Source: Podarcis muralis (taxonomy: Eukaryota). Taken from it: 64,000 nt of DNA. The translations under genes were made by a program, and so were the position numbers. Under the pieces are notes generated by a model, which did no database searches, was not told the origin of the DNA, and saw only the letters and a program-made list of their open reading frames with translations. Location of the stretch: contig NC_135662.1 of assembly GCF_964188315.1 (NCBI RefSeq), positions 87,296,001 to 87,360,000 of the forward strand. The letters are read 5' to 3'. Shown piece by piece: positions 1-64,000 of the stretch (position 1 is the first letter of the stretch; each line of letters starts with the position of its first letter).

Positions 1-135
1 TAATATGAAATCGAAATATGGAATAGACGGGAGGTTGGGTCTTTAGTGTTAAGACCAAGTTTTATTGTTTGTTAAGAAAATTATGTGTCTATGGTTATTA
101 CTGTGTGTATTTGTGTTTTTTCTTTTTTCTTGTGT

Positions 136-138
<3 letters not shown>

Positions 139-192
<54 letters not shown>
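139..192. repeat. (AT)n microsatellite
   Basis: Uninterrupted AT dinucleotide run; it explains the YIYIYI ORF at 65-253. Confidence 0.97.
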
Positions 193-194
<2 letters not shown>

Positions 195-509
195 GTGTGT
201 GTGTAGTTTCTAGAGGGTCTCGGGTGCCATGCTACCTCTCCCATCCCCACTAGCAAAGGAATCCAGAATGGGAAAATAGACAAAACCTCAGAGGTGTGTG
301 GCATTACTTGGAGTACGTTGTTCCCACTGACTTCCCATGCGATCTGTCAAATCCTGCAGCATACAGATGGTTGCTGACACTTTAGGAAATAATGTTGTGA
401 TTTAACTGTGACTTTTCTGGCATGTGCTTTTGTAAACCAATAAAATCTTTAACAATTTTTTTTAAAAAAACACAACAACTGTGGCTTTTCTCTTTTCAGG
501 GTTTGCATC

Positions 510-1871
510 ATGCTCAGAACTCAGGCCTTTGTGTTCTCCCTTCTCCTGGGACTGGAACTCCCCAAAGCAAAAGCCAACTGTAACTTTACAGAGTCCCAAC
601 GTCACTGTGTTTGTTCACTAGAGGCGAATAACTTCATTCAGTGCCTTCCAGCCACCACATATGAGCTTCGAGGAGGAAATCTGGAACAATTTGCAGGTTC
701 TTCTGGAATGAAGCCAAACCCACAGATAACTGACATTCTGGAGGCCCTGCTAGTTCGCAAGCTCATATTTACAGACCTCATTGTGCCAGAGGTTCTCGTG
801 CCAGGGTCCCTGCAATTTCTTTCCTACACGCAGGTCTCAGAACTTGAATTTGTAAACTGTACTTTCCTTAGAGCCACTGACTGGAGCCTCAAAGGTGGGC
901 TGGACTTGAAGGTTTCTTCCTTGCGCTTTCACAAAGTGACAGCTGCCCCCCTGGATGACAGACTGAACATGTCCCGCCTGAGAAGGTGGCTGGAGACCCT
1001 GCAGAATCTGACAGTTACAGAGTCACAAGTCACATCTGTCCCGTGCGAAATTAGCAAGATGTTCACATCGTTGCATTTACTGGATGTTTCGGGAAACAAT
1101 TTCCAGGACCAAACCATGAAGTCAACATTCTGCGAAGGGGTTTTCCTGCAACTCCAAATCTTAAAACTCCACCATAACAATCTGACCTCTTTTGAGACTG
1201 TGTGCAAGACTCTTGGCCATCTCAAGATGCTCACTCACTTAGACCTAAGTCAGAATAACTTTCAGCCCCGAGTCTTTTCCTCCTCCTGCAGGTGGCCACA
1301 TTCACTTCAAATTTTTAATTTGTCCAGTACAGGGTTAGAGCAAATAGGTAGCTCTCTGCCACCCAACATTGAGATATTAGACCTGAGTGCCAATAACATT
1401 TTTACCCTTGACTTCTCACTCCCTGCCTTGAAAGAGCTCTACCTGTCCAAAAACAGGCTGCAAACTGTTCCCTCACTTGACAGGCTTCCTAGTTTGCAGG
1501 TCCTCAGTCTTGATCAAAACCAGATCTCACAGCTTCCCAGCAACCATCTCCTGCGTCTGCAGAGCTTGAAAGCTGGCCACAATCTCTACAATTGCTCTTG
1601 TTCAAGGGATATCCAGGACTTAGCAGCAAAACCATCATTACTGCCTGATTGGCCTCAGGATTATATATGCCATTCCCCTCTCAATTACCAGGGCTCCCTG
1701 GTAAAAAATGCACATTTTTCATCACTGCAGTGCAAGGCTCTGGTCACTCGTGGCTCAATATTCAACTTGCTGATATGCCTTCACCTTGTTTTTCTGTTTG
1801 CTTTCAGTGCTACAATTTCTGGACATTTTCTTTCAGCAATTCTGAACTGTTGGGAATCGTCAGGGAGCTAA
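510..1871 (+). CDS. CD14: CD14-like leucine-rich-repeat LPS co-receptor, 453 aa, single coding exon
   Basis: Signal peptide; CD14-type N-terminus (C-x8-C-x-C...QCLPATTYELRGGNLEQF); repeated LxxLxLxxN LRRs; LRR C-terminal cap; hydrophobic C-terminus; no TIR domain. Splice acceptor TCTTTTCAG at 491-499 lies just upstream, so a 5' exon probably exists. Position next to SLC35A4/APBB3/SRA1 matches mammalian synteny. Confidence 0.9.
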   Translation: MLRTQAFVFSLLLGLELPKAKANCNFTESQRHCVCSLEANNFIQCLPATTYELRGGNLEQFAGSSGMKPNPQITDILEALLVRKLIFTDLIVPEVLVPGSLQFLSYTQVSELEFVNCTFLRATDWSLKGGLDLKVSSLRFHKVTAAPLDDRLNMSRLRRWLETLQNLTVTESQVTSVPCEISKMFTSLHLLDVSGNNFQDQTMKSTFCEGVFLQLQILKLHHNNLTSFETVCKTLGHLKMLTHLDLSQNNFQPRVFSSSCRWPHSLQIFNLSSTGLEQIGSSLPPNIEILDLSANNIFTLDFSLPALKELYLSKNRLQTVPSLDRLPSLQVLSLDQNQISQLPSNHLLRLQSLKAGHNLYNCSCSRDIQDLAAKPSLLPDWPQDYICHSPLNYQGSLVKNAHFSSLQCKALVTRGSIFNLLICLHLVFLFAFSATISGHFLSAILNCWESSGS

Positions 1872-1986
1872 CAAGCAGATCACAATTGATTGTGGCATAA
1901 ATTAAGTGTAAGCTACTCGACTGGGCTAGATTGAATCGTATTTGTACATTTTGTACTGTATTTTATGATACTATTTTATGACACTG

Positions 1987-2185
1987 CCTGTGTGGTGTAG
2001 TGGTCAGACATGGGAGACCAGGGTTCAAATCCCCACTCTCAATTAAGTGTACTAGGTGAGCTTGGGCCAGTCATTATCACTCAGCCTAGGCTACCTCACA
2101 GGGTTGTTGCAGGGGATTAAATGAGGTGGGGGAGAACCATGAGCTTATTGGAGGAAAAGCTGGGTTATAAATGCAATAAAAATGC
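1987..2185 (+). mobile_element. tRNA-derived SINE (squamate type) just downstream of the CD14 stop
   Basis: A-box-like TGGTGTAGTGG and B-box-like GGTTCAAATCC, body CTCAGCCTAGGCTACCTCACAGGGTTGTTG, A-rich tail. Confidence 0.65.
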
Positions 2186-3197
2186 CTGCATAACAGGTGG
2201 TATATAAAAACCTCAATAAATAAATAAACTAGAAAATTAGAATTTGGGGTTGGGTATTGAATATTACTGGGCAAATGGTATGAGTGAAGAATTTGTAAAA
2301 AAAAATAAAAAATAAAGAGGGGGAGCAAGAGTATGCTTCAGTTAGAATATTCCATGTTGCTTTGACTGTAACTTTTCCCCTACCTGCTGAAACACAAATG
2401 TTATTTTTATTAAAAATTAACCACAGTCTTCCAACATCTTTTTAAAATAACCCCCTGTGCTAAAAACTCATAAATATTTACAATTGTTATAAAGCAACAA
2501 CAAAAAGGTAGAGTGTACATTTGATCTCCAGCTGCTTACAGATGCCATTTTTAAGAGAGAGATATATATAATTATCCCATACACTGCATACATCCCACAG
2601 AGCCTGCTCTAAGAGGGGTCATCCATGGATGTGGAAAACAGCGAGAGGCAATTTCCATATGCTCCACTCCTTCTCCAGTGCCGCTGTGATCTGAATCTCC
2701 CATGGCTGCATTTGCCATGTTTAAAAACCGTAAGAGACCCAGCCACCTATATGTCCAGTTTGGTCTTCAGAATCTTTTTCTCACTGTGGGGGAGAGGGAG
2801 GTGTACAAGTACAGTCAGCCTACTAGAAAACTAATAAATCTATTATAAACAGTTTAATAGGTTGTATGACCCTAGAAAGAAACCTTGGATGGGCCTTGGA
2901 TTAATATACTTTCCTTCCTTGGACCGTTGAAAATAAGATGTCATTATAAAATTGTATTAGCTATCCCATGTTATCTTGAAAGGTAATACTCTTTGTAGAC
3001 TTGAGAAGCTATATCTAATAAAATGAAAATTATAAAATAAAGAGGAAATGGGACAATGATTCTATGTTGGAAGTCAGCTAGAAGGTGTGGCTTTAGATCT
3101 TTTTAAAAAGCCTCCCTGGCTAGTTCAGATGCTGCTCCCTTTCTGCTGTGACAGGCTTCATTGCCTGGGGCTCAGGGGCTGAGCTTCAGAAGGCTTA

Positions 3198-3422
3198 CAG
3201 TGGTACCTCGGGTTACATATGCTTCAGGTTACAGACTCCGCTAACCCAGAAATATTACCTCAGGTTAAGAACTTTGCTTCAGGATGAGAACAGAAATTGC
3301 GCAGCAGCGGCATGGCAGCAGCGGAAGCCCCATTAGCTAAAGTGGTGCTTCAGGTTAAGAACAGTTTCAGGTTAAGAACGGATCTGCAGAACAAATTAAG
3401 TTCTTAACCCGAGGTACCACTG
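3198..3422. mobile_element. Tc1/mariner-superfamily MITE
   Basis: Perfect 18-bp TIRs CAGTGGTACCTCGGGTTA / TAACCCGAGGTACCACTG flanked by TA on both sides. A related copy in opposite orientation lies at 13380-13621. Confidence 0.9.
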
Positions 3423-4790
3423 TAATTAGGTAGGGCTCGGAGCCAACAGTTAGGAAGCAGTGAAAATTGCTTCTACACCATGCTGCTTTCTTCTGCAAAG
3501 TGCCCTTTTGCCATAGTTGCCATTGCCAAAGATTCACCATGCACGCTCTGAGTGCCACATGAGGCCAGAGTGGTATATGCCCCCATTACGTTCCATGTCA
3601 CCTGAATGATAATGGAGGGGTGGGATATAGGTCTTGGTCAGGGCCCAGGAGGCAACTGCCTCAGGCGGCAGGATCTCCAGGGGCAGCAGATCTGGCCTCC
3701 AAGGAATGCATCACTGTCGGCAGCGGTGGCTCCCTCCTTGTGGCTCACAAGCTCTGCCCCCTCCTCAGCAGTGTCCCCCATGCCTCCTCCACAGCAGACT
3801 CTTGACAAATAGGAGGCACTGCTGGTCTCCTCCTAACCCTAGGAAGGCCTCCTGGGGTCTTCACCCACCCAGAGTGATTCAGAGTGGGCCTTTGATTCCC
3901 ATTTCAACCATCGGGTAAGTTTGATTTGATCACCCCGTCCCTTTTTCCTGCCCTTCTTCCCAGGCTCTCAATAAATCTCAGTGGAAATGGTGTAATGTAC
4001 GCTACTGTTTTTCTGGGGCAACATTGCACAATAACTGAGTCATGATGTGGACTAAGTTCTGCTACTCAGTAGGGTTCATAGCTGTCAACGTTTCCCTTTT
4101 TTAAAGGGAAATTGCCTTATTCCGAATAGGATTTCCCTTAAAAAAAGGAAAAAGTTGACAGCTATGGTAGGGCTTATGGCCAACCACAGCCTATATGGAA
4201 TGTGCAAGCAGTTCCCATCTCTATGGGGTTCGTCTCTCTGCTCTAGGGCCACCTTTCACTTTCCAAACAGCATTGCTTTCACGTCTGCTTCTTTTCTCTC
4301 TCCCCTCCCCCAAATTCCAGAATGGGGAACAATCATGTTCTGGGCTATATCAAGGGAGTAGGGAGCATCATCCCAAAAATAAATTGCCCTTCCAACTTTT
4401 GGGGTTGGGGAAACAGGGGTTGCCTTCCTGGCTACAGAATGCTGAAATAACATTCCAGGAGTCTGGAAGCAGAGAAGCTATTCCGCTTGCAGGTTAAAGC
4501 AGAAGAATAAAGCTGTTTGCTGCCTAACTCTTCACACCCAGAAGCCCTAGCCAATGTTACCACAGGGCCAGTTAATTCTCTCCCTTAGACTGCCTGTCCA
4601 TTTCTTGCTGTCACTGCTAGGCCCCAATCTGCCCTTTCTAGTGCTTCAAGGACAGCTGCCAGGAAATGCCTGGGCCACAGACAGAAGGATTAAACATTAA
4701 CGGTAACCCTATCACTCTGGTAATGCTATCTGCTTCTCACAGCTCCCATGGGGAAAGCATTAGGCAAATAAGAGCGCAATACAGTCAGCC

Positions 4791-6029
4791 ATGGATGCTG
4801 GGCAGGTGGGTACTGCAGAGGGGAGCCCTGCATGAGCTAGTCAACATGCAGGGCGTTGTAGAGAACACTCTTTTTAGGGAGCTGAGAACTGTTCTGTCTC
4901 CACTGCACCCTGCTCAATGTTTCCATCTTCTGCTAGAGCTCTATGTTGATATTGATGTCCACCAGAATTTGGGACCTGGCTGCCTGGTTGCACATGCCTC
5001 TCCAAAACAGATTCCCAAGAACTGACTCTCACTGGCACCCCAAACTGAGCTGTCTCTGCTGTGTTTCCTTACAGGCTGAACAGGAAGTGCGTGTTCAAGC
5101 AGCTGTGGGAATTCGACAGATACCAGGTATAGTACTCAACAGCTGGAGAATGGGAACCCGCTTTCTTTGGGGATGGCTGCATAGCACCAAAAAACTTTGC
5201 TGTATCCTATTCTACACTATTCCTTTTTCATATTGGCGAATTACATATAAGCAACAATAACATTTAGGGGAAACAGAAACCTTCTCTGCAGCCTACAGTG
5301 AGGAACGACCTCTTCTTAGCAAGAATAAAAATGGCCTTGAGGAGTGACATGTACAGATGTGAGCAACGAGGGACTAGCAGGAGTTGGCAAAAGCTAATTT
5401 TCCTTGTCCCATTTTTATTGATGGCACTTTTTTGTAATAGTAAAGATTGTCTTCCATTTTGACAACCCCTTCCTGCTTTCAGGTCAATGCTGCCTTCTTA
5501 CCATTGCGGGCTGTCTTCTCCTCTATTTCCATATGTGGTGTGGGAATAAATGTCTGTTGCCTTCTTGATCCAAGAATGTCTTTAGCGAGTAGTTACTAGG
5601 TACTGTTGCACTTCACTTCTCAATCCTGTCAATCTTTATTATGATTAGAAAATCTAGCTGAAACACTCTGCCATTGGCCCTAAACCCCTTGGCTTCATGA
5701 TGTCACCTAAAGGACCCAGCGTCCTTCAGAGACCTTTACAGAAAAGGTTGTGCCTCTCAGAGATTCCAGGGAGCCTTTGGGGCTGAGAGATGGACTACAT
5801 GTGCTGAGGCTTCAGGGTTCTTGTAAGATGCTAAGGGGGAAATGGGTGTTCCTAAATCAGCTGCATAACTCTTGATTCAGCAGTTCCACAGCTAACCCTT
5901 TAAAATAGTTTCTCTGCCGCAACTTCCACTTTATCAAACTGCACGGCAATAGTAGGCCACAAGCTTAACACGAGTCAACAGTGTGATTCACTGTTAAAGA
6001 GAGGGGTTCCCCAGGGAAAGCAGTAGGGC

Positions 6030-6076
<47 letters not shown>

Positions 6077-9000
6077 AGCATTCAGACATGCAGCTTTAAA
6101 GTATAAACCTGTACTTAGAAAGCACAGGGCAAAGTGTGAGTGAGTCTTTCCTTGCTCTTAATCTCTCCTGAGATTACAGCCAAAGGCAGCATGTGCTGCA
6201 CATGTTGTCTTATGGAAATCATGTAGACTTTACCAACAAAGGTTTCATTCAGCAAAGGCCACTTTAAAAAAACCTGTATTGCTTTCAGGTTCTGCCCATG
6301 TTATTGCTTTGTATTGATTCTGGCTGGGATACTTAGGAGTCATTTCCACTTGATCTCTTTGTGAATTGCCCCATCCCAGATTTTTCTTCCCATAAGGGTG
6401 GAGAACCTTTAATTAATAACATTATTATTCAGAAATGATAATTAATAAAGTCTCTCCCTGTGCCCATAGGATGCTGAAGAATAAGGTGGCTGTATTTCTA
6501 ATTAGTACTCTTGCTTGATGTTCCTTCCAGGCTCATTGAAACAAGACAGCTTCCTGGTGGTGAACAAAGATTCTAACCGTCTGATATTCATTAGTAAGGC
6601 AGACAAAGGAGTGCAGGTGAGAAAGCTCCCAGAGCAGGGGTACCCTCCAGATATTGTTGTACTCCAGCTCCCATCGCCCCCAGCCAGCATGGCCAATGGT
6701 CAGGAATGATGCTGTTGTGTTCCCTAGCCCTAACCCCATTCAAGCACAGAGGAAGACACCTCTTGGAATGTTGCCAGCCCCTGAGTTCTTCCAGGCCATA
6801 AGGCATTGCCTTATCAGATTCAGAAGACTCACTCTCAGGGCAGTCTCCATCACCTCAATGTCATAAGAGTCAATGGCCCCAAAATAAGGCAGTGGCCCTT
6901 TTAGGCTACAGACAGCTCCTTTGAGCGGATAGGTCCAACTAGTTCTAGGCTAGCCAGCCTTCGGTTGGCTATGGGAGATCTGTGCACAGCTTCTTTCTAG
7001 ACGCAAGATACATTAGCCAGCTTTCTCACAGTGATTTGCCCAAGGTCCTGACCGCATCTGCCTTGTATGTATTATCCCGTGAACCAGACACTGACGACAA
7101 AGAAAGATGGGGAAATTACTGGAAGGATTTGAGAGAGACCTCAAATCTTCAAGCACTAATTGAGCACTGCTGTCTCTTTCCAGGAAGGATGCTTCACCAT
7201 TGATGGAGTCTTCAGTCTGGACACTGGGCAGGTACAACATACCCAGGATATTGTTCTGTGCAGCCCTTGCAATATATAACTTGATGATGTGCTGAGCTAG
7301 GGTGGAACACTTGGTGCACCAATTTTGATTTCTGACATGACAGCTTTGATTTCACAAATGAGAGCTAGTTCTTAGGAAATTTTGAGAGGTTCAAGTCCCC
7401 ACCACCACAACCTAGGGCAGCTGTTGTGGCAGTGAAGTCTATAAATTAATTTTGCACTGTGTGAAGAAATACCTTATTTTGTTTGTCTTTTCTGCCAATT
7501 AGTATCACTAGATGTCCTGAGTTCTAGTATCACGGCAGAGGGACTTTATCTCCACCATGCATAATTTTATAAATTTCCATTATGCATTCCCCGGCCTTTT
7601 TTCTAAGCTAAGCTAAGCTACTGAGCTTTTCTTCCATGTGAAAATGACAAATGTATTAGCATTAGCAGCATAATTTGTTGCAAACATGTTCCAAAATGAA
7701 TTTGGGGGAGGATGTTTTCACTAAATTTTTCAACATTTAATTTGTAAAAAAGAAAAAGAAAAAAAGGTTCATGCTGTACAGTAGGTTGTATTCAGGGAAT
7801 AAACCAGTAAAGAGGGCTTCGTTTTGTCAAGTGTCTGGAGCCCTGGTACCTAACCCAAGGCCTTATCTGGGTTGATATGCACTAATGCTGGGCATGCAGA
7901 TTATCATTTTTGTCCTTCACTCCAGGACAAGCTCTTCCTGGAGCAGCTGCAACCTCTGCTGGACATGGTGCCTTTGGGCTACAGTGTGTCCCTGCTGGTT
8001 TGTGAAGCCCATCACGACGGAACCCAGACACAGATTCAAGCCTTTGTCCAGAAGGTGAGGGAGACTTCTATACTGTAATATGTAGTCATTATGGAATGAA
8101 ATTATGAACAGGGGAGGATGATACTGTAGATGGCACCTGACTCTTAGAAAGAAGGATGCTGCCTATGAGAGCTTTGTTCTTGTTGTTTAGTCGTTTAGTC
8201 GTGTCTGACTCTTCGTGACCCCATGGACCAGAGCATGCCAGTTACTCCTATCTTCCACTGCCTATCGCAGTTTGATCAAACTCATGTTAGTAGCTTTGAG
8301 AACACTGTCCAACCATCTCGTCCTCCGTCGTCCCCTTCTCCTTGTGCCCTCCATCATTCCCAGCATCAGGGTCTTTTCCAGGGAGTCCTTCTCTTCTCAT
8401 GAGGTGGCCAAAGTACTGGAGCCTCAGCTTCAGGATATGTCCTTCCAGTGAGCACTCAGGGCTGATTTCCTTCAGAATGGATTGGTTTGATCTTCTTGCA
8501 GTCCATGGGACTCTCAAGAGTCTCCTCCAGCACCATACTTCAAAAGCATCAATTCTTCAATGATCAGCCATGAGAGATTACATGCAGTTCATTCCCCATA
8601 ACACTGGGGTGGGGAACCTCAGGCTCAGGGGCTGAATGTGGCCCTCCAACGTTCATCCCCAGTCCAAACCCCCCACTGGCCCAATAGCACTTTGCCAGTC
8701 TACACGTGAAAGGCTTCAATTCCATTGCACACTGAGAAACTCACCACAAATCAGCTAAAAGGGAGGGCAGCTCAGAAAACACCTGATTGCATTGTGGGCT
8801 GATAATGACACCATTGGGCTGCTTTGTAATAGGTGAGCAAATAAAGTACTGAACAACAATTCCAAAAGGATGCAAAAGCATCAGTTGTAAGCAGCCACTT
8901 GTGTATGCAAGGCATAAACTCTGATGAGTTGCATTTTTCTTTCTTTCTCTCTCCCATTTGTCTTCAGGTAATAGAATCTGTCTTGCAAGAAACTAGCCCT

Positions 9001-12000
9001 GCCAAAAATAGTACTCAGTACCTCCAAACCATCACCTTTGTCCAGGTGAGCATACCTTGCATAGGGTGGCACCAGCTTTATGCACTCAATGCTCTTCCAT
9101 AAAAACATTCTTGTAAGTTGCCTGTGTCCTCATTGCTGTGGCCCATGGGCCACTGTCCCAAGTATCTGTTTGTTCTGCAAGCCATGGAAGCTGTATTTTC
9201 ATTTTGACTGATGTGACTATAATAGTTTTTGCCCTTTCGGGTTTGCCATTGCCATTTTCCAGGGTTCATCCCAGTCACAGCTGCATTGATACTTTTCTCA
9301 CATCCATCCCATTTCAGATCTACACAGATGGAAAGGCTCAAGACCTCCTCAGCCCCAGAAGTCAAGTCCTGCAGGTGATGGACCTCCCTCCGCTGGGGCT
9401 GTAAGCATCCAATTCCAAGGCTATGGTGTTGGATTGGTCTTTGTTGAGGAGGAGAGGAAACATTAGCACAGAAAACAGAGAAGAATCTGGGATTTCACTT
9501 TTTATTACTCAGAGATCAGGGAGAATTTCACCCAATGGAACAGAATATGACAGGGCTGTTCAACAGTGGAATGGACTCCCTTGGGAGGTGGTGGACTCTC
9601 CTCCCTTAGAGGATTTTAAGCAGAGGTTGGATGCCTATCTGTCATGGGTGCTTTAGTTGAGATTCCTGTCTTGCAGAGGGCTGGACTAGATGACCCTTGG
9701 TGTCCCTTCCAACCCTACAATTCTATGATTCTGTGAATGGCTGGGGAGGGTATGCACAAGAGGGTATGACTGGATGGTATGCACAAGAAATTTAGTTCAG
9801 ACAGATTACAGTTTATCTAAGACATAAGGAATGTGGATATGTTGTTGGTTTTCTTGTCCTGGCACTTTCCCTAGGAAAATCTGTGTTTTACCACTGAATC
9901 GGAGCAAACAGCAATCGGGTTTTTCCAGGAAAAGTGCCAGGGTAAAAAAACAACGCCCACCATCATGCTTGACCATGGAGCTGTAAAGCTCGGACCTGTG
10001 CCTGGAAAGGGTGGCGTAAATTCTGGATGAGCCCTGAGTTTCTGAGGTACCTCTAACTGCCTAATTAAGATGCCTCACACTATCAACTCTCTCCATCTCT
10101 CTTTAGGATGGTAGAAGAAGCGACTGAAGTAGTTGTGGCCAATTCACAAGCTGCCACTCATTGCTACTTGCAGGGGATGTCGTTGCACCAAAGTTATTTG
10201 CAGGAATCTTTCCAGAAGCAGCACAAAGCAGCCATGTAAGGGCAGCAGAAAGGAAAGTGCTCTTTTGAGGGGAAGAGAGCAGCACACACAGCTAACGCTG
10301 CTCAAGATTCTGACATTCTCTCTGATGCACCTTCCTGAACTTGGAGATCTCCACTCGAGAGGCCGAATATTCTCCTCCTGCAATCTGTGCCACTTGAGTG
10401 CCCCTCAGAAGTGTACTGGCCAGATTTTGGCCTTGCTCACATATGTGCAGCTCATAAGCTGCTTGCTTGCATCATGGACGTGCAGTTTAGCTTCAGGAGC
10501 TGCACAGTCACTGGTACAATCACTACTCTTTGGTGGAAAGTTGAGACTAAGTCAGCCCACACACTTTTTCCTGGTTCTTCCTAGGCCAGGGGTGGCCAGC
10601 TTGGTGCCCTGCAGATTATCTGAATGAGAACTTCCACCAGACCCAGTCAGCATGGCCAATTAGGATGGCAGCTGTAGCCCAGAACATTGGGAGGGCACCA
10701 CATTGGCGTCTCCTGCACTAGGCCTTTGGCTTCTGTGACTTACGATCAAAGATTTGCTTTTTAAAGCATCATCATGTCTTGCTGAACCCCAAGGCTATTC
10801 TTACTCATGATGACACAAGAATACTTCCCTGCCAGTCCTTTCAGTTTGAGGAAGGAAAGAGCTAAGAACTTGCACAATGCCTGCTAGGAACGCCCCAGGT
10901 TTTACAGGAATGCCACAGCCGTTTCACGTGTTTTTAGAATGTACACAGCAGCATCCCAGCAGTGAGCTGCCCCTTTAACTTATACACATTCAACCTGAAG
11001 TTTAACAGACACCCGTCCATCCAAAGTTGTCTCTTCTCTGCACATTTGGGACCTTGCATTTCCAGGGTTCGGATCTTACTAATTCAGTCATGGGGCAAGA
11101 GGTGGGGTGCTATTGCTTGCTGGGACTGTGAGGGAGAAGGGCAAGGGAAGCACTAGGTTGGAGGTGAGGAGCACAGATACACACACACTAGTGCCCCCCT
11201 GCTGCCACCAGCCCACTGCCTTCTGCACCTGGCCTTGGAAAACAGTCATGCACTGCACTATAAAAAGAAAAAATCTGATCTGGGAGGTAATCAGTAGCTG
11301 AAGCTGTAGCAGTCCTGGTATGCCAAGGAGTTCCAGAGTATACCAGTCTGTCTGGATGAGGGATGTTGCTTAGGGAAGCAGTGTAGGATGAGGCACATCA
11401 ATATCTGGCAGAGACCTTTGCTTCACCCGACAGCAGAGCCGGCCCAGGGTCAAGGAATGGCACCATCAGGCAGTTTGTTGATCCACTGCCTATCATGCCA
11501 CTAACTCTATCTGCTTGCTGGCTTGTTTATGAGACACCTCATAAAATAATTTGTCTAGGGGGCTGTACATATAAAAGAGAACAAAAATGTAACAGTAAAA
11601 CCACACTAATAAAACCAAATTAAACTTAAGAGAATCAATCTCCAAAAATAGCACAGCTGTATTAAAAATAACAATTGCCCTTGCAGGTGAGAAAGGAAGG
11701 CAGGAAAGGAAGTGGCAGCCTTTTGTCCAAGTGACTCCAAATCTTTGCCTGGCTTAGAGAGGCACACACATTCATTCATTCATTCATTGACTGCTCTTTT
11801 GTGCAAATCTGGTATATATTAAAAACTTGTATTTCATTATTTTTCTTTTAAAAGGGGTGTGTTCATAGCTGCAAATGCATGTTTGGATACCCACAAAGGA
11901 ACTCAAGTGTTCCTTTGCATGTTTGGATACCCACAAAGGAACTTAGCAGCGACCCACATACATTTTTAAAACTACTCCTTTGTGCAAATCATATACAGTA

Positions 12001-15000
12001 TGCATATGCATGCAAGGAAATGTAAAAAAGGGGTTGTATTAAATGCTGTGCTAGCAGAGGTCCACTGGTGCAAGAGGACTTCTGTTTCCTCTTCCCTCTC
12101 TCACCCTGCCCCCAATGTGCCCTCGAAATCTGCTGTGGAAGGTTCTGCAACCCTCCAGAGCTGATACTGAGGGTGCAGAGCGTGCTGGAAGTGACAGGAA
12201 AGGAAGTTCCATTGCAGACACAGAAGTCCCTTGCACAGCAGAGCTGCAGTGTTGGTTTCATTCCTCATACTTGCATGCATGCCAGACCTCAGCTTCCAGA
12301 AACTTACAGTGAGTGGGGAAATACTGAGGGGAGAAGGCAACACAAAACCACACAAAAACCTCCCATCAAGCACCGTCCAGGAAGCATCAAGGTATATTTT
12401 GGAAGTATATACTTGAGTGCACTCATATGTGGGCAAAGGTGCACATATGTGCACATGGAAACAGCAACCCATGTATGCATTAACACCCTAGTCTGGACGC
12501 AGCCCAAGTCATACATTGGTCCATATAGCTTAGGGCTGTTTGCTCCATCAGGATTCCTGATGCAGGTTGGAAGAAGGCCTTCCATTATCCTTTCCCTCAC
12601 TGCCATTCCAGAACATTGCAGAAGCAGAGGCGAAGACAGCACTGGAAATTACACAGTGGAGCATTAACAGTGAAACTGAGTTGCACAATTAGGACAACAG
12701 CTTTATGTAAAACGTAAATGACAATGGCCAGATACTGGTAGTGGGAGCTTAGAGATGGCAATTCTCACCAATCTACCCAGACCATCCTAACCTTCTCTTT
12801 CCTACCTTCCCCCTGAGATGTGGCAACCTCTTCACCATCACCATGGAGACAAAAGCAGAGGGTGGTCAGGGGCTTCAGCGTGCTGCTGTCAAGATCTTTG
12901 AGTTTTCTGGAGGGAATGAGCAACACTCAGCTGATCCGTGAGTATGGGGTGAGCCTCAGTAGAGGTCAAGCAGATTATCAGAGAATGCGCAGGAAGCACA
13001 AGGCCTCCTTTTCTGGGAATGTGTAGCCCCTAAATCTTTGGTACTGGGGCACAGTCACCTTCACCGCTCAGCCAAATGAATTCTGCTTTAAGAAATGTGC
13101 TTATTCTCTGCCTGCTGGCTGATCTGTTCCTTGCTGCTCCTTTTCTGTACAGTTTTTTGCCTCTTTTCCGAGCTTCATCTGCTGCGGCACTTCCTGCTGA
13201 CACAGAGTTCCCCTGCTGGATGCTGAAGCATTTGCTGGAAGAAAATGCCCTCACCTTCCTGCTGTTGTGCCTCACCCTGCCAGGTACCACAATTACACGT
13301 ATCGTTTTCTTTTTCTGTATGATTTTGAAGGAAGGTTGTTTTTGCTGTAGCTCGTCAAGCACTGTTCCCTTCTCAAGTACAGTGGTACCTCGGGTTAAGT
13401 ACTTAATTCGTTCCAGAGGTCTGTTCTTAACCTGAAACTGTTCTTAACCTGAAGCACCACTTTAGCTAATGGGGCCTCCCGCTGCTGCTGTGCCGCCGGA
13501 ACATGATTTCTGTTCTCATCCTGAAGCAAAGTTCTTAACCTGAAGCACTATTTCTGGGTTAGCGGAGTCCGTAACCTGAAGCGTATGTAACCTGAAGCGT
13601 ATGTAACCCGAGGTACCACTGTACATACATGTTCCATGATCTGATTGTGAGGCTTGTTAGTTTTTCTCCAAAGACCTGAAAAAGGCTCTTGTGCCTGAAG
13701 TAGACAATGTCTCCATCCATTAGATGGGGAAAGGATACAGTACTCTGCTTCTGGGCGCTTCCTTACCTCAGGCTTAAAACAGTTTAATATTAATCTTGGG
13801 ACCCTGAGGATTGCAGTTCTGTGACAGGGAACTAAGGTTCTTATCACTTTACCAAACTACACTTCCGTGAGTAATATCAATTTATTATCAATTTACAGCA
13901 TTTTCATACTCCCCATTAACAATTCATTCTCTAGGCGGTTTGCATTATTCAAAAAATATTGTGCTTTGAATAAGTAAGGTAATTTTTTGTTCCTTGTTTC
14001 TTTTATTCTGGTGTGCTGAGCTGATTCTGCCTCTTCACTGCAAAAGGGAACCGGAGAAACATCTGTCTTAAAAGCCCTAACATTTTAAAAACTCACAGGA
14101 AGTGACTGTTTCAACCAATGTGAACCATGGTTATGCAATGCATTTTTTCCACTCTGTCTTATAAGCAGCAGTGGTTGTTTTTCAATGGAATTGGTAAGAA
14201 AAAACATTGCCACAAATACATAGCCCCAACATTTACTCAACCACTCTGAGGCCAAAATATTAGCAAGTACATAGCTTGGATTTGTTTCTTCATAAAACAT
14301 ATAGGGCAGATGAATTCTTAACATAGGTTGCAGCTTGAATATAAAACCAGCCTGCTTCTGCACTGCAGAATTTAAAATACTATAAACAAGCTAGAATCTG
14401 TTTGCTCCTCCTTGAAAAGCCGCAGTTTGAGAATTCAAAATCACCAAACTGGGACTGTTGTGTAGGGTTTTAATATTTATCCTTTAACTAATGAGCAGTG
14501 AAAAATGCTAGCTAGATATTTTTTAGGCCAATGATAAGATTTCTTTGCCTGTTGAAAGCATGAAGGAAACAGCGCAAACCAAGTGGGAAGTGGCTGCAAG
14601 TGTATACAGGTAATCTTCACAGCCAGGCTGAATAAACGCAGCCCAGCAGGTGGGTTCTAATGCACTCTGCTGCCACTTGCACGAGAATAAAACACTGCAA
14701 TTCTCACACAAATAACGGTCTGTGTAAAAGAGTTTTAAAACTTTACTACAATAGCTTTATAAAACAAAAACTACCGCCATGAAATATAAAAATACAACAT
14801 GAACATAAAAGTAAATACATATAAAATAACATCAAAATAAAACAAGTTTAAAACTTGTGGTTGTAGGATAGTTATCCTTCTCGTGTTGGTTCAGATCCAG
14901 CACAAGTATATTGCTTTATTTTATTAGCAGGAAAGGCAGTTAGTCTCAGTAGCCCCTGCTGGAAACTGAGTGGCACCTGTTTAATCTGGAAACAAAATTT

Positions 15001-15008
15001 TTGCAGAG

Positions 15009-15052
<44 letters not shown>

Positions 15053-18000
15053 AACTTAGTTCTTACCTTTCCTCTGCTCTGTCTAGGAACAGTCCACATT
15101 TTAAAGCACAGGGTCTGATTGCCCTTTTGCATTTCTTTTTTGCTCTGGAGCTTCCTCTGCAAAAACCCGCTTTTTAAAGCTCAGTTGGAGCAAACAGCAA
15201 TAATGGAAAACCTGAATTGATGTCCAAGTGCTAAAGAGCAGGGTTTTTTTGCAGGGAAAGCTCTGGAGAAAAACCCACACACAACCAAATGAACACTTGG
15301 ACATAGAGCGTTTAAGCATGGACCTGTACTTGGAATGAGCAAGGCAAAATATGTGTGGATAAGCCCACAGTGTGTCTTTATCAGAGATTTAAAAGAGAAT
15401 GATGTTTGCCTCAAGTGGTGACTACTGCTCTAGAGGCCAACCAAGAAACCCAGATGTTACAAAGTCTGGCTGAGAGTTTTGTGGGGTTTTTCCCAGATGC
15501 TTCTGGAGAAGAGATACGGTCTGCCATCTCACTGACTGAACAAGTGAGGACTGTGACAAAGAAAGTGGCACCAGTCCATTGGGATCCCATGCATGAGGCT
15601 CAGAAACGAAGAGAGGTGATAGGAGAGCTGAGAGCCCAGCTGTCCTTCAGGAGTCGGGTGGAGCAGGAGAGCATGCTCAGCCAGTTGGAGAGGGTGATCA
15701 AGGAGATACAGGTAACTGTGCAGCATCAGCATACAGCGATACCTTGGTCCATTCCGGAGGTCCGGTTGTAAACCAAAACAGGTTGTAACCCAAGGCGTGC
15801 TTTTGCCAATGGGGCCTCCAAAAAAAATATTGGTTGTAATCCAAAGAGAGAGAGGTTGTAATCCAAAAAACAGGGACACACACTTCAGGGTTTGACGTGC
15901 TTGTAATCCAAAATGGTTGTAATCCAAAACGGTTGCAAACCAAGGTACCACTCTAGTTGGTATGAACTCTGCATAATGAAGTATTTGCCAGAAATCTCAT
16001 GCAGCCAGAGTTGAAAGGCCATGTTTGAAGCACAATATTCTGGACTCGCAGAAGACTGGGCAGTTGACTGTAGAATCTCTCAGGCACTCACAAGAATGAT
16101 CTGCATTTAATGGACAGTTATCTGAATTAAAGCCTAAATAAGTAGAACACAGCCACCCATAGAGCTCTGCTGGATCAGACCAACAGAGCATCCTGCCTCC
16201 CAAAGGGACCAGCCGGATGCCTCCAGGGGTGTCAGAAAGAGGAGCCCTCTACTGTTAGTGCTGCCTCGCAACTGGTATTCCATGGGATACTGCCCCCATG
16301 TGCGAGAGTTTCACATGGCCATAATGACTAATAGTTGATACAGGACTTGACAGCTGTGAACATGTCACATTGTATTCTAAAACCAAGTTTATTTGCTATA
16401 TAAGTACATCTTGTGGCAGCAAGTTTCATAAATTAATTAGGCACCAATTAGTTTCATGGGTGGATTCCAAATTTTATTATAATGAGAAAAACTTATGTTC
16501 ACTTTCTCTACACCATGCATAATTGATAAAACTCTGTGTATCTGAAGAAGTGTGCATGCACACGAAAGCTCATACCAAGAACTAACTTAGTTGGTCTTTA
16601 AGGTGCTACTGGAAGGAATTTTTCTTGTTTTGACTATGGCAGACCAACACGGCTACCTATCTGTAACTGATAAAACTCGAGTGTGTGTCAGCCCCTGTCC
16701 CTTAGATTCCCCCCCCCCCCCTATGTTATAAAACCTCGAACACATTAGCCTTTCATTGTAGGCAAGGTGCTCCAGTCCTCCCTGATAATTTTGGCTGCTC
16801 TTTCCTTCACTTTTCCAAGTTTACAACATCCTTTTAGAGATGGGACAACTCAATTTATATGCCATGTTCCAATTGCAGCTGCACTGTAGGTTTGTCTGTG
16901 GTCATTGCAATACTGAAACTCAGTTTTAGTCTCAGTCTGTTTCCTAGTTATCCCTAACATTGAATTCATCTCACTAAACTAAATTAAAATTAAAATTAAA
17001 CTGTAATATTACTATTTTCTGCTTATAAATAGATATATAAAAGATTTTGAAAAATGTTTAGCAATTTAAAAACAAGTTAATTTTGAAAATGCTAATCATT
17101 GACCAGTCTCTTACATTTTAATTATGGTTTCTAACCTATGTGGGGGGTTCCTCTCCTTAATTGCACTGTTCCCCCCCCCCCCGAAAATCAGTAAAGTCGT
17201 ACCTTGGATACTGAAAACCTTGCGACTCAAATGTTTTGGCTCCCAAACAACGCAGACCTAGAAGTGAGTATTCTGGTTTGCGAATGTTCTTTGGAACCTG
17301 AATGTCTGACGCAGCTTCCGTGGATTCCGATTGAGTGCAGGAAGCTCCTGCAGCCAATCAGAAGCCGCACCTGGGTTGCTGAACGTTTTCGGAAGTCGAA
17401 TGGACTCCCAGAACGGATTCCGTTCGACAACCAAGGTATGACTGTAATAAAAAAAATGAAAATTCAGACATTTAAAAAAATCTGAATGAAAAGTGGTTTT
17501 ACAGTAAATTATATTTCTTTAAATCAGATCAGAACATACGATTTGGCATCCTGGATCAGGTCAGTTCTGTTTCCAAAGAGGCCAGTCAAGTACTTCTGGG
17601 AAGCTCAACGGTGGGGAATGGAGGCAGAACTCCCTGTGTTGTTTGTCCCCAGCTGCCCCTGTACTCCAAGTTTTTAATTTAGCTGTTATAGTGATTCAGA
17701 TGCTACATTTTACTGGCTTAGTAGTTGACAAGGAATCTTATGATGCATTCCATGAAGTGCTTTTGAAGGGATATCCCTTCTCTGGTTTTAAAAAATCAAG
17801 GGGTTATCTCACAATCTCTTAGGGTACACAGTTGTGGTAGATGTGCATTTGTGTAGGTTGAGGTACTTTCCAAAGCTCTGAGCACAGGGCTGGCAAAGCC
17901 TTCTTTCTCTCGTTCCCATCAGCTGACGGGGAGGGGAGAAGAAGGCTGCATTTTGCAAACATCAGCTCCATGAGGGAGAAGTCCCTTTTAGAGCTGATGC

Positions 18001-18240
18001 CTGCAAAAACCCAGGGCTGCTTGATTTGGCTTCGTGCGCAGATTGGCTTGGAGGCTGGAGGTTTCCCCACCCCTAGTCTAGGAATAGCATAACCACTGGC
18101 TTAGACTAATCAGTAGGTTGAATATGTTCCATAATTGAGTGAACTGGTAAGACAATCCTGGTCCACCTGTTGCTTTGTGTTGATTTCTGTCACCTGGCAG
18201 AATGTGGCAAAAATGTAAAGTACAATGGGCTGCCCAGAAC

Positions 18241-18291
<51 letters not shown>

Positions 18292-21200
18292 AATTTATAT
18301 ACTATCATTCATCCATAGGGCGGTTCACAACAACATTTCTGTGTCTCCATGTTGCAAGAAATTTCAGATAGGGTTGGCGCTGTGGGTAAAACCTCAGCGC
18401 CTAGGACTTGCCGATCGCATGGTTGGCGGTTCGAATCCCCGCGGCGGGGTGCGCTCCCGTCGTTCGGTCCCAGCGCCTGCCAACCTAGCAGTTCGAAAGC
18501 ACCTCTGGGTGCAAGTAGATAAATAGGGACCGCTTACCAGCGGGAAGGTAAACGGCGTTCCGTGTGTGCTGCGCTGGCTCGCCAGATGCAGCTTGTCACG
18601 CTGGCCACGTGACCCGGAAGTGTCTGCGGACAGCGCTGGCTCCCGGCCTATAGAGTGAGATGAGCGCACAACCCTAGAGTCTGTCAAGACTGGCCCGTAC
18701 GGGCAGGGGTACCTTTACCTTTAGGGGTTGGTTCGAGTGTGTGTGCATGTGTCCCTATGCGAAGGATGCTGGCAGGAGAGAAATGAACTGCACTTTAAAA
18801 CTCACATTGTGCCAACTCAGGGCCAGTCCATCCATGAGTCAGCTGCCTCAGGTGGCAGAATCCAAGGGGCACCCCCATGGGCATGCCTCCCCTCCGTCCC
18901 CGCTGCCAGAAAAGCAAGGAGAAGCGCCTGTGGCAGCTTCCGGCTTCCAGAAGATCTTGGAAGCCACTGCTGCCATTCAGATTCATTGAGTCCTTCTGAA
19001 TGGCCATAGAAACTAGTGGAGATGGTAACCATTTGCATGGTTTTGCTTGCTAACTGTTTGGCTATTACAGCAGGGCTGGGTGGAGGGCTCCAAGAAGCGT
19101 GCCCACAATAGCTGTAGACTATTTTGAGGCTGAGGAATTGGGATCAACTGTTTTTAAGGTTCTGAAAAGCCAACGCTGGAAGAAAAAGAAAGAGGCCTCA
19201 GCATATGAAGCAAAGGATACTTCTCCTGAAGGCAGAGTAAGTACTTCTCAGGTATTTCAGCTTATCAGACCCACCCTGTAACCTTAGGGGAATAAATGTT
19301 CCTCTCTGTGTGAAGGGGGTTCAAGTTAGAGAGAATTCTGTTAAGCTACCAGTATCATCGCCACTCCGTATTTTGAATCACTTGACTGTGTTCCACTTCA
19401 GGGTAAAATTACATCAGATATGGATGATGGGGGTGAACTTGGGAATCAACAAGATGATACACGGCAGGACAAAGAAACATCAGGTTTGAAAACAATTCAA
19501 GGCCGGAATTACTCTGTACCTATCTGGAGGTGAAACAGCTTGATAAATATATAGATAACTCATTGATTTGTAGGATAAATGAAACGGTGAGTGATCTTTA
19601 AACCACAGGACAACAATAAAGGCATGAAATAGATAAACCATCCAAAGGCCAGGATGAACAGTTGCAACCTAAGTTATCTGCCAAAACATGTAAAGTGCCA
19701 GGCACACTCCTATGAGAAAGGAGTTTCATAGTTTGGGGGCTGCCACAGATAAGACCCTGTCATGAGCCATCACCACCCTGAGCCTCTAAAGGTGGCAGCA
19801 CTGCCAAAGCTTCCCCCATTGATTTCAATACCCAAGCTGGCACATATTGGGGGAGGCACTCCTTCAGAAGTTTGGGGTCAATGTTATTTAGGGATTTATA
19901 CATTAAAATAAGCACCTTGAATTGACACAATTTTCAGGATACATGTACTATGAATCCTTTCTGCCATGTCAGACACCATCTTGGCTGCTGCACTCTGCAC
20001 TAATTGTGGCCTCCAAACCATCATCAATGGCAGCTCCACATAGAGCACATTGAAACTGTCAGTAGCCTGTCAGCAGCCTGTAGGCTACTGGAGCATGGAA
20101 TATAGTGTCTCAGAGATGCTGTAGCTGGTGAAACAGCTGTAGCTGAAAGTAGGCCTAGCCACCCCGGCCACATGGGATCTTCGTTAACAATGGTGGATCC
20201 AAGAACAACTAACAGGTCACCACAACACCTCCCAGATTCAGGAAAGCAATCACACAAAATGCTAAGAACTAATAATTCACAAGTGCTAATTCATAAAGTT
20301 CTGCTGCAGAGTACTGTATATAAGAAGCAAGTATTAGGAGATAATGAACTGAATGCTAATACAGCTGCAGTTGAGATCACAGCCTGATATCAATCACACC
20401 TGACTCACCCAGGTCTACCTGGCTGTCATCACCCTCCATTCCCCCGCCCCCATGGACCATCTCTGGCTACAATCTCCACTCATGGGGCCCTGCCTGTGAA
20501 TCGCCCAAAAGACCCTTTGGTATTGCCCTTTCAGCTCCTACAGGAAGCAATCAAGGGAAAACATGAAGTGTGGAAAAGAAATATGGAGAGAGAGATGGTT
20601 TTACAGTATAAAGACCTGTGTATGTAAACAACACGCTGTATGGCAAGACGTACTAATATAAATCGGGTATCTTTATATGGCGGGGGGCCCCAGGAATTGG
20701 TACATTTTATTTCACCATACACAGCAAGACATCCCCTTCCTTGTGTCTAAATATTGTCTTATTCCTCCTTGCTACTAGCTTTCTTTCATACAAGACTTGT
20801 TTCTGACAGGAGGTGGCAGCATCCCAAAGATCCAGCTTGAGCAGGTTGGTGTACTTCAAAGTGCCATGGAAGACAAACCTTTCACTGCTGCAATGCACAG
20901 AGCCAGAGACTTGAGCGAGGCAACCAAATCATCCAGCCCTGTAAGTGACGTGTGGGAGTCTCAGACCATGGTCTGTGCCTGAATCCAAGTCCTCAGAAGA
21001 CTGGGAAGATTTGATTTCACCACCAGCAGTGAGATTTTTCAAGTGCAATGCACTTGAATTGCTTGTGAATGTAGCAGGGGATCCTGAGTCTACAGTAGCT
21101 CACACCTGCATCATGGAATATGTTCCCTCAATGTAGACCATTTTAATAATTGCCCATAGAATACTGAAAGTATGTGAACACTTCAACAGCTTCTCCCCTA

Positions 21201-23461
21201 AACACTTGTGTGAACTACTTTTAACTACAAGTAGTTGCATGCTGGGACGCGGGTGGCGCTGTGGGTAAAAGCCTCAGCGCCTAGGACTTGCCGATCAGAA
21301 GGTCGGCGGTTCGAATCCCCGTGGCGGGGTGCGCTCCCGTCGCTCGGTCCCAGTGCCTGCCAACTTAGCAGTTCAAAAGCACCCTTAAGTGCAAGTAGAT
21401 AAATAGGGACCGCTCTGGCGGGAAGGTAAACGGCGTTTCCGTGTGCTGCGCTGGCTCGCCAGATGCAGCTTGTCACGCTGGCCACATGACCCGGAAGTGT
21501 CTGCGGACAGCGCTGGCTCCCAGCCTATAGAGTGAGATGAGCGCACAACCCTAGAGTCTGGCAAGACTGGCCCGTACGGGCAGGGGTACCTTTACCTTTA
21601 GTTGCATGCTAATTGAAACGTAATATGAACAGAGGCAGCCACACACGGCATGCATGGTGATTTCCAGGACATCCGTTCAACCCCACCCCATTCAATGGTT
21701 TGTACCAGGGACATGAACGTGGCCACAGCGTCATAGACAGCCTCCAGCTGTTTGCGTTTTTAAGTAGCAACCACATGGCTCTATGCACGTAAAAACTGGA
21801 CCTTAGAAACAAGGGCCCTGGCTTTCTGTTTTTTCCCAATCCTGTAGCAGGAAAAGCTTTGCCTGATAATGTTTTGCATAATTCTTAAAGGCACAGGAGG
21901 GAGCAGAAACAGCCCCAGACCACAAATATTTCATGTGCATACTTTATGTAACTTAATGCACTCTTGCAAAGAGATTGAGCTGTATGAACAATTAAAACCA
22001 GAGAGTGGAGATTTGCTTTGTGAGCACTTATTGCAGTACTTTGGACTGTCTTCCTGCGCTGCTCTTTTTCAGAGCCTGGTTGGTGAGCAGCACCAAGACA
22101 CAAAGGGGAGCTTCTCTCAAGCAAAAACCCGGTGGCAGGTTCTTCAAGAGCAACACCATCTCCTGATACAACAGGAACTTTTGAGAATGGAAGAGGAGCT
22201 GGCAAGGCAAGAGGTGAATAGTTCCTGTCTGTGATGGCAGGAGACTAACTTATCAGCTCCTTGAGGAAGCAGACTGTGTGTGGGAGAGAAACATACAGCA
22301 AGGGAGGGCAGATGAGCCAAGGGCTTTCCCACCAATCACACAATGCTGGAACCAGTACCAGGAATTAACATCGTAACTAAACAAATTCCAAACCTCTGTT
22401 TTATCTGTTCCATAGTCTGCAGTCCCACAACAACTCATCTGAAAGGTTCTTTCTCTTCTCAAATTGCAGCTTCCTCCAGGCCAGCAAGGAGCCATGCTCT
22501 GGCAGAAAGAAAAGTCTTTGCTGATTTTGCGCATGGAGGCATTGCAAAGAGAACAGGCAGAAGCAGAAAGGGATCTGGAGGAGCTGTACCAAGAATGCCA
22601 GCGAGAAACTGAAACACAAAAACAACACATCCTGCAGGTCAAGAGAGCTGTCAGTTCAAACTCATCCTGGGGAAGGGTCCTTCTGAGTTTCAAACCAGCC
22701 ATTGTTTGGTAGCCCCTTTGAGATGGCAGGTTTAAGCTCAGAACTAGCTCTTTTGTTTCATTGTTTGGAGGCTCAGTGGGAACTTTCAGATTCAGGGAAT
22801 CTTTAGGAGGGACAGACCTCTAGTGGCAGCATCAGATAAGGGCTTCACTTGATTGCGTGAGAGAAACAGCAACCCTCTGCAACATTAGAAGTTTGAAATA
22901 AATATCAATATAGCTGACAGCTTAGCAGCTTGCCTGAAGGACTAAAACACGTGATTCCAATGGCATAACCTCCTAAAGAGCCCAATTGATTTTTCTTTTT
23001 TTGGAGCTGGAGCAAGAAAAGTCTATGTTACAATAAAAACCCTGCAATTCCTTTATTTATTGGATCACTGGGATATCTCTCCATATATATACTTGCTCTG
23101 CAGGGCAGCAGTAGAGAGCACAGTTTCAGTTGTCAGGCCAGGCTATTTCCTGTTGAATGTGTAAGAGAATGGGAGAGTTCATGCCTTTCCATGCCTTGAC
23201 CTCTCTCTTTCATCTACTAAAAGGCTTGTTGAACTTCCTCTACAGGTATTCCAGGCTTATAGGAAACATGCTGAAGAGCATATAGATGTCCTCGAACAGA
23301 GATATCGAAAGCTGCTCCAGGAGTCCCTTCAGGATGCGGTTCTCCTTTCCACTCAGAACCAGCAACTACAAGCTCAGAAGCAACTGGGCTACATGGAGAA
23401 AGCCACCCAGACTGACTTCCAGACCCTTACGCAGAGCCACGAGAGAGCCTCCCCATCCTAA
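4791..23461 (+). CDS. Uncharacterised kinesin motor-homology plus coiled-coil protein (degenerate kinesin), 17 coding exons, 633 aa; probable orthologue of mouse E230025N22Rik
   Basis: Manually spliced exons: 4791-4805, 5075-5126, 6531-6616, 7184-7231, 7926-8054, 8968-9045, 9318-9400, 10107-10235, 12818-12937, 13153-13283, 15497-15711, 19159-19236, 19402-19483, 20810-20940, 22073-22213, 22470-22637, 23246-23461. All introns are GT-AG, all phases match, and the total is 1902 nt with no internal stop. Kinesin scaffold motifs occur in order: [20 protein letters not shown]...[84 protein letters not shown]. Start GCCATGG is a strong Kozak context. Exons 1 and 12-14 are less certain than the rest. 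Confidence 0.82.
6031..6074. repeat. (GAAA)n microsatellite
   Basis: Pure tetranucleotide run. Confidence 0.95.
8178..8560 (-). mobile_element. BovB (RTE-clade) LINE 3' fragment
   Basis: Minus-strand translation [41 protein letters not shown] is the BovB RT C-terminus. The characteristic end GTCGTGTCTGACTCTTCGTGACCCCATGGAC is present. Confidence 0.88.
9545..9735 (+). mobile_element. CR1 LINE 3' end
   Basis: [30 protein letters not shown]2 terminus, then GGACTAGATGACC...CCCTTCCAAC and an ATTCTATGATTCT tail. Confidence 0.85.
13380..13621. mobile_element. Tc1/mariner-superfamily MITE (same family as 3198-3422)
   Basis: TIRs CAGTGGTACCTCGGGTTA / TAACCCGAGGTACCACTG, TA flanks, internal sequence shared with the 3198 copy in reverse orientation. 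Confidence 0.9.
15009..15052. repeat. (TAC)n microsatellite
   Basis: Pure trinucleotide run. Confidence 0.95.
15734..15953. mobile_element. Decayed Tc1/mariner-type MITE
   Basis: Ends CAGCGATACCTTGG ... CCAAGGTACCACTC resemble the CAGTGGTACCTTGG TIR family; internal GGTTGTAA(T/C)CCAAA repeats. Confidence 0.65.
16538..16575 (+). ncRNA. Minimal type I hammerhead ribozyme motif (Penelope-like element terminus)
   Basis: GTAT-CTGAAGA-A-GTGTGC-AT-GCACAC-GAA-AGCT-C-ATAC: 4-bp stem I, intact CUGAnGA and GAAA cores, stem II, palindromic AGCT in place of stem III, CUC cleavage triplet. Confidence 0.75.
16538..16670 (+). mobile_element. Penelope-like retroelement terminal fragment
   Basis: Hammerhead motif followed by TTAGTTGGTCTTTAAGGTGCTACTGG, a terminal sequence I recognise from reptile Penelope-like repeats. 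Family assignment is from memory. Confidence 0.55.
17193..17444. mobile_element. Tc1/mariner-type (Tigger-like) MITE
   Basis: Inverted ends AGTCGTACCTTGG / CCAAGGTATGACTG with TA at the right end. Confidence 0.65.
18244..18290. repeat. (ATT)n microsatellite
   Basis: Pure trinucleotide run. Confidence 0.95.
18371..18722 (+). mobile_element. Sauria SINE
   Basis: tRNA-like head TGGCGCTGTGGG...GGTTCGAATCCC, body shared with the copies at 21244, 49540 and 58022, ACCTTT tail. Confidence 0.92.
21244..21600 (+). mobile_element. Sauria SINE with target-site duplication
   Basis: GGGACGCGGGTGGCGCTGTGGG head, (ACCTTT)n tail, flanking duplication GTTGCATGCT. Confidence 0.93.
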
Positions 23462-23734
23462 GAGCCTGTATTTTGTGCTTTGTAATTTCATTTTTATGTG
23501 CTTTTGACACATTAGCTTTCACAACTAAGGTATTGCTTACACAAAGTTACCTGAAATTTTGTCCTACGGATGACACTTCCCCAGCCTAGTCAAACATTTA
23601 GTAAGTACTTTAATGGTGTTTCATCCCTATTTGCTTCCTTGTGGCCAGTACACATGCTGAAATGTAAAGAAAGCAATGGTTGAAACTGAAGAATGATCTC
23701 TCTCCAAAGTAAATTTGATAAGGCAGAATGGCAT

Positions 23735-23960
23735 TCTATGACAGGAACAGAGATTATCCACATCCAGCTGGTTCAATACCAGGCAGAGGGCCTTCTCGGT
23801 AGTGGCGCCCGCCCTGTGAAACGCCCTCCCATCAGATGTCAAGGAAATAAACAACTATCTGACTTTCAGAAGACATCTGAAGGCAGCCCAGTTTAGGGAA
23901 GTGTTTAATGTTTGAAGTTTTTATCTGTTTTTAACGTTCTGTTGAAAGCCGTGAAGGGTG
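23735..23960 (+). mobile_element. L2/CR1-group LINE 3' fragment
   Basis: AGGGCCTTCTCGGTAGTGGCGCCC...CGCCCTCCCATCAGATGTC is typical of squamate L2 3' ends. Confidence 0.55.
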
Positions 23961-24626
23961 CTTGAATCTCTCTCAATCTGATCTGATTTGGGGGATGGAA
24001 ATGGCCTCAGCGGCCTGGTTAACAACCTGCAATGTATGATGGGAAGGTGGCTCTTGGACCGTTTGCCAGTTTCAAAATCATATAGTCTTTTGCATTTTCT
24101 ATTTCTGTGCATTGGTTTGGTAGCTTTGGGCTGTGATGTGGGACAGAACACAGGGCGCTGCTGTTCTGGGATGGTGGGTTTCAAAAGGTGGCATTAGAAG
24201 CTACTACTCTGCTCCCTTGGGCTTGGGGTTTAGTATTCTACCTGGTCTCCATGGGTTGGTGTTGACCACCAAGGTAGTATGGAAGACTGGTTCCCCATCA
24301 GAACTGAGTAAGTCATTCTCAAGTAAGTTTAATGCTACAATGCACTTCTACACACCACGCATTGAGCAACACAATATAATACTACCTCTTCTCATATGAA
24401 ACTATTACCCTACTGGAAGGGTGTGTGTACAGTTAGCTATATTTTCTCTACCACATGCTCAGATTACTGTATTTACTTGAATGTAATGTGCACCTTTTTT
24501 GGCCAAATTACATGGTGAAAATTAGGGTGTGCATTAGATTCGATGGCACATTTACATCCTCCAGCAAAAAAAATTTGGTTTCAAGGTTTTGAAAATTGAG
24601 GTGCGCATTAGATTTAATGGAGCATT

Positions 24627-24976
24627 AAGAAGGTAAAGGGACCCCTGACCGTTAGGTCCAGTCACGGACAACTCTGGGGTTGTGGCGCTCATCTCGCATT
24701 ACTGGCCAAGGGAGCCGGCGTACAGCTTCTGGGTCATGTGGCCAGCATGACTAAGCCGCTTCTGGCGAACCAGAGCAGCACACGAAAACGCTGTTTACCT
24801 TCCCGCCGGACCAATACCTATTTATCTACTTGCACTTTGACGTGCTTTCGAACTGCTAGGTTAGCAGGAGCAGGGACCGAGCAATGGGAGCTCACCCCAT
24901 CACAGGGATTCGAACCGCTGACCTTCTGATCGGCAAGCCCTAGGCTCTGTGGTTTAACCCACAGCGCCACCCGCGC
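24627..24976 (-). mobile_element. Sauria SINE (different subfamily, minus strand)
   Basis: Reverse complement of the head (CACAGCGCCACCCGCG) and tail (AAGGTAAAGGGACCCC). Confidence 0.9.
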
Positions 24977-25577
24977 TACATTTGAGTAAATATGATCTTA
25001 TTTGGAGTTAAGGGAAGTACAGCTGTTTCTCCCTCCAAATGTGTAAGTTCACAAAGTGTCTAACTTAAATCTCTCACCATAAAGTATTGGTAATATACAT
25101 GACATTACTGGAAAAAATATTTGTTTACACCTGTCCCATATTAGCAAGCAAATATTTACTATGGAACCCGTAGTAAATACTGTAAGCCAATCTTCTCTGA
25201 GGTCTCCTCGACTAGCCTATTCAATTCAGATATTCTCAATTGCTTATATTTCATTGTTTTTGTGTCTATTTCCATTAGATCAGGCATGCCCAAAGTCTAT
25301 TTTGGGGGCCTAATCCAGCCCATTGGTCGGTTTAATCCAGCCCCTGTGGCAGTTTATTTCCTGGGGTAAAATCCTAAAAAACCTCAACAACTTCAACCCT
25401 AAATAAAGGTCAACGGCCCTTCACTTCATCAAATCTGGCCCTCTTTAAAAAAAGTTTGGACACCACTGCATAGTTGCTATGCTACTTTCTTCAAGCAGTT
25501 AGATAATACTGTTTAAAAATAAAGCCATAGGAGGCTTTCTTCTACTCAAGATCCTTTGTCCACTGGAGATGTAAATA

Positions 25578-25818
25578 CAGTGGTACCTTGGTTTACGATC
25601 TTCATCTGTTCCTGAAGTCCATTCTTAAACCAAATTGGTTCTTAAACCAAGGCACGCTTTCCCTAATGAGGCCTCCCGCCGCTGGTGCCCTTCCACCATT
25701 TGGCTTCCGTTCGTAGACTGAGGTAAAGTTCGCAAACTGGAACACTACTTCTGGTTTTGCGGAGTTCTTAAACCGAATAGTTCGTAAATAGGACTGTTTG
25801 TAAACTGAGGTACCACTG
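25578..25818. mobile_element. Tc1/mariner-superfamily MITE
   Basis: TIRs CAGTGGTACCTTGGTTTAC / GTAAACTGAGGTACCACTG with TA flanks. Confidence 0.85.
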
Positions 25819-27920
25819 TAACTGAATATGGGAATGTGTGCTAAGCATATGCTTCTTTCACTCAATTATTTCAACTGTGTTAAATAAAACAGTCCCCTAA
25901 GGAAAACATAAGATACCATAATCAAAATAGTAAAACATTTGTTGAAATAATTTTCTCTGGAAGAGGAACCCGAAGTTGCATTCGGAAGAGGCAGGCTTGC
26001 CCAGTGGAACAGATCAGTTCTTTTGCTCTTTGCCTGGCTAGTGAAACTACCTTCTCCCAAACATCAGATAAGTACTGTGCTCCCACCTTGAAACTTTCGT
26101 TGAACCATGAAGGAGGTGGTAAATTATTTTGGATCCTGCACACAGAAACTGTTCTGGAAGAGTTGTGTGATTAAGCTTTCTCTATTATCTCCACATGAAG
26201 GTGCTCAATTCTATTCCATGTCAAATTCAAAGTTGTCTTTATGTTTCAGCATTTTAAATAGTTTCCTCTGCAACAAGCAAACAATAAGAGATCACACAAA
26301 CACACAACCCTGTAAACTAAATTTTAATTTTATTTCAAACTAGACATTTTTGCTGCATTGAATTGATGCTAGTTGAACCTGAGTGTATAACAATCCAGAT
26401 ACAATCCCATCCAATCACTGAGCTATCAAAATGTTATCAAAATCATGAGCTAGAATAAATGCGGCAGCACCACAGATAAACACAGAGAGATATTGCAAAA
26501 AAGCAAAACAAATGGTAATAAAAAACCCTATGTAACCATAGCTCTCATTTAGAGCTGTTATCCCACCACACCTGTTCCAGACATTGGCACAGAAGGTGCA
26601 TGAGAGGTAGAGTGATCAACCCAGTTTGTTAAGTTTATCAGTAATACTGAAGATAAAAAAAAGCAAGAGGCGCACAGTACATTTCTGAACATCTGTACTG
26701 GTAGCAAATATATATATGCCAAGTACATGTTACAGACAGAAATATTAGGGTGTGGGGAATTTCAGCTGTGTGGCAGCAGAAATGCGAATGTTGTCAGAAG
26801 CTACCTGAACACTTTAGTGTTGGATGAGGTGGATTATAGTTGCTTCAATAAGGAAATGGTGATGCATTGCATAATGTTCCCAATTACCAGCAGCTGAATT
26901 CAGCAGAATACAGATTATCAGAACATCACCTGGAAAAGTTAAGCATGTGTGTTTACATGGCTGGAACCTCTGGCTGTATATTGAGGCAGGTCTACACATT
27001 CAGTTTCAATACTGAAAGGGAGAAATGAGTCCTGTTTGGAAAACGTCCAGAGAGATGTAACAGGAAACTGTGCTCCATTTATTTTGGAGGGTTTTTACAA
27101 AACATTCACAACTCATCACCAACTATCTGGTAGCAATGGACTCTTTCAGGAGCAGACAAACACAGAAGGGCATTAACTTGCAAAAGGCACTTGTCATTTG
27201 TAATCACTGGGTTGAAGCAGAACCTCTGCCAAGAACATCAAAAGCAAAACACTTCCCTGTGCAGAATAAATAGCTGTTCATACTACACTCTTCTAGATTA
27301 GTAACAATGAAAGTGTTAGTTAAAAAAGAAAAGAAAGATACAGAGCTTCCCTTTCCACAAGTGTAGAAATGGGAGCCTGGGAGACTGCTTTTGCTCAATA
27401 AGAAATAATAATTCATTCTTTCCTTTTGAGGACTCATGAATCTAGACACTAGGTAGACAATACAGTGGGAAGGAGTAGAGGAGTGATATATTGGAGTCCA
27501 GTTTCCTGTTTGATACCAGGAGTGGCAGATCCTACTGAGCTGTAACCAAAAAAAGGAAGCATAATTTTTAACCTCTTGTGGGATGAAACCAGCTATATAC
27601 AGAATACATACAACTCTTCTCTTTTCCACCAATGCCTATTCAAAATGACAGGAAAGTGGGCTTTTAGATAACAATTTGCTTCCTCAAACTATGCTTGCTG
27701 GCTAATGATCTAGCATACTAGGTTTAAGCTGCAGCTCAGCCAAACAACAAATACTTTTTCTGAGCCCAGGGAGAAGTATGAAACAATAGCTATTAAGCCA
27801 TTCACAAGGGAGGTGTAAAGTACTTGTGCATTCTATTATACTCTTTTCAAGGTAATATATATATAAGCAGCAAATTCTTTCCATATAAATGATTTCTCTA
27901 AAGATACAGAGGCAAGGAAG

Positions 27921-28892
27921 CTATTTGATTCCATAATAAAAGTAAACAGCGAAGCTAATCAGCAAAACAGAAAGGAAAAAAAAGGTGGTTAGATGAAGAC
28001 CAAATAGGAGGACAGAGAGCAAAGCATTAACCATAATAGAGGAGGAGATCACAAAGAGTCTAGTGATGTTACTACTGTGCTTCATGACCACAGACATTAT
28101 CAAGCCATTCAAGGCTTGACTCACAATAATTAACAGAACCCAAAATGAGAAACCCTCCAGGAACCCAGCCCCTGAGCTGCTTGACAGATGGATGATTATG
28201 TTCAGCAAAACACCAAAAAAGTAGAGAAATGCATTTTGGAGGTTAAGAGGCAGATCCTGGGTCTTCAAGACAACTTCAGTGTAGACTGCTGAAAGGCCAG
28301 AGATCAGGCAATATAGAAAGATCAGCACTAAGCCAATGGGGGTGATGTGCAACTGCATGTCAGAAGCAGGCATGTGCTGTGGGTCCTGCAGGCCTCCATA
28401 TGTATAAAAGGCTCCAGCAGCAATCAACAAGAAAAGAGCTAGCCACTTGCGGGCAGTCAGTCTTTGGTGCAAGAATATGCTGAATAGGAGGGCGGTGCTT
28501 CCAATTTTCAAGTTGCTGAGCACTTGGAAGGTACTAGGATCCATGAACAGCTGCAAATGAACTACTAAGTTGTTGTTGGCTGCATAGAGCAATGCCGAAA
28601 GAGCAAAGGGAGCAGCATGATGCCATGACACAGATAGCTTTTGTTGTCCACAGCCCCAGATCATCAGGAAGACTAGTGAGAGCATCAACTTGGTTAACTC
28701 AATCAAAACCACCACAGAGGAGGCACTGAATGGGATCTGGCCATTTTCTTTACAGAGAGTCAGGAGTGGTGCATGGGAGCCATAGATAAAAACAGACAAG
28801 ATCAGCATCAGCCCCCATCGGATTTTCCCAAGTACGACAGCAGCAGCTGGGCTGACCCGGCTATCACCAGTACAAGTGTTGTCAAATAACAT
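27921..28892 (-). CDS. SLC35A4: Probable UDP-sugar transporter SLC35A4, 323 aa, intronless CDS
   Basis: Hallmark segments YGSHAPLL, APFALSALLYAANNNL, MDPSTFQVLSNLKIGSTA, LHITPIGL, VMKHSSNITRLF. First true ATG is at 28892; the ORF-track start at 28925 is a TTG lying in acceptor-like sequence. Confidence 0.96.
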   Translation of the reverse strand: MLFDNTCTGDSRVSPAAAVVLGKIRWGLMLILSVFIYGSHAPLLTLCKENGQIPFSASSVVVLIELTKLMLSLVFLMIWGCGQQKLSVSWHHAAPFALSALLYAANNNLVVHLQLFMDPSTFQVLSNLKIGSTALLFSIFLHQRLTARKWLALFLLIAAGAFYTYGGLQDPQHMPASDMQLHITPIGLVLIFLYCLISGLSAVYTEVVLKTQDLPLNLQNAFLYFFGVLLNIIIHLSSSSGAGFLEGFSFWVLLIIVSQALNGLIMSVVMKHSSNITRLFVISSSIMVNALLSVLLFGLHLTTFFFLSVLLISFAVYFYYGIK

Positions 28893-29508
28893 TTCTCTGA
28901 AGTGTGGAGGCAAGGGAAATATCAACCTCTAACTTTTATAAGAGGAGAAAAATGAAGTTAATATAGGGTTTTTTTTAAAAAAAATAAAATGTCATACTCA
29001 TGGAAAGGCAGAAGTATCCAATGAATCAGAGCAATATGACACATTTGTGATGAGATTCACATGTCAGTATAATATGTATGCATGATTAAGAAAAGGTTTG
29101 GACAATGTGAACCACTCAAGCCACATTTTCTGGGTACATGAAAGGACATGGGGTGGGTTCCAGTTTAAAGCTGGCAGGCATGATGACCCAGCAGTTGCTC
29201 TGTGTTCCATCAGAATGAGAATCCCATCATGTGAGAAATGCAGCTGTCCGAGTTGATAGTCAGGAACCATCTAATCCCTGGATGGCTGAAGCAGCCACCA
29301 AGACTTTTCATGATTGAATGTCTGAGAATACTTACAATCAGACCTGCTGAAATTTCATCTCATCCAATATAAAAACACTTCAGATTGATATGACTGGTGA
29401 AAGGGGAGCAGCAGGAGTCATTTCTGACATAAATTGAGTTTACATTGTTTAGAAAGCCTAATATAAGAGGGGTTTTCTGGAGTGTATTGCTACATGAGAT
29501 TCTATATT

Positions 29509-31958
29509 CTAGTCTGGTCCTTTCCTGAATGAACTGAAATAGTCTTTGATTGTCTTTTCCACATCAGGAACTGCATAGGTTTGAGCAGCATACACACCAG
29601 TACAAGTCCCCACTAAAAATCCAAGGACTGCTGACGATCTGAGTTTGGCTACAACATAGCCAGCAAGAAACCCTTTGAGAAAGGGGGATGCCAGCAAAGA
29701 GACTTCCTGTAAAAAACAAAAGACATAAACATAAACGGGCAATTGAAACAGCCATCTGAACACAACTAAAATGCAGACTAGGATGTGTTCTCATGGTTCA
29801 CCCATTTCTCCTAATATGCTGGATTACAATTCAAGGCTGATGTAGTATTTATAATCAAAGGAGCAAGCACAGTCTCAGTATTTTCCAGATGTAACACACT
29901 GAAAATAAACTACAGACCGGTACAGGTATAATTACCATATTTTTCGCCCTATATGGCACACTTTTTGGGGGAGGAAATAAAGGGGGGGAAATTATCCCCC
30001 CCCCCGAGCTTGCGGGGCTGGGGGAAGCCCGAGCTTCCCTCAACCCCAGCCCCCAGAACGGGTCCAGGAGCAACGGCGAGGTTGCATTCAACCTCGCCAT
30101 TGCTCCCGGAGCTTGCAGGGCTGGGGGTGGGGAAAGCCCGAGCTTCCCCCGACCCCAGCCCCCAGAACGGGTCCGAGAACGATGGTGAGGTTGCGCTCAA
30201 CCTCGCCATCGCTCCTGGAGCTTGCTGTTATCCGAAGCCCGGGGAGCGCAGCCCGGGGAGTTCCTGCTGGGCTCCGCAGGCTTGCGGATAGCTTCCTGAA
30301 GCCTGGAGAGCGAGAGGGGTCGGTGTGCACCGACCCCTCTCGCTCTCCAGGCTTCAGCGAAAGCCTGCATTTGCCCCATAGGACGCACACACATTTCCCC
30401 TTCATTTTTGGACGGGAAAAAGTGCATCCTATAGGGCGAAAAATACGGTACATTGTACTCTAATAAGTTACTGCAGGCATAGTCAAATTCCGGCCCTCCA
30501 GATGTTTGGGACTACAATTTCCATCATCCCTGATCATTGGTCCTGTTAGCTAGCGATGATGGAAATTGTAGTCCCAAACATATGGAGAGCTAGAGTTTGC
30601 CTATGCCTGAGCTACTGGGCCAGACATATAAAGCACATTATTAATGACATTTGAGAGACAAATACGGTGACAACAGACTTGGAGAAATCAGTATTATCAG
30701 CCCCACTTTTACCTGTCCTACTCCAGCCTGTACCTCATTTTCGACTCTTCGTTTCAAGCTTTCCAATTGATCCTTCAAAAAAGCAAGATCTTTCAGCTTT
30801 GGCAGAGAGTCCTATACATTGGAAACATAAATGAGCTATTCCAAACTGCATGCACACATGCATTTTAGTATCTTTGTTATAGAAAGCAAATATCTAAGAG
30901 GAAAGGCACAGTCTAGAAATTCTAATGGGATGTCTAATACAAGACCAATATTCTGTTTCTGGCTATCACTGCCACCACATCAGAGGGGGCACTTTAGGTA
31001 GTTTTTTCTCTCCAACTTCTATCCCAGGTGCTTCTATCCACAATGAGTTCTATACAATAGTATAAAGCAATTTAGTATGATGCTGTTTTGGGTGTGGGAA
31101 ATGGACTTGATCAGTGGATTAATTTTCAAATATTAACTTGTGTTATAAATCAATGAAAAAAATCATCTGTCTAGTCTTTTTATACTTTGCTGCCATGACC
31201 AATTATAGGCTGCATATGGATAGCTCACTATTTTAGTCCGGATAGGTTAACAAAAGACATGCATTTCGATTTTTTATACAGCTAGAATTTTCTGGATAAA
31301 AAAAAAAATAAAAATTGGGGGGGGGGGGGAGTTATTTTAGTTCCTTCCCAAAACTGAAAATGTCAACATTTATTTATTTGATTTATTCATTCCATTTATA
31401 CTCCACCCTTCCTCCCGACAGAACTTCAAGTTCCGTCTTATACAAGCAAGTGCCCATGTTCACACAAGCAGTTTCGTGTTTTCGTTTTCCCTCACTTGAT
31501 ACGTCTCTGTCCTACCTTAGCACCCAAACTGGGCCTAAGAGGCAGTTAAAAAAAAAACAAGAAAGCTCCAAAGAGGCCCTTTACAAAGAAAAAAGAAAGA
31601 AAAAGCCAAAGATCATCAAGAAAGCTACAATCCCCGTCCCCTCCCAAAAAAAAAAACCTCCACAGAAGTATCAGGAAAACACGTGTAAGCAGAAGCTAAA
31701 AGTGCGGGTGTTAAAAAAGGGGAGCTAGCAGGGCTTCCTGAAAGAGGCCGCATCCTAAGGAGAGTCACGCTCCGGCTTCCGCCCCGAAGCTGCCCCGCTT
31801 CCCCTCCGGCACGACGACTCCCGAGTAAACGGGGCCGCAAAGCTTCCCCCTCGCCCCCCCCCTTGCAGGCCCCGCCACACGCGAGAAGCCGAGGAGGCCG
31901 CGAGCGCCTTCCTCCCGCCACCCCGAGAGGACGAGGCCGGTACCTTGTCGTCCGCCAT
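29509..31958 (-). CDS. SLC35A4: SLC35A4 upstream-ORF microprotein (AltSLC35A4 / SLC35A4-MP), 103 aa, 3 exons
   Basis: Exons 31958-31944 (MADDK), 30811-30713 (DSLPKLKDLAFLKDQLESLKRRVENEVQAGVGQ) and 29706-29509 (EVSLLASPFLKGFLAGYVVAKLRSSAVLGFLVGTCTGVYAAQTYAVPDVEKTIKDYFSSFRKGPD*). All junctions are phase 0 GT-AG. Length and sequence match the human 103-aa uORF product as I recall it. Confidence 0.94.
29935..30448. mobile_element. TcMar-Tc2-like non-autonomous DNA transposon with internal tandem duplication and hairpins
   Basis: TIRs CCATATTTTTCGCCCTATATGGCAC / GTGCATCCTATAGGGCGAAAAATACGG with TA flanks; two copies of an approximately 105-bp GC-rich unit. Confidence 0.8.
30474..30609. mobile_element. 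Fold-back hAT-superfamily MITE
   Basis: TIRs CAGGCATAG / CTATGCCTG and an 8-bp target-site duplication AGTTACTG / AGCTACTG; the whole element is largely self-complementary. Confidence 0.85.
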
Positions 31959-32850
31959 CTTCCTCGCGGCTCCGCCCTCCGCAGGCGCCGCCCTTCTTTC
32001 CGGACCGGCCTTCTCCGCTTCCCGCGGCTCCTCTCTCCAAGGAGCCCCTGCGAGGGGGGCTCTGAGGGCTGCTCCCCCCGCAGAAAGGTAGAGGAGGAAG
32101 GGTCCGTGAGGAGGAAAGGTCCCTTAGTCCAGCCCCCTGCTAGGCGGGACTCAAGGGAAAGGAAGAGAGGCTGGGGACGGGGATTCACACGTTACACGTT
32201 ACACGTGTCGCCCGGCGCCTCCATTGCCGCCAGGCGGAAACGCTTCTCCTCAGCCAGGTTCACATTCCATGGCTTTTTATATGTGTTTGTTTTGTTATGA
32301 ATTTTGCATTCTCGCTCTCCCCCTGTCGCGAACCGGCTCTTCGGAGGCAGGGCGGTATAATAATAATTTAAGAAGTCATAATAACAACCATTTCCACATG
32401 AAGCAACGTCTAAGTAAGAAGAAGAAGGAGAACTGCTGCGCTCGCGCCTGGCCAATCGCTGCTTCGCCCGAAGCCTTCGATTTCTGCGGCTTCCCAAGGC
32501 TGATCCGGAAGATCCAGCCATCGAGGGGGTTTACTCTACAGATTCTTGTGTCTATGGATTCAGTTTAGCTGCCTACCGGCGGCGTTCTCCTGCCGCAGCC
32601 TCGGCACGTGCTCCTGACGTCAGTTTTGCGTCGCCCTCGCCGAGCGGGGCGCTCGTGAAGTTTTGTTTTTTGGCTCAGAAATAGGCGCGGGACTAAGCGG
32701 CAGCGGCAGCCGCCATCTTGGTTGTCGCGACCCCTTAAAGGTCCCAGGGACCTGAGGGCGCCGCGCTGCCGCTGCCAGACGCCCTTGTCCTCCTCTCACA
32801 CGGTCTGAGCTGCTGCCTCCGTGACTGAGGGGGATGCGGGGCTTGGGGTT
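31700..32850. promoter_or_regulatory. CpG island / promoter of SLC35A4
   Basis: Dense CpG around SLC35A4 exon 1; CCAAT 32452-32456, E-box CACGTG 32605-32610, CRE TGACGTCA 32615-32622, YY1-type GCCGCCATCTTG 32709-32720. Confidence 0.75.
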
Positions 32851-33329
32851 GGAAAAAATAAACAAATCAGTAAATAAATAGAAAACTAAACATCAGGTAG
32901 CAGCCTAGCGCAGTTGCATCGTAGCTGGAAGAGCTATTGCTGCCACAGCATAACACACAGACATACAAGCAAACCACGAAATGACCAGTCTTGTGGCACC
33001 ACAGAGACTAAAGGATTGACCGTGAGATAATTTATTACGGTCAAAGACCAGCTCACGTAACATAACACGATAAAAACAGCGTTCATAAAGATAAAATATA
33101 CAGTCGGAGCAGATTGCGGCATTAGCTCATGAGTTAAAATTGAGATATATACATACACCCGTACAACTGAGATTTGGGCTACCATAAAAAATTGACCCTG
33201 AGGCGCCCCAAAGGGCGACTTCAGCATTTCCCTAGTAAGCTATTTTATTTTAGAGGATGACCTGTGCCTACAAATCTGGGTGCAGAATCTGGCTACCAGC
33301 CAGGACCATGACTTAAGCTATACAATTTC

Positions 33330-33680
33330 AAGCATATTGGCAAGGCAACTATGGCTATGGCTCGCCTCTCCAAAAGAGTATGGGAGAATGTGATGATATT
33401 GACCGATACCAAGAGGAAGGTCTACCAGGCTTGTGTTTTTCAGGCTTGTGTTTTGAGCACGTTGCTTTATGGAAGTGAGATGTGGGCAACTTGCACCCTC
33501 CAGGAGAGACTCCTCAAAGCCTGTGTCAGGCAGATTTTGGGATTCACATGGCAGGACAGATAAATATGTATTCTCCCAAGCCCGTATTCCCAGAATGTTC
33601 GCACTCCTGTCTCAGTGACATCCACACTGGCTTGGTTATGTTCCTAGAATGTAAAATGGCAGGATCCCCAAGGATCACCA
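33330..33680 (+). mobile_element. Decayed RTE-clade LINE fragment
   Basis: Translation TKRKVYQACV...STLLYGSEMW...QERLL...CVRQILGFTWQDR matches the RTE RT C-terminal region. Confidence 0.75.
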
Positions 33681-34444
33681 CAACTGGACACCTTCATTTG
33701 CCCCAACTGCAACAAAACATGTCAGGTTTCGGTCTCTACAGCCACAGCACACAAACTTTCCGAAGGTTTGACTACACCGCAAAAGGCGCACACTTCCATT
33801 GTCTCCTGAGACAGATGAGTGTCAGCCAACCAGAGGGGTAGTTGGGTTAGTCTCTTGGGGCAAAAAAATAGCAACAAAGCGCTTTGTGGCACCTTAAAGT
33901 CTGGACAAATTTATTAAGGTTTACACTTTGATGGATTACAGCCCATTACTTTGGTTGCATGAAATGGAACGGACTTCCTCGGAAGGTGGTGGACTCTCCT
34001 TCCTTGGAGTTTTTTTAGCCAGGGATTGGATGGTCATCTGTCATTTATACTTTAGATCCATGCATTGCAAGGGGTTGGACTAGAAGACCATTGGAATCCC
34101 CTCCATCTCTTTCAACTACTAGCAACTCCAGGCAGGACTGGAAAAGACCCATGTCCAAAAAACCCCAGAGCCACTGCCAGTCAGTGTAGTAGACAATGTG
34201 GAGCTGAGCTGCTATAAGGCAGCTTCTGGTGTCCCTCCCAAGTTCTGACTTGGTTGCCCAACCCACAGAGGGTGGACGTGTTTCAAGGCACAGAAGAAGC
34301 ATCATAGTGGGTAGCTGGATGAAGATGTTGACCCAGTGTGTGACAACTGAAAGGGTGAATTCCATGATAGGAGTCGTTGGGAAAGTGATTGAAAATAAGA
34401 CTACCGGTATCATAATGTCATTATACAAAGTGTCATTATACATG

Positions 34445-34800
34445 ATGTGAGACTACACTTGTACTGTAATACAGTACTGTGCGCACTTCTGGCCACCTCA
34501 CTGCAAAGAGGACATTGTGGAGCTGGAAAGGAGGCAGAAAAGGCAAGCAAAATGATCAAGGGGTTAGAGCAGGTTACAATATTTTGGGCTGTTTCGTTTA
34601 TGTGTAATAAGGGGAACGTGTTAAGAGGTGTATAAGATTATGCAAGGTGTAAAGGAAGTGCGAAAGGAGTTTCTCTCATAATGCTAGAACAGTGGGGTTC
34701 TCCAATTAAGCTAAATGTTGGAACATTCAGAGCAGGCTAAATAATTAGCTACCTCAAGAGGCTGTAATGGCCACCCACTTGGACTGCGTTAAAAGAGGGC
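34445..34800 (+). mobile_element. Decayed CR1 LINE ORF2 C-terminal fragment
   Basis: Remnants of the LEYCVQFW...KEDIVELERRQKRASKMIKGLE motif. Confidence 0.65.
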
Positions 34801-35149
34801 TGGAGAAATTTATGGAGTGTTTGTGGCTGTGTTCTGGCTCCAATGCTTGAGGCAGTGTGCCTCAGAATACCAGTTGCTGGGAATCGCAGGTGTGGAAAGC
34901 TCTGGTCCTTTTGGTGGGCTTATCAGGGGCATGTGGTCCAGCAGTCTGAGAGCAGGATGTTGGACGAGGTGGGTCCTTGGCCTGATCCAGGAAGGCTCTT
35001 TTTCCCCCCAGCCTGTTTACTCGGAAGTAAGATCAGCAGACACTTCCTCCCACCTTGGGCTGCCATTCTGTGCACGCTCAATTTGGGAGGCCAAGTCCCA
35101 CTGGAGCCCGTGGGCCTCTTGCGTCACGGCTTTGGATCGCCCTCCCTCG

Positions 35150-35950
35150 TCAGCATCTCTCTCCTCCCGGATCTTCGCTCCGCCCGCCCCGCATTCTGGG
35201 GCCGGCCTCTGGCACAGCGCTCCTGCTGCTGTCGTCCTCCGCGCTCGGGGCTGCTCGCCGCCCGACCGAGCGAAGCCATGCTCGGCAAGGACTATATGCT
35301 GGCCATCATCCTGGTCAACTGCGACGGTAAGAGCAAGGGGTGGGGGAAGATGGTCGCGGCGCCCACCCAGGGGTGCTGGGGGCGCAGCCCCAAGCGGAGC
35401 CCCCTCCGGAGAGCGGGGGCCGCGGAAGAGCCAGGCGGGCGTCTCCAGGACAGAGGCGGGCGTGATCGCGCGGGTGCGCGCCTCTTCCCTTCGCCTGCGC
35501 GGCTGTTTTGGAAGGGGCGCCCGGACTCCCCCCCCCCCAGCCCCGTGCGGGGAGCATTGCCTCGTGTTCCCGCCCCGCTCACCGGCCGGCTTGGGACTTC
35601 GGGCTCTTCGGCCAAGTTCTGCTCCCGGGGAGTTGGGTGGCTCGGCTGAAGCAGCAAGGGTGCGCGCCCCCTCCCCAGGTCCCCGCTATGTACTCCAAAC
35701 CACTCGGGCTGTTTGTCGCTTGGGGAGAAAAGGAGGGAGGGGGAAACTTGCTGTCGGGGAAAGGGTTATGGCGACCCCTTGCACTTCGCCGGAGACGTCT
35801 GCAAGTGCTTTTTCTCGACGCCGTGGGGCAGAGGCTAAGCGCCGCCTGTTGTCCCGCTCTCTAGCTTTGCATTGGGGAGCTTTCCATAGTGCTGAAAGGA
35901 GAAGCCCGCTGTACCCTAGGGAAAGTCGGCTCGAGTTCTGAAATCCCCCT
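35150..35950. promoter_or_regulatory. CpG island over APBB3 exon 1
   Basis: High GC and CpG density around the APBB3 ATG at 35278. Confidence 0.75.
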
Positions 35951-38900
35951 TGAGTTCCCCAACTTCACAGGATTAGGAGTACAACACACACGCAGAGGAT
36001 AAATTGTACCATATTTCACCAGTTTCTTACAGTGTGCAGAATAGAAAGGCAAGCCTGCGATGACTGGCATCGTCAGAGGGTTCTACAGGGCCAACAACAA
36101 CCCAGTCTAAATACAGCTGTATGGAAGCACGTCCTTTCAAGTTCAGTGGAATTCATTCCCACGAGATACGCTTAGGAACTCAATCTAATAGTCCAGGGAT
36201 AACCACCTTCTGAATTTCACTCCCCGTTGCTCTCATATTGACAGGAGAGCTCTTACTTCAGGCACTCTGAACTGCAAGAAAGTCTCCAGGGAACCCTAGC
36301 AAGTTCTGCACCACAGGCATCCACTTGGCCACTGTGAGAACATGATGCCGGACTAGAAAACCCATTGTCCTGACCTAGTAGGGCCTTCTTATGTTCTTCC
36401 TTGTTTCACTCACCAACCCTGCCTACCCCCACACACACCCCAAATCCACTCATTATCTCCCTTTACCCCTCACCAAAGCCACCAATACTCTCCCTTTATG
36501 CCTTACCAAAGCCACCCCTCTCCCTCTCCTTACTCATGAAAGCCTAACTCATCATCTACTCACCCCTTATACCACATCAAACATCAGCTTGCTGACCTGG
36601 GCCCTCACCAGCCTTGGCTGGCTGGCTGGCTGCCTCCCTCCCTCCCTCCCTCCCTCCCTCCTCCTTGCCTTCCAGTGCTGCTGTCATGGCCCAGCCGCTC
36701 TGGGGCCATGAGGGAGGCTCCTTGTCAAAAAGGGGGTGGGGAGGGGAGAAATGTAGTTACGAAGTTGCCTGCATGCTTCAAGGGTAGGAAGCCATACACT
36801 TGGGTGCAATATCACTAACCAAACCTGTGCAGTCTATGCTACAGGAACTCTAATATATCAACATGGTTATTTTGATGTTTTATTTGTTTCTTACAATGAA
36901 AGTTTAAGATAAAATAAACAACAGATCCGCTTCAATTTCAATAGTTTTACATAGTGTTCTCTAAAATAAACCACCAAGATAAAGTTCATTGTGGTATACT
37001 ACACAGTAAAAATAACAGATCCAGTGCTTGCCAGCATCACAAAAAACATTTATCTAGGCATGGATCTTCATGAGTTTTGCAGAGGGTGACAAAAAAACCA
37101 ACAAATCAACAAATATATGTGGATACAGGGGTGAACTATGGTTTGATGGTGGTTTTGAGGAGTTCCCTTTTGAAAAAGGATGAGGACCCATAGGGATCTA
37201 TGCCTCTGATCTATGGTTCAGTCAATAGAAACAGATGTGATCTGTGATGTGGTGCTGCTGGTAAGCCTGTGAAAAAACCTGAAGTTTCAAGAGGATGGGT
37301 GTTCCCTGGTCTGACATGGGTGTACATGTGTGCATGTTTCTCCTGTCTCTGCCCCTCCATTCTGTCTGTCTGTCTGTCTGTGTCTCTTTCTCCAGGTCTT
37401 TCTTCCACCTGGATTCATGTGGCATCCTACTATCGCCTCACCTTCCCCTTCATTACAATGTTTTCCTTCTCTCAGTCACCCAGATCATTCTCCTTCCTCT
37501 CTGATACCCACTTTCTTTCTTACCTCTCGGTCATTTTGTTGTGAGCCTGAGCCTTAAAAAGCACACAGAGCTTTGCATTTTGCTCTTCCCACCACCTCCT
37601 CCAGCTGTATGTACTCATAATAAAAGCGGTAGTGAGCACAGAGAGGGGGCACACATAGGTCTTTCATGTGCCAGGGGAGGTCCTCATAACTGCCATTGCA
37701 TCCATAGATGCCATATTGACATTCCAAACCTGGGCAAATACAAGCATATTTGCCTGGTGCTGGCAAGACAAGAAACTTGGTGCCAGTGTACCTCTGTGTC
37801 GAGAGCATTTAATAGGCATGGCACCACCCCCTCTCCTTGGTTACCACCTGCCAATTGCCACTTAAAATGTAGCTGGGTCTGTTTGAGAAGAGCTATGTTA
37901 TTTGGAGATTCTCAAGATTCACTCTCAAAGCCAAAATTTTGCTCTGAACCCTGTAAGATTTGCAAAGAGCAGGATTTTGCTAAAGTACGGTACTTGCTAA
38001 GAAAATCACTCCCACACAATTTCCCAGCTTTTTTGAGCCCATCTGCTGCCTTTTTCCAAGAGGGGAAATGCTTCCATTTCTTTGCAAATAAAAATGAAGG
38101 AAAGTTACTACCATCCCTCATCCCAAATATTCCATCCCCAAGGCCTGAAAATTGGGAGGAACGGGCTGCGCTGAGTTGTGGACATCACTGTTCTAGCCAA
38201 ATCAATCCCATCTGTGAAAGCTGCATTTCCTTGATTAAATTCTCAGAGCTTGGCACAAGCGTAACAATTTATTGGTTTGCCAAGGTAGGGAGGAGGAAGG
38301 TTAAGATGTTATTTCCCCCCCTGTGCAACCATTTTAGTAAAGGGACAGTAGAAGAGGCAATTCTACTGTACAAAGGGTCCTTAGCAGCACAGATCTTATA
38401 AGAAGCCACCATACAAAAGCCTATCAAACAAAATACTATGGTGAGATGCACAAATTATCTAACTTCTTTTCTTCTTACTCTATTCCAGTATGAATTTGCT
38501 CAGAGCTGAAGTGATAGGGAGGATATGTTTAACCCTTTCCCCACTGACCATTTGGCAATTAGTGTGGCCAGATGTAAAAGCAGACAGTGTTCTTTAATAG
38601 TTGTGTAGAAGTGGGAGTTTTAGAAGGTGCAGCATATGTGACAAGCTATGCCTGCTCCAAGTCCCATTTCTGCATAACTATCCAAGGTGTAGGTGTTCTG
38701 TCCTCTTTCACATCTCATAACTCAGTCAACACACTTTGATTATGAAGGGGCCTTGCGGTGAATGCTGTGGTTTAATGAAAGCTGTTATTAGAAGCTCTAA
38801 GTCTGGGTAGTGTTGAGTGTTCCTAGTTGCTGTCATATCCTAATAGTTGGAGTGCACACAGAATTAGGGACTATTTCTTTCGTGTAATTTTGGGCAAGTC

Positions 38901-41900
38901 AACACACAGCCTGGTGTGTAGGCCTATGCACATAGAGGGCTATGGGAAAGAACCTGTAAATCTCTCCCCTACCCTGCCAATCTACATCATCTTTCTTATT
39001 AACTTGCTGTTTAGTATGAATAGCCTCTCCATTCCAGTTCCCAAACCCCACAACAGAGAAAATTAAGCCTACGGCTACCTCACTGATGTTTGTTTATTGT
39101 TTTGCTTCTTAAAGAATAATGCTGCCTTGAAAAACGTGTATTATTCTTCAGTGATCTCTCCTTTTTATTCTTGCTGATCTTCAGATTGCACCATTACTGA
39201 CCAACTGCTTCTCTACAGAGGGCAAGTTAGTGGTGGACTTGGTTAGATGCTAATCCTTTGTTATGTCCTTGCATTTGGAAGTCAGCAGCTGACAGTTTCT
39301 TTGCCAAATCTGACTCACTTGTGATGCTAGATGATGAAAGTGGGAAAAGGATGGAGTGCCATTTGTGGCATATGGATACAAATAGGCCGAGTTGGACAGT
39401 GGAGGGTTGGGGCTTCATTCCCACCGCATTCCTTTATGCAGGTGGTCTTACAGCAAAATTAGCTGTTGGACTAACTCCCATTCCAGGTTGGTGAACAGAG
39501 AAACTTGCCTCCCACACTCCATTTCTCTTTGCAAAATATGGATATCACCAATTTTTCCAAAGTGGGTACTTCTGAAAACAAGAGCAGATGGCAGAGGTAA
39601 ATGATTAAAACTAGAACTCAGCTTTGGTTGAATTAAGATGTCAGCTCACTGCCTGAGCTATGCTGAGTATGAATTTCAGGGCAGGGCACTATTTGGAGGA
39701 AATGGAAAATTGGAGCATTCTTTTTCAGGAAAACTTGCCAGATCCACTATCAATTTCTAGGATTTTCAGAAAAACTTTTAGAGACACAGTCTGTTATAGA
39801 AAAAATACAATCCTGAAAGACCAACAATTTTGCTATGGTTTGGATTTAAGTCTGCTTCCCCAGGTGAGAATACACATAAGACCTGTTTGTGTGTTCACCT
39901 GAACACTTGTAGCCTCAAAGTGGGTATGGGCAGAGATGAGCATGCTTAAGCCCCATTCTAACAGCCCCTGGGCACACAGGCTTCCTTTTAGATATCTGCA
40001 CAGGGCTTCTAAGTGCATTCATGGGAACATGCTTCAAATCCTCATTGTGAAGAAAAACCCTGATAAGACAGGGATCCTGACAGTGATAAGGTCTCTAAGC
40101 ACATTCAACCGAATGCAAGTGGCTGGGACTTTCATGTGCAGCCCTTCTTGTCCCCACTTTGAGCCTGCACAAGTTCAGGAAATTGCCTGAATGGGGGCAT
40201 CATTAAGGTGAAGTCAACAAGCTTTTATTTTCATTTTCAACTAGTGAATTGGGAGCCAGTTTGATGAATCCAGTGGCAGTCAGGAGAATTTGTCTATTGA
40301 CTCTAACAGTTAAGTTCTTGCTGTGCTTGTGCATACTGATTAGTCACTAGGCATGTCTGCATTTTGCTCTGGCTACCCTTTCCAGAATGGTGTGAACAGT
40401 CAGCCACATTCAGTCCAGCCAGAGGCACCCAAATCAACTGCTACTTGGAGGCTGTTTTATCTTATTCCCCATAGCAACAGCCTCAGCGTATCAGTCTGCT
40501 CACATCTAGCATCTTGCCACAAAGTTTGGCACAGAAATAGCTTTGTGTGGCAGTTAGAAAATAGCCCAGCCTGCAAGGTGCGATGCTGCGTGTAAACGGC
40601 TTGCTACCTGAAGAAGGCTGCTCTGGAGAATAATTTCAGATAGTCTGTGCGTCATGGCTGTCCATCAGCGCAGCCTTTGCTGGTGCAGGTCAGGCTCTTG
40701 GGTGCTGTTTCCTGGGAGACAACTGGCAGTCAGGAAATGTGTGAATGTCAGAAAGCAGTTTGGTTGGTGCTTCTCTGCTCTGATCTCTGCAGGCGGGAAG
40801 TGTCAACCTCTGTGCTGCTACTTCTGGCAGCTGGTTGAGCCACTCTAAAGGATGGCGAGACCTGATTAAATAGAATGCAGCTTGGCAGGCAAGAGACAGC
40901 AGGGCCTGCAGTATGTAATTGAATGGCAAGTGATGGATTATTCACCTTCTGTCCCCTCCATACTGGGAGAATCAACAGGATAATAAAGCAGAAGGGGCAC
41001 ACTGACCTTTGGGTATTTTTAGCTGTGTGCGCTGGGGCAGATACAGTTACGGTCATAGCTCTGCTCCTGGAAGTCCTGCAGGGAAACAGCAGGTTTCATA
41101 TTCTGGTGCCTGTACATTCATTCTCCAGGAAAGTAGAGAGTGGGGGAAACTGGGCTCCATCTCCTCATTAAAACCGTGCTTTTTAGGATTTCCAGAAATT
41201 TTGCATACTGCTTCTGATACTGAAGATTGTGCATAGCTATCATGATTAGTAGCCACTGATAGCTTTATCCTGCATGCATTTGTCAGATCCCTTTAAAAAG
41301 CTGTCCAAGTTGGTGGCCATCACCACTGTTTCTGGGAACAAATTCCATAGTTTTACTATGTCCTCTGCTTCTGGTATCTGTGTGATGGCCGTGGGGGTTG
41401 TGGCTATTGATTTCACATCTTTACAGTGTTGAGTCTTCTGCTCAATGCTGAACACCCCACTGTGTAATGTTACTACATCCTTGACTTTTGTTAACTCTTT
41501 ATTAACCAGCTAGGGAGAAGAAGGCTTTAAGTTTAACCCTTGCAAATATAGTAGTAAATACTGACTGAAATTTTCCACTGGACTGCCCAGCAAGGACTGG
41601 ACAAGGGGCTCAGAAATATTCTGTGGTTTGTAAGAATAGATGGAAACATGTAAATGTATATCCTTCATGCACCTGTCCTCTGTTGTTATTCCACATTAGA
41701 TTTTTCAGCTGGAATATTCAGAAATGATGTGTCTTAAAATAAAGAGAGAGTGGCATTTTGATGTATCCCTTTTCTACCTTTCTGTAGAAGCTGTTGTCAC
41801 CATCCTTTGAAATGACACTTGCCCTTTTCCTCATCTGAAGTCTTTTCTCTCTTTAGACAACCTATGGAACGACCAGAATCTGGAGGCAGATCTTGATCTT

Positions 41901-44900
41901 CCCCCAGGATGGAGGAAAATCCACGACTCCTCTGGGACCTACTACTGGCATGTGCCCACGGGCACCACCCAGTGGCAACACCCATCTTGCCCCTCTGGTT
42001 TAGCGCACACTGGGGAAGCGGCATTGCCAGAAACGGTATCAGGATTCCAAAGCCTTTTTGTGTATGATTGACAGGACCCATGTGAAAAGTAATGCCAGCA
42101 GCCCAACCCTTGCTCTCTCTAGGGCTGCTGTTTTTCTTTACATATACCCATAAATGCACTCGCCTGTGTCTTGTGGTGACACATATACAGAGCCTTGTGT
42201 GGTAAAATTTAACAGAGTAGTAACTGTGGACTGTCAGTCCCACCTGGCACCATTTGTAGGTTTGCATGCTTCTGCATGATCTTCTTGTTCTTACTGGGCA
42301 ACAGGGACTTCTGGCTTTCAAAGCTGACCCCAAAGACTGATAACATCCAGAGGGCATAAACTGGTGGGGGTCAACTGAGTCACTTGACTGGGTGAACAGC
42401 TGTGGAGAGAGGGAGATTACAGCTGCATTTTCCGTGGCGCTTCTGCTGTAAAATGCAATGTCTTAAAAAGCCTAAATTCGTTTACTTGGATTGATTTCAG
42501 TGGGTCTTCCAGGTATGTTTAGGACTGTTGTATTAGTCAGCAGAAGCTATCCAGTAAGGTACTGTGAATGCCTAGGGTAAAATAGATGTAATCAATGCTA
42601 AAATCTATTGATTTGCCATAATGATCTTTTTTTATTCGTGCAGTAAAGTAACATTGTCTATTGGGGTACCAAACTGCTTTCCATTAGGACTTGGCTCAAT
42701 GCATCTGTTTTGAAAATCATGATAGAATTTACTTTTTTAGAAGAAAACAAATGGAGAGTACAACAAAATATGTCCTCAGCTCCTTTCAGAAGTTCTCTTC
42801 TTCACAGCTCCAGCCAGCCCAAAACAGAAGTCCTTGTAGTGCTGCTTGGGGCTTGCAGATGACATGTTTCCCCCCCCCCCCCCACCTTTCTGAAATGTTC
42901 CTGTGCTGTCTAAATAGTGCTAAAGGACTCAGTACTTCATTAGAAGTGTGGGGATAAGAGCTTTTTAATATCAAGGTATACATCCCGCCAGAGTACTATA
43001 GTGGCTTTAGCTGGCCAATTGCCTCTCCCCCTCCTCCCGGGATTTTACTTTCTTTTTTATATAAAAAAATCATCACAAATGTTTCATGGCTCAACTGCTT
43101 GCAACCGTAGACTGAATTTCTACATACACACTTTAGCTGCTTGGCTGAGCCTCAATGTTAATAAAACAACAACGGTGCCACATTCTCTTCACTTTCACAA
43201 CCTTCTTTTCTGTCCTCATTCAGGATCTTCAGGTTACAACAGTAAGACGTCTGCCAAGGGAGAGACCTATCCCAAGTCCGATGGCATCGCTGCCCAGAAG
43301 GTAGGGTTGTCTCCTGGGGGCAGGGGCACTTCATCCAAACACTAGGGCACATCGAGTCTGAGTAAAAGTGAAAGAGGGCTCTAGGGCCTGTTCATGGTCT
43401 CTTCTGGTGACCTCACAGGTAACCCAGCTCTGTGCAGATGCAGAAGCAAGCAGGTTTGTTTCCATCCCACAAGTCTTTGGTCTAACTTTTGTGTCATAAA
43501 GAAATACTGATCCTCTGCTCCAATCTCCATCCTACTCAGATGGCTCCACCAAAATGGGAAAGGACTGGGATTGCAAAGTACAGGCTGGAGGTGCCTAGTC
43601 CCTGCAAATCACATCAATAGGGTTAGAGCTGACAAGCCCTTTGGTTAGGACCAATGGAGGCTGATACCATTGAATTAAACTTAATGTAAGTGAATTAAAC
43701 TTAATGATGTGTTGGAGAGTTGAGAGAACGATGAGATCCACAGCTGCCACTCTGGGGATGAACAGACGCTTGCTAGAGTTATGCCATGACTGAGAACCTC
43801 CATGTCACTGCTATGCTTGTCTACCTGTTACAGGACATCAGTGAGCTGGCATGGGGAGGAGCATCACCAGGGCAACCCAGAGCTTGGCTCCAAGGTACAG
43901 TCAGGTGAGGTGGGGGACACAGGGGGTACATAGCTCAGAAACCTGGCTGATTGAGGAAGCCCCTTCCTTTGAGGCAAGGGGTCCAGATTCAGCATAGGTA
44001 AGGCCCTTCCTTGGAGGCTGCTGCAGAAAATTTACCCCTCTGTGAGCTTTGTTAGTTTGTTTATTAAATTTGTATACTGCCCTATACCCATATATCTTAG
44101 GGCAGTTCACAATATATCAGACTCTTCATTGGAACCTGAGAGTCTCTCTCTTATTTTGGAGAAGCTGGCATGTGTCACCTTCTGGTACTGCTCTGAAAAT
44201 CATAGCAACTGCTTTGAATATTCCCTTGGCATTTTACAGTGCATTCCCAGTATCACTCAATATGTTTTAACTACCCTTTCATTCATGTGAAAGATTGGCT
44301 AGATGGTATAAATGAGTAATCTAGGCATGTTGAGTGGTCTTATCCATGTCCTTTGTGATGTTCCCTCAACTATCCTTGAACCCTGTGGCCCCTTTCCTTG
44401 ATAAAATAGTTTATCAAGTAACTGAACTATTTTTAACTGGGTAACCTATGTGTTTTTTTAAAAACTGAATGATACCTCTCTTAAAATTATTTTTAAAAAT
44501 TACAAGCTCCTTCCCCAGAACTTAAACACAGCCCAAGTATTTTGGAATCTATTGTTTTACTGTAGTAGGATAAGTTGTAATTTTAATTGTGAACTGCCTT
44601 GTGTGCTGTGCTTGGTGAAGACAGATGACTAACTGTGCCACACATCCCTGTTGTCAGATTACTATAAACATGTATGAAGTACCCTGCCTCTGAAGAATAA
44701 GTTATTCAATCCAGAGTTACCTAATACCTAATCAGAATTAAACAGCTCTTAAATCACACAGCGCTGCAAGTCCAATTTATAACAAAATAGTAATTAAAGA
44801 ACGCTTTAGAAAGGGGGAGAGGGAAGGACTTTCTAAAAGCAAATTTTCAGGATTCGGAACTTCTAGCACTTCCAGTCAGATATTATCTGCAGAAGAACTT

Positions 44901-47900
44901 GTCTCTGATGTGGGCAGGAGATAATGGCCTTTCCCACCCATACCCTTTTAGGTAGGTTTATCCTTGACAGCATCTCCCTGCGGCATCACCTGTGATTTCT
45001 TTCATTTTGAGAGTTCACATACAATTACACAGATCTGGTTTGCTGTTTCCTTCTCTCACCTGAAGGCGTGCCATCCAACTTTTTTGGAGCCAAAGCCAGG
45101 ATTCGCGTCTTCTGGGATGCGCTCCTGGGTGCTGCATGGCCCCAAAAAAGTGATTTTTGTTCAGGGCAAGAGCACAGCGCAAGAGTGCAGCATCCAAAAT
45201 GGTCACCATGATCTCCCGTAAAGAAACAGGATGTCCTGGGGCACTTGGGAAGTATGGAAATGAGGGGAAGTGTTTTTCCTAGATGGGTAAATAATTAGAG
45301 ATTTGGAGTAAGGCAATTAAAGACTAGTTCACTGACACACCAGTCTGAGCTATGAATCCTTAACAAGCTACAATTTGATGAGGGAAAAGAAGCTAGGAAA
45401 GCCTCACTTTCTATACCTCTAGTCTTTCTCCATGCAGCACAAGGAGTGGGTGCAAACCTCAGAGGCCCAGGGGCTGAGTGTGACCCTCCAGGCCTCTTCC
45501 CCCAGACCCTCACTGGCCCTGCACCCTTCTTGAATGTTTCTGCCTGCCTGGGATGTGTCATTGAACACTGATAATGCTTACTGATTGTCTAGGTGGAGGG
45601 CAGAGAGGGGCGTGAGTAGGAACTCATCTATTGTGCAAAGGTGAAAACCACATTTCTTAGAATAATAGAATTGTAGAGTTGGAAGGGACCCCAAGGGTCA
45701 TCTAGTCCAGTCCCTCTTGCTCCACCCACTTTTGCCTCTGGCATGTGAGCCATGCCCCCCTCCAAAAGATTGCAGCCCTCAGGCTGAAAAAAGTTCCCCA
45801 TCCCTAATCTGGTGGGACATCCTACGAATAAGGACAGGCACGAGGACTCCTTTGTGACATACAATGTGGTAAAGAAGGGCACAATGAATTTGGCAGTGAT
45901 GGTATCAGTTGATGCTCTCCAGAAGTGTTCATGATGGCTAGATTTGAGGTACAGTCAGGGAGGGAGGGGCTGCTCCAGTTCACATGAGCTGAAAAGTTCA
46001 CAAAAAGCTGCCAATGGCCTGGGCTGCATAGCCAATGGTGAGCTAGGAAGGCTGGCGACACGCCTTATGGTGACCCCTCCGCCCCTCTCTTGCCAGTGCT
46101 TCGTTGTGCGTTCGTTGGGCTGGGTAGAAATCCCTGAGGAGGACTTGGCCCCTGGTAAAAGCAGCATTGCCGTGAATAACTGCATCCAGCAGCTCTCCCA
46201 GAACAAGTGTGACGACTGGGACCCTGCGGACAGGTGGGGCGAGGTGAGTACAGGAGGCCCAGGGAGAGATCTACTCAAATGTGTTCTCCCACGTAGACTT
46301 CCAGCAGCCCTTGTGCTGAATGCAGCCATAGGGGGCAACTCCGATGTGGACGGGCATTGCCAATCCAATGGTGTGCTGGTACCATATCTTGTGATCAATT
46401 ATGTGAGATGGGGTGTACCTGCCCCCACTGGCAGAGGAAGGGGGTGTGGTAGGTGCGGTCCGCCCCGGGTGTCATCCATGGGGGGGGTTGACATCACTGC
46501 CCCGCCCCCTGGGACGCCTGCCCTGCTCCTGCGGCTAGCTCCGCCCCCAGGTGCACAGCATGTGTGCCACTCTGGGCACTGAAGCAACTAGCTCCACCTC
46601 TTTCTGCCCCCTCCATATTTTATTCAAGTTGTCACCCTTCAATGGAGCAATTGATTTCCTGGGTCTAGGCACTGCTTTGCATCCTTTCCACCTTTGGTAG
46701 GGACCTAGGCATGAGCTGCTGGGTGTCCCCATTCCTCTTCCTTGTACATATTTGCCAAAAATGCACCCATTCAGTCCATGGCATTACATACAGGTGTTCT
46801 TATGCACTGCTGGGTGGATAAACATGCCAGCCCCTGTTTTCCCTAGGAAAGGGACATCATTATCGCTCTAGTTGCAAGAGGCAAGTGGAAGTTTTTTCAT
46901 ACCCCTGCATTGTATCTCAGTCACAGTCCTCTAGTCTTCCCTTTACAGGGCCAAAACATGGTGATGATCCTGAAGAAGGACACAATGAGTTTAGTGGATC
47001 CTTTGGACCAGAGCCTCATCCACTCCCAACCCATCATCAACATCCGTGTCTGGGGTGTCGGATGCAACAATGGCAGGTGAGGGAACCTTTGCTCTGGGGG
47101 TGGAGAGGAGAGGGCATTTTCTGCTGCTGGAAATTAATATGAAGGACGACTCCTCAGTCTTTTAGCATTGCACCAAACTGAGCCACAGGCCCCGTAGGAG
47201 GGAGAATCTGGAAATGGTGGTCTCTCTCTCTCTCTGTGTGTCCATCTTGCTGTCCTCGCCTTGCCACGAGGTCCTTCTGCTCACTACAAAGAAACCTTTG
47301 CTCCTCTTGCCAGAAACTATTACAGCTGATAGTACACAGACCATTAAGAGGGTTGCTTCTTGAGGGATTCTGCATTAACCAGTTTTTTTCTCTCTTTCCC
47401 TACATGCTGTGCTTGACCCAAGGGACAGGTAAGGCCCCTTCTTCCTTCTGCAGCAAGGACCAGTGCCTGGAGCCCTGCCCTTGCTTACTGGGCTCTCCTC
47501 TCCTTGCAGGGATTTTGCTTTCGTGGCCAGTGACAAGGACACGTGTATGCTGAAGTGCCACGTCTTCCACTGCAATGTGCCTGCCAAGGCCATTGCCAAG
47601 GCCCTGCATGAAATGTGCTCCAAGGTATCCCTGCTGATTCTGGCATGGTTCTTTCCCTACATACACACATGCACACACGAGGAAGGAAGAGTGTCCCAAC
47701 CCCTGAAGTGCAGCACCAGTCCCCTGCACCAGGCTGCTCTCATTTTGCAAGGAGGTGGCAGGTGGAATTTCATCCTGGTTGGCTGGGGGCTGGAAGAAAT
47801 TCCTCTGAACCATGCATTCATTGGACCTCTGTATTAAATGAATCTTGTCAGATTTCTAGGAGTCTAGCAGTCCTTGTTGGTGGAGGGGCACAGCTATAAG

Positions 47901-50900
47901 GAAAGTGGCAATTCTGTGCATGCTTACTTGGCAGTAAGTCCTACTGAAAGAAGGGTACCTACTTCTGAGTAAACATTCATAAAGCAAATGGGATTCCCAC
48001 TTGAATTGCAACTTCTAGCCATGTCACTGAAGACTGGAAATGTTCTTTCTATACTTTCTCCTGGGTTACCATCTAGGAGGGTCTTCTCCCTGAGCTTTGC
48101 CACCACCACTATTCAGGCTTAGGTGGGAGGTTCCAGCAGGTGGTCCCAACTTTTCATGACCTTTCTCTGTATTACAGATCATGGCTGAGCGAGCCGTGGC
48201 AAGTAGCAGCCTCAGCCGATCTGTTACCTTTGAACCTGTCACTCCAGATGACGTCTCTCTACAAGGTAACAAACGTTACAAATCCCATGAGTCCCTTTCT
48301 GGGGCACCTGTCAGCACTTTATCAGTTCCGTGCTCTGACAGCATTGAAGTAATTATTCCCATCCTTGGTCTAAAGAAGCACCCCTGCTTCTTCCTTGAAA
48401 TAAAGTGCTGGATTTGGCTAATAGGACTACCCACCCACCCCAGCTGGCTGGGAGAAGGTTGAGAGAACCCTCAGAACTGTGTCTGGGAAGAGAGAGGTTG
48501 TTCCATCAGGCAAACAGAAATGTTTGTGCTGATGAAGCATTTGTTTCAGTGTGACGTTGAATTCCTCCTTTTGCTTTGGGCAGTTGACATTCTGGATGCC
48601 TTGGGAGAGTCTGTCCGGAAATATGAAGCTTTGTACATTGGCACCTCACCAGTGTCCAAGGCCATGGGTAAGTAGCTGTGCTCTTTGAATTCTGCTACCT
48701 ATCTCTGGTGTGTTCAGTGGGTGAAGTTATTGCTTATGGGGCACCTCCTCCCTTACCAAGTCTGTCAACCCCTAAAATCTGAAGAAGGGGCCCTTCTCTG
48801 TGCCCCAGTTATGGTGGAAGTCTTGAGAGAACCCTGTTCTCTGGCTGATGAGCATTCTCACTTTCCCTTGGATCACCCATTTATTTCTTGCCTCACCACT
48901 TCAGGGATGGATGTGCTAAATACTGCCATCGAAGACCTGGTGGGCAGCCGTGGCCGTGACCAGTGGACTCCATCTGTTGTCAGTGTTTCAGACTCAGTGA
49001 TGCAAGCAGACCAAGCTGAGGTAAGGCTCCTTGTGATACTGGCCACCCTGGCAGCTTTCTCCTCTTACCAAGTGACTGACAGTAGCCATCCTATCTGGCA
49101 TCCTGCCTGCCCCAGAGGCTGAGCGACTGGAAAAGGAGCTAGACCAGAAAGACAAGAGGACCGTTGGACTTTAGTGTAAAGCCAGTCGCTGAATGCCATA
49201 ATCAGGGGTTTGCTACATGTAGTCAGGACATCTTAGCTCTACATATGCCAAGTAGAAATCGAATGATTTTATACCTAATTTCCAATGCCCTAGTTCATCT
49301 ATGAGCTCTCTCCAGATGTTCAAGGCTACACAATCTATGTTATGTGTGTGACCCCAAACTCTGTCTTGCTCTGTCCTGGAAGCATTTGATAATCACCAGC
49401 TTGATGGTGTAGGGATCCTCCATGAGCAGCACAGGCTTCCTCCTGCAGATGTTTCTCCTCCAATGCAGGGAGGGCAGCACAGCAAACATTGTGTTATGAG
49501 TGCAGCCTCAGTATTTTACTGTATGCTAGCCATTTTCCAGGGACGCGGGTGGCGCTGTGGGTAAAACCGCAATGCCTAGGACTTGCCGATCGTATGGTCG
49601 GCGATTCGAATCCCCGCGGTGGGGTGAGCTCCCGTCGTTCGGTCCCAGCTCCTGCCCACCTAGCAGTTCGAAAGCACCCTTAAGTGCAAGTAGATAAATA
49701 GGTACCGCTTTATAGCGGGAAGGTAAATGGCGTTTCCGTGTGCTGCGCTGGCTCGCCAGGTGCAGCTTGTCACGCTGGCCACGTGACCCGGAAGTGTCCT
49801 CGGACGGCGCCAGCTCCCGGCCTCTAGAGTGAGATGAGCGCACAACCCTAGAGTCGGATACGACTGGCCTTCGGGCAGAGGTACCTTTACCTTTACCTAG
49901 CCATTTTCCATGGCAATCATGTGATCTAGACAAAGCTAAGCACTTTCAGATCCCATTTATTTCAGTGAAAGAGATTGATGCCACTGCTTAATTCTCCCAC
50001 CAAAATCAATGGAACCTTAAAGTGCTTCGTTTTGGCTGGATCATACAAGTCCAATTGATTTCAATCAAAGAGTTGAACAGTTTCATTGATCTTTTTCACT
50101 GAATTCAATGGGACTGGATTATGTGCATAGTTTGATTTAATTTATTAAATACAAATTTGGAAAATAGTTCACTAGTGGGCATGCAAACCCCTCATTAGCC
50201 TTTTTGTTCCCAGTGATTTCAGTTTTCAGAGAACAGATGGCAAACACAATAACACTCTGAATCAAGTCCAGAGAAAGTGACTTGTAGCTGGTTTGTTCTA
50301 TTGATTTCAATGAGAACTAATCACAAGTTTCTGTGGAATGAGGCTGAGACAGTTACAAAACATCTTTCCTTTTATTGATCTTTTTTTAAAAATTTGCTGC
50401 CTGCACAAACCCGTTTTAGTCAGAAATACATATTTCTGAAACTGAAGGCAGAACTACAATAAATTTGTTTGAATAAACATTGGTGCAGTCAGAGAAAATA
50501 CCGATACATTCTGTTCATAGGCTCTCACAAAATAAAACAAACTGTCTATAAGAATTATGTGCTGGTGGCAGTTCTAATTGTTAGGCACAATCTCAAAGCA
50601 GAATACCAGAATAATGCTGCCACTTAAGGTATACATTTTAGCGGTAGTCACAAATCATTAGGAGGCATTGCTGGGGTCTCCATTGAGATCCTGCATGTAC
50701 ACTGACTGACAGCTTCCTTGGTTCACTTGAGTATTCTTCACTCTGCACACCCCTTCACGTGTCTTTTTTTAAAAAATCAACCTTCTACTGCCCACCACCA
50801 AGAGTGCCAAAGGGTGAAGGAGGAATTAAGAAAGGAAGCAGTGGAGGGTAACATCAGGGGGACAGAAAAGTCTGTTGTAGAAAACTGCTGCAGCCCGTAT

Positions 50901-53900
50901 TTATTTAAGTTAAGACCTTTCTTTGGATGGACTGAATTGGTACAGAAGACAGCAAAAATGATATTATCTGGTGAAAGAAATGACTAAAGAGTTGCCTGTG
51001 ATACACGCTGGGCAGCAGCATTTCCCCACTGTTTCCTAATACCTTACGAGATCCCCCCTTCTTTTGCTAATTTCTGCCAAATGGTTGAGCACCTGGCACG
51101 TACCATTTTATTTTAGTAAAATTGTGAAAGTGGTTGGGATTTTCCCCTGGAGCTGCACTGAGCCTCTGGGGTGCTGCACAACTATGGGGAAGACCCCCCT
51201 CCCTTCTTTCCAGTTCCAAAGGAAGGCTAGAGATGGTGCTCAAAATTGTCAGGTTTGGAACTTAACAGGTTAAGAAGTTCCCAGGATGCCTCAATTCTGA
51301 CGTCAGCTTCTAGAAGCTGGGAGGAGTTTGGGAGGAGTTTCCTCTTCCCCTCTGGTCGTTGAGGGAGAAAGACGTAGCCGGTAATGGCGGAAAGGAGCCC
51401 AGGAGATTCCTGGGGGAATGTCGGAATAAAGAGCTGAAAAGGACAAACCTGGACTCTGTGTGTGTTTGTCAAAGGACGTGACAGTTTCATCACCGCTGTG
51501 TTTATCTCTGCTAAGGTGTGACTGGAGCTACCGGACGACGGAGCTGAATGGCGCAGCTGAGGGAAGCGCGCAGGACCGGGCTGCCATAAATCGCTAATTG
51601 AGGACCAATAAATCAATTAGCTGGGGTCCCAAAATACCAATTTCGCCACAGGTTATGGGTAATTACCGCTTGTAAAACTGTCACTCAAGAAGTGCCGGAA
51701 TGCGTTTGAAGCTGGCCGGAGGTCGGAGGCTGCTTTCAGTGAGTCTCGCCTGATGTCGAGGAGTTTTTTTTGCCTGGTGTTAAAAGGCAAGGAGAGCTGC
51801 GGAGTTTAAAAGCAGCTGGCTGAAAGACGCAAAGTGTTTGCCTGTGCCGAGGAAACGTTTCTCCACGGAAGGGAGAGCCAGAGGAGCTGAAACTGGTCCG
51901 TAAGTACAGCTTGGGGCCCCTTGGGAGAACGGAAGAGGATGGCAGGCTGCCAGGTCTTGGAGGACATTCCATGCTCACTTTAAGAAGTTGGGCAACCTGG
52001 CTGCTGACCTGAGGTCTACTGTTCTGGGTGCCAGGAAGCCAGAGGCCGTTTGCCTAGTGCTCCAGGGAATTTGTGAGGCTGGAGGCGGACAGCAAGTGCT
52101 GGGAGATGGCTGCTTCAGAGCAGAAGGCAAGATGGCGCTGACCACCTTCGTGAGAGCCGGTGCACAGCTGGGAAGGGCTGTGGGCCCCAGAGGGGGGGCG
52201 AAAGGGCTATCTGGGATTGTGCTGCATTTGCTGTGAAGCTTCAGCAGGAGGCCAGAGCCTGGAGAAGGAATACAAAAGCCTAAAAAGGCTGGAGCCCCTG
52301 TCCCTGATGCTTTAGCCACAAGGAGTGCTGCTGAGCAGGTCGGGGGGGCGAAGGTTTCCAAAGGCAAGTTTAAGAGCCTGCTGGAATGAAGTGGCGGTTC
52401 AGAGGGGGCAAAGCTGGCAAGGAGTGCTTTTCCGGAAGAAGGAGAAGGAGGCCAGCGGGAGGAGCCCAAGGCAGTGATTTTCCACTGGAGTTCGTCATTG
52501 CTACACGTGTAATGCAACGGGACGCTTGCGACGCTGCTGCCCATGGAGAGCGGAGACAGCTGGGCAGGAAGGTCCCAAGGTCAACCAGCTGAGTTCTCAC
52601 AGGGAGTCAGTCTGGGAGAGGAGGCCAGCGTGGGAACGCAAGGGAAGGACGTGTCTCAGACGCTGGGGAGGGTTGTTTTTCTCATCACTGCTTCTATGGC
52701 AGCTGTGCAGAACACTCCAGCCAGGACACGGTGACACGCTGGGTGTTTTGGTTTCTGCTATCAGGCAGCACCTGATAGGCAAACTGCGGAACTGCAGGGC
52801 TGTTTTCAACAGGATTGACTGTTATGTTCACAGACAGAGCACAAAAAATCAGTCTGTGGTGTGGCTAACGTGTTTTTCTCTCTCCTTTACTGGAGGAGCA
52901 AGGGGTCTACGTTGTGCCGGGACTGAATAGTTGTCGGTTATCTGTATCTGCTCTAATGACGCAGGGGTTCAAAAATGTGCTTTGAAAATGATACCTGTTC
53001 CATTTTCAGAGGGGGGCGACAACGGGTCAACACGAAGAGCAAGGACAATTTCTTTGTTCTGGAGACACCTCTGGAGGGTGGTGGGAATGCTGAAAAAAGC
53101 ACAGGTGCAGTGTGCTAAGGTTCCTAGTCATGTGCAAAAGTTGCACAGGTGCACAAAAGGGTACAAACTCTGGAAATGTGGGAGGTCCCTAGGGTGCAGG
53201 GCATGCAAAGGTGCAAAGGTACTTGGTTTTCCCGGGTTTGGGAGGGTAGCCAAGGAAGCTTTTGAGCTTGTTCACACAGATCTGTCATGACCCATGGGGT
53301 GTGAGAGTCTGGGTGGGGCCAGGTATGTACTGTCGCTGACAGATGGCCACAGCCAGGTTGGCTGGTGTCTCTCTCTCAAATCACAGGGGGAGGCGGCGCA
53401 ACTGATCAAGGATTGGGTTGCGGAGGTGGAACTAAAGTTTTCCACCAAGGTGCAAGGGTTCAAGAGCGACCGAGGGTCACAGTTTACTGGGTCTGCTCTG
53501 GAGGAGTTTTTCAAGGAAAAGGAAATACGTCACCAGGTGACGGGTGCAAAGTCTTCTCAAGGGAGAAGGGGGGCTGTGGCTGAGCCCGGTGACGGGGATC
53601 AGGTCCAGAATCAGGGTTCAAAACCCGGTGATGGGGACCAAGTCCAGGGTCAGGGTTCAGGGCAGGTTTGGGCATCTCCAAGGGTTGTGAAAGGAGTGTC
53701 CAGGTGTGAGGCTTCATCTCCGGTAATGGAGAAAGCTCACAAACAGGGTGTCAAGTCAGAGGGGGAAGAGTCTGACGGAGAAGACACAGCTGCTGGCTCT
53801 AAAGGGTCAGTAGGGTATCAGATCACAGGTGCGTGGAAAAGTGTCGCACAGTGTGATTCTGGGAGTGTTGAAGGGGTTCAACAGGTGCCTGGGAAAGATG

Positions 53901-55981
53901 CCGGGAAGGGGCACAAGGCAAAGGGGAAGGTGTTGAACTCAAAAGGGTCTTGCCAGAATGTGAGGCATAGAGGGGGTGTCAGGTTTGGAACTTAACAGGT
54001 TAAGAAGTTCCCAGGATGCCTCAATTCTGACGTCAGCTTCTAGAAGCTGGGAGGAGTTTGGGAGGAGTTTCCTCTTCCCCTCTGGTCGTTGAGGGAGAAA
54101 GACGTAGCCGGTAATGGCGGAAAGGAGCCCAGGAGATTCCTGGGGGAATGTCGGAATAAAGAGCTGAAAAGGACAAACCTGGACTCTGTGTGTGTTTGTC
54201 AAAGGACGTGACAGTTTCATCACCGCTGTGTTTATCTCTGCTAAGGTGTGACTGGAGCTACCGGACGACGGAGCTGAATGGCGCAGCTGAGGGAAGCGCG
54301 CAGGACCGGGCTGCCATAAATCGCTAATTGAGGACCAATAAATCAATTAGCTGGGGTCCCAAAATACCAATTTCGCCACAAAAATTCCTCTGCAACACAC
54401 TGCCTGGCTTTGCTTTCCCTCTGGCTTAACGCTGCAATCCTATGTACATTTATGGAGGAGGAAGCCCCAATGAATACAACGTAAGGGCTGGGCTGAAGGA
54501 GAGGGACAGAATCTTAGTGACCACATATTTTAGGCTGGTTACTAAAGCCAACCACAGTTTGTGGTTCCCTCTGGATCTCACTGCTGTAAGGATTACAGAA
54601 AGATAATCAAGAGCCCTGCTCAAGGACTTCCGCTTGTGCAACAGGGATTTCCTCTCCCCACCCCACCCCCACAACTGGCTCTGAGGGGTCAGAAGAACTC
54701 CAAGAACAGTGCATGGGTGGGGGGAGGAGAGGGGAGATCATTCCATCAGGCAAGCTGCAGTATAACACTGAAATCCACCTTTTTTCTTATTGTTTTCATT
54801 TAGCATGCTTTACAATGTTGGAAGCCTATGCTATGATTATGTATTAAATTTGTATATCAAGGCCACTGCATCAGGTTTATTAGAATGTGTACACAGGTTC
54901 AATATTTGGCCTAGGACATATAAATATTAGTACCTAGGATAAAACTGAAATGCAGGAAGAATGGTGGGCTTGATGCATCCTTAAGTCTAATCTTTTTTGT
55001 GTTCTTTCTTGAGGCTGAGGACGAGGACGGCTCTTGCCTGTGGGAATGTCAGGTCCGCTATGTGACTTTTATTGGGATTGGGAAAGACGCCCACACCTTC
55101 GCACTCATTACTGACATGGGCCAACAACGTTTCCAGTGCACAGCTTTTTGGTGTGAGCCAGATGCCGGCACCATCTCAGAAGCGGTGCAGGCCGCATGCA
55201 TGGTAAATGCCAAGACATTTAAGCAGGGCTTGCTCAGTAGTTCATGCCCATTTATTTATTGACTACATTTACATCCCACCTTTTTTCCACCACAGGATCC
55301 CAGGCGCCATACGTAAGGTTCCCTTCCAAACACTGGCCACGCACTGTTCAGCTTCTGCAAAGGGGCTGCACCCTTTGCTAGGCCTCTTAACCAACACTGC
55401 CCACTTTGAGCTTCAGAGTGGACCAATCTCACCCCACTTCCACCCCTTCAGTTAGAAACCCTAGTGTTTGATCTCTGCCCTCAGCAGCTTCAAAGCATCT
55501 GAAGCTGGGATCCTGCATCAAAGGGTCTCATATGTGCATTGTAAGCAAGCATTGATGATGCTGTTGGAGCTCTCTCTCCCCCCCCCCCCCCCCCGCACTT
55601 ATAAATGTGCTGCTCTGAGCTTTATAAGCCTATATCATAGACTGAAAGAATTTATGTCAGGAAATAACTAGATTCAGCAACCACCAGGTTTTGGTAAGCT
55701 CTGCCCTTTGTAAATCCACCATGATTTGCTTATTGCTTTTTTGGTAGGTCCAGTATCAAAAGTGCTTAGTGGCTTCTACATCGCGAATGAGACCAAAGAG
55801 TGGCTCACGCTCCATCCTGAAGATGAAAAGGACAGTGTCAGTGGACTCGCCAGTCTGTTCCTTCCCTGTCACAGGGCACTCCCTGCAGAAAAATGGCAAC
55901 GCGGCCACTACACGCAAGAGGGGTTTATTCTCATTCTTCGAAGCATTTCGCCAAAAACATTCCATACTACACACCCCTTAG
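35278..55981 (+). CDS. APBB3: Amyloid-beta precursor protein-binding family B member 3 (FE65L2): WW, PTB1 and PTB2; 490 aa with microexon
   Basis: Exons 35278-35326 ([16 protein letters not shown]), 41857-42035 (WW: [29 protein letters not shown]), 43224-43300, 43834-43894, 46097-46243, 46949-47076, 47423-47428 (microexon), 47510-47624, 48178-48265, 48584-48667, 48905-49020, 55014-55202, 55748-55981. Phases are consistent; total 1473 nt. Confidence 0.95.
45655..45716 (-). mobile_element. CR1 LINE extreme 3' end
   Basis: AGAATAATAGAATTGTAGAGTTGGAAGGGACCCCAAGGGTCATCTAGTCCAG is the reverse complement of the CR1 tail. Confidence 0.75.
47423..47428 (+). CDS. APBB3: 6-nt microexon GGACAG of APBB3 (adds Asp-Arg in PTB1)
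   Basis: AG at 47421-47422 and GTAAGG donor at 47429; frame-preserving (GGC AG|G GAC AG|G GAT gives GRDRD). An upstream pyrimidine tract is followed by TGC motifs. Confidence 0.85.
49540..49896 (+). mobile_element. Sauria SINE with 14-bp target-site duplication
   Basis: TSD CTAGCCATTTTCCA at 49526-49539 and 49897-49910; full head and (ACCTTT)n tail. Confidence 0.95.
51247..51650 (+). repeat. 5' LTR (404 bp)
   Basis: Starts TGTCAGG and ends CGCCACA; I found no difference from 53977-54380 on line-by-line reading. Confidence 0.95.
53977..54380 (+). repeat. 3' LTR (404 bp)
   Basis: Direct repeat of 51247-51650. Confidence 0.95.
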
Positions 55982-58021
55982 CCCAAAATATATGGTGTGA
56001 GACAGGGATGGTGGGCCCCTCGTGATACTTAACAGTGGCCTTCCTTTGATATCCAGGTTCAGAATGTAAATAGCGTACTTTTGCCTGTTGACTCTTTCAT
56101 TGAATCTAAGAGCCAACAGATCCAAGGAAATCTGGCCCCTGAGAGAGGTCTGTGGCTGATTCTAGACATGTTATGCATAGTTTTGCTAGTCCTTTGCCAT
56201 GTAGATGCTATGAGAAGGAGGCAATGTTGCTTTCAGGGGGAAGAATAAACAAAGCTGCACCTGAATGTTCCGATAATGTTCCCTGGCATGTGGAGTAGGC
56301 AGCATCTAATGCACCACACAGGCTTAAAACGCTGCTCCTGCTTGCCCAGGTGGGTTATGGAACAGGGCAGAGCAGGCATGCCAGCTTGAAGCAGTAGCTC
56401 CACTTGGTTTTTTGCAGTAAAAGCTGTGAGTATCACCACTCTTCCTTCCCCAGCTTGCAGCATGAATGCTTGGCATACGAAACCTGACTGCAACCCTAGG
56501 CAGGCCATGGAACAGCCACTCGTGTTAATTTGCGGCAGCAAATAGATGCTTGTGAGCCTCTGGATTTATCAGATGTCAGTACAGATAGACATTTCCCTTG
56601 AAAAGTGACAAATAGTCTCTTCTTTTTGAATCGGCATACTGAGATATAAGGACTCTCTCAACCCCCCTCCCTCCCTAAATCTGCTCCATAACAGTCCAAC
56701 ACAGGGGGAGGACGGGGGGTCCACGTTTTATTGTGCAATTGGATGTTCTTCACACAGTGCCATGTTGGCTACTTCCCATACACTGTTCCATCGATGCCAC
56801 CACACTATTATCTCTTCACAGTATAGCCTGCAACAGGCCTGTGTTTCTTTGGCAACGTCTGGGCTAATCCTTTAACTTCTGTACGTGCTGTAGCAACTAT
56901 TCTTTTGAAACAAGCCAGTGACCATAATGAAGCCTAGAATAATCAAAGGGTGCACTTAGCTCCAGTGCTCACTAGCAAAATGTCTGGTATGTGAGTGAGA
57001 GAGTCATCAGCACTCATTACGGTCCTAATAACACCAGCATGCCTAGTCAGGCACTTGGATTGGGAACAATGAATTGACCAGGCCATCACTGTAGGACCCA
57101 ATGCTGGCTAGCAACTCTGACAGACAAAAGTGATTCACACTTGTAAGATGCAGGTAAGGAGAATATAAAGCTGCCTGTTGATTCTCCCCCCCTTTTTTTT
57201 TTTAAAAAGAGAAAGCCTATAAATATTGAGAGCTTATTGCACCAACATTGGCAAAAGTGACTGCTGAGTCTCATTTGATCTGTGTCCAGAAATGGGGAGT
57301 GAGGCTGGTGCGATGAAAGGGTAAATCTCCAAACAAGTTCCTTTCTTTTCTGTTTGGGAGATAAGGTAACCCATCAACTTTATCTTATTTATAATTAGCC
57401 CCAGATTAAGATAGACTCAAGTCTACCTCAGTGATACTTTATATCTGATCATTTGTGCAAATAAACTACTAATATGGAAGAAATCTAGAGTTGTTTTATC
57501 TTTGGTCTCTGTTTCCACGTAATTTTATTGGTGCTAGAATGAGCTGCTGATATCGGTGCGAAATGAATTACTTCCCTTTGGTGTCACTGTCCAATGCCAA
57601 CTCTATGGCCATGCTCACTTCAAGGCTAAATTGGAAGTGGAAAATGCCAAGTTCTGAATGAGGAGCTGAGTCCTTTTCTATGATATAAGTAGGCAGAAAG
57701 GGGGATAGGCAGCAAGTAAGCCTAGATTGAACAGCTCCTGCCTCCTGTGGTTTGTTACCTACCATGAATGGCAGCAGAGAAGTGGAGTAAATGGAAGGAG
57801 TGAATGGATATTAGCAGGAACAGTGTGAGGTGAGTGGTCTGCCATCTGTATAGCTGCTCATTTTCTAATGTGCCTTGGTCCAAAGAGTAGGGATATCTGC
57901 AGAGAATAGACCTTTAGGAGAAAAACTACCAAAGGCCTATTAAAGCCCAAAGATAAATGCCTCCATACAGAGGAAACGTCTATGAAAGGGATTAAGGCCC
58001 AACTAAAACAACTAAAACAGT

Positions 58022-58376
58022 GGACGCGGGTGGCGCTGTGGGTAAAACCTCAGCGCCTAGGACTTGCCGATCGCATGGTCGGCAGTTCGAATCCCTGTGG
58101 CGGGGTGCGCTCCCGTCGTTCGGTCCCAGCGCCTGCCAACCTAGCAGTTCGAAAGCACCCCCGGGTGCAAGTAGATAAATAGGGACCACTTACCAGTGGG
58201 AAGGTAAACAGCGTTCCATCTGCTGCACTGGCTCGCCAGATGCAGCTTGTCACGCTGGCCACGTGACCCGGAAGTGTCTGCGGACAGCGCTGGCTCCCGG
58301 CCTCTAGAGTGAGATGAGCGCACAACCCTAGAGTCTGGCAAGACTGGCCCGTACGGGCAGGGGTACCTTTACCTTT
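58022..58376 (+). mobile_element. Sauria SINE
   Basis: Same family as the 18371, 21244 and 49540 copies; AAAACAACT occurs on both sides. Confidence 0.92.
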
Positions 58377-58649
58377 AAAACAACTTATGAGAAATTCAGG
58401 ATTGTACCTTTGTGGTATGCTTAAGGACAGGAATCTTGTGTGATTGAACTCAAACACTGTACATGGAAAATATAGTAATTCATGCTGGATTAATTTTAGA
58501 CAAAGCTGTTAAAATGACTTAACCCAAAGGGCTTATGGAAATACTGGGCCTTGGGCTGTGCACTTTCATGAAACAAAAAGGCAAAGACGCAACAGACCAT
58601 TAGACACTGGCTGTGCAGAGACTGGCATGCAATAAAACAAAAACTCTGT

Positions 58650-58899
58650 ACGGTCATACGTTTGCTTCAGGTTGAATCTTTTCAGGTTGCGTCCCGCGGC
58701 GACCCGGAAGTAACAGAACGGGTTACTTCTGGGTTTTGTCACTCGCGCATGCACAGACACTCAGAATGATGTCACACACATGCGCAGACATGGCAAATTG
58801 TGACCCGCGCACACGCAGATGCACAGACTGGGTTGCATTCTGCTCATGATGCGAACGGGGCTCCGGAATGGATCCCATTTGCACCCAGAGGTACCACTG
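58650..58899. mobile_element. Tc1/mariner-type MITE remnant
   Basis: Right TIR GAGGTACCACTG plus TA; the left boundary is uncertain. Confidence 0.6.
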
Positions 58900-59499
58900 T
58901 ATTAACAATGCATGTGCAATGCTGTGGGGGAACTGTAAGGAGAGCCTGCTGGATCAGGCCAGGGGCCCATCTAGTCCAGCAACCTATTCTCACAGTGGCC
59001 AACCATATGCCTGCAGGAAGCCCAAAAGACCTGAGCATAACAGCACTCGACTTTCCTGTGGTTTCAAGCAACTGGTATTCAGAAGCGTCACTGCCATCAA
59101 TCATGGAGAAAGAACAGAGCCATCATCAGGGTTATTAGCCAAGTGGAGTATGTGTAGGAAATATAATACAATTTTTTGTTTTATTATATAAACAGGCAGG
59201 CAAACAAACGTCATATAATCCACACAGTGACTGAGATGCAATGCCTATCTCTAGCTACAAAACATAAGGATTATGGTAAAGATAGCAAGGTCACTTAATA
59301 TGGGAAATATCATAATGACAGCAGCACTGATTGACAAATAGCATGAAAAAAGAGTTACATGGCCTGCTGGTATGATTGCCAGGATGCTCCAAGATGAAGC
59401 TAATCAAATGCAGAACGAGTCATGCATGAGCTGCAGTGATTGCCAAAAAGTGCAAACCAAAGATGAATAGCTTTTGCCATCTATGTTCTGGTTCCCTCT

Positions 59500-59790
59500 A
59501 GGTTAGGTTACGGCAATGTGTTATAAGGAGGCTGTCTTGGAAGATGGTTCAGAAACTCCAGCTGGTGCACCAGGACAAGAAGGTTTAAGCACATTACACT
59601 GATCCTGGCCCAACTACACTAGCTGCCAGTTAGTTTCTGGGCCCAATTCAATGTGCTGGTTTTGACCTATAAAGTCTTAAATGGCTCAGGATCGCAGTAC
59701 CTCAAGGCCTGCTTCCTCCCTATGAACTGACCTGGACCCTGCGATCCTAAACGGAGGCCCTTCTTTGGCATACAGCTGATGAGGGCCTGG
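59500..59790 (+). mobile_element. Decayed L2-type LINE fragment
   Basis: Remnants of the KLQLVQ...HITLIL..LH.LPV...QFNVLVLTYKVLNG L2 ORF2 C-terminal motif. Confidence 0.6.
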
Positions 59791-60181
59791 GCCAGTTATG
59801 GGAAGCCGGCAAGCGGGACCAGAGCCCAAGAGCAACTCTCCCCTCCTGCGCTTTCCAGCAACGGGAACTTGGAAGCAGTTATATGTTTTTAACGGTTGCT
59901 ATATCTGCATTGTCTCTGTTATACCTAACTGCAAATTCAAATGTATCCCTATCGTGGTTTATGACTTCCTTGATATTGTATGTGGCTGGAACTGGTCTGT
60001 GACCGAAATAATAAAAATCCCTCCTCCTCCTCCGCGAACTGCTCTGATCCTGAAGCCACCCGAGTTGGTCTCCGAGTGCCAGCCAGAGGGAGCGAGTTCC
60101 GCAGGTCCGACCCAGCGCGGCCTGAAAAAGTCCTTTCTTTTCTCTGCCCACAATCATTTCTTGTCTTTCTTTTATAAATTT

Positions 60182-60183
<2 letters not shown>

Positions 60184-60213
<30 letters not shown>
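60184..60213. repeat. (TTG)n microsatellite
   Basis: Pure trinucleotide run. Confidence 0.93.
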
Positions 60214-60214
<1 letters not shown>

Positions 60215-60463
60215 AACATGGTTATTAAAAAGGCGCTGCTTTTCTGCACAGCAACGGCGGGGACCCACCGAGTTGTTAATATGATTTTAATTAAATGTGT
60301 ATATTCATATCCACATTCATTTTTCTAAGTATTACCTTTGAGTAATGGCAGCCCTGTTCAGGGAAGTTTTTAATATGTAACGCTGTACTGTTTTTAACAC
60401 TGATTGGGAGCCGCAGAGAGTGGCTGGGGAAACCCAGACAGATGGGCGGGGTATAAATAATAA

Positions 60464-60536
<73 letters not shown>
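60464..60536. repeat. (TTA)n microsatellite just upstream of the SRA1 CpG island
   Basis: Long pure trinucleotide run. Confidence 0.95.
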
Positions 60537-60559
60537 GAGTTACGCAGCAACCTTTACCT

Positions 60560-61400
60560 CGGCGGCTCACCTTCTGAGCAAGGCCCCCTGGCTGGCACTC
60601 GGCCGCAGGAGAAGGGAGCGGGGCGGGCGAGGCCGGCCGGGCTCCTGGGGCCAGAGGCCACCTGCGAAGCGCCGCCCGGGCCCTGACCAAGGGCCTCCGT
60701 CTCCGCCGCCGCCTCCTCCTCGGCGCATGCGGGCCTGGCGTCCTTTGCCCTTCCCCTCCGGATCCGGCCCGCCACGTCACACCGAGGGCGCGTCTCGCTG
60801 AGGGGGAGGCCATGGCGGAGCTCTACGTGAAGCCGGGTGAGGGGGCGCCGGAGGGGCGGGCGGGCGAGAGGGCGGGCGGGCTGCCGGCGGAGGGGCGGCC
60901 TTGACGTCTCGCTTTCCTTTCCAGGGAACCGGGAGCGCGGCTGGAACGACCCGCCTCAGTTCTCGTACGGCCTGCAGCAGCTTCAGGCTTCCGGGGCAGG
61001 AGGCGGCGGCGGCGGCGGCAAGCGGGGGATCCTGACGCGACGCCCGGCAGCGGCTCCGGGAGCAGCACCGCCGCCGCCGCCCCCTCTTCCTCCTCACGGG
61101 CCAGGTGAGGAGACGCTGAGATGCTTTCTTCCTTTTCGTTTTCGTTTTCGTNNNNNNNNNNNNNNNNNNNNNNNNNNNNNNNNNNNNNNNNNNNNNNNNN
61201 NNNNNNNNNNNNNNNNNNNNNNNNNNNNNNNNNNNNNNNNNNNNNNNNNNNNNNNNNNNNNNNNNNNNNNNNNNNNNNNNNNNNNNCGTAGAAACCAAAC
61301 CAAACTCGGGACTATAAAATCAAGGTTCCCACCCAAATCCGCTTCGCGGGCGGATTCGCCCTCTCCGTCCCGATACGTTCACTTATTCAGTCATCCATCT
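60560..61400. promoter_or_regulatory. CpG island / promoter of SRA1
   Basis: Very high GC and CpG density around SRA1 exons 1-2; CRE/ATF-like CACGTCAC at 60773-60780. Confidence 0.75.
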
Positions 61401-63816
61401 ATTTGTTTCATGGAATTTGTAGACAAGCCAGCCAACAGCCCCTGCAAGCGGCTGTCTTAATGGGACCCCTGGAGGAGCCTCTGGGACTCTCCATCTCTTC
61501 CTGTGCTGAGATGGGTCAAGTTCCCCACACCTCCAGAGGCTCTTCCTTCCTTCCTCTCTCTCCCTCCCTCCTGTAGCCAACTTCACTCCAAGCCCTAGGG
61601 CCTCCTGTAGAAGGGCTGCTCAGGAGTCTTGCTTGCATTATTAGTTTTTTTAAAAAATAAATGTACCCATAAGAAACATGCAAAGAGCTGAAGCTATTAG
61701 AAAGGGCAAAATACATAAAACAGAATGAAATACATTAAACAGTTAGCTTAATTATTAAAACCAGACATTATGTCAGGATAAGAGCTTGCTCCCCTGAAGA
61801 CCTCAACTTGTCACCCCCACAAACGTCTCCCTAAATTGCCACTCTAAAGGCAAAGCTGGCTGTTTTTTATTTGTGCTCTAATGTTATTCAAATACCCAGT
61901 CGATCTCCCACCTGTGAGATTTAACTTGTTGAACAAGGCTGCTCTTAATTCTCAGACTGGGCAACCAGTCTAGTGGGGTAAGTCTTCAGGCAGATTTCCT
62001 CCATGTGAGCAAACTCTCTTCATAAGGGATCCAGCAATAGTGCCCTTCAACTATGGCAGAACGCATAGGCTGGAACTGCAGAGCTGTAAAGGCTTTTCTC
62101 TGTTTGATATTTGGGATGCTGGTTATATAGTGAGGGCAAGGAGTCTAAATGGGTAGTTTGGCATACCAAGGGGCAAATTCGGACAGACAAGCAGAAGTGT
62201 AATCAGCACAAAAATTATGCTTTAAAATATGAGATTTCATGTGGCGAGATGTCCAAACTCAGAATGTCCAAAGGAAGGCCATGCTTATCAATAACTTGTA
62301 GCATTTCCTAATTCCAAGATGGATTTGAAGATCATAATGTAAAACAGAAATAAAAGTCAGTTCCAGAGATTGACTGGCACACAGCAGGAATCACACAGGA
62401 ATTTTTCTCTAAGAATATCACAAGTGTGACTATGGGTTCCCACAATGAAGAGTGCTGTGAGAGGCCTGTGAAAATTTCTCAAACGAGTCCAGTCTGCCTT
62501 CAGTTTGCCAGTTGTACCCAGAATTCATTAAAGTCTTTTGTTAAGAGTTCTCAGCTGGTCTTGTATATGGTTTAGGTTTTGAAGCTGGGCCAGGATATTT
62601 TGTAAAGTAGCTGTGTTCGCGTCTGCCTGTTAATGCTCAGTAGCCTTTGAGTCAGCTTTTTTTTTTTTGCATCAGCCATATTATTTTCAGTGTTAGTTTC
62701 TGCTGCTTTTTTTCTTTCAGCACCTCTCTTGTTGGTAGACATGGTGATTTATCTTAAGTAGTAAAGAGATAGTAGAAAGTTCATTTACCATTTGACATTA
62801 ATCTTTTGGCAGCACAGAGCTGCTTTCCAAGTATTTAGTCGGAGCGATCAGAAGGACGTCCCTCACAGCTCCATTCCCAGACTGGAGGCCCCACCCCTTT
62901 CTTCTTGGAGAAAGTTGTGACCTGCTTAAAGATTACTGATGCAATTCCTGGACCCACCTCAGAATTGCACTCTTTCTGCTAGTGGTTTCCCATCAGATAT
63001 ATCTATTTAAAAATATTCTGTGAAACTCTCAACATGAAACTGCTTCATCCAGCCCCATTTTTAAAGGGATCAATAGGTATTCTTCAGAAAAAACTGGTCA
63101 TCCTCTGAGAGCTATTTGGTTTTGATCAGGAGGTTGGGTTTTTGTGTGATGTGTGTTCTAAGGAAGTGTGTGCAGAAATTCTGAGGGTGGGAACTACATA
63201 ACTGAATCAAATTTATTTATTTACTTACACAAATACTGCTATTCTTAAAAAAAATCAAAGCTGTGTACAACAATTGTACATAAAAACATACAACAAAAAA
63301 TATACAAAGTTGAAATCAGCTAACTATTGTGGAAAGTTGTGTTCTTAATTCCCTGCATAAGCCTGATGGAATAGAGAAGTTTTCATCAGATGTTTAAAAG
63401 TTGAAACAGAAGGTGTCTGCTGAACCTCTGTTGACAGAGCGTTCCACAATACTGGGCAAATGACATAAAAGTCTTGGTTTCTATCTAAGGGGTGTGGCTT
63501 GGCTTTGCTTTGCTTGCCCGATTCTGAGACCCAGAATTCGATTTTCTCTTTGTACTATACACTGGTTGTATGCTTGATTGTGTCTTTCTCCTGACTTGTA
63601 TTTTTAGCACCTGGTCCAGAAAGTGCTACCTGCTCAGCAGCATCGTCAGCTCTTCCACCGCCACCGGTGGGCTTGCCTCCTCCTGGTTTGCCAGGCCGCT
63701 CTGTGAGGGTAGATGCCACAAACCAACCCGTCACTGAGGCTGGAGAGGATTGCCATGTGGAGGATGTTCTCGCCCCCTTGAATGAGGCTCTGGCCAATTG
63801 CAGGAGATCTGTACCA
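60812..63816 (+). CDS. SRA1: Steroid receptor RNA activator 1 protein (SRAP), first three coding exons; the gene continues beyond the window
   Basis: Exons 60812-60836 (MAELYVKP), 60925-61104 ([18 protein letters not shown]...), 63608-63816 (...[20 protein letters not shown]). GT-AG introns with matching phases; the N-terminus is the SRA1 signature. Confidence 0.93.
61152..61286. other. Assembly gap (135 N) in SRA1 intron 2
   Basis: Run of N preceded by (TTTTCG)n. Confidence 0.99.
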
Positions 63817-64000
63817 GTAAGTAGAATTGCTGCCTTTTCAGGATTTCCCCATTTTACTTTGGAGGGAAGAAAGTTCTTTTGCCTCTGTATGAGCAGTTGT
63901 GGTCTGCTTCGTTGTACTGAAATGATTAGTTGATCAGCTAGAGCAGAGGGTGTGGGGGCACATTTGGAAATCTGAGAAGGTGTAATGGGCACCATTTCAC

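Follow-up and report, generated by a model that had tools for sequence, protein, structure and literature searches.

A 17-exon gene of Podarcis muralis encodes a coiled-coil kinesin-fold protein predicted to be non-catalytic

We report that a window of 64,000 nucleotides from Podarcis muralis (the whole stretch of DNA analysed, in whose coordinates all positions are given) contains a 17-exon gene that is real, expressed and maintained by selection, and that its product is probably a non-catalytic, coiled-coil scaffold built on a kinesin fold. Alignments of the orthologues indicate that all lineages checked lack the ATP-binding machinery, namely the P-loop, switch I and switch II, and that the motor is catalytically dead. 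The best explanation is that the gene represents, in lacertids, an orthologous family spread across tetrapods and apparently including mouse E230025N22Rik.

Gene structure and expression

Using tblastn blocks of homologues, splice sites and RNA joints, and leaving aside the exon list of the original prediction, we rebuilt the gene independently and recovered the same start ATG (4791) and the same stop (ending at 23461). The 17 exons lie on the forward strand between these positions, with AG/GT sites at all 16 introns, and their 1902 nt form a single ORF of 633 aa:

4791..4805, + strand: coding portion of exon 1 (aa 1-5, MDAGQ); start ATG and GT donor
5075..5126, + strand: exon 2 (aa 6-22); tblastn blocks of homologues, a 52-nt exon in the Lacerta and Rhineura models
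6531..6616, + strand: exon 3 (aa 23-51); tblastn blocks, reconstruction, Lacerta model, squamate mRNA-derived proteins
7184..7231, + strand: exon 4 (aa 52-67); tblastn blocks, reconstruction, profile alignment
7926..8054, + strand: exon 5 (aa 68-110), alpha1, beta3, dead P-loop position, start of alpha2; tblastn, reconstruction, profile alignment
8968..9045, + strand: exon 6 (aa 111-136); tblastn, reconstruction, Lacerta model
9318..9400, + strand: exon 7 (aa 137-163), DGKAQDLL and the start of the L8 motif PPLGL; tblastn, reconstruction, Lacerta model
10107..10235, + strand: exon 8 (aa 164-206), beta5, alpha3, switch I equivalent; tblastn, reconstruction, orthologue alignment
12818..12937, + strand: exon 9 (aa 207-246), beta6, beta7, switch II equivalent; tblastn, Lacerta model, RNA word share
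13153..13283, + strand: exon 10 (aa 247-290), short alpha4, acidic L12, alpha5, beta8; tblastn, Lacerta model, RNA word share
15497..15711, + strand: exon 11 (aa 291-362), alpha6, a neck-linker-like segment of 10 residues, neck coil; homologue joint
19159..19236, + strand: exon 12 (aa 363-388); homologues read ...ELQ then VLKSQRW, donor 19236 in RNA joints
19402..19483, + strand: exon 13 (aa 389-415), acidic disordered linker, cassette exon; RNA joints
20810..20940, + strand: exon 14 (aa 416-459), linker; RNA joint
22073..22213, + strand: exon 15 (aa 460-506), start of the tail coiled coil; RNA joints, tblastn
22470..22637, + strand: exon 16 (aa 507-562), tail coiled coil; RNA joints
23246..23461, + strand: exon 17 (aa 563-633 and stop), tail coiled coil and C-terminus; RNA joints

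An MDAGQ-type start is kept in Lacerta, Elgaria, a turtle, an owl and Hyla, and an AATAAA stands at 23846, 3' of exon 17. A stretch of 13 residues in the beta1 region of exon 2 is a remnant of the RxRP motif, and 14 residues of exon 4 hold the kinesin FxFDxVF motif region. Since all homologues join ...CLTLP directly to DASGEE, the acceptor of exon 11 is 15497, and 15416, which would have kept an alpha6-like stretch, was ruled out; with this acceptor the alpha6 of exon 11 is a segment of 15 residues. For exon 12 the ...ELQ to VLKSQRW joint of the homologues likewise led us to drop 19074, 19129 and 19135 in favor of 19159. Gene finding on splice scores, whether or not a homology bonus was added, gave wrong chains of 17-21 exons. 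The compatible phases of the junctions had originally been offered as an argument for an intact gene; this argument is weak, as GT-AG chains with compatible phases number in the thousands in a naive search from the same ATG to the same stop (8239 different combinations of exon count and length), and it is homology and RNA that validate the 17-exon chain.

The last five junctions are seen directly in spliced, same-species RNA contigs of runs X1-X3, all with GT..AG introns, which bears out the predicted splicing over this part of the gene: 19236/19402 (exons 12/13; X1 and X2), 19483/20810 (13/14; X2), 20940/22073 (14/15; X1, X2 and X3), 22213/22470 (15/16; X1 and X3) and 22637/23246 (16/17; X1-X3). 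The contigs continue beyond the stop to 23499, the end of the stretch compared. Junctions 1-11 rest on the Lacerta and Rhineura models, on squamate mRNA-derived proteins and on the RNA word share: for a stretch consisting to 54% of exons 9-10, the RNA runs contain a fraction of 0.37-0.53 of its words. The 94%-identical RefSeq product of Lacerta agilis has 17 exons of the same lengths save for exon 13 (+6 nt), and the Rhineura RefSeq model has 17 that match those of P. muralis in length or come close (differences of 3-27 nt in exons 1, 8, 9, 13 and 17). Two Logan mRNA-derived proteins from other squamates are colinear over the junctions from exon 3, the sole gap being one residue at 15/16.

Some of the data would fit a transcribed relic that is decaying or has no function, or else an error in the assembly of the gene model: one X3 contig skips exon 13, with a frameshift to a stop at codon 423, and in run X22, of which about 12% was sampled, raw reads covered SINE copies only and gave the exons no depth. 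For a kinesin the family also evolves rather quickly (lizard and mammalian proteins are about 30% identical), and a dN/dS above 1 has been reported for the gene in hares (PMC6065068). Either is nevertheless very improbable given the complete ORFs on the same 17-exon plan in distant squamates, the orthologues from frogs to mammals and the spliced RNA in several samples of two studies. Moreover, the NG86 dN/dS against Lacerta is 0.27 (36.5 changes of each kind, synonymous and non-synonymous; neutrality rejected with binomial p 7e-8), and that of deeper pairs 0.23-0.34, with 0.18-0.39 for the motor and 0.11-0.25 for the tail. Ratios of 0.23-0.34, significantly below 1, argue that this is no pseudogene and uphold the original view of an intact gene.

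Orthologues, synteny and annotation

The predicted synteny is kept in sauropsids, where the order CD14-like LRR gene, kinesin-like gene, SLC35A4 is conserved. Orthologues were found in frogs, axolotl, turtles, crocodilians, birds, lizards and many mammals, and the motor, neck and tail of the family align together in one 46-sequence alignment. The proposed relation to E230025N22Rik has sequence support by way of P0055, a bat protein with matches to the window protein over aa 29-287 (E 4e-26) and to the product of the Mus spicilegus 'Riken cDNA E230025N22 gene' (E 4e-143); Atlas also groups the window-protein and mammalian clusters together. Mouse E230025N22Rik and the RefSeq LOC models would thus belong to the same gene family, with the same neighbors in sauropsids and the 17-exon plan in P. 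muralis and L. agilis. The mammalian proteins have degenerated further: their identity to the Lacerta orthologue is only about 30%, a precomputed Pfam kinesin match is lacking, and there are deletions at the pocket loops. A search with the Hyla protein recovered anuran orthologues only, with no fish orthologue and no nearest active paralogue, and what had been proposed as a conserved vertebrate family is therefore better described as tetrapod-wide.

The gene had also been called hidden, but RefSeq already predicts it: the window protein is 98.4% identical to the P. muralis model LOC114601426. What stands is that it is annotated only as 'uncharacterized protein LOC...' (in P. muralis, P. raffonei, Lacerta agilis as LOC117049488, and many others) or, for some orthologues, misnamed KIF17, KIF3A, KIF4A or kinesin heavy chain. 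It is indeed unstudied in the literature searched, in which no paper studies the gene or gives it a function and the E230025N22 gene is named in gene lists only. The RefSeq P. muralis model uses different 5' exons from the rebuilt gene; its first 44 residues match two blocks upstream with 81-88% identity and then continue into exon 2:

2751..3917, + strand: span of two candidate alternative 5' exons (about 2751-2798 and about 3843-3917); match to the RefSeq product

The kinesin fold and the domain architecture

For protein-level searches the 94%-identical P0023 served as proxy for the spliced 633-aa window protein. A profile of the family searched against solved structures recovered 122 distinct kinesin chains over profile positions of about 10-305 (best E 9.7e-21), among them kinesin-1, -2, -3, -4, -5, -8 and -12 (E about 1e-21 to 1e-14). 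The Lacerta orthologue (94% identical), modeled with AlphaFold2 on a 46-orthologue alignment (mean pLDDT 72), likewise retrieved kinesin motors from the PDB in a Foldseek search (E 2.5e-19; TM by target 0.7-0.79). Sequence profile and predicted fold thus both back kinesin homology, and the protein, as modeled, has an N-terminal kinesin-fold domain of about aa 1-320. The Pfam kinesin model (PF00225; gathering threshold 29.3 bits) gave a divided answer: it is exceeded by the distant orthologues of Hyla (65 bits), axolotl (61), Gavialis (49) and Pelusios (42.5), but has no match in the closest lacertid proteins (P0023, P0060 and P0058), and Pfam searches with individual stop-free segments of the window did not detect kinesin, the exons being too short and diverged.

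No kinesin subfamily can be singled out as nearest by profile or Foldseek, as kinesin-1, KIF4, KIF13B, kinesin-8, KIF15 and KIF1A score alike, and this fits the inconsistency of the automatic names (KIF17, KIF3A, KIF4A, KHC). The chains from the mouse sperm central apparatus at Foldseek ranks 3-4 (9ijj) were tried as the mouse orthologue; since the Mus spicilegus protein has no match among PDB sequences, they are other kinesins.

The AlphaFold2 model agrees with the originally proposed layout of motor (about 1-320), neck and coil, disordered linker and C-terminal coiled coil. Strands at 311-319 are followed by helices at 321-373, the pLDDT falls below 50 at 381-466, and the tail helix spans 464-627. 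On sequence and model we predict a strand resembling a neck linker, then a neck coil of basic character, then an acidic, disordered linker (about 381-466) and finally a long C-terminal coiled coil of high conservation (about 467-620). A basic patch follows the neck:

19165-19191, + strand: KSQRWKKKK, in exon 12

The family thus shares with conventional N-terminal kinesins the motor fold from beta1 to alpha6, followed by neck linker, neck coil and stalk, but differs from them in having no ATP-binding motif at all and a shortened L11.

Loss of the nucleotide-binding motifs

Examination of the profile alignment to kinesin chains and of the orthologue alignment located the degenerate equivalents of two of the nucleotide-binding motifs:

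8001..8024, + strand: P-loop equivalent CEAHHDGT (GQTxxGK[ST] in kinesins)
12900..12920, + strand: switch II equivalent EFSGGNE (DLAGSE in kinesins)

The third, switch I (NxxSSRSH in kinesins), is replaced by a variable, gapped stretch of the QKQHKAAI type. None of the 20 species aligned has GxxxxGK[ST], SSRSH or DLAGSE, and GK[ST] is absent at the P-loop position in every orthologue from frog to mouse. Conservation of the P-loop (0.51), switch I (0.47) and switch II (0.57) positions lies below the overall value of 0.64; no part of the domain is less conserved than these gapped pocket loops, whose values resemble that of the linker (0.47). The highest values are those of L8 (0.86, the top), alpha5 (0.75), alpha4 (0.73) and the tail coil (0.70-0.72).

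An unusual but still active motor that binds nucleotide through non-canonical motifs could be read from the retained fold and neck-linker-like element, and from the faint motif remnants GKDSPEKT and DLQG kept in axolotl. We consider this extremely improbable, as the Walker A lysine/serine pair, SSRSH and DLAGSE are missing in all 20 species aligned, and the nucleotide loops carry indels and drift in the manner of disordered sequence.

Kinesin-11 offers a vertebrate precedent for a kinesin domain that is no motor: KIF26A/B are ATPase-deficient, much larger proteins with recognizable motor sequence, and bind microtubules. The present family, whose inactivity is predicted from sequence, would share with them an N-terminal kinesin domain without motor function, but is far more degenerate and shorter.

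Functional implications

We infer that the protein is unable to hydrolyze ATP or to walk, and that it would act as a coiled-coil dimeric scaffold. The L8/alpha4/alpha5 face, which points to the microtubule in kinesins, is conserved, and the dead heads may use it as static binding modules, while the tail coil would bind partners. The conserved residues of L8, alpha4 and alpha5 are largely hydrophobic and may serve only to keep the fold together. The motor domain is acidic (pI 5.0; 2 K/R against 5 D/E over alpha4-L12-alpha5) and L12 is poorly conserved among the orthologues, which argues against canonical microtubule binding.

Yeast offers a more specific model in Vik1 and Cik1, motor-homology-domain proteins that are non-catalytic partners of Kar3. 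On this analogy the dead head would bind the microtubule lattice, and the neck or tail coil would heterodimerize with an active kinesin to tune its attachment. Both systems have a kinesin fold without a nucleotide site adjoining coiled coils; in the lizard protein the kinesin microtubule face (L8, alpha4, alpha5) is the most conserved part, a basic patch follows the neck, and the architecture of the predicted structure resembles that of the heterodimerizing kinesin-2 proteins KIF3A/B/C, a likeness of general layout only (rmsd >30 A over the full length). However, the domain is N-terminal (aa 1-320) with a neck-linker-like element here and C-terminal in Vik1/Cik1; the acidity of the head and the unconserved L12 also speak against lattice binding, and the data of this analysis indicate no partner. 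We therefore regard a Vik1/Cik1-type partnership as doubtful, and prefer the more general non-catalytic scaffold.

The end of the coiled coil carries a candidate binding site for a further partner:

23396..23419, + strand: EKATQTDF, candidate LC8/DYNLL-binding TQT motif (aa 613-620); sequence match

This octapeptide fits positions -3 to +2 of the LC8-binding consensus [D/S]K x [T/V/I] Q [T/V] [D/E] (PMC3078936), with K(-3), T(-1), Q(0), T(+1) and D(+2), and its KATQT core is identical to that of the Bmf peptide EDKATQTL (PMC3078936). As in LC8/DYNLL clients such as Bmf, whose (K/R)xTQT motif adjoins a coiled coil, it stands at the end of a coil, here a dimeric-looking one; it differs in having E, not D or S, at position -4, and in being confined to sauropsid orthologues. 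AlphaFold2 draws the helix to 627, with a block-mean pLDDT of 64 at 611-620 and below 50 from 621. The motif is kept in squamates, turtles, crocodilians and birds, and LC8 may clamp the C-terminal end of the coil in these sauropsids; being absent from the amphibian and mammalian orthologues of the 20-species alignment, it cannot be the core function of the family.

To our knowledge, the vertebrate kinesin catalogue is usually regarded as complete. As a tentative proposal, which is possible though not the likelier outcome, this could be an unclassified pseudokinesin family of at least tetrapod age, outside the standard KIF catalogue, whose pocket died before the split of amphibians and amniotes. 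Its head might have been kept as a static docking module, an N-terminal counterpart of Vik1/Cik1 in vertebrates that would regulate an active motor or a microtubule-based structure, and that would be coupled to LC8 in sauropsids. The automatic names KIF17, KIF3A, KIF4A and kinesin heavy chain are wrong for the family and should be replaced by a single family name. A further kinesin-fold gene has remained under purifying selection from frogs to mammals despite the loss of its ATP-binding motifs, a natural experiment in what use a kinesin head may have without motor chemistry.

Gene structure, expression and transcript variants

The gene of interest lies in the 23 kb between an LRR gene and an SLC35A4-type transporter ORF. 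Its reconstruction from sequence reading, homologues and RNA joints yielded 17 exons totalling 1902 nt and coding for 633 aa, with AG/GT splice sites throughout; the original prediction had independently arrived at the same number of exons. Its further argument from the phase compatibility of the junctions proved to be weak, because splice-score searches recover phase-compatible GT-AG chains by the thousand from this start codon to this stop. Gene chains built from such searches alone were misleading and were rejected.

Exons 1-5 are readable straight from the window sequence, and Pfam searches with single pieces of the window gave no match. A search of 1.84 billion representatives with 98 aa from the largest exon retrieved 19 relatives, several of which contain PF00225 above threshold, and tblastn with the proteins of these relatives marked 14 blocks on the window. 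Homologue sequences settled two ambiguous acceptors (15497 and 19159), and RNA contigs of the same species settled the linker exons, with spliced contigs found at five joints between 19236 and 23246:

Spliced joints in same-species RNA contigs (donor to acceptor)
19236 to 19402, + strand, GT..AG
19483 to 20810, + strand, GT..AG
20940 to 22073, + strand, GT..AG
22213 to 22470, + strand, GT..AG
22637 to 23246, + strand, GT..AG

RNA runs of two studies contain 0.37-0.53 of the words of the exon 9-10 stretch (54% exon), which matches the expectation if the exons alone are present in RNA. The gene is expressed.

In one contig of the RNA run X3, exon 12 runs straight on into exon 14. Skipping of exon 13 (82 nt, 19402-19483) shifts the frame and leads to a stop at codon 423, and the resulting transcript would be either the source of a head-plus-neck-only product or a target for decay. 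In one contig of a second run, X2, exon 15 ends at 22190 and is followed by 9 different letters, CAAGTCAAG, ahead of exon 16 (region 22190-22468), which may reflect allelic variation or an artefact of assembly. At the 5' end, the Podarcis muralis RefSeq product does not include the MDAGQ exon (coding exon 1), and its first 44 residues match window positions 2751-2798 and 3843-3917; going by the sequence, these blocks probably represent alternative 5' exons or UTR exons that extend back toward the CD14-like gene. A 119-aa ORF (4666-5025, +) begins with the ATG at 4666 and overlaps the MDAGQ start in a different frame; this ATG would be an out-of-frame upstream start if the transcript begins upstream of it.

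A SINE-like repeat of about 349 bp also occurs five times in the window. Its copies are 79-95% identical and are covered to enormous depth by both RNA contigs and reads; spurious RNA joints occur between the two intronic copies.

SINE-like repeat copies
18375-18723, + strand, in intron 11 of the gene
21254-21600, + strand, in intron 14 of the gene
24630-24969, - strand
49550-49895, + strand
58031-58377, + strand

Genomic context

The neighboring loci are as follows:

510-1871, + strand, LRR gene ("CD14" neighbor), ORF of 453 aa with a hydrophobic C-terminus
27921-28925, - strand, nucleotide-sugar transporter ORF (SLC35A4; PF04142, E 6e-39)
29509-29763, - strand, DUF4535 ORF (PF15054, E 2e-9), upstream of SLC35A4 in the same orientation
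45944-46582, + strand, stop-free piece in which a PID/PTB domain begins (PF00640, E 3e-7)

The Lacerta and Rhineura loci have the same neighbors in the order LRR gene, this gene, SLC35A4 and DUF4535, in keeping with the predicted placement between CD14 and SLC35A4. The LRR protein matches the C-terminal half of TLR2 ectodomains (E 6e-50), and mammalian CD14 structures much more poorly and in the N-terminal part only (E 5e-25). The DUF4535 ORF resembles the microprotein encoded by the upstream ORF of SLC35A4, and Lacerta and Rhineura have a counterpart at the equivalent position. Together, the transporter ORF and the peptide beyond it constitute the SLC35A4 arrangement. The PID/PTB piece is as would be expected for an APBB3-like neighbor. 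Elsewhere in the window, an integrase-core (rve) remnant at 53294-53995 (+) scores just below the Pfam threshold (32.3 versus 32.6 bits), and the 135 positions 61152-61286 are all N, from either an assembly gap or masking.

A conserved kinesin fold with a lost nucleotide site

The proposed kinesin homology is borne out by both sequence and structure: a profile built from 46 orthologues hits 122 different PDB kinesin chains from beta1 to alpha6 (best E 9.7e-21), and Foldseek recovers kinesin motor domains (E 2.5e-19; TM by target at most 0.79). The AlphaFold2 model of the Lacerta agilis LOC117049488 protein (mean pLDDT 72) reproduces the anticipated layout of motor, neck and coil, linker and C-terminal coil:

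aa 1-320, motor-like domain
neck-linker position, strands
aa 321-373, helices
aa 381-466, disordered stretch
aa 464-627, long helices

With a pI of 5.0 the head is acidic; the neck, which contains KSQRWKKKK, is basic. Neither profile nor structure comparisons single out a clearly closest kinesin family.

The catalytic motifs are lost. At the P-loop position CEAHHDGT stands in place of GQTxxGKT, as is visible already in exons 1-5, and an alignment to kinesins and across 20 species revealed no lineage, from frog to mouse, that retains the P-loop, switch I or switch II; the axolotl has faint remnants (GKDSPEKT and DLQG). Column conservation is lowest in the pocket loops (0.47-0.57, with indels), L12 (0.52) and the linker (0.47), and highest in L8 (PPLGL, 0.86), alpha5 (0.75), alpha4 (0.73), alpha6 (0.72) and the tail coil (0.70-0.72). 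Of the marks of the kinesin superfamily, the protein has the fold but none of the catalytic motifs, and can be regarded as pseudokinesin-like.

Phyletic distribution and selection

The protein shares 98.4% identity with Podarcis muralis LOC114601426 and, over the whole length, 94% with Lacerta agilis LOC117049488. The Lacerta RefSeq product maps exactly to 17 exons of equal lengths except exon 13 (+6 nt); the Rhineura locus also has 17 exons, five differing by 3-27 nt. In a Logan transcript contig of a different squamate, an ORF runs uninterrupted over 614 aa; this protein and a second mRNA-derived squamate protein can be aligned over the junctions from exon 3 onward with a single 1-residue gap at junction 15/16.

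Predicted orthologues were found in sauropsids (many lizards, one amphisbaenian, turtles, crocodilians, and birds including emu, owl, chicken and a passerine), amphibians (frogs and axolotl) and a wide range of mammals (among them lemurs, macaques and rodents). They include the 'Riken cDNA E230025N22 gene' of Mus spicilegus, which agrees with the suggested link to E230025N22Rik. The proposed conservation across vertebrates thus holds from frogs to mammals, and searches of limited reach found no fish orthologue. The 42 related proteins listed include many from lizards, turtles and crocodilians and none from snakes, which could be due to a loss in snakes or to the limited reach of the search. 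Database names are mostly 'uncharacterized protein', with some mutually contradictory kinesin names. The gene is not new, being already predicted in annotations of sister species. In the literature searched, papers naming E230025N22Rik merely list it, and one gives a dN/dS above 1 in hares (PMC6065068).

By the Nei-Gojobori method, dN/dS against Lacerta is 0.27 (dS 0.093; binomial p 7e-8 against neutrality), intron divergence being similar to dS at 0.063. Values among four squamates are 0.23-0.34, and regional values are 0.18-0.39 for the motor, 0.11-0.25 for the tail and 0.27-0.70 for the linker. Judged by its coding sequence, the gene is not a pseudogene.

Functional implications

The protein probably functions as a non-motile coiled-coil dimer in which the dead heads would serve as static binding modules and the tail would bind partners. 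At the tail end EKATQTDF, conserved in sauropsid orthologues only, fits the LC8 consensus and has its KATQT core in common with EDKATQTL of Bmf (PMC3078936); in sauropsids LC8 might clamp the tail via this candidate motif. As to possible microtubule binding by the head, the conserved L8/alpha4/alpha5 face would favor it, and the acidic surface and drifting L12 would disfavor it. The main rival to the dimer of dead heads is a Vik1/Cik1-like heterodimer with an active kinesin. The domain order of Vik1/Cik1 differs from that of this protein. The gene is an uncharacterised, ancient dead-motor variant.

Follow-up and report, generated by a model that had tools for sequence, protein, structure and literature searches.

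The region between positions 7926 and 13283 of a 64,000-nucleotide window of the Podarcis muralis genome raises the question of what becomes of a kinesin motor domain that has lost its nucleotide-binding motifs. The initial annotation of this region described a motor scaffold that is preserved while its catalytic motifs are replaced, and proposed a Vik1/Cik1-like pseudokinesin. The region corresponds to exons 5–10 of a 17-exon gene on the + strand (4791–23461). We consider it likely that this is an intact, spliced and selected gene, in which a dead kinesin-fold head and coiled coils make up a non-motor scaffold or adaptor.

The six exons in 7926–13283 are all bounded by AG acceptors and GT donors; spliced together, they give an open frame of 223 residues that shares 97.8% identity with an annotated protein of Podarcis lilfordi. 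The annotated span thus consists of real exons but cuts the head short, as its last helix and the neck linker lie in exon 11 (15497–15711). Joined at AG/GT splice sites throughout, the 17 exons form an open coding sequence of 1902 nt encoding 633 residues. The start codon is in a 15-nt first exon (4791–4805, MDAGQ), where ATG is followed by a GT donor; this small exon is also present in Lacerta, Zootoca and P. lilfordi. Exon sizes are kept in these three and in Rhineura. A CD14-like LRR gene lies on one side of the locus and an SLC35A4-like gene on the other, and Lacerta has the same neighbours. Whole-gene dN/dS is 0.27–0.38, a nonsynonymous deficit against neutrality with P=7e-8 to 3e-13 (binomial test). 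A pseudogene, whether unitary or processed, does not fit the intact reading frame over 17 exons, the canonical splice sites, the retained introns and a dN/dS below 1.

The exons gave no Pfam match when searched singly, because they are too short. The orthologous proteins match the kinesin motor family PF00225, whose gathering cut-off is 29.3 bits. It is exceeded by the frog (E 5e-18, 65 bits), the axolotl (1e-16, 61 bits) and the turtle (5e-11, 42.5 bits); among the lizards, at 1e-7 to 2e-6, Elgaria lies above it (31.4 bits) and Lerista just under it (27.1 bits). The 223 residues of exons 5–10 also align with P0061, a true kinesin with a PF00225 domain, at E 5e-8, and a profile of 16 orthologous heads searched against the PDB matched kinesin motors, the best being KIF4 (E 2.9e-20). 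Which relative scores best depends on the query: KIF4 for the family profile, KIF13B for the axolotl head and kinesin-8 for the frog head, all within a few bits. Judged from these alignments, kinesin homology is well beyond chance.

An AlphaFold2 model of the head, built on the P. lilfordi orthologue (97.8% identical to the window over the 223 residues of the six exons), has the three-layer alpha/beta fold of kinesins (pLDDT 80.5, pTM 0.84). Foldseek returned kinesins at E about 1e-19 (1.7e-19) with TM scores of 0.6–0.77, and VIA-align gave Z 26.1 at 3.0 Å rmsd over 288 residues, with kinesin-1 carrying a docked neck linker among the matches. For N-terminal kinesin motors as a group, the values were Z 23–26 over about 285–300 residues at 3.0–3.5 Å. 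The fold and the N-terminal position of the head are shared with KIF4, KIF13B/KIF1A (kinesin-3), OSM-3/KIF3 (kinesin-2), kinesin-1 and KIF15.

The catalytic positions can be followed exon by exon. Strand beta1 is encoded by exon 2 (5075–5126, AG/GT), a 52-nt exon whose size is kept in four lizards and which gives a 100% tblastn match to P0049. The string GIRQIP, assigned earlier to the RxRP position, is real but lies here (5108–5125), outside the span in which it had been placed. Exon 3 (6531–6616, AG/GT; 97% match to orthologues) supplies N-terminal beta strands of the head, and exon 4 (7184–7231, AG/GT; 100% match to P0049) a 16-residue segment equivalent to the kinesin FxFDxVF strand, which the profile search aligned from KIF4 residue 46 onward. 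Exon 5 (7926–8054) encodes helix alpha1, strand beta3 and the position of the P-loop, where the profile alignment sets E94–Q101, EAHHDGTQ (8004–8027), against GQTGSGKT. Helix alpha2 and strand beta4 follow in exon 6 (8968–9045, AG/GT), and a 13-residue segment, loop L7, beta5 and L8 in exon 7 (9318–9400), in which D145, L146, L162 and G163 are invariant across 31 species. Exon 8 (10107–10235) carries helix alpha3 and, from 10216, the beginning of the switch I position (KQHKAA); the full segment KQHKAAIC (10216–10235 and 12818–12821) aligns with NxxSSRSH, which in KIF4 reads NSQSSRSH. Exon 9 (12818–12937, AG/GT) contributes strands beta6 and beta7 and the switch II position, EFSGGN (12900–12917) in place of DLAGSE. 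Together, the lizard P-loop and switch I readings comprise 16 residues, followed by EFSGGN at switch II. The motif strings given in the initial annotation are correct apart from a shift of at most one residue, and its view of a preserved scaffold with replaced catalytic motifs is borne out by the family, profile and model matches.

Loss of the motifs is common to all 31 orthologues compared. The pattern GxxxxGK[ST] occurs in none of the 31, and only the axolotl has fragments, GKDSPEKT and DLQG. At the switch II position, turtles read EFPRGA, the owl VSLGAT, frogs QLSEKS and the axolotl DLQGVN. Across the 31 species, variation within the head is greatest in the former catalytic loops, with entropies of 1.9–2.2 (2.0 for the switch I column), compared with 0.8–0.9 for beta8, alpha6 and beta3; conservation is thus inverted relative to active kinesins. 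No hidden exon restores a motif: joints seen in putative RNA connect exons 5–8 directly, and the gene contains a single Walker-A-like string, which lies in intron 2 and matches by chance. The claim that the protein does not hydrolyse ATP is well supported by the motif loss in 31 of 31 orthologues and by the predicted model. Active N-kinesins have a P-loop, switch I, switch II and a full L11/alpha4/L12 region, whereas the lizard protein is without them, lacking about 20 residues of the last; therefore, as far as alignment and model can tell, it is very probable that the head neither binds nucleotide nor is able to step.

The missing residues fall in the switch II helix region, L11/alpha4/L12, and bear on microtubule binding. 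From switch II to helix alpha5 the profile alignment counts 18 residues compared with 39 in KIF4. Exon 10 (13153–13283), which forms the second aligned stretch of the profile match on KIF4, encodes a short remnant of helix alpha4, seven residues long in the model (249–255), followed by alpha5 and beta8. At the PYRDSKLT position it reads PADTEFPC (13193–13216), so that basic residues have given way to acidic and hydrophobic ones, and few segments of the head vary as much as the L12 position.

These features make the static microtubule tether suggested in the initial annotation less likely. In such a reading, the protein would be a rigor-like binder of the KIF26A/B kind, anchoring cargo or a signalling partner without nucleotide turnover. 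KIF26 proteins are about 1900–2100 residues long, much larger than the 500–700 residues of this family, and a dead head of this type can act as a signalling scaffold. KIF26B lacks IFAYGQT, DLAGSE and ATPase activity, as does KIF26A, yet both are microtubule-bound (PMC3387196); the lizard family is accordingly not the first ATPase-dead vertebrate kinesin, as KIF26A/B precede it (PMC3387196). Regions alpha5 and alpha6 are conserved in the lizard protein, and a basic patch of 10 residues follows the neck (exon 12, 19159–19236, AG/GT; neck helix end; tblastn matches to P0037 and P0038), both in keeping with a static binder. Nevertheless, the main microtubule-binding helix and its flanking loops are reduced to seven helical residues, the basic residues of PYRDSKLT are gone and L12 is highly variable, and we regard static binding as very unlikely. 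KIF26A and KIF26B (kinesin-11) resemble the lizard protein in being vertebrate and ATPase-dead, but they are microtubule-associated and present in mammals, whereas the lizard family has a truncated alpha4 region and no mammalian member was found. KIF26 was not among the best 30 Swiss-Prot fold matches, and kinship with it is possible.

The neck tells a different part of the story. Orthologues join CLTLP directly to DASGEEI across the exon 10–11 junction, and exon 11 encodes helix alpha6, a neck linker with W-D-P (15580–15588) and the neck coil. The head occupies residues 1–310, and the coiled coils come after it. In the model, docked strands at 311–319 (311–314 and 317–319) are followed by helices 321–339 and 344–364, and the alignment of the head model to KIF13B and KLP-6 extends through the neck. 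K312, W319, P321, R329 and R336 do not vary among the 31 species, and D320 hardly does. An N-terminal head followed by neck linker and neck coiled coil is the architecture of N-kinesins, and the x-D-P end of the linker before a neck coil is found likewise in kinesin-2, -3 and -4.

This organization decides how far the comparison with Vik1 and Cik1 can be carried. In both proteins a C-terminal motor-homology domain binds microtubules within a heterodimer with the kinesin-14 Kar3. They consist of a coiled coil and a motor-homology domain without the elements for ATP binding and hydrolysis, and Kar3 becomes processive through these non-catalytic heads (PMC4338441). Part of the original proposal stands, in that the lizard head is very probably ATPase-dead. 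It lies, however, at the N-terminus, followed by a neck linker of the plus-end type and a neck coil, whereas the Vik1/Cik1 head is C-terminal, after the coiled coil; a Vik1/Cik1-like role would therefore be only a functional analogy, not membership. Vik1 was absent from the best 50 structural matches of the VIA-align search. An inert partner could still be envisaged that would use a coiled coil of its neck or stalk to heterodimerize with a catalytic kinesin-2/-3/-4-like motor and tune the stepping of that motor, as Vik1/Cik1 do for Kar3, for which the Kar3 system offers a precedent (PMC4338441). Neither the neck linker nor the neck coil has been lost, and both are highly conserved; the neck is modelled docked as in ATP-state kinesin, and in the axolotl protein it can be aligned with the neck coil of KIF13B. 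Because Vik1/Cik1 heads bind microtubules, and here the alpha4/L12 region is reduced to 18 residues and the head is found at the other end of the protein, we think this arrangement unlikely. Quite unlikely, too, is its boldest form: a one-engine heterodimer, lost in mammals, in which a tetrapod-wide dead head, its neck linker locked in the docked state, would use its neck coil to join an active kinesin-2/-3-like motor. It would be the first N-kinesin counterpart of Kar3–Vik1.

We favour instead the non-motor scaffold or adaptor. In the full-length model the head is followed by neck helices (321–374), a disordered segment (379–466, pLDDT <30) and helices at 462–630. The layout of the protein is a 310-residue head, a neck helix, a disordered linker of about 90 residues, a C-terminal coiled coil of about 165 residues and a TQT end. 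Exons 13 (19402–19483, AG/GT; acidic) and 14 (20810–20940, AG/GT; 93% match to P0037) encode the linker. The coiled coil begins in exon 15 (22073–22213, AG/GT; helix 462–506), continues in exon 16 (22470–22637, AG/GT; 93–95% match to orthologues; helix 511–630) and ends in exon 17 (23246–23461, AG acceptor) before the KATQT tail motif and a TAA stop. Exon 13 is missing from the Zootoca gene model. Dimerization would likely be through the coiled coils, and the dead head may serve not as an engine but as a rigid module with a structural or protein-binding role. KIF7 is comparable in this respect, but differs in keeping its nucleotide site and binding microtubules. This non-motile kinesin-4 of Hedgehog signalling reportedly uses its kinesin-fold head as a scaffold, not a transporter, as proposed for the lizard protein (bioRxiv 10.64898/2026.02.06.704517). 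KIF7 matches the axolotl head with E 8e-6, below many other kinesins.

Could the head be a dispensable relic, drifting and perhaps skipped by isoforms, with function confined to the neck and the C-terminal coil with its TQT tail? Lizard and frog heads are only 33–37% identical, and database models in several species start in exons 7–9, without most of the head (P0001, P0009, P0057, P0018); the N-terminally truncated models are from Hemicordylus, chicken, emu and Chamaea. Joints 8054>8968, 9045>9318 and 9400>10107 are present in contigs of two public runs (X1, X2) that are listed no more precisely than "RNA?", so that their RNA nature is a guess. Depth over exons 5–8 in these runs is only 2.7–4.7, and contigs that start inside intron 9 and splice at donor 13283, where they stop exactly, are 3–5 times deeper. 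Two bulk RNA-seq runs sampled at 12% gave no exon reads, and evidence for expression of the gene is thin. Against a relic, head dN/dS is 0.19–0.26 among lacertids and 0.37–0.45 relative to Rhineura, significantly below 1 (P=6e-6 against Lacerta, binomial test), compared with 0.16–0.28 for the C-terminal coil. In lizards 11 of 11 head exons keep frame and size, the head is alignable from frog to bird, and its fold is confidently predicted from orthologues alone; neutral drift since the amphibian–amniote split would, we infer, have left it unalignable. We therefore hold a relic head to be very unlikely. Active motor domains are expected to be far tighter than a dN/dS of 0.2–0.45, and part of the head may be weakly constrained. 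Conservation is strongest in beta8, alpha6, the neck linker and the C-terminal coil.

The gene is single-copy and occurs in frogs, a salamander, turtles, crocodilians, birds and lizards. Its phylogeny has the topology of the species tree, with amphibians, turtles plus archosaurs, and squamates as separate groups. Beyond amphibians, reptiles and birds, no mammalian and no confirmed fish member was found. The distribution indicates that catalytic loss is older than the amphibian–amniote split and that the gene has been single-copy and constrained ever since. Apparent absence from mammals would explain why the family has been overlooked; full-text literature searches found no paper on it. Its members are named in databases as KIF17, KIF3A, KIF4A, CENP-E-like or kinesin heavy chain, names of active motors that are misleading here, as the initial annotation had warned of automatic motor-activity labels. 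A Pfam kinesin match alone is no basis for transferring such an annotation.

Knock-outs, pull-downs and biochemistry are directly feasible, since Xenopus tropicalis, axolotl and chicken all have an orthologue. Kinesin heads without ATPase activity are rare and instructive, and this family would be a third, independent case after Vik1/Cik1 and KIF26: one kept since the ancestor of amphibians, reptiles and birds, in which fold, neck linker and coiled coils have outlasted the whole of the catalytic apparatus.

Joined, the six exons between 7926 and 13283 on the + strand (exons 5-10 of the gene: 7926-8054, 8968-9045, 9318-9400, 10107-10235, 12818-12937 and 13153-13283, each bounded by AG and GT) give an open frame of 223 aa. 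With orthologous proteins as a guide, this was extended to a complete + strand gene of 17 exons, 4791-23461, in which all acceptors are AG and all donors GT, and whose CDS of 1902 nt encodes 633 aa plus stop. The N-terminal kinesin-fold region, the head, is encoded by exons 1-11 (4791-15711), beyond the 7926-13283 span originally assigned to it. A start of exon 11 at 15416, used in the first upstream extension, was rejected in favour of an acceptor at 15497, because all orthologues join CLTLP to DASGEEI and because homology to the exon query begins at residue 25. The stretch 15416-15496 is open in frame and resembles the kinesin alpha6/ETLSTLRFA helix ([14 protein letters not shown]; [17 protein letters not shown]); judged by the orthologue junctions, it is non-coding intron and a trap for by-eye reading. 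The neighbours are genes for a CD14-like LRR protein upstream (453 aa, 510-1871, +) and, downstream on the other strand, an SLC35A4-like nucleotide-sugar transporter (334 aa, 27921-28925, -). Lacerta agilis has the same flanking genes in the same order, with a DUF4535 ORF past the transporter. A run of 135 N at 61152-61286 is an assembly gap or a masked stretch.

Searched singly, the six exons were too short to give a Pfam match. Exon 11, used as query in an exhaustive HMMER search, returned 19 relatives from lizards, turtles, crocodilians, birds, frogs and the axolotl, automatically named uncharacterized protein, KIF17, KIF3A, KIF4A, CENP-E-like or kinesin heavy chain. A Podarcis lilfordi 'kinesin KIF17' is 97.8% identical to the 223 aa, which match a true kinesin at E 5e-8. 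Among the orthologues, matches to Pfam PF00225 lie mainly in the profile's first half, with E values of 5e-18 for the frog, 1e-16 for the axolotl, 5e-11 for the turtle and 1e-7 to 2e-6 for lizards. A profile built from 16 heads matched 127 distinct PDB sequences, the best 60 of which are all kinesin motor domains, with KIF4 first (E 2.9e-20). Homology to kinesins is thereby established, and the predicted fold is that of a kinesin. For the P. lilfordi head and neck, AlphaFold2 gave, from 31 orthologues only, a model with pLDDT 80.5 and pTM 0.84; Foldseek matched this head model to kinesins (E 1e-19, TM up to 0.77), and VIA-align gave Z 26.1 and an rmsd of 3.0 A over 288 residues, human kinesin-1 with its neck linker docked being one of the matches tied for first place. 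The kinesin scaffold is kept, as had been proposed from the sequence.

The catalytic motifs, placed by profile-to-KIF4 alignment, are replaced. At the P-loop, GQTGSGKT reads EAHHDGTQ (8004-8027); at switch I, NSQSSRSH reads KQHKAAIC (10216-10235 plus 12818-12821, across the exon 8/9 border); at switch II, DLAGSE reads EFSGGN (12900-12917); and PYRDSKLT reads PADTEFPC (13193-13216). In this last segment, the lead-in to alpha5, the window has TEFPCW where P. lilfordi, Lacerta and Zootoca have TGFLCW, two species-specific replacements. The initial annotation was right about the three nucleotide-binding motifs; its GIRQIP string exists too, but in exon 2 (5108-5125), outside the span to which it was assigned. 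The orthologues share the loss, with GxxxxGK[ST] found in 0 of 31 aligned heads. Switch II and helix alpha5 are separated by 18 residues, compared with 39 in KIF4, and a helix of only 7 residues (249-255) occupies the alpha4 position in the model. Least decayed is the axolotl orthologue P0011 (Ambystoma mexicanum), with GKDSPEKT at the P-loop, MRGDGRQPGI after it and DLQG at switch II. The most variable head segments are the P-loop, switch I, switch II and L12 positions (entropy 1.9-2.2); the most conserved are beta3, beta8, alpha6, alpha5 and the neck linker (entropy 0.8-1.1), with W319 and P321 of the neck-linker W-D-P invariant and D320 nearly so. This pattern is inverted relative to that expected of a working motor.

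The initial annotation had named missed exons restoring the motifs as what would overturn it, and none was found. A six-frame scan of the gene span for Walker A, SSRSH and DLAGSE-like strings gave a single match, GLAGVGKS at 5371-5394, which sits in a short open frame within intron 2, before exon 3. It was rejected as a catalytic exon, being in the wrong place and at chance level; the whole window holds three Walker-A-like strings, against about five expected by chance (a hand estimate for six-frame translation). Contigs of X1 and X2, two public runs from the same species whose RNA nature is recorded only as a guess ('RNA?'), contain the joints 8054>8968, 9045>9318 and 9400>10107, all GT..AG and exactly at the model borders. 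The exons of the P-loop and switch I therefore have no overlooked exon between them. The candidate ATPase-dead kinesin head is real.

Decay of the gene as a whole was also considered and rejected. The head exons have the same lengths in Lacerta, Zootoca, P. lilfordi and Rhineura. By the Nei-Gojobori method, dN/dS of the head is 0.19-0.26 among lacertids and 0.37-0.45 against Rhineura, and that of the C-terminal coil is 0.16-0.28; in active motor domains, tighter constraint than that of this head would be expected. Non-synonymous changes are significantly fewer than neutrality predicts (binomial test), both in the head against Lacerta (P=6e-6) and over the whole CDS (P=7e-8 to 3e-13). The gene is thus under constraint. 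The heads form a strongly supported tree that agrees with the species phylogeny (amphibians; turtles plus archosaurs; squamates) and contains no duplicates. Together with the shared flanking genes and the low dN/dS, this indicates that the catalytic loss predates the amphibian-amniote split and that the gene has been under purifying selection ever since.

Depth over exons 5-8 is low in the X1 and X2 contigs (2.7-4.7), and in two bulk RNA-seq runs, X13 and X14, of which about 12% was sampled, no reads fell on exons, only on intronic repeats. Expression, in the data examined, is thus real (in the two 'RNA?' runs) but weak or tissue-restricted. The repeats, at 8081-8623 (intron 5) and 9529-9890 (intron 7), reach an enormous summed depth on both strands, up to 110,000 in word depth, and show many variant letters; they belong to an interspersed repeat family that is abundantly transcribed, and form no part of the gene. 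Two further contigs, X1 record 6 (890 nt, depth 11.2) and X2 record 14 (528 nt, depth 24.1), begin within the 215-nt intron 9 and stop exactly at the exon 10 donor (12943-13283). They are 3-5 times deeper than the exon 5-8 contigs, and both contain, after 13066, 7 nt that the window lacks. They reflect either retention of intron 9, in which case reading ends immediately (SADP followed by TGA), or initiation within the intron; translation from the ATG at 13076, which shares the frame of exon 10, would yield a head-less protein. Database models of the Hemicordylus, chicken, emu and Chamaea orthologues (P0001, P0009, P0057 and P0018) start in exons 7-9, with most of the head missing, and a Hemicordylus isoform splices an alternative first exon (MHLRR) to exon 9. 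These short models are either real isoforms or incomplete annotation. That the head is a relic which isoforms skip, as such models and the intronic ATG might suggest, is highly improbable; the head has a significant non-synonymous deficit of its own.

The full-length model, that of the Lacerta orthologue, comprises the head (residues 1-308), a neck linker of two short strands (311-319), neck helices (321-374), a disordered segment (379-466, pLDDT below 30) and helices at 462-506 and 511-630; the predicted layout is that of an N-kinesin. Such a head would neither bind nucleotide nor step, and its canonical microtubule binding would be impaired. Dimerisation probably occurs through the coils; a prediction of neck homodimerisation, run on residues 286-372 of the Lacerta protein, scored 0.00, which we take neither for nor against it. 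The tail carries KATQTD at 23393-23419. Q-T-[DP] is retained in Lerista (AIQTD), Hemicordylus (AAQTD), a turtle (AMQTD) and, at the very end, chicken and owl (TTQTP), and is absent from the frog and axolotl orthologues; the motif fits a putative LC8-type TQT site confined to amniotes. We propose that the protein is probably a non-motor coiled-coil scaffold or adaptor, in which the dead head would serve as a rigid structural or protein-binding module.

The initial annotation likened the protein to Vik1 and Cik1. The likeness goes no further than a dead head joined to a coiled coil; the motor-homology domain of Vik1/Cik1 is C-terminal and microtubule-binding (PMC4338441), as against the N-kinesin layout here, and a role as inert partner of an active kinesin is unlikely. 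KIF26A/B are ATPase-dead vertebrate kinesins that lack IFAYGQT and DLAGSE yet bind microtubules (PMC3387196), so a claim to the first vertebrate pseudokinesin would be wrong. They provide a precedent for a rigor binder; with the microtubule-binding segment here reading PADTEFPC, we regard that role as very unlikely for this protein. Assignment to a subfamily by PDB scores was dropped, since KIF4, KIF13B/KIF1A and kinesin-8 each came first for some query; the axolotl orthologue's best PDB match is the kinesin-3 KIF13B, neck coil included, and its neck resembles the kinesin-3 neck coil.

The named matches of the exhaustive HMMER search include no mammalian member, and word-indexed protein searches with the family alignment, a frog protein and an amphibian alignment found sauropsids and amphibians only; the last of these searches gave just three matches, and hence has little bearing on fish. 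We know of no gene of this kind in the human CD14-SLC35A4 interval. Among the best 30 Swiss-Prot fold matches listed, all are ordinary kinesins. Within the AFDB clusters, A0A6P8VKH9 (459 aa, named KIF17; 22% identity, E 1e-23 over residues 1-364 of the head model) ranks next after a family member of 51% identity; it matches clearly better than the ordinary kinesin clusters and may represent a relative of the family in fish. Literature searches, including full text, for pseudokinesin, pseudo-motor and mammal-lost kinesin found no paper on the family. The gene belongs to an undescribed orthologous family of dead N-kinesins, which the present searches found in amphibians and sauropsids and in no mammal.
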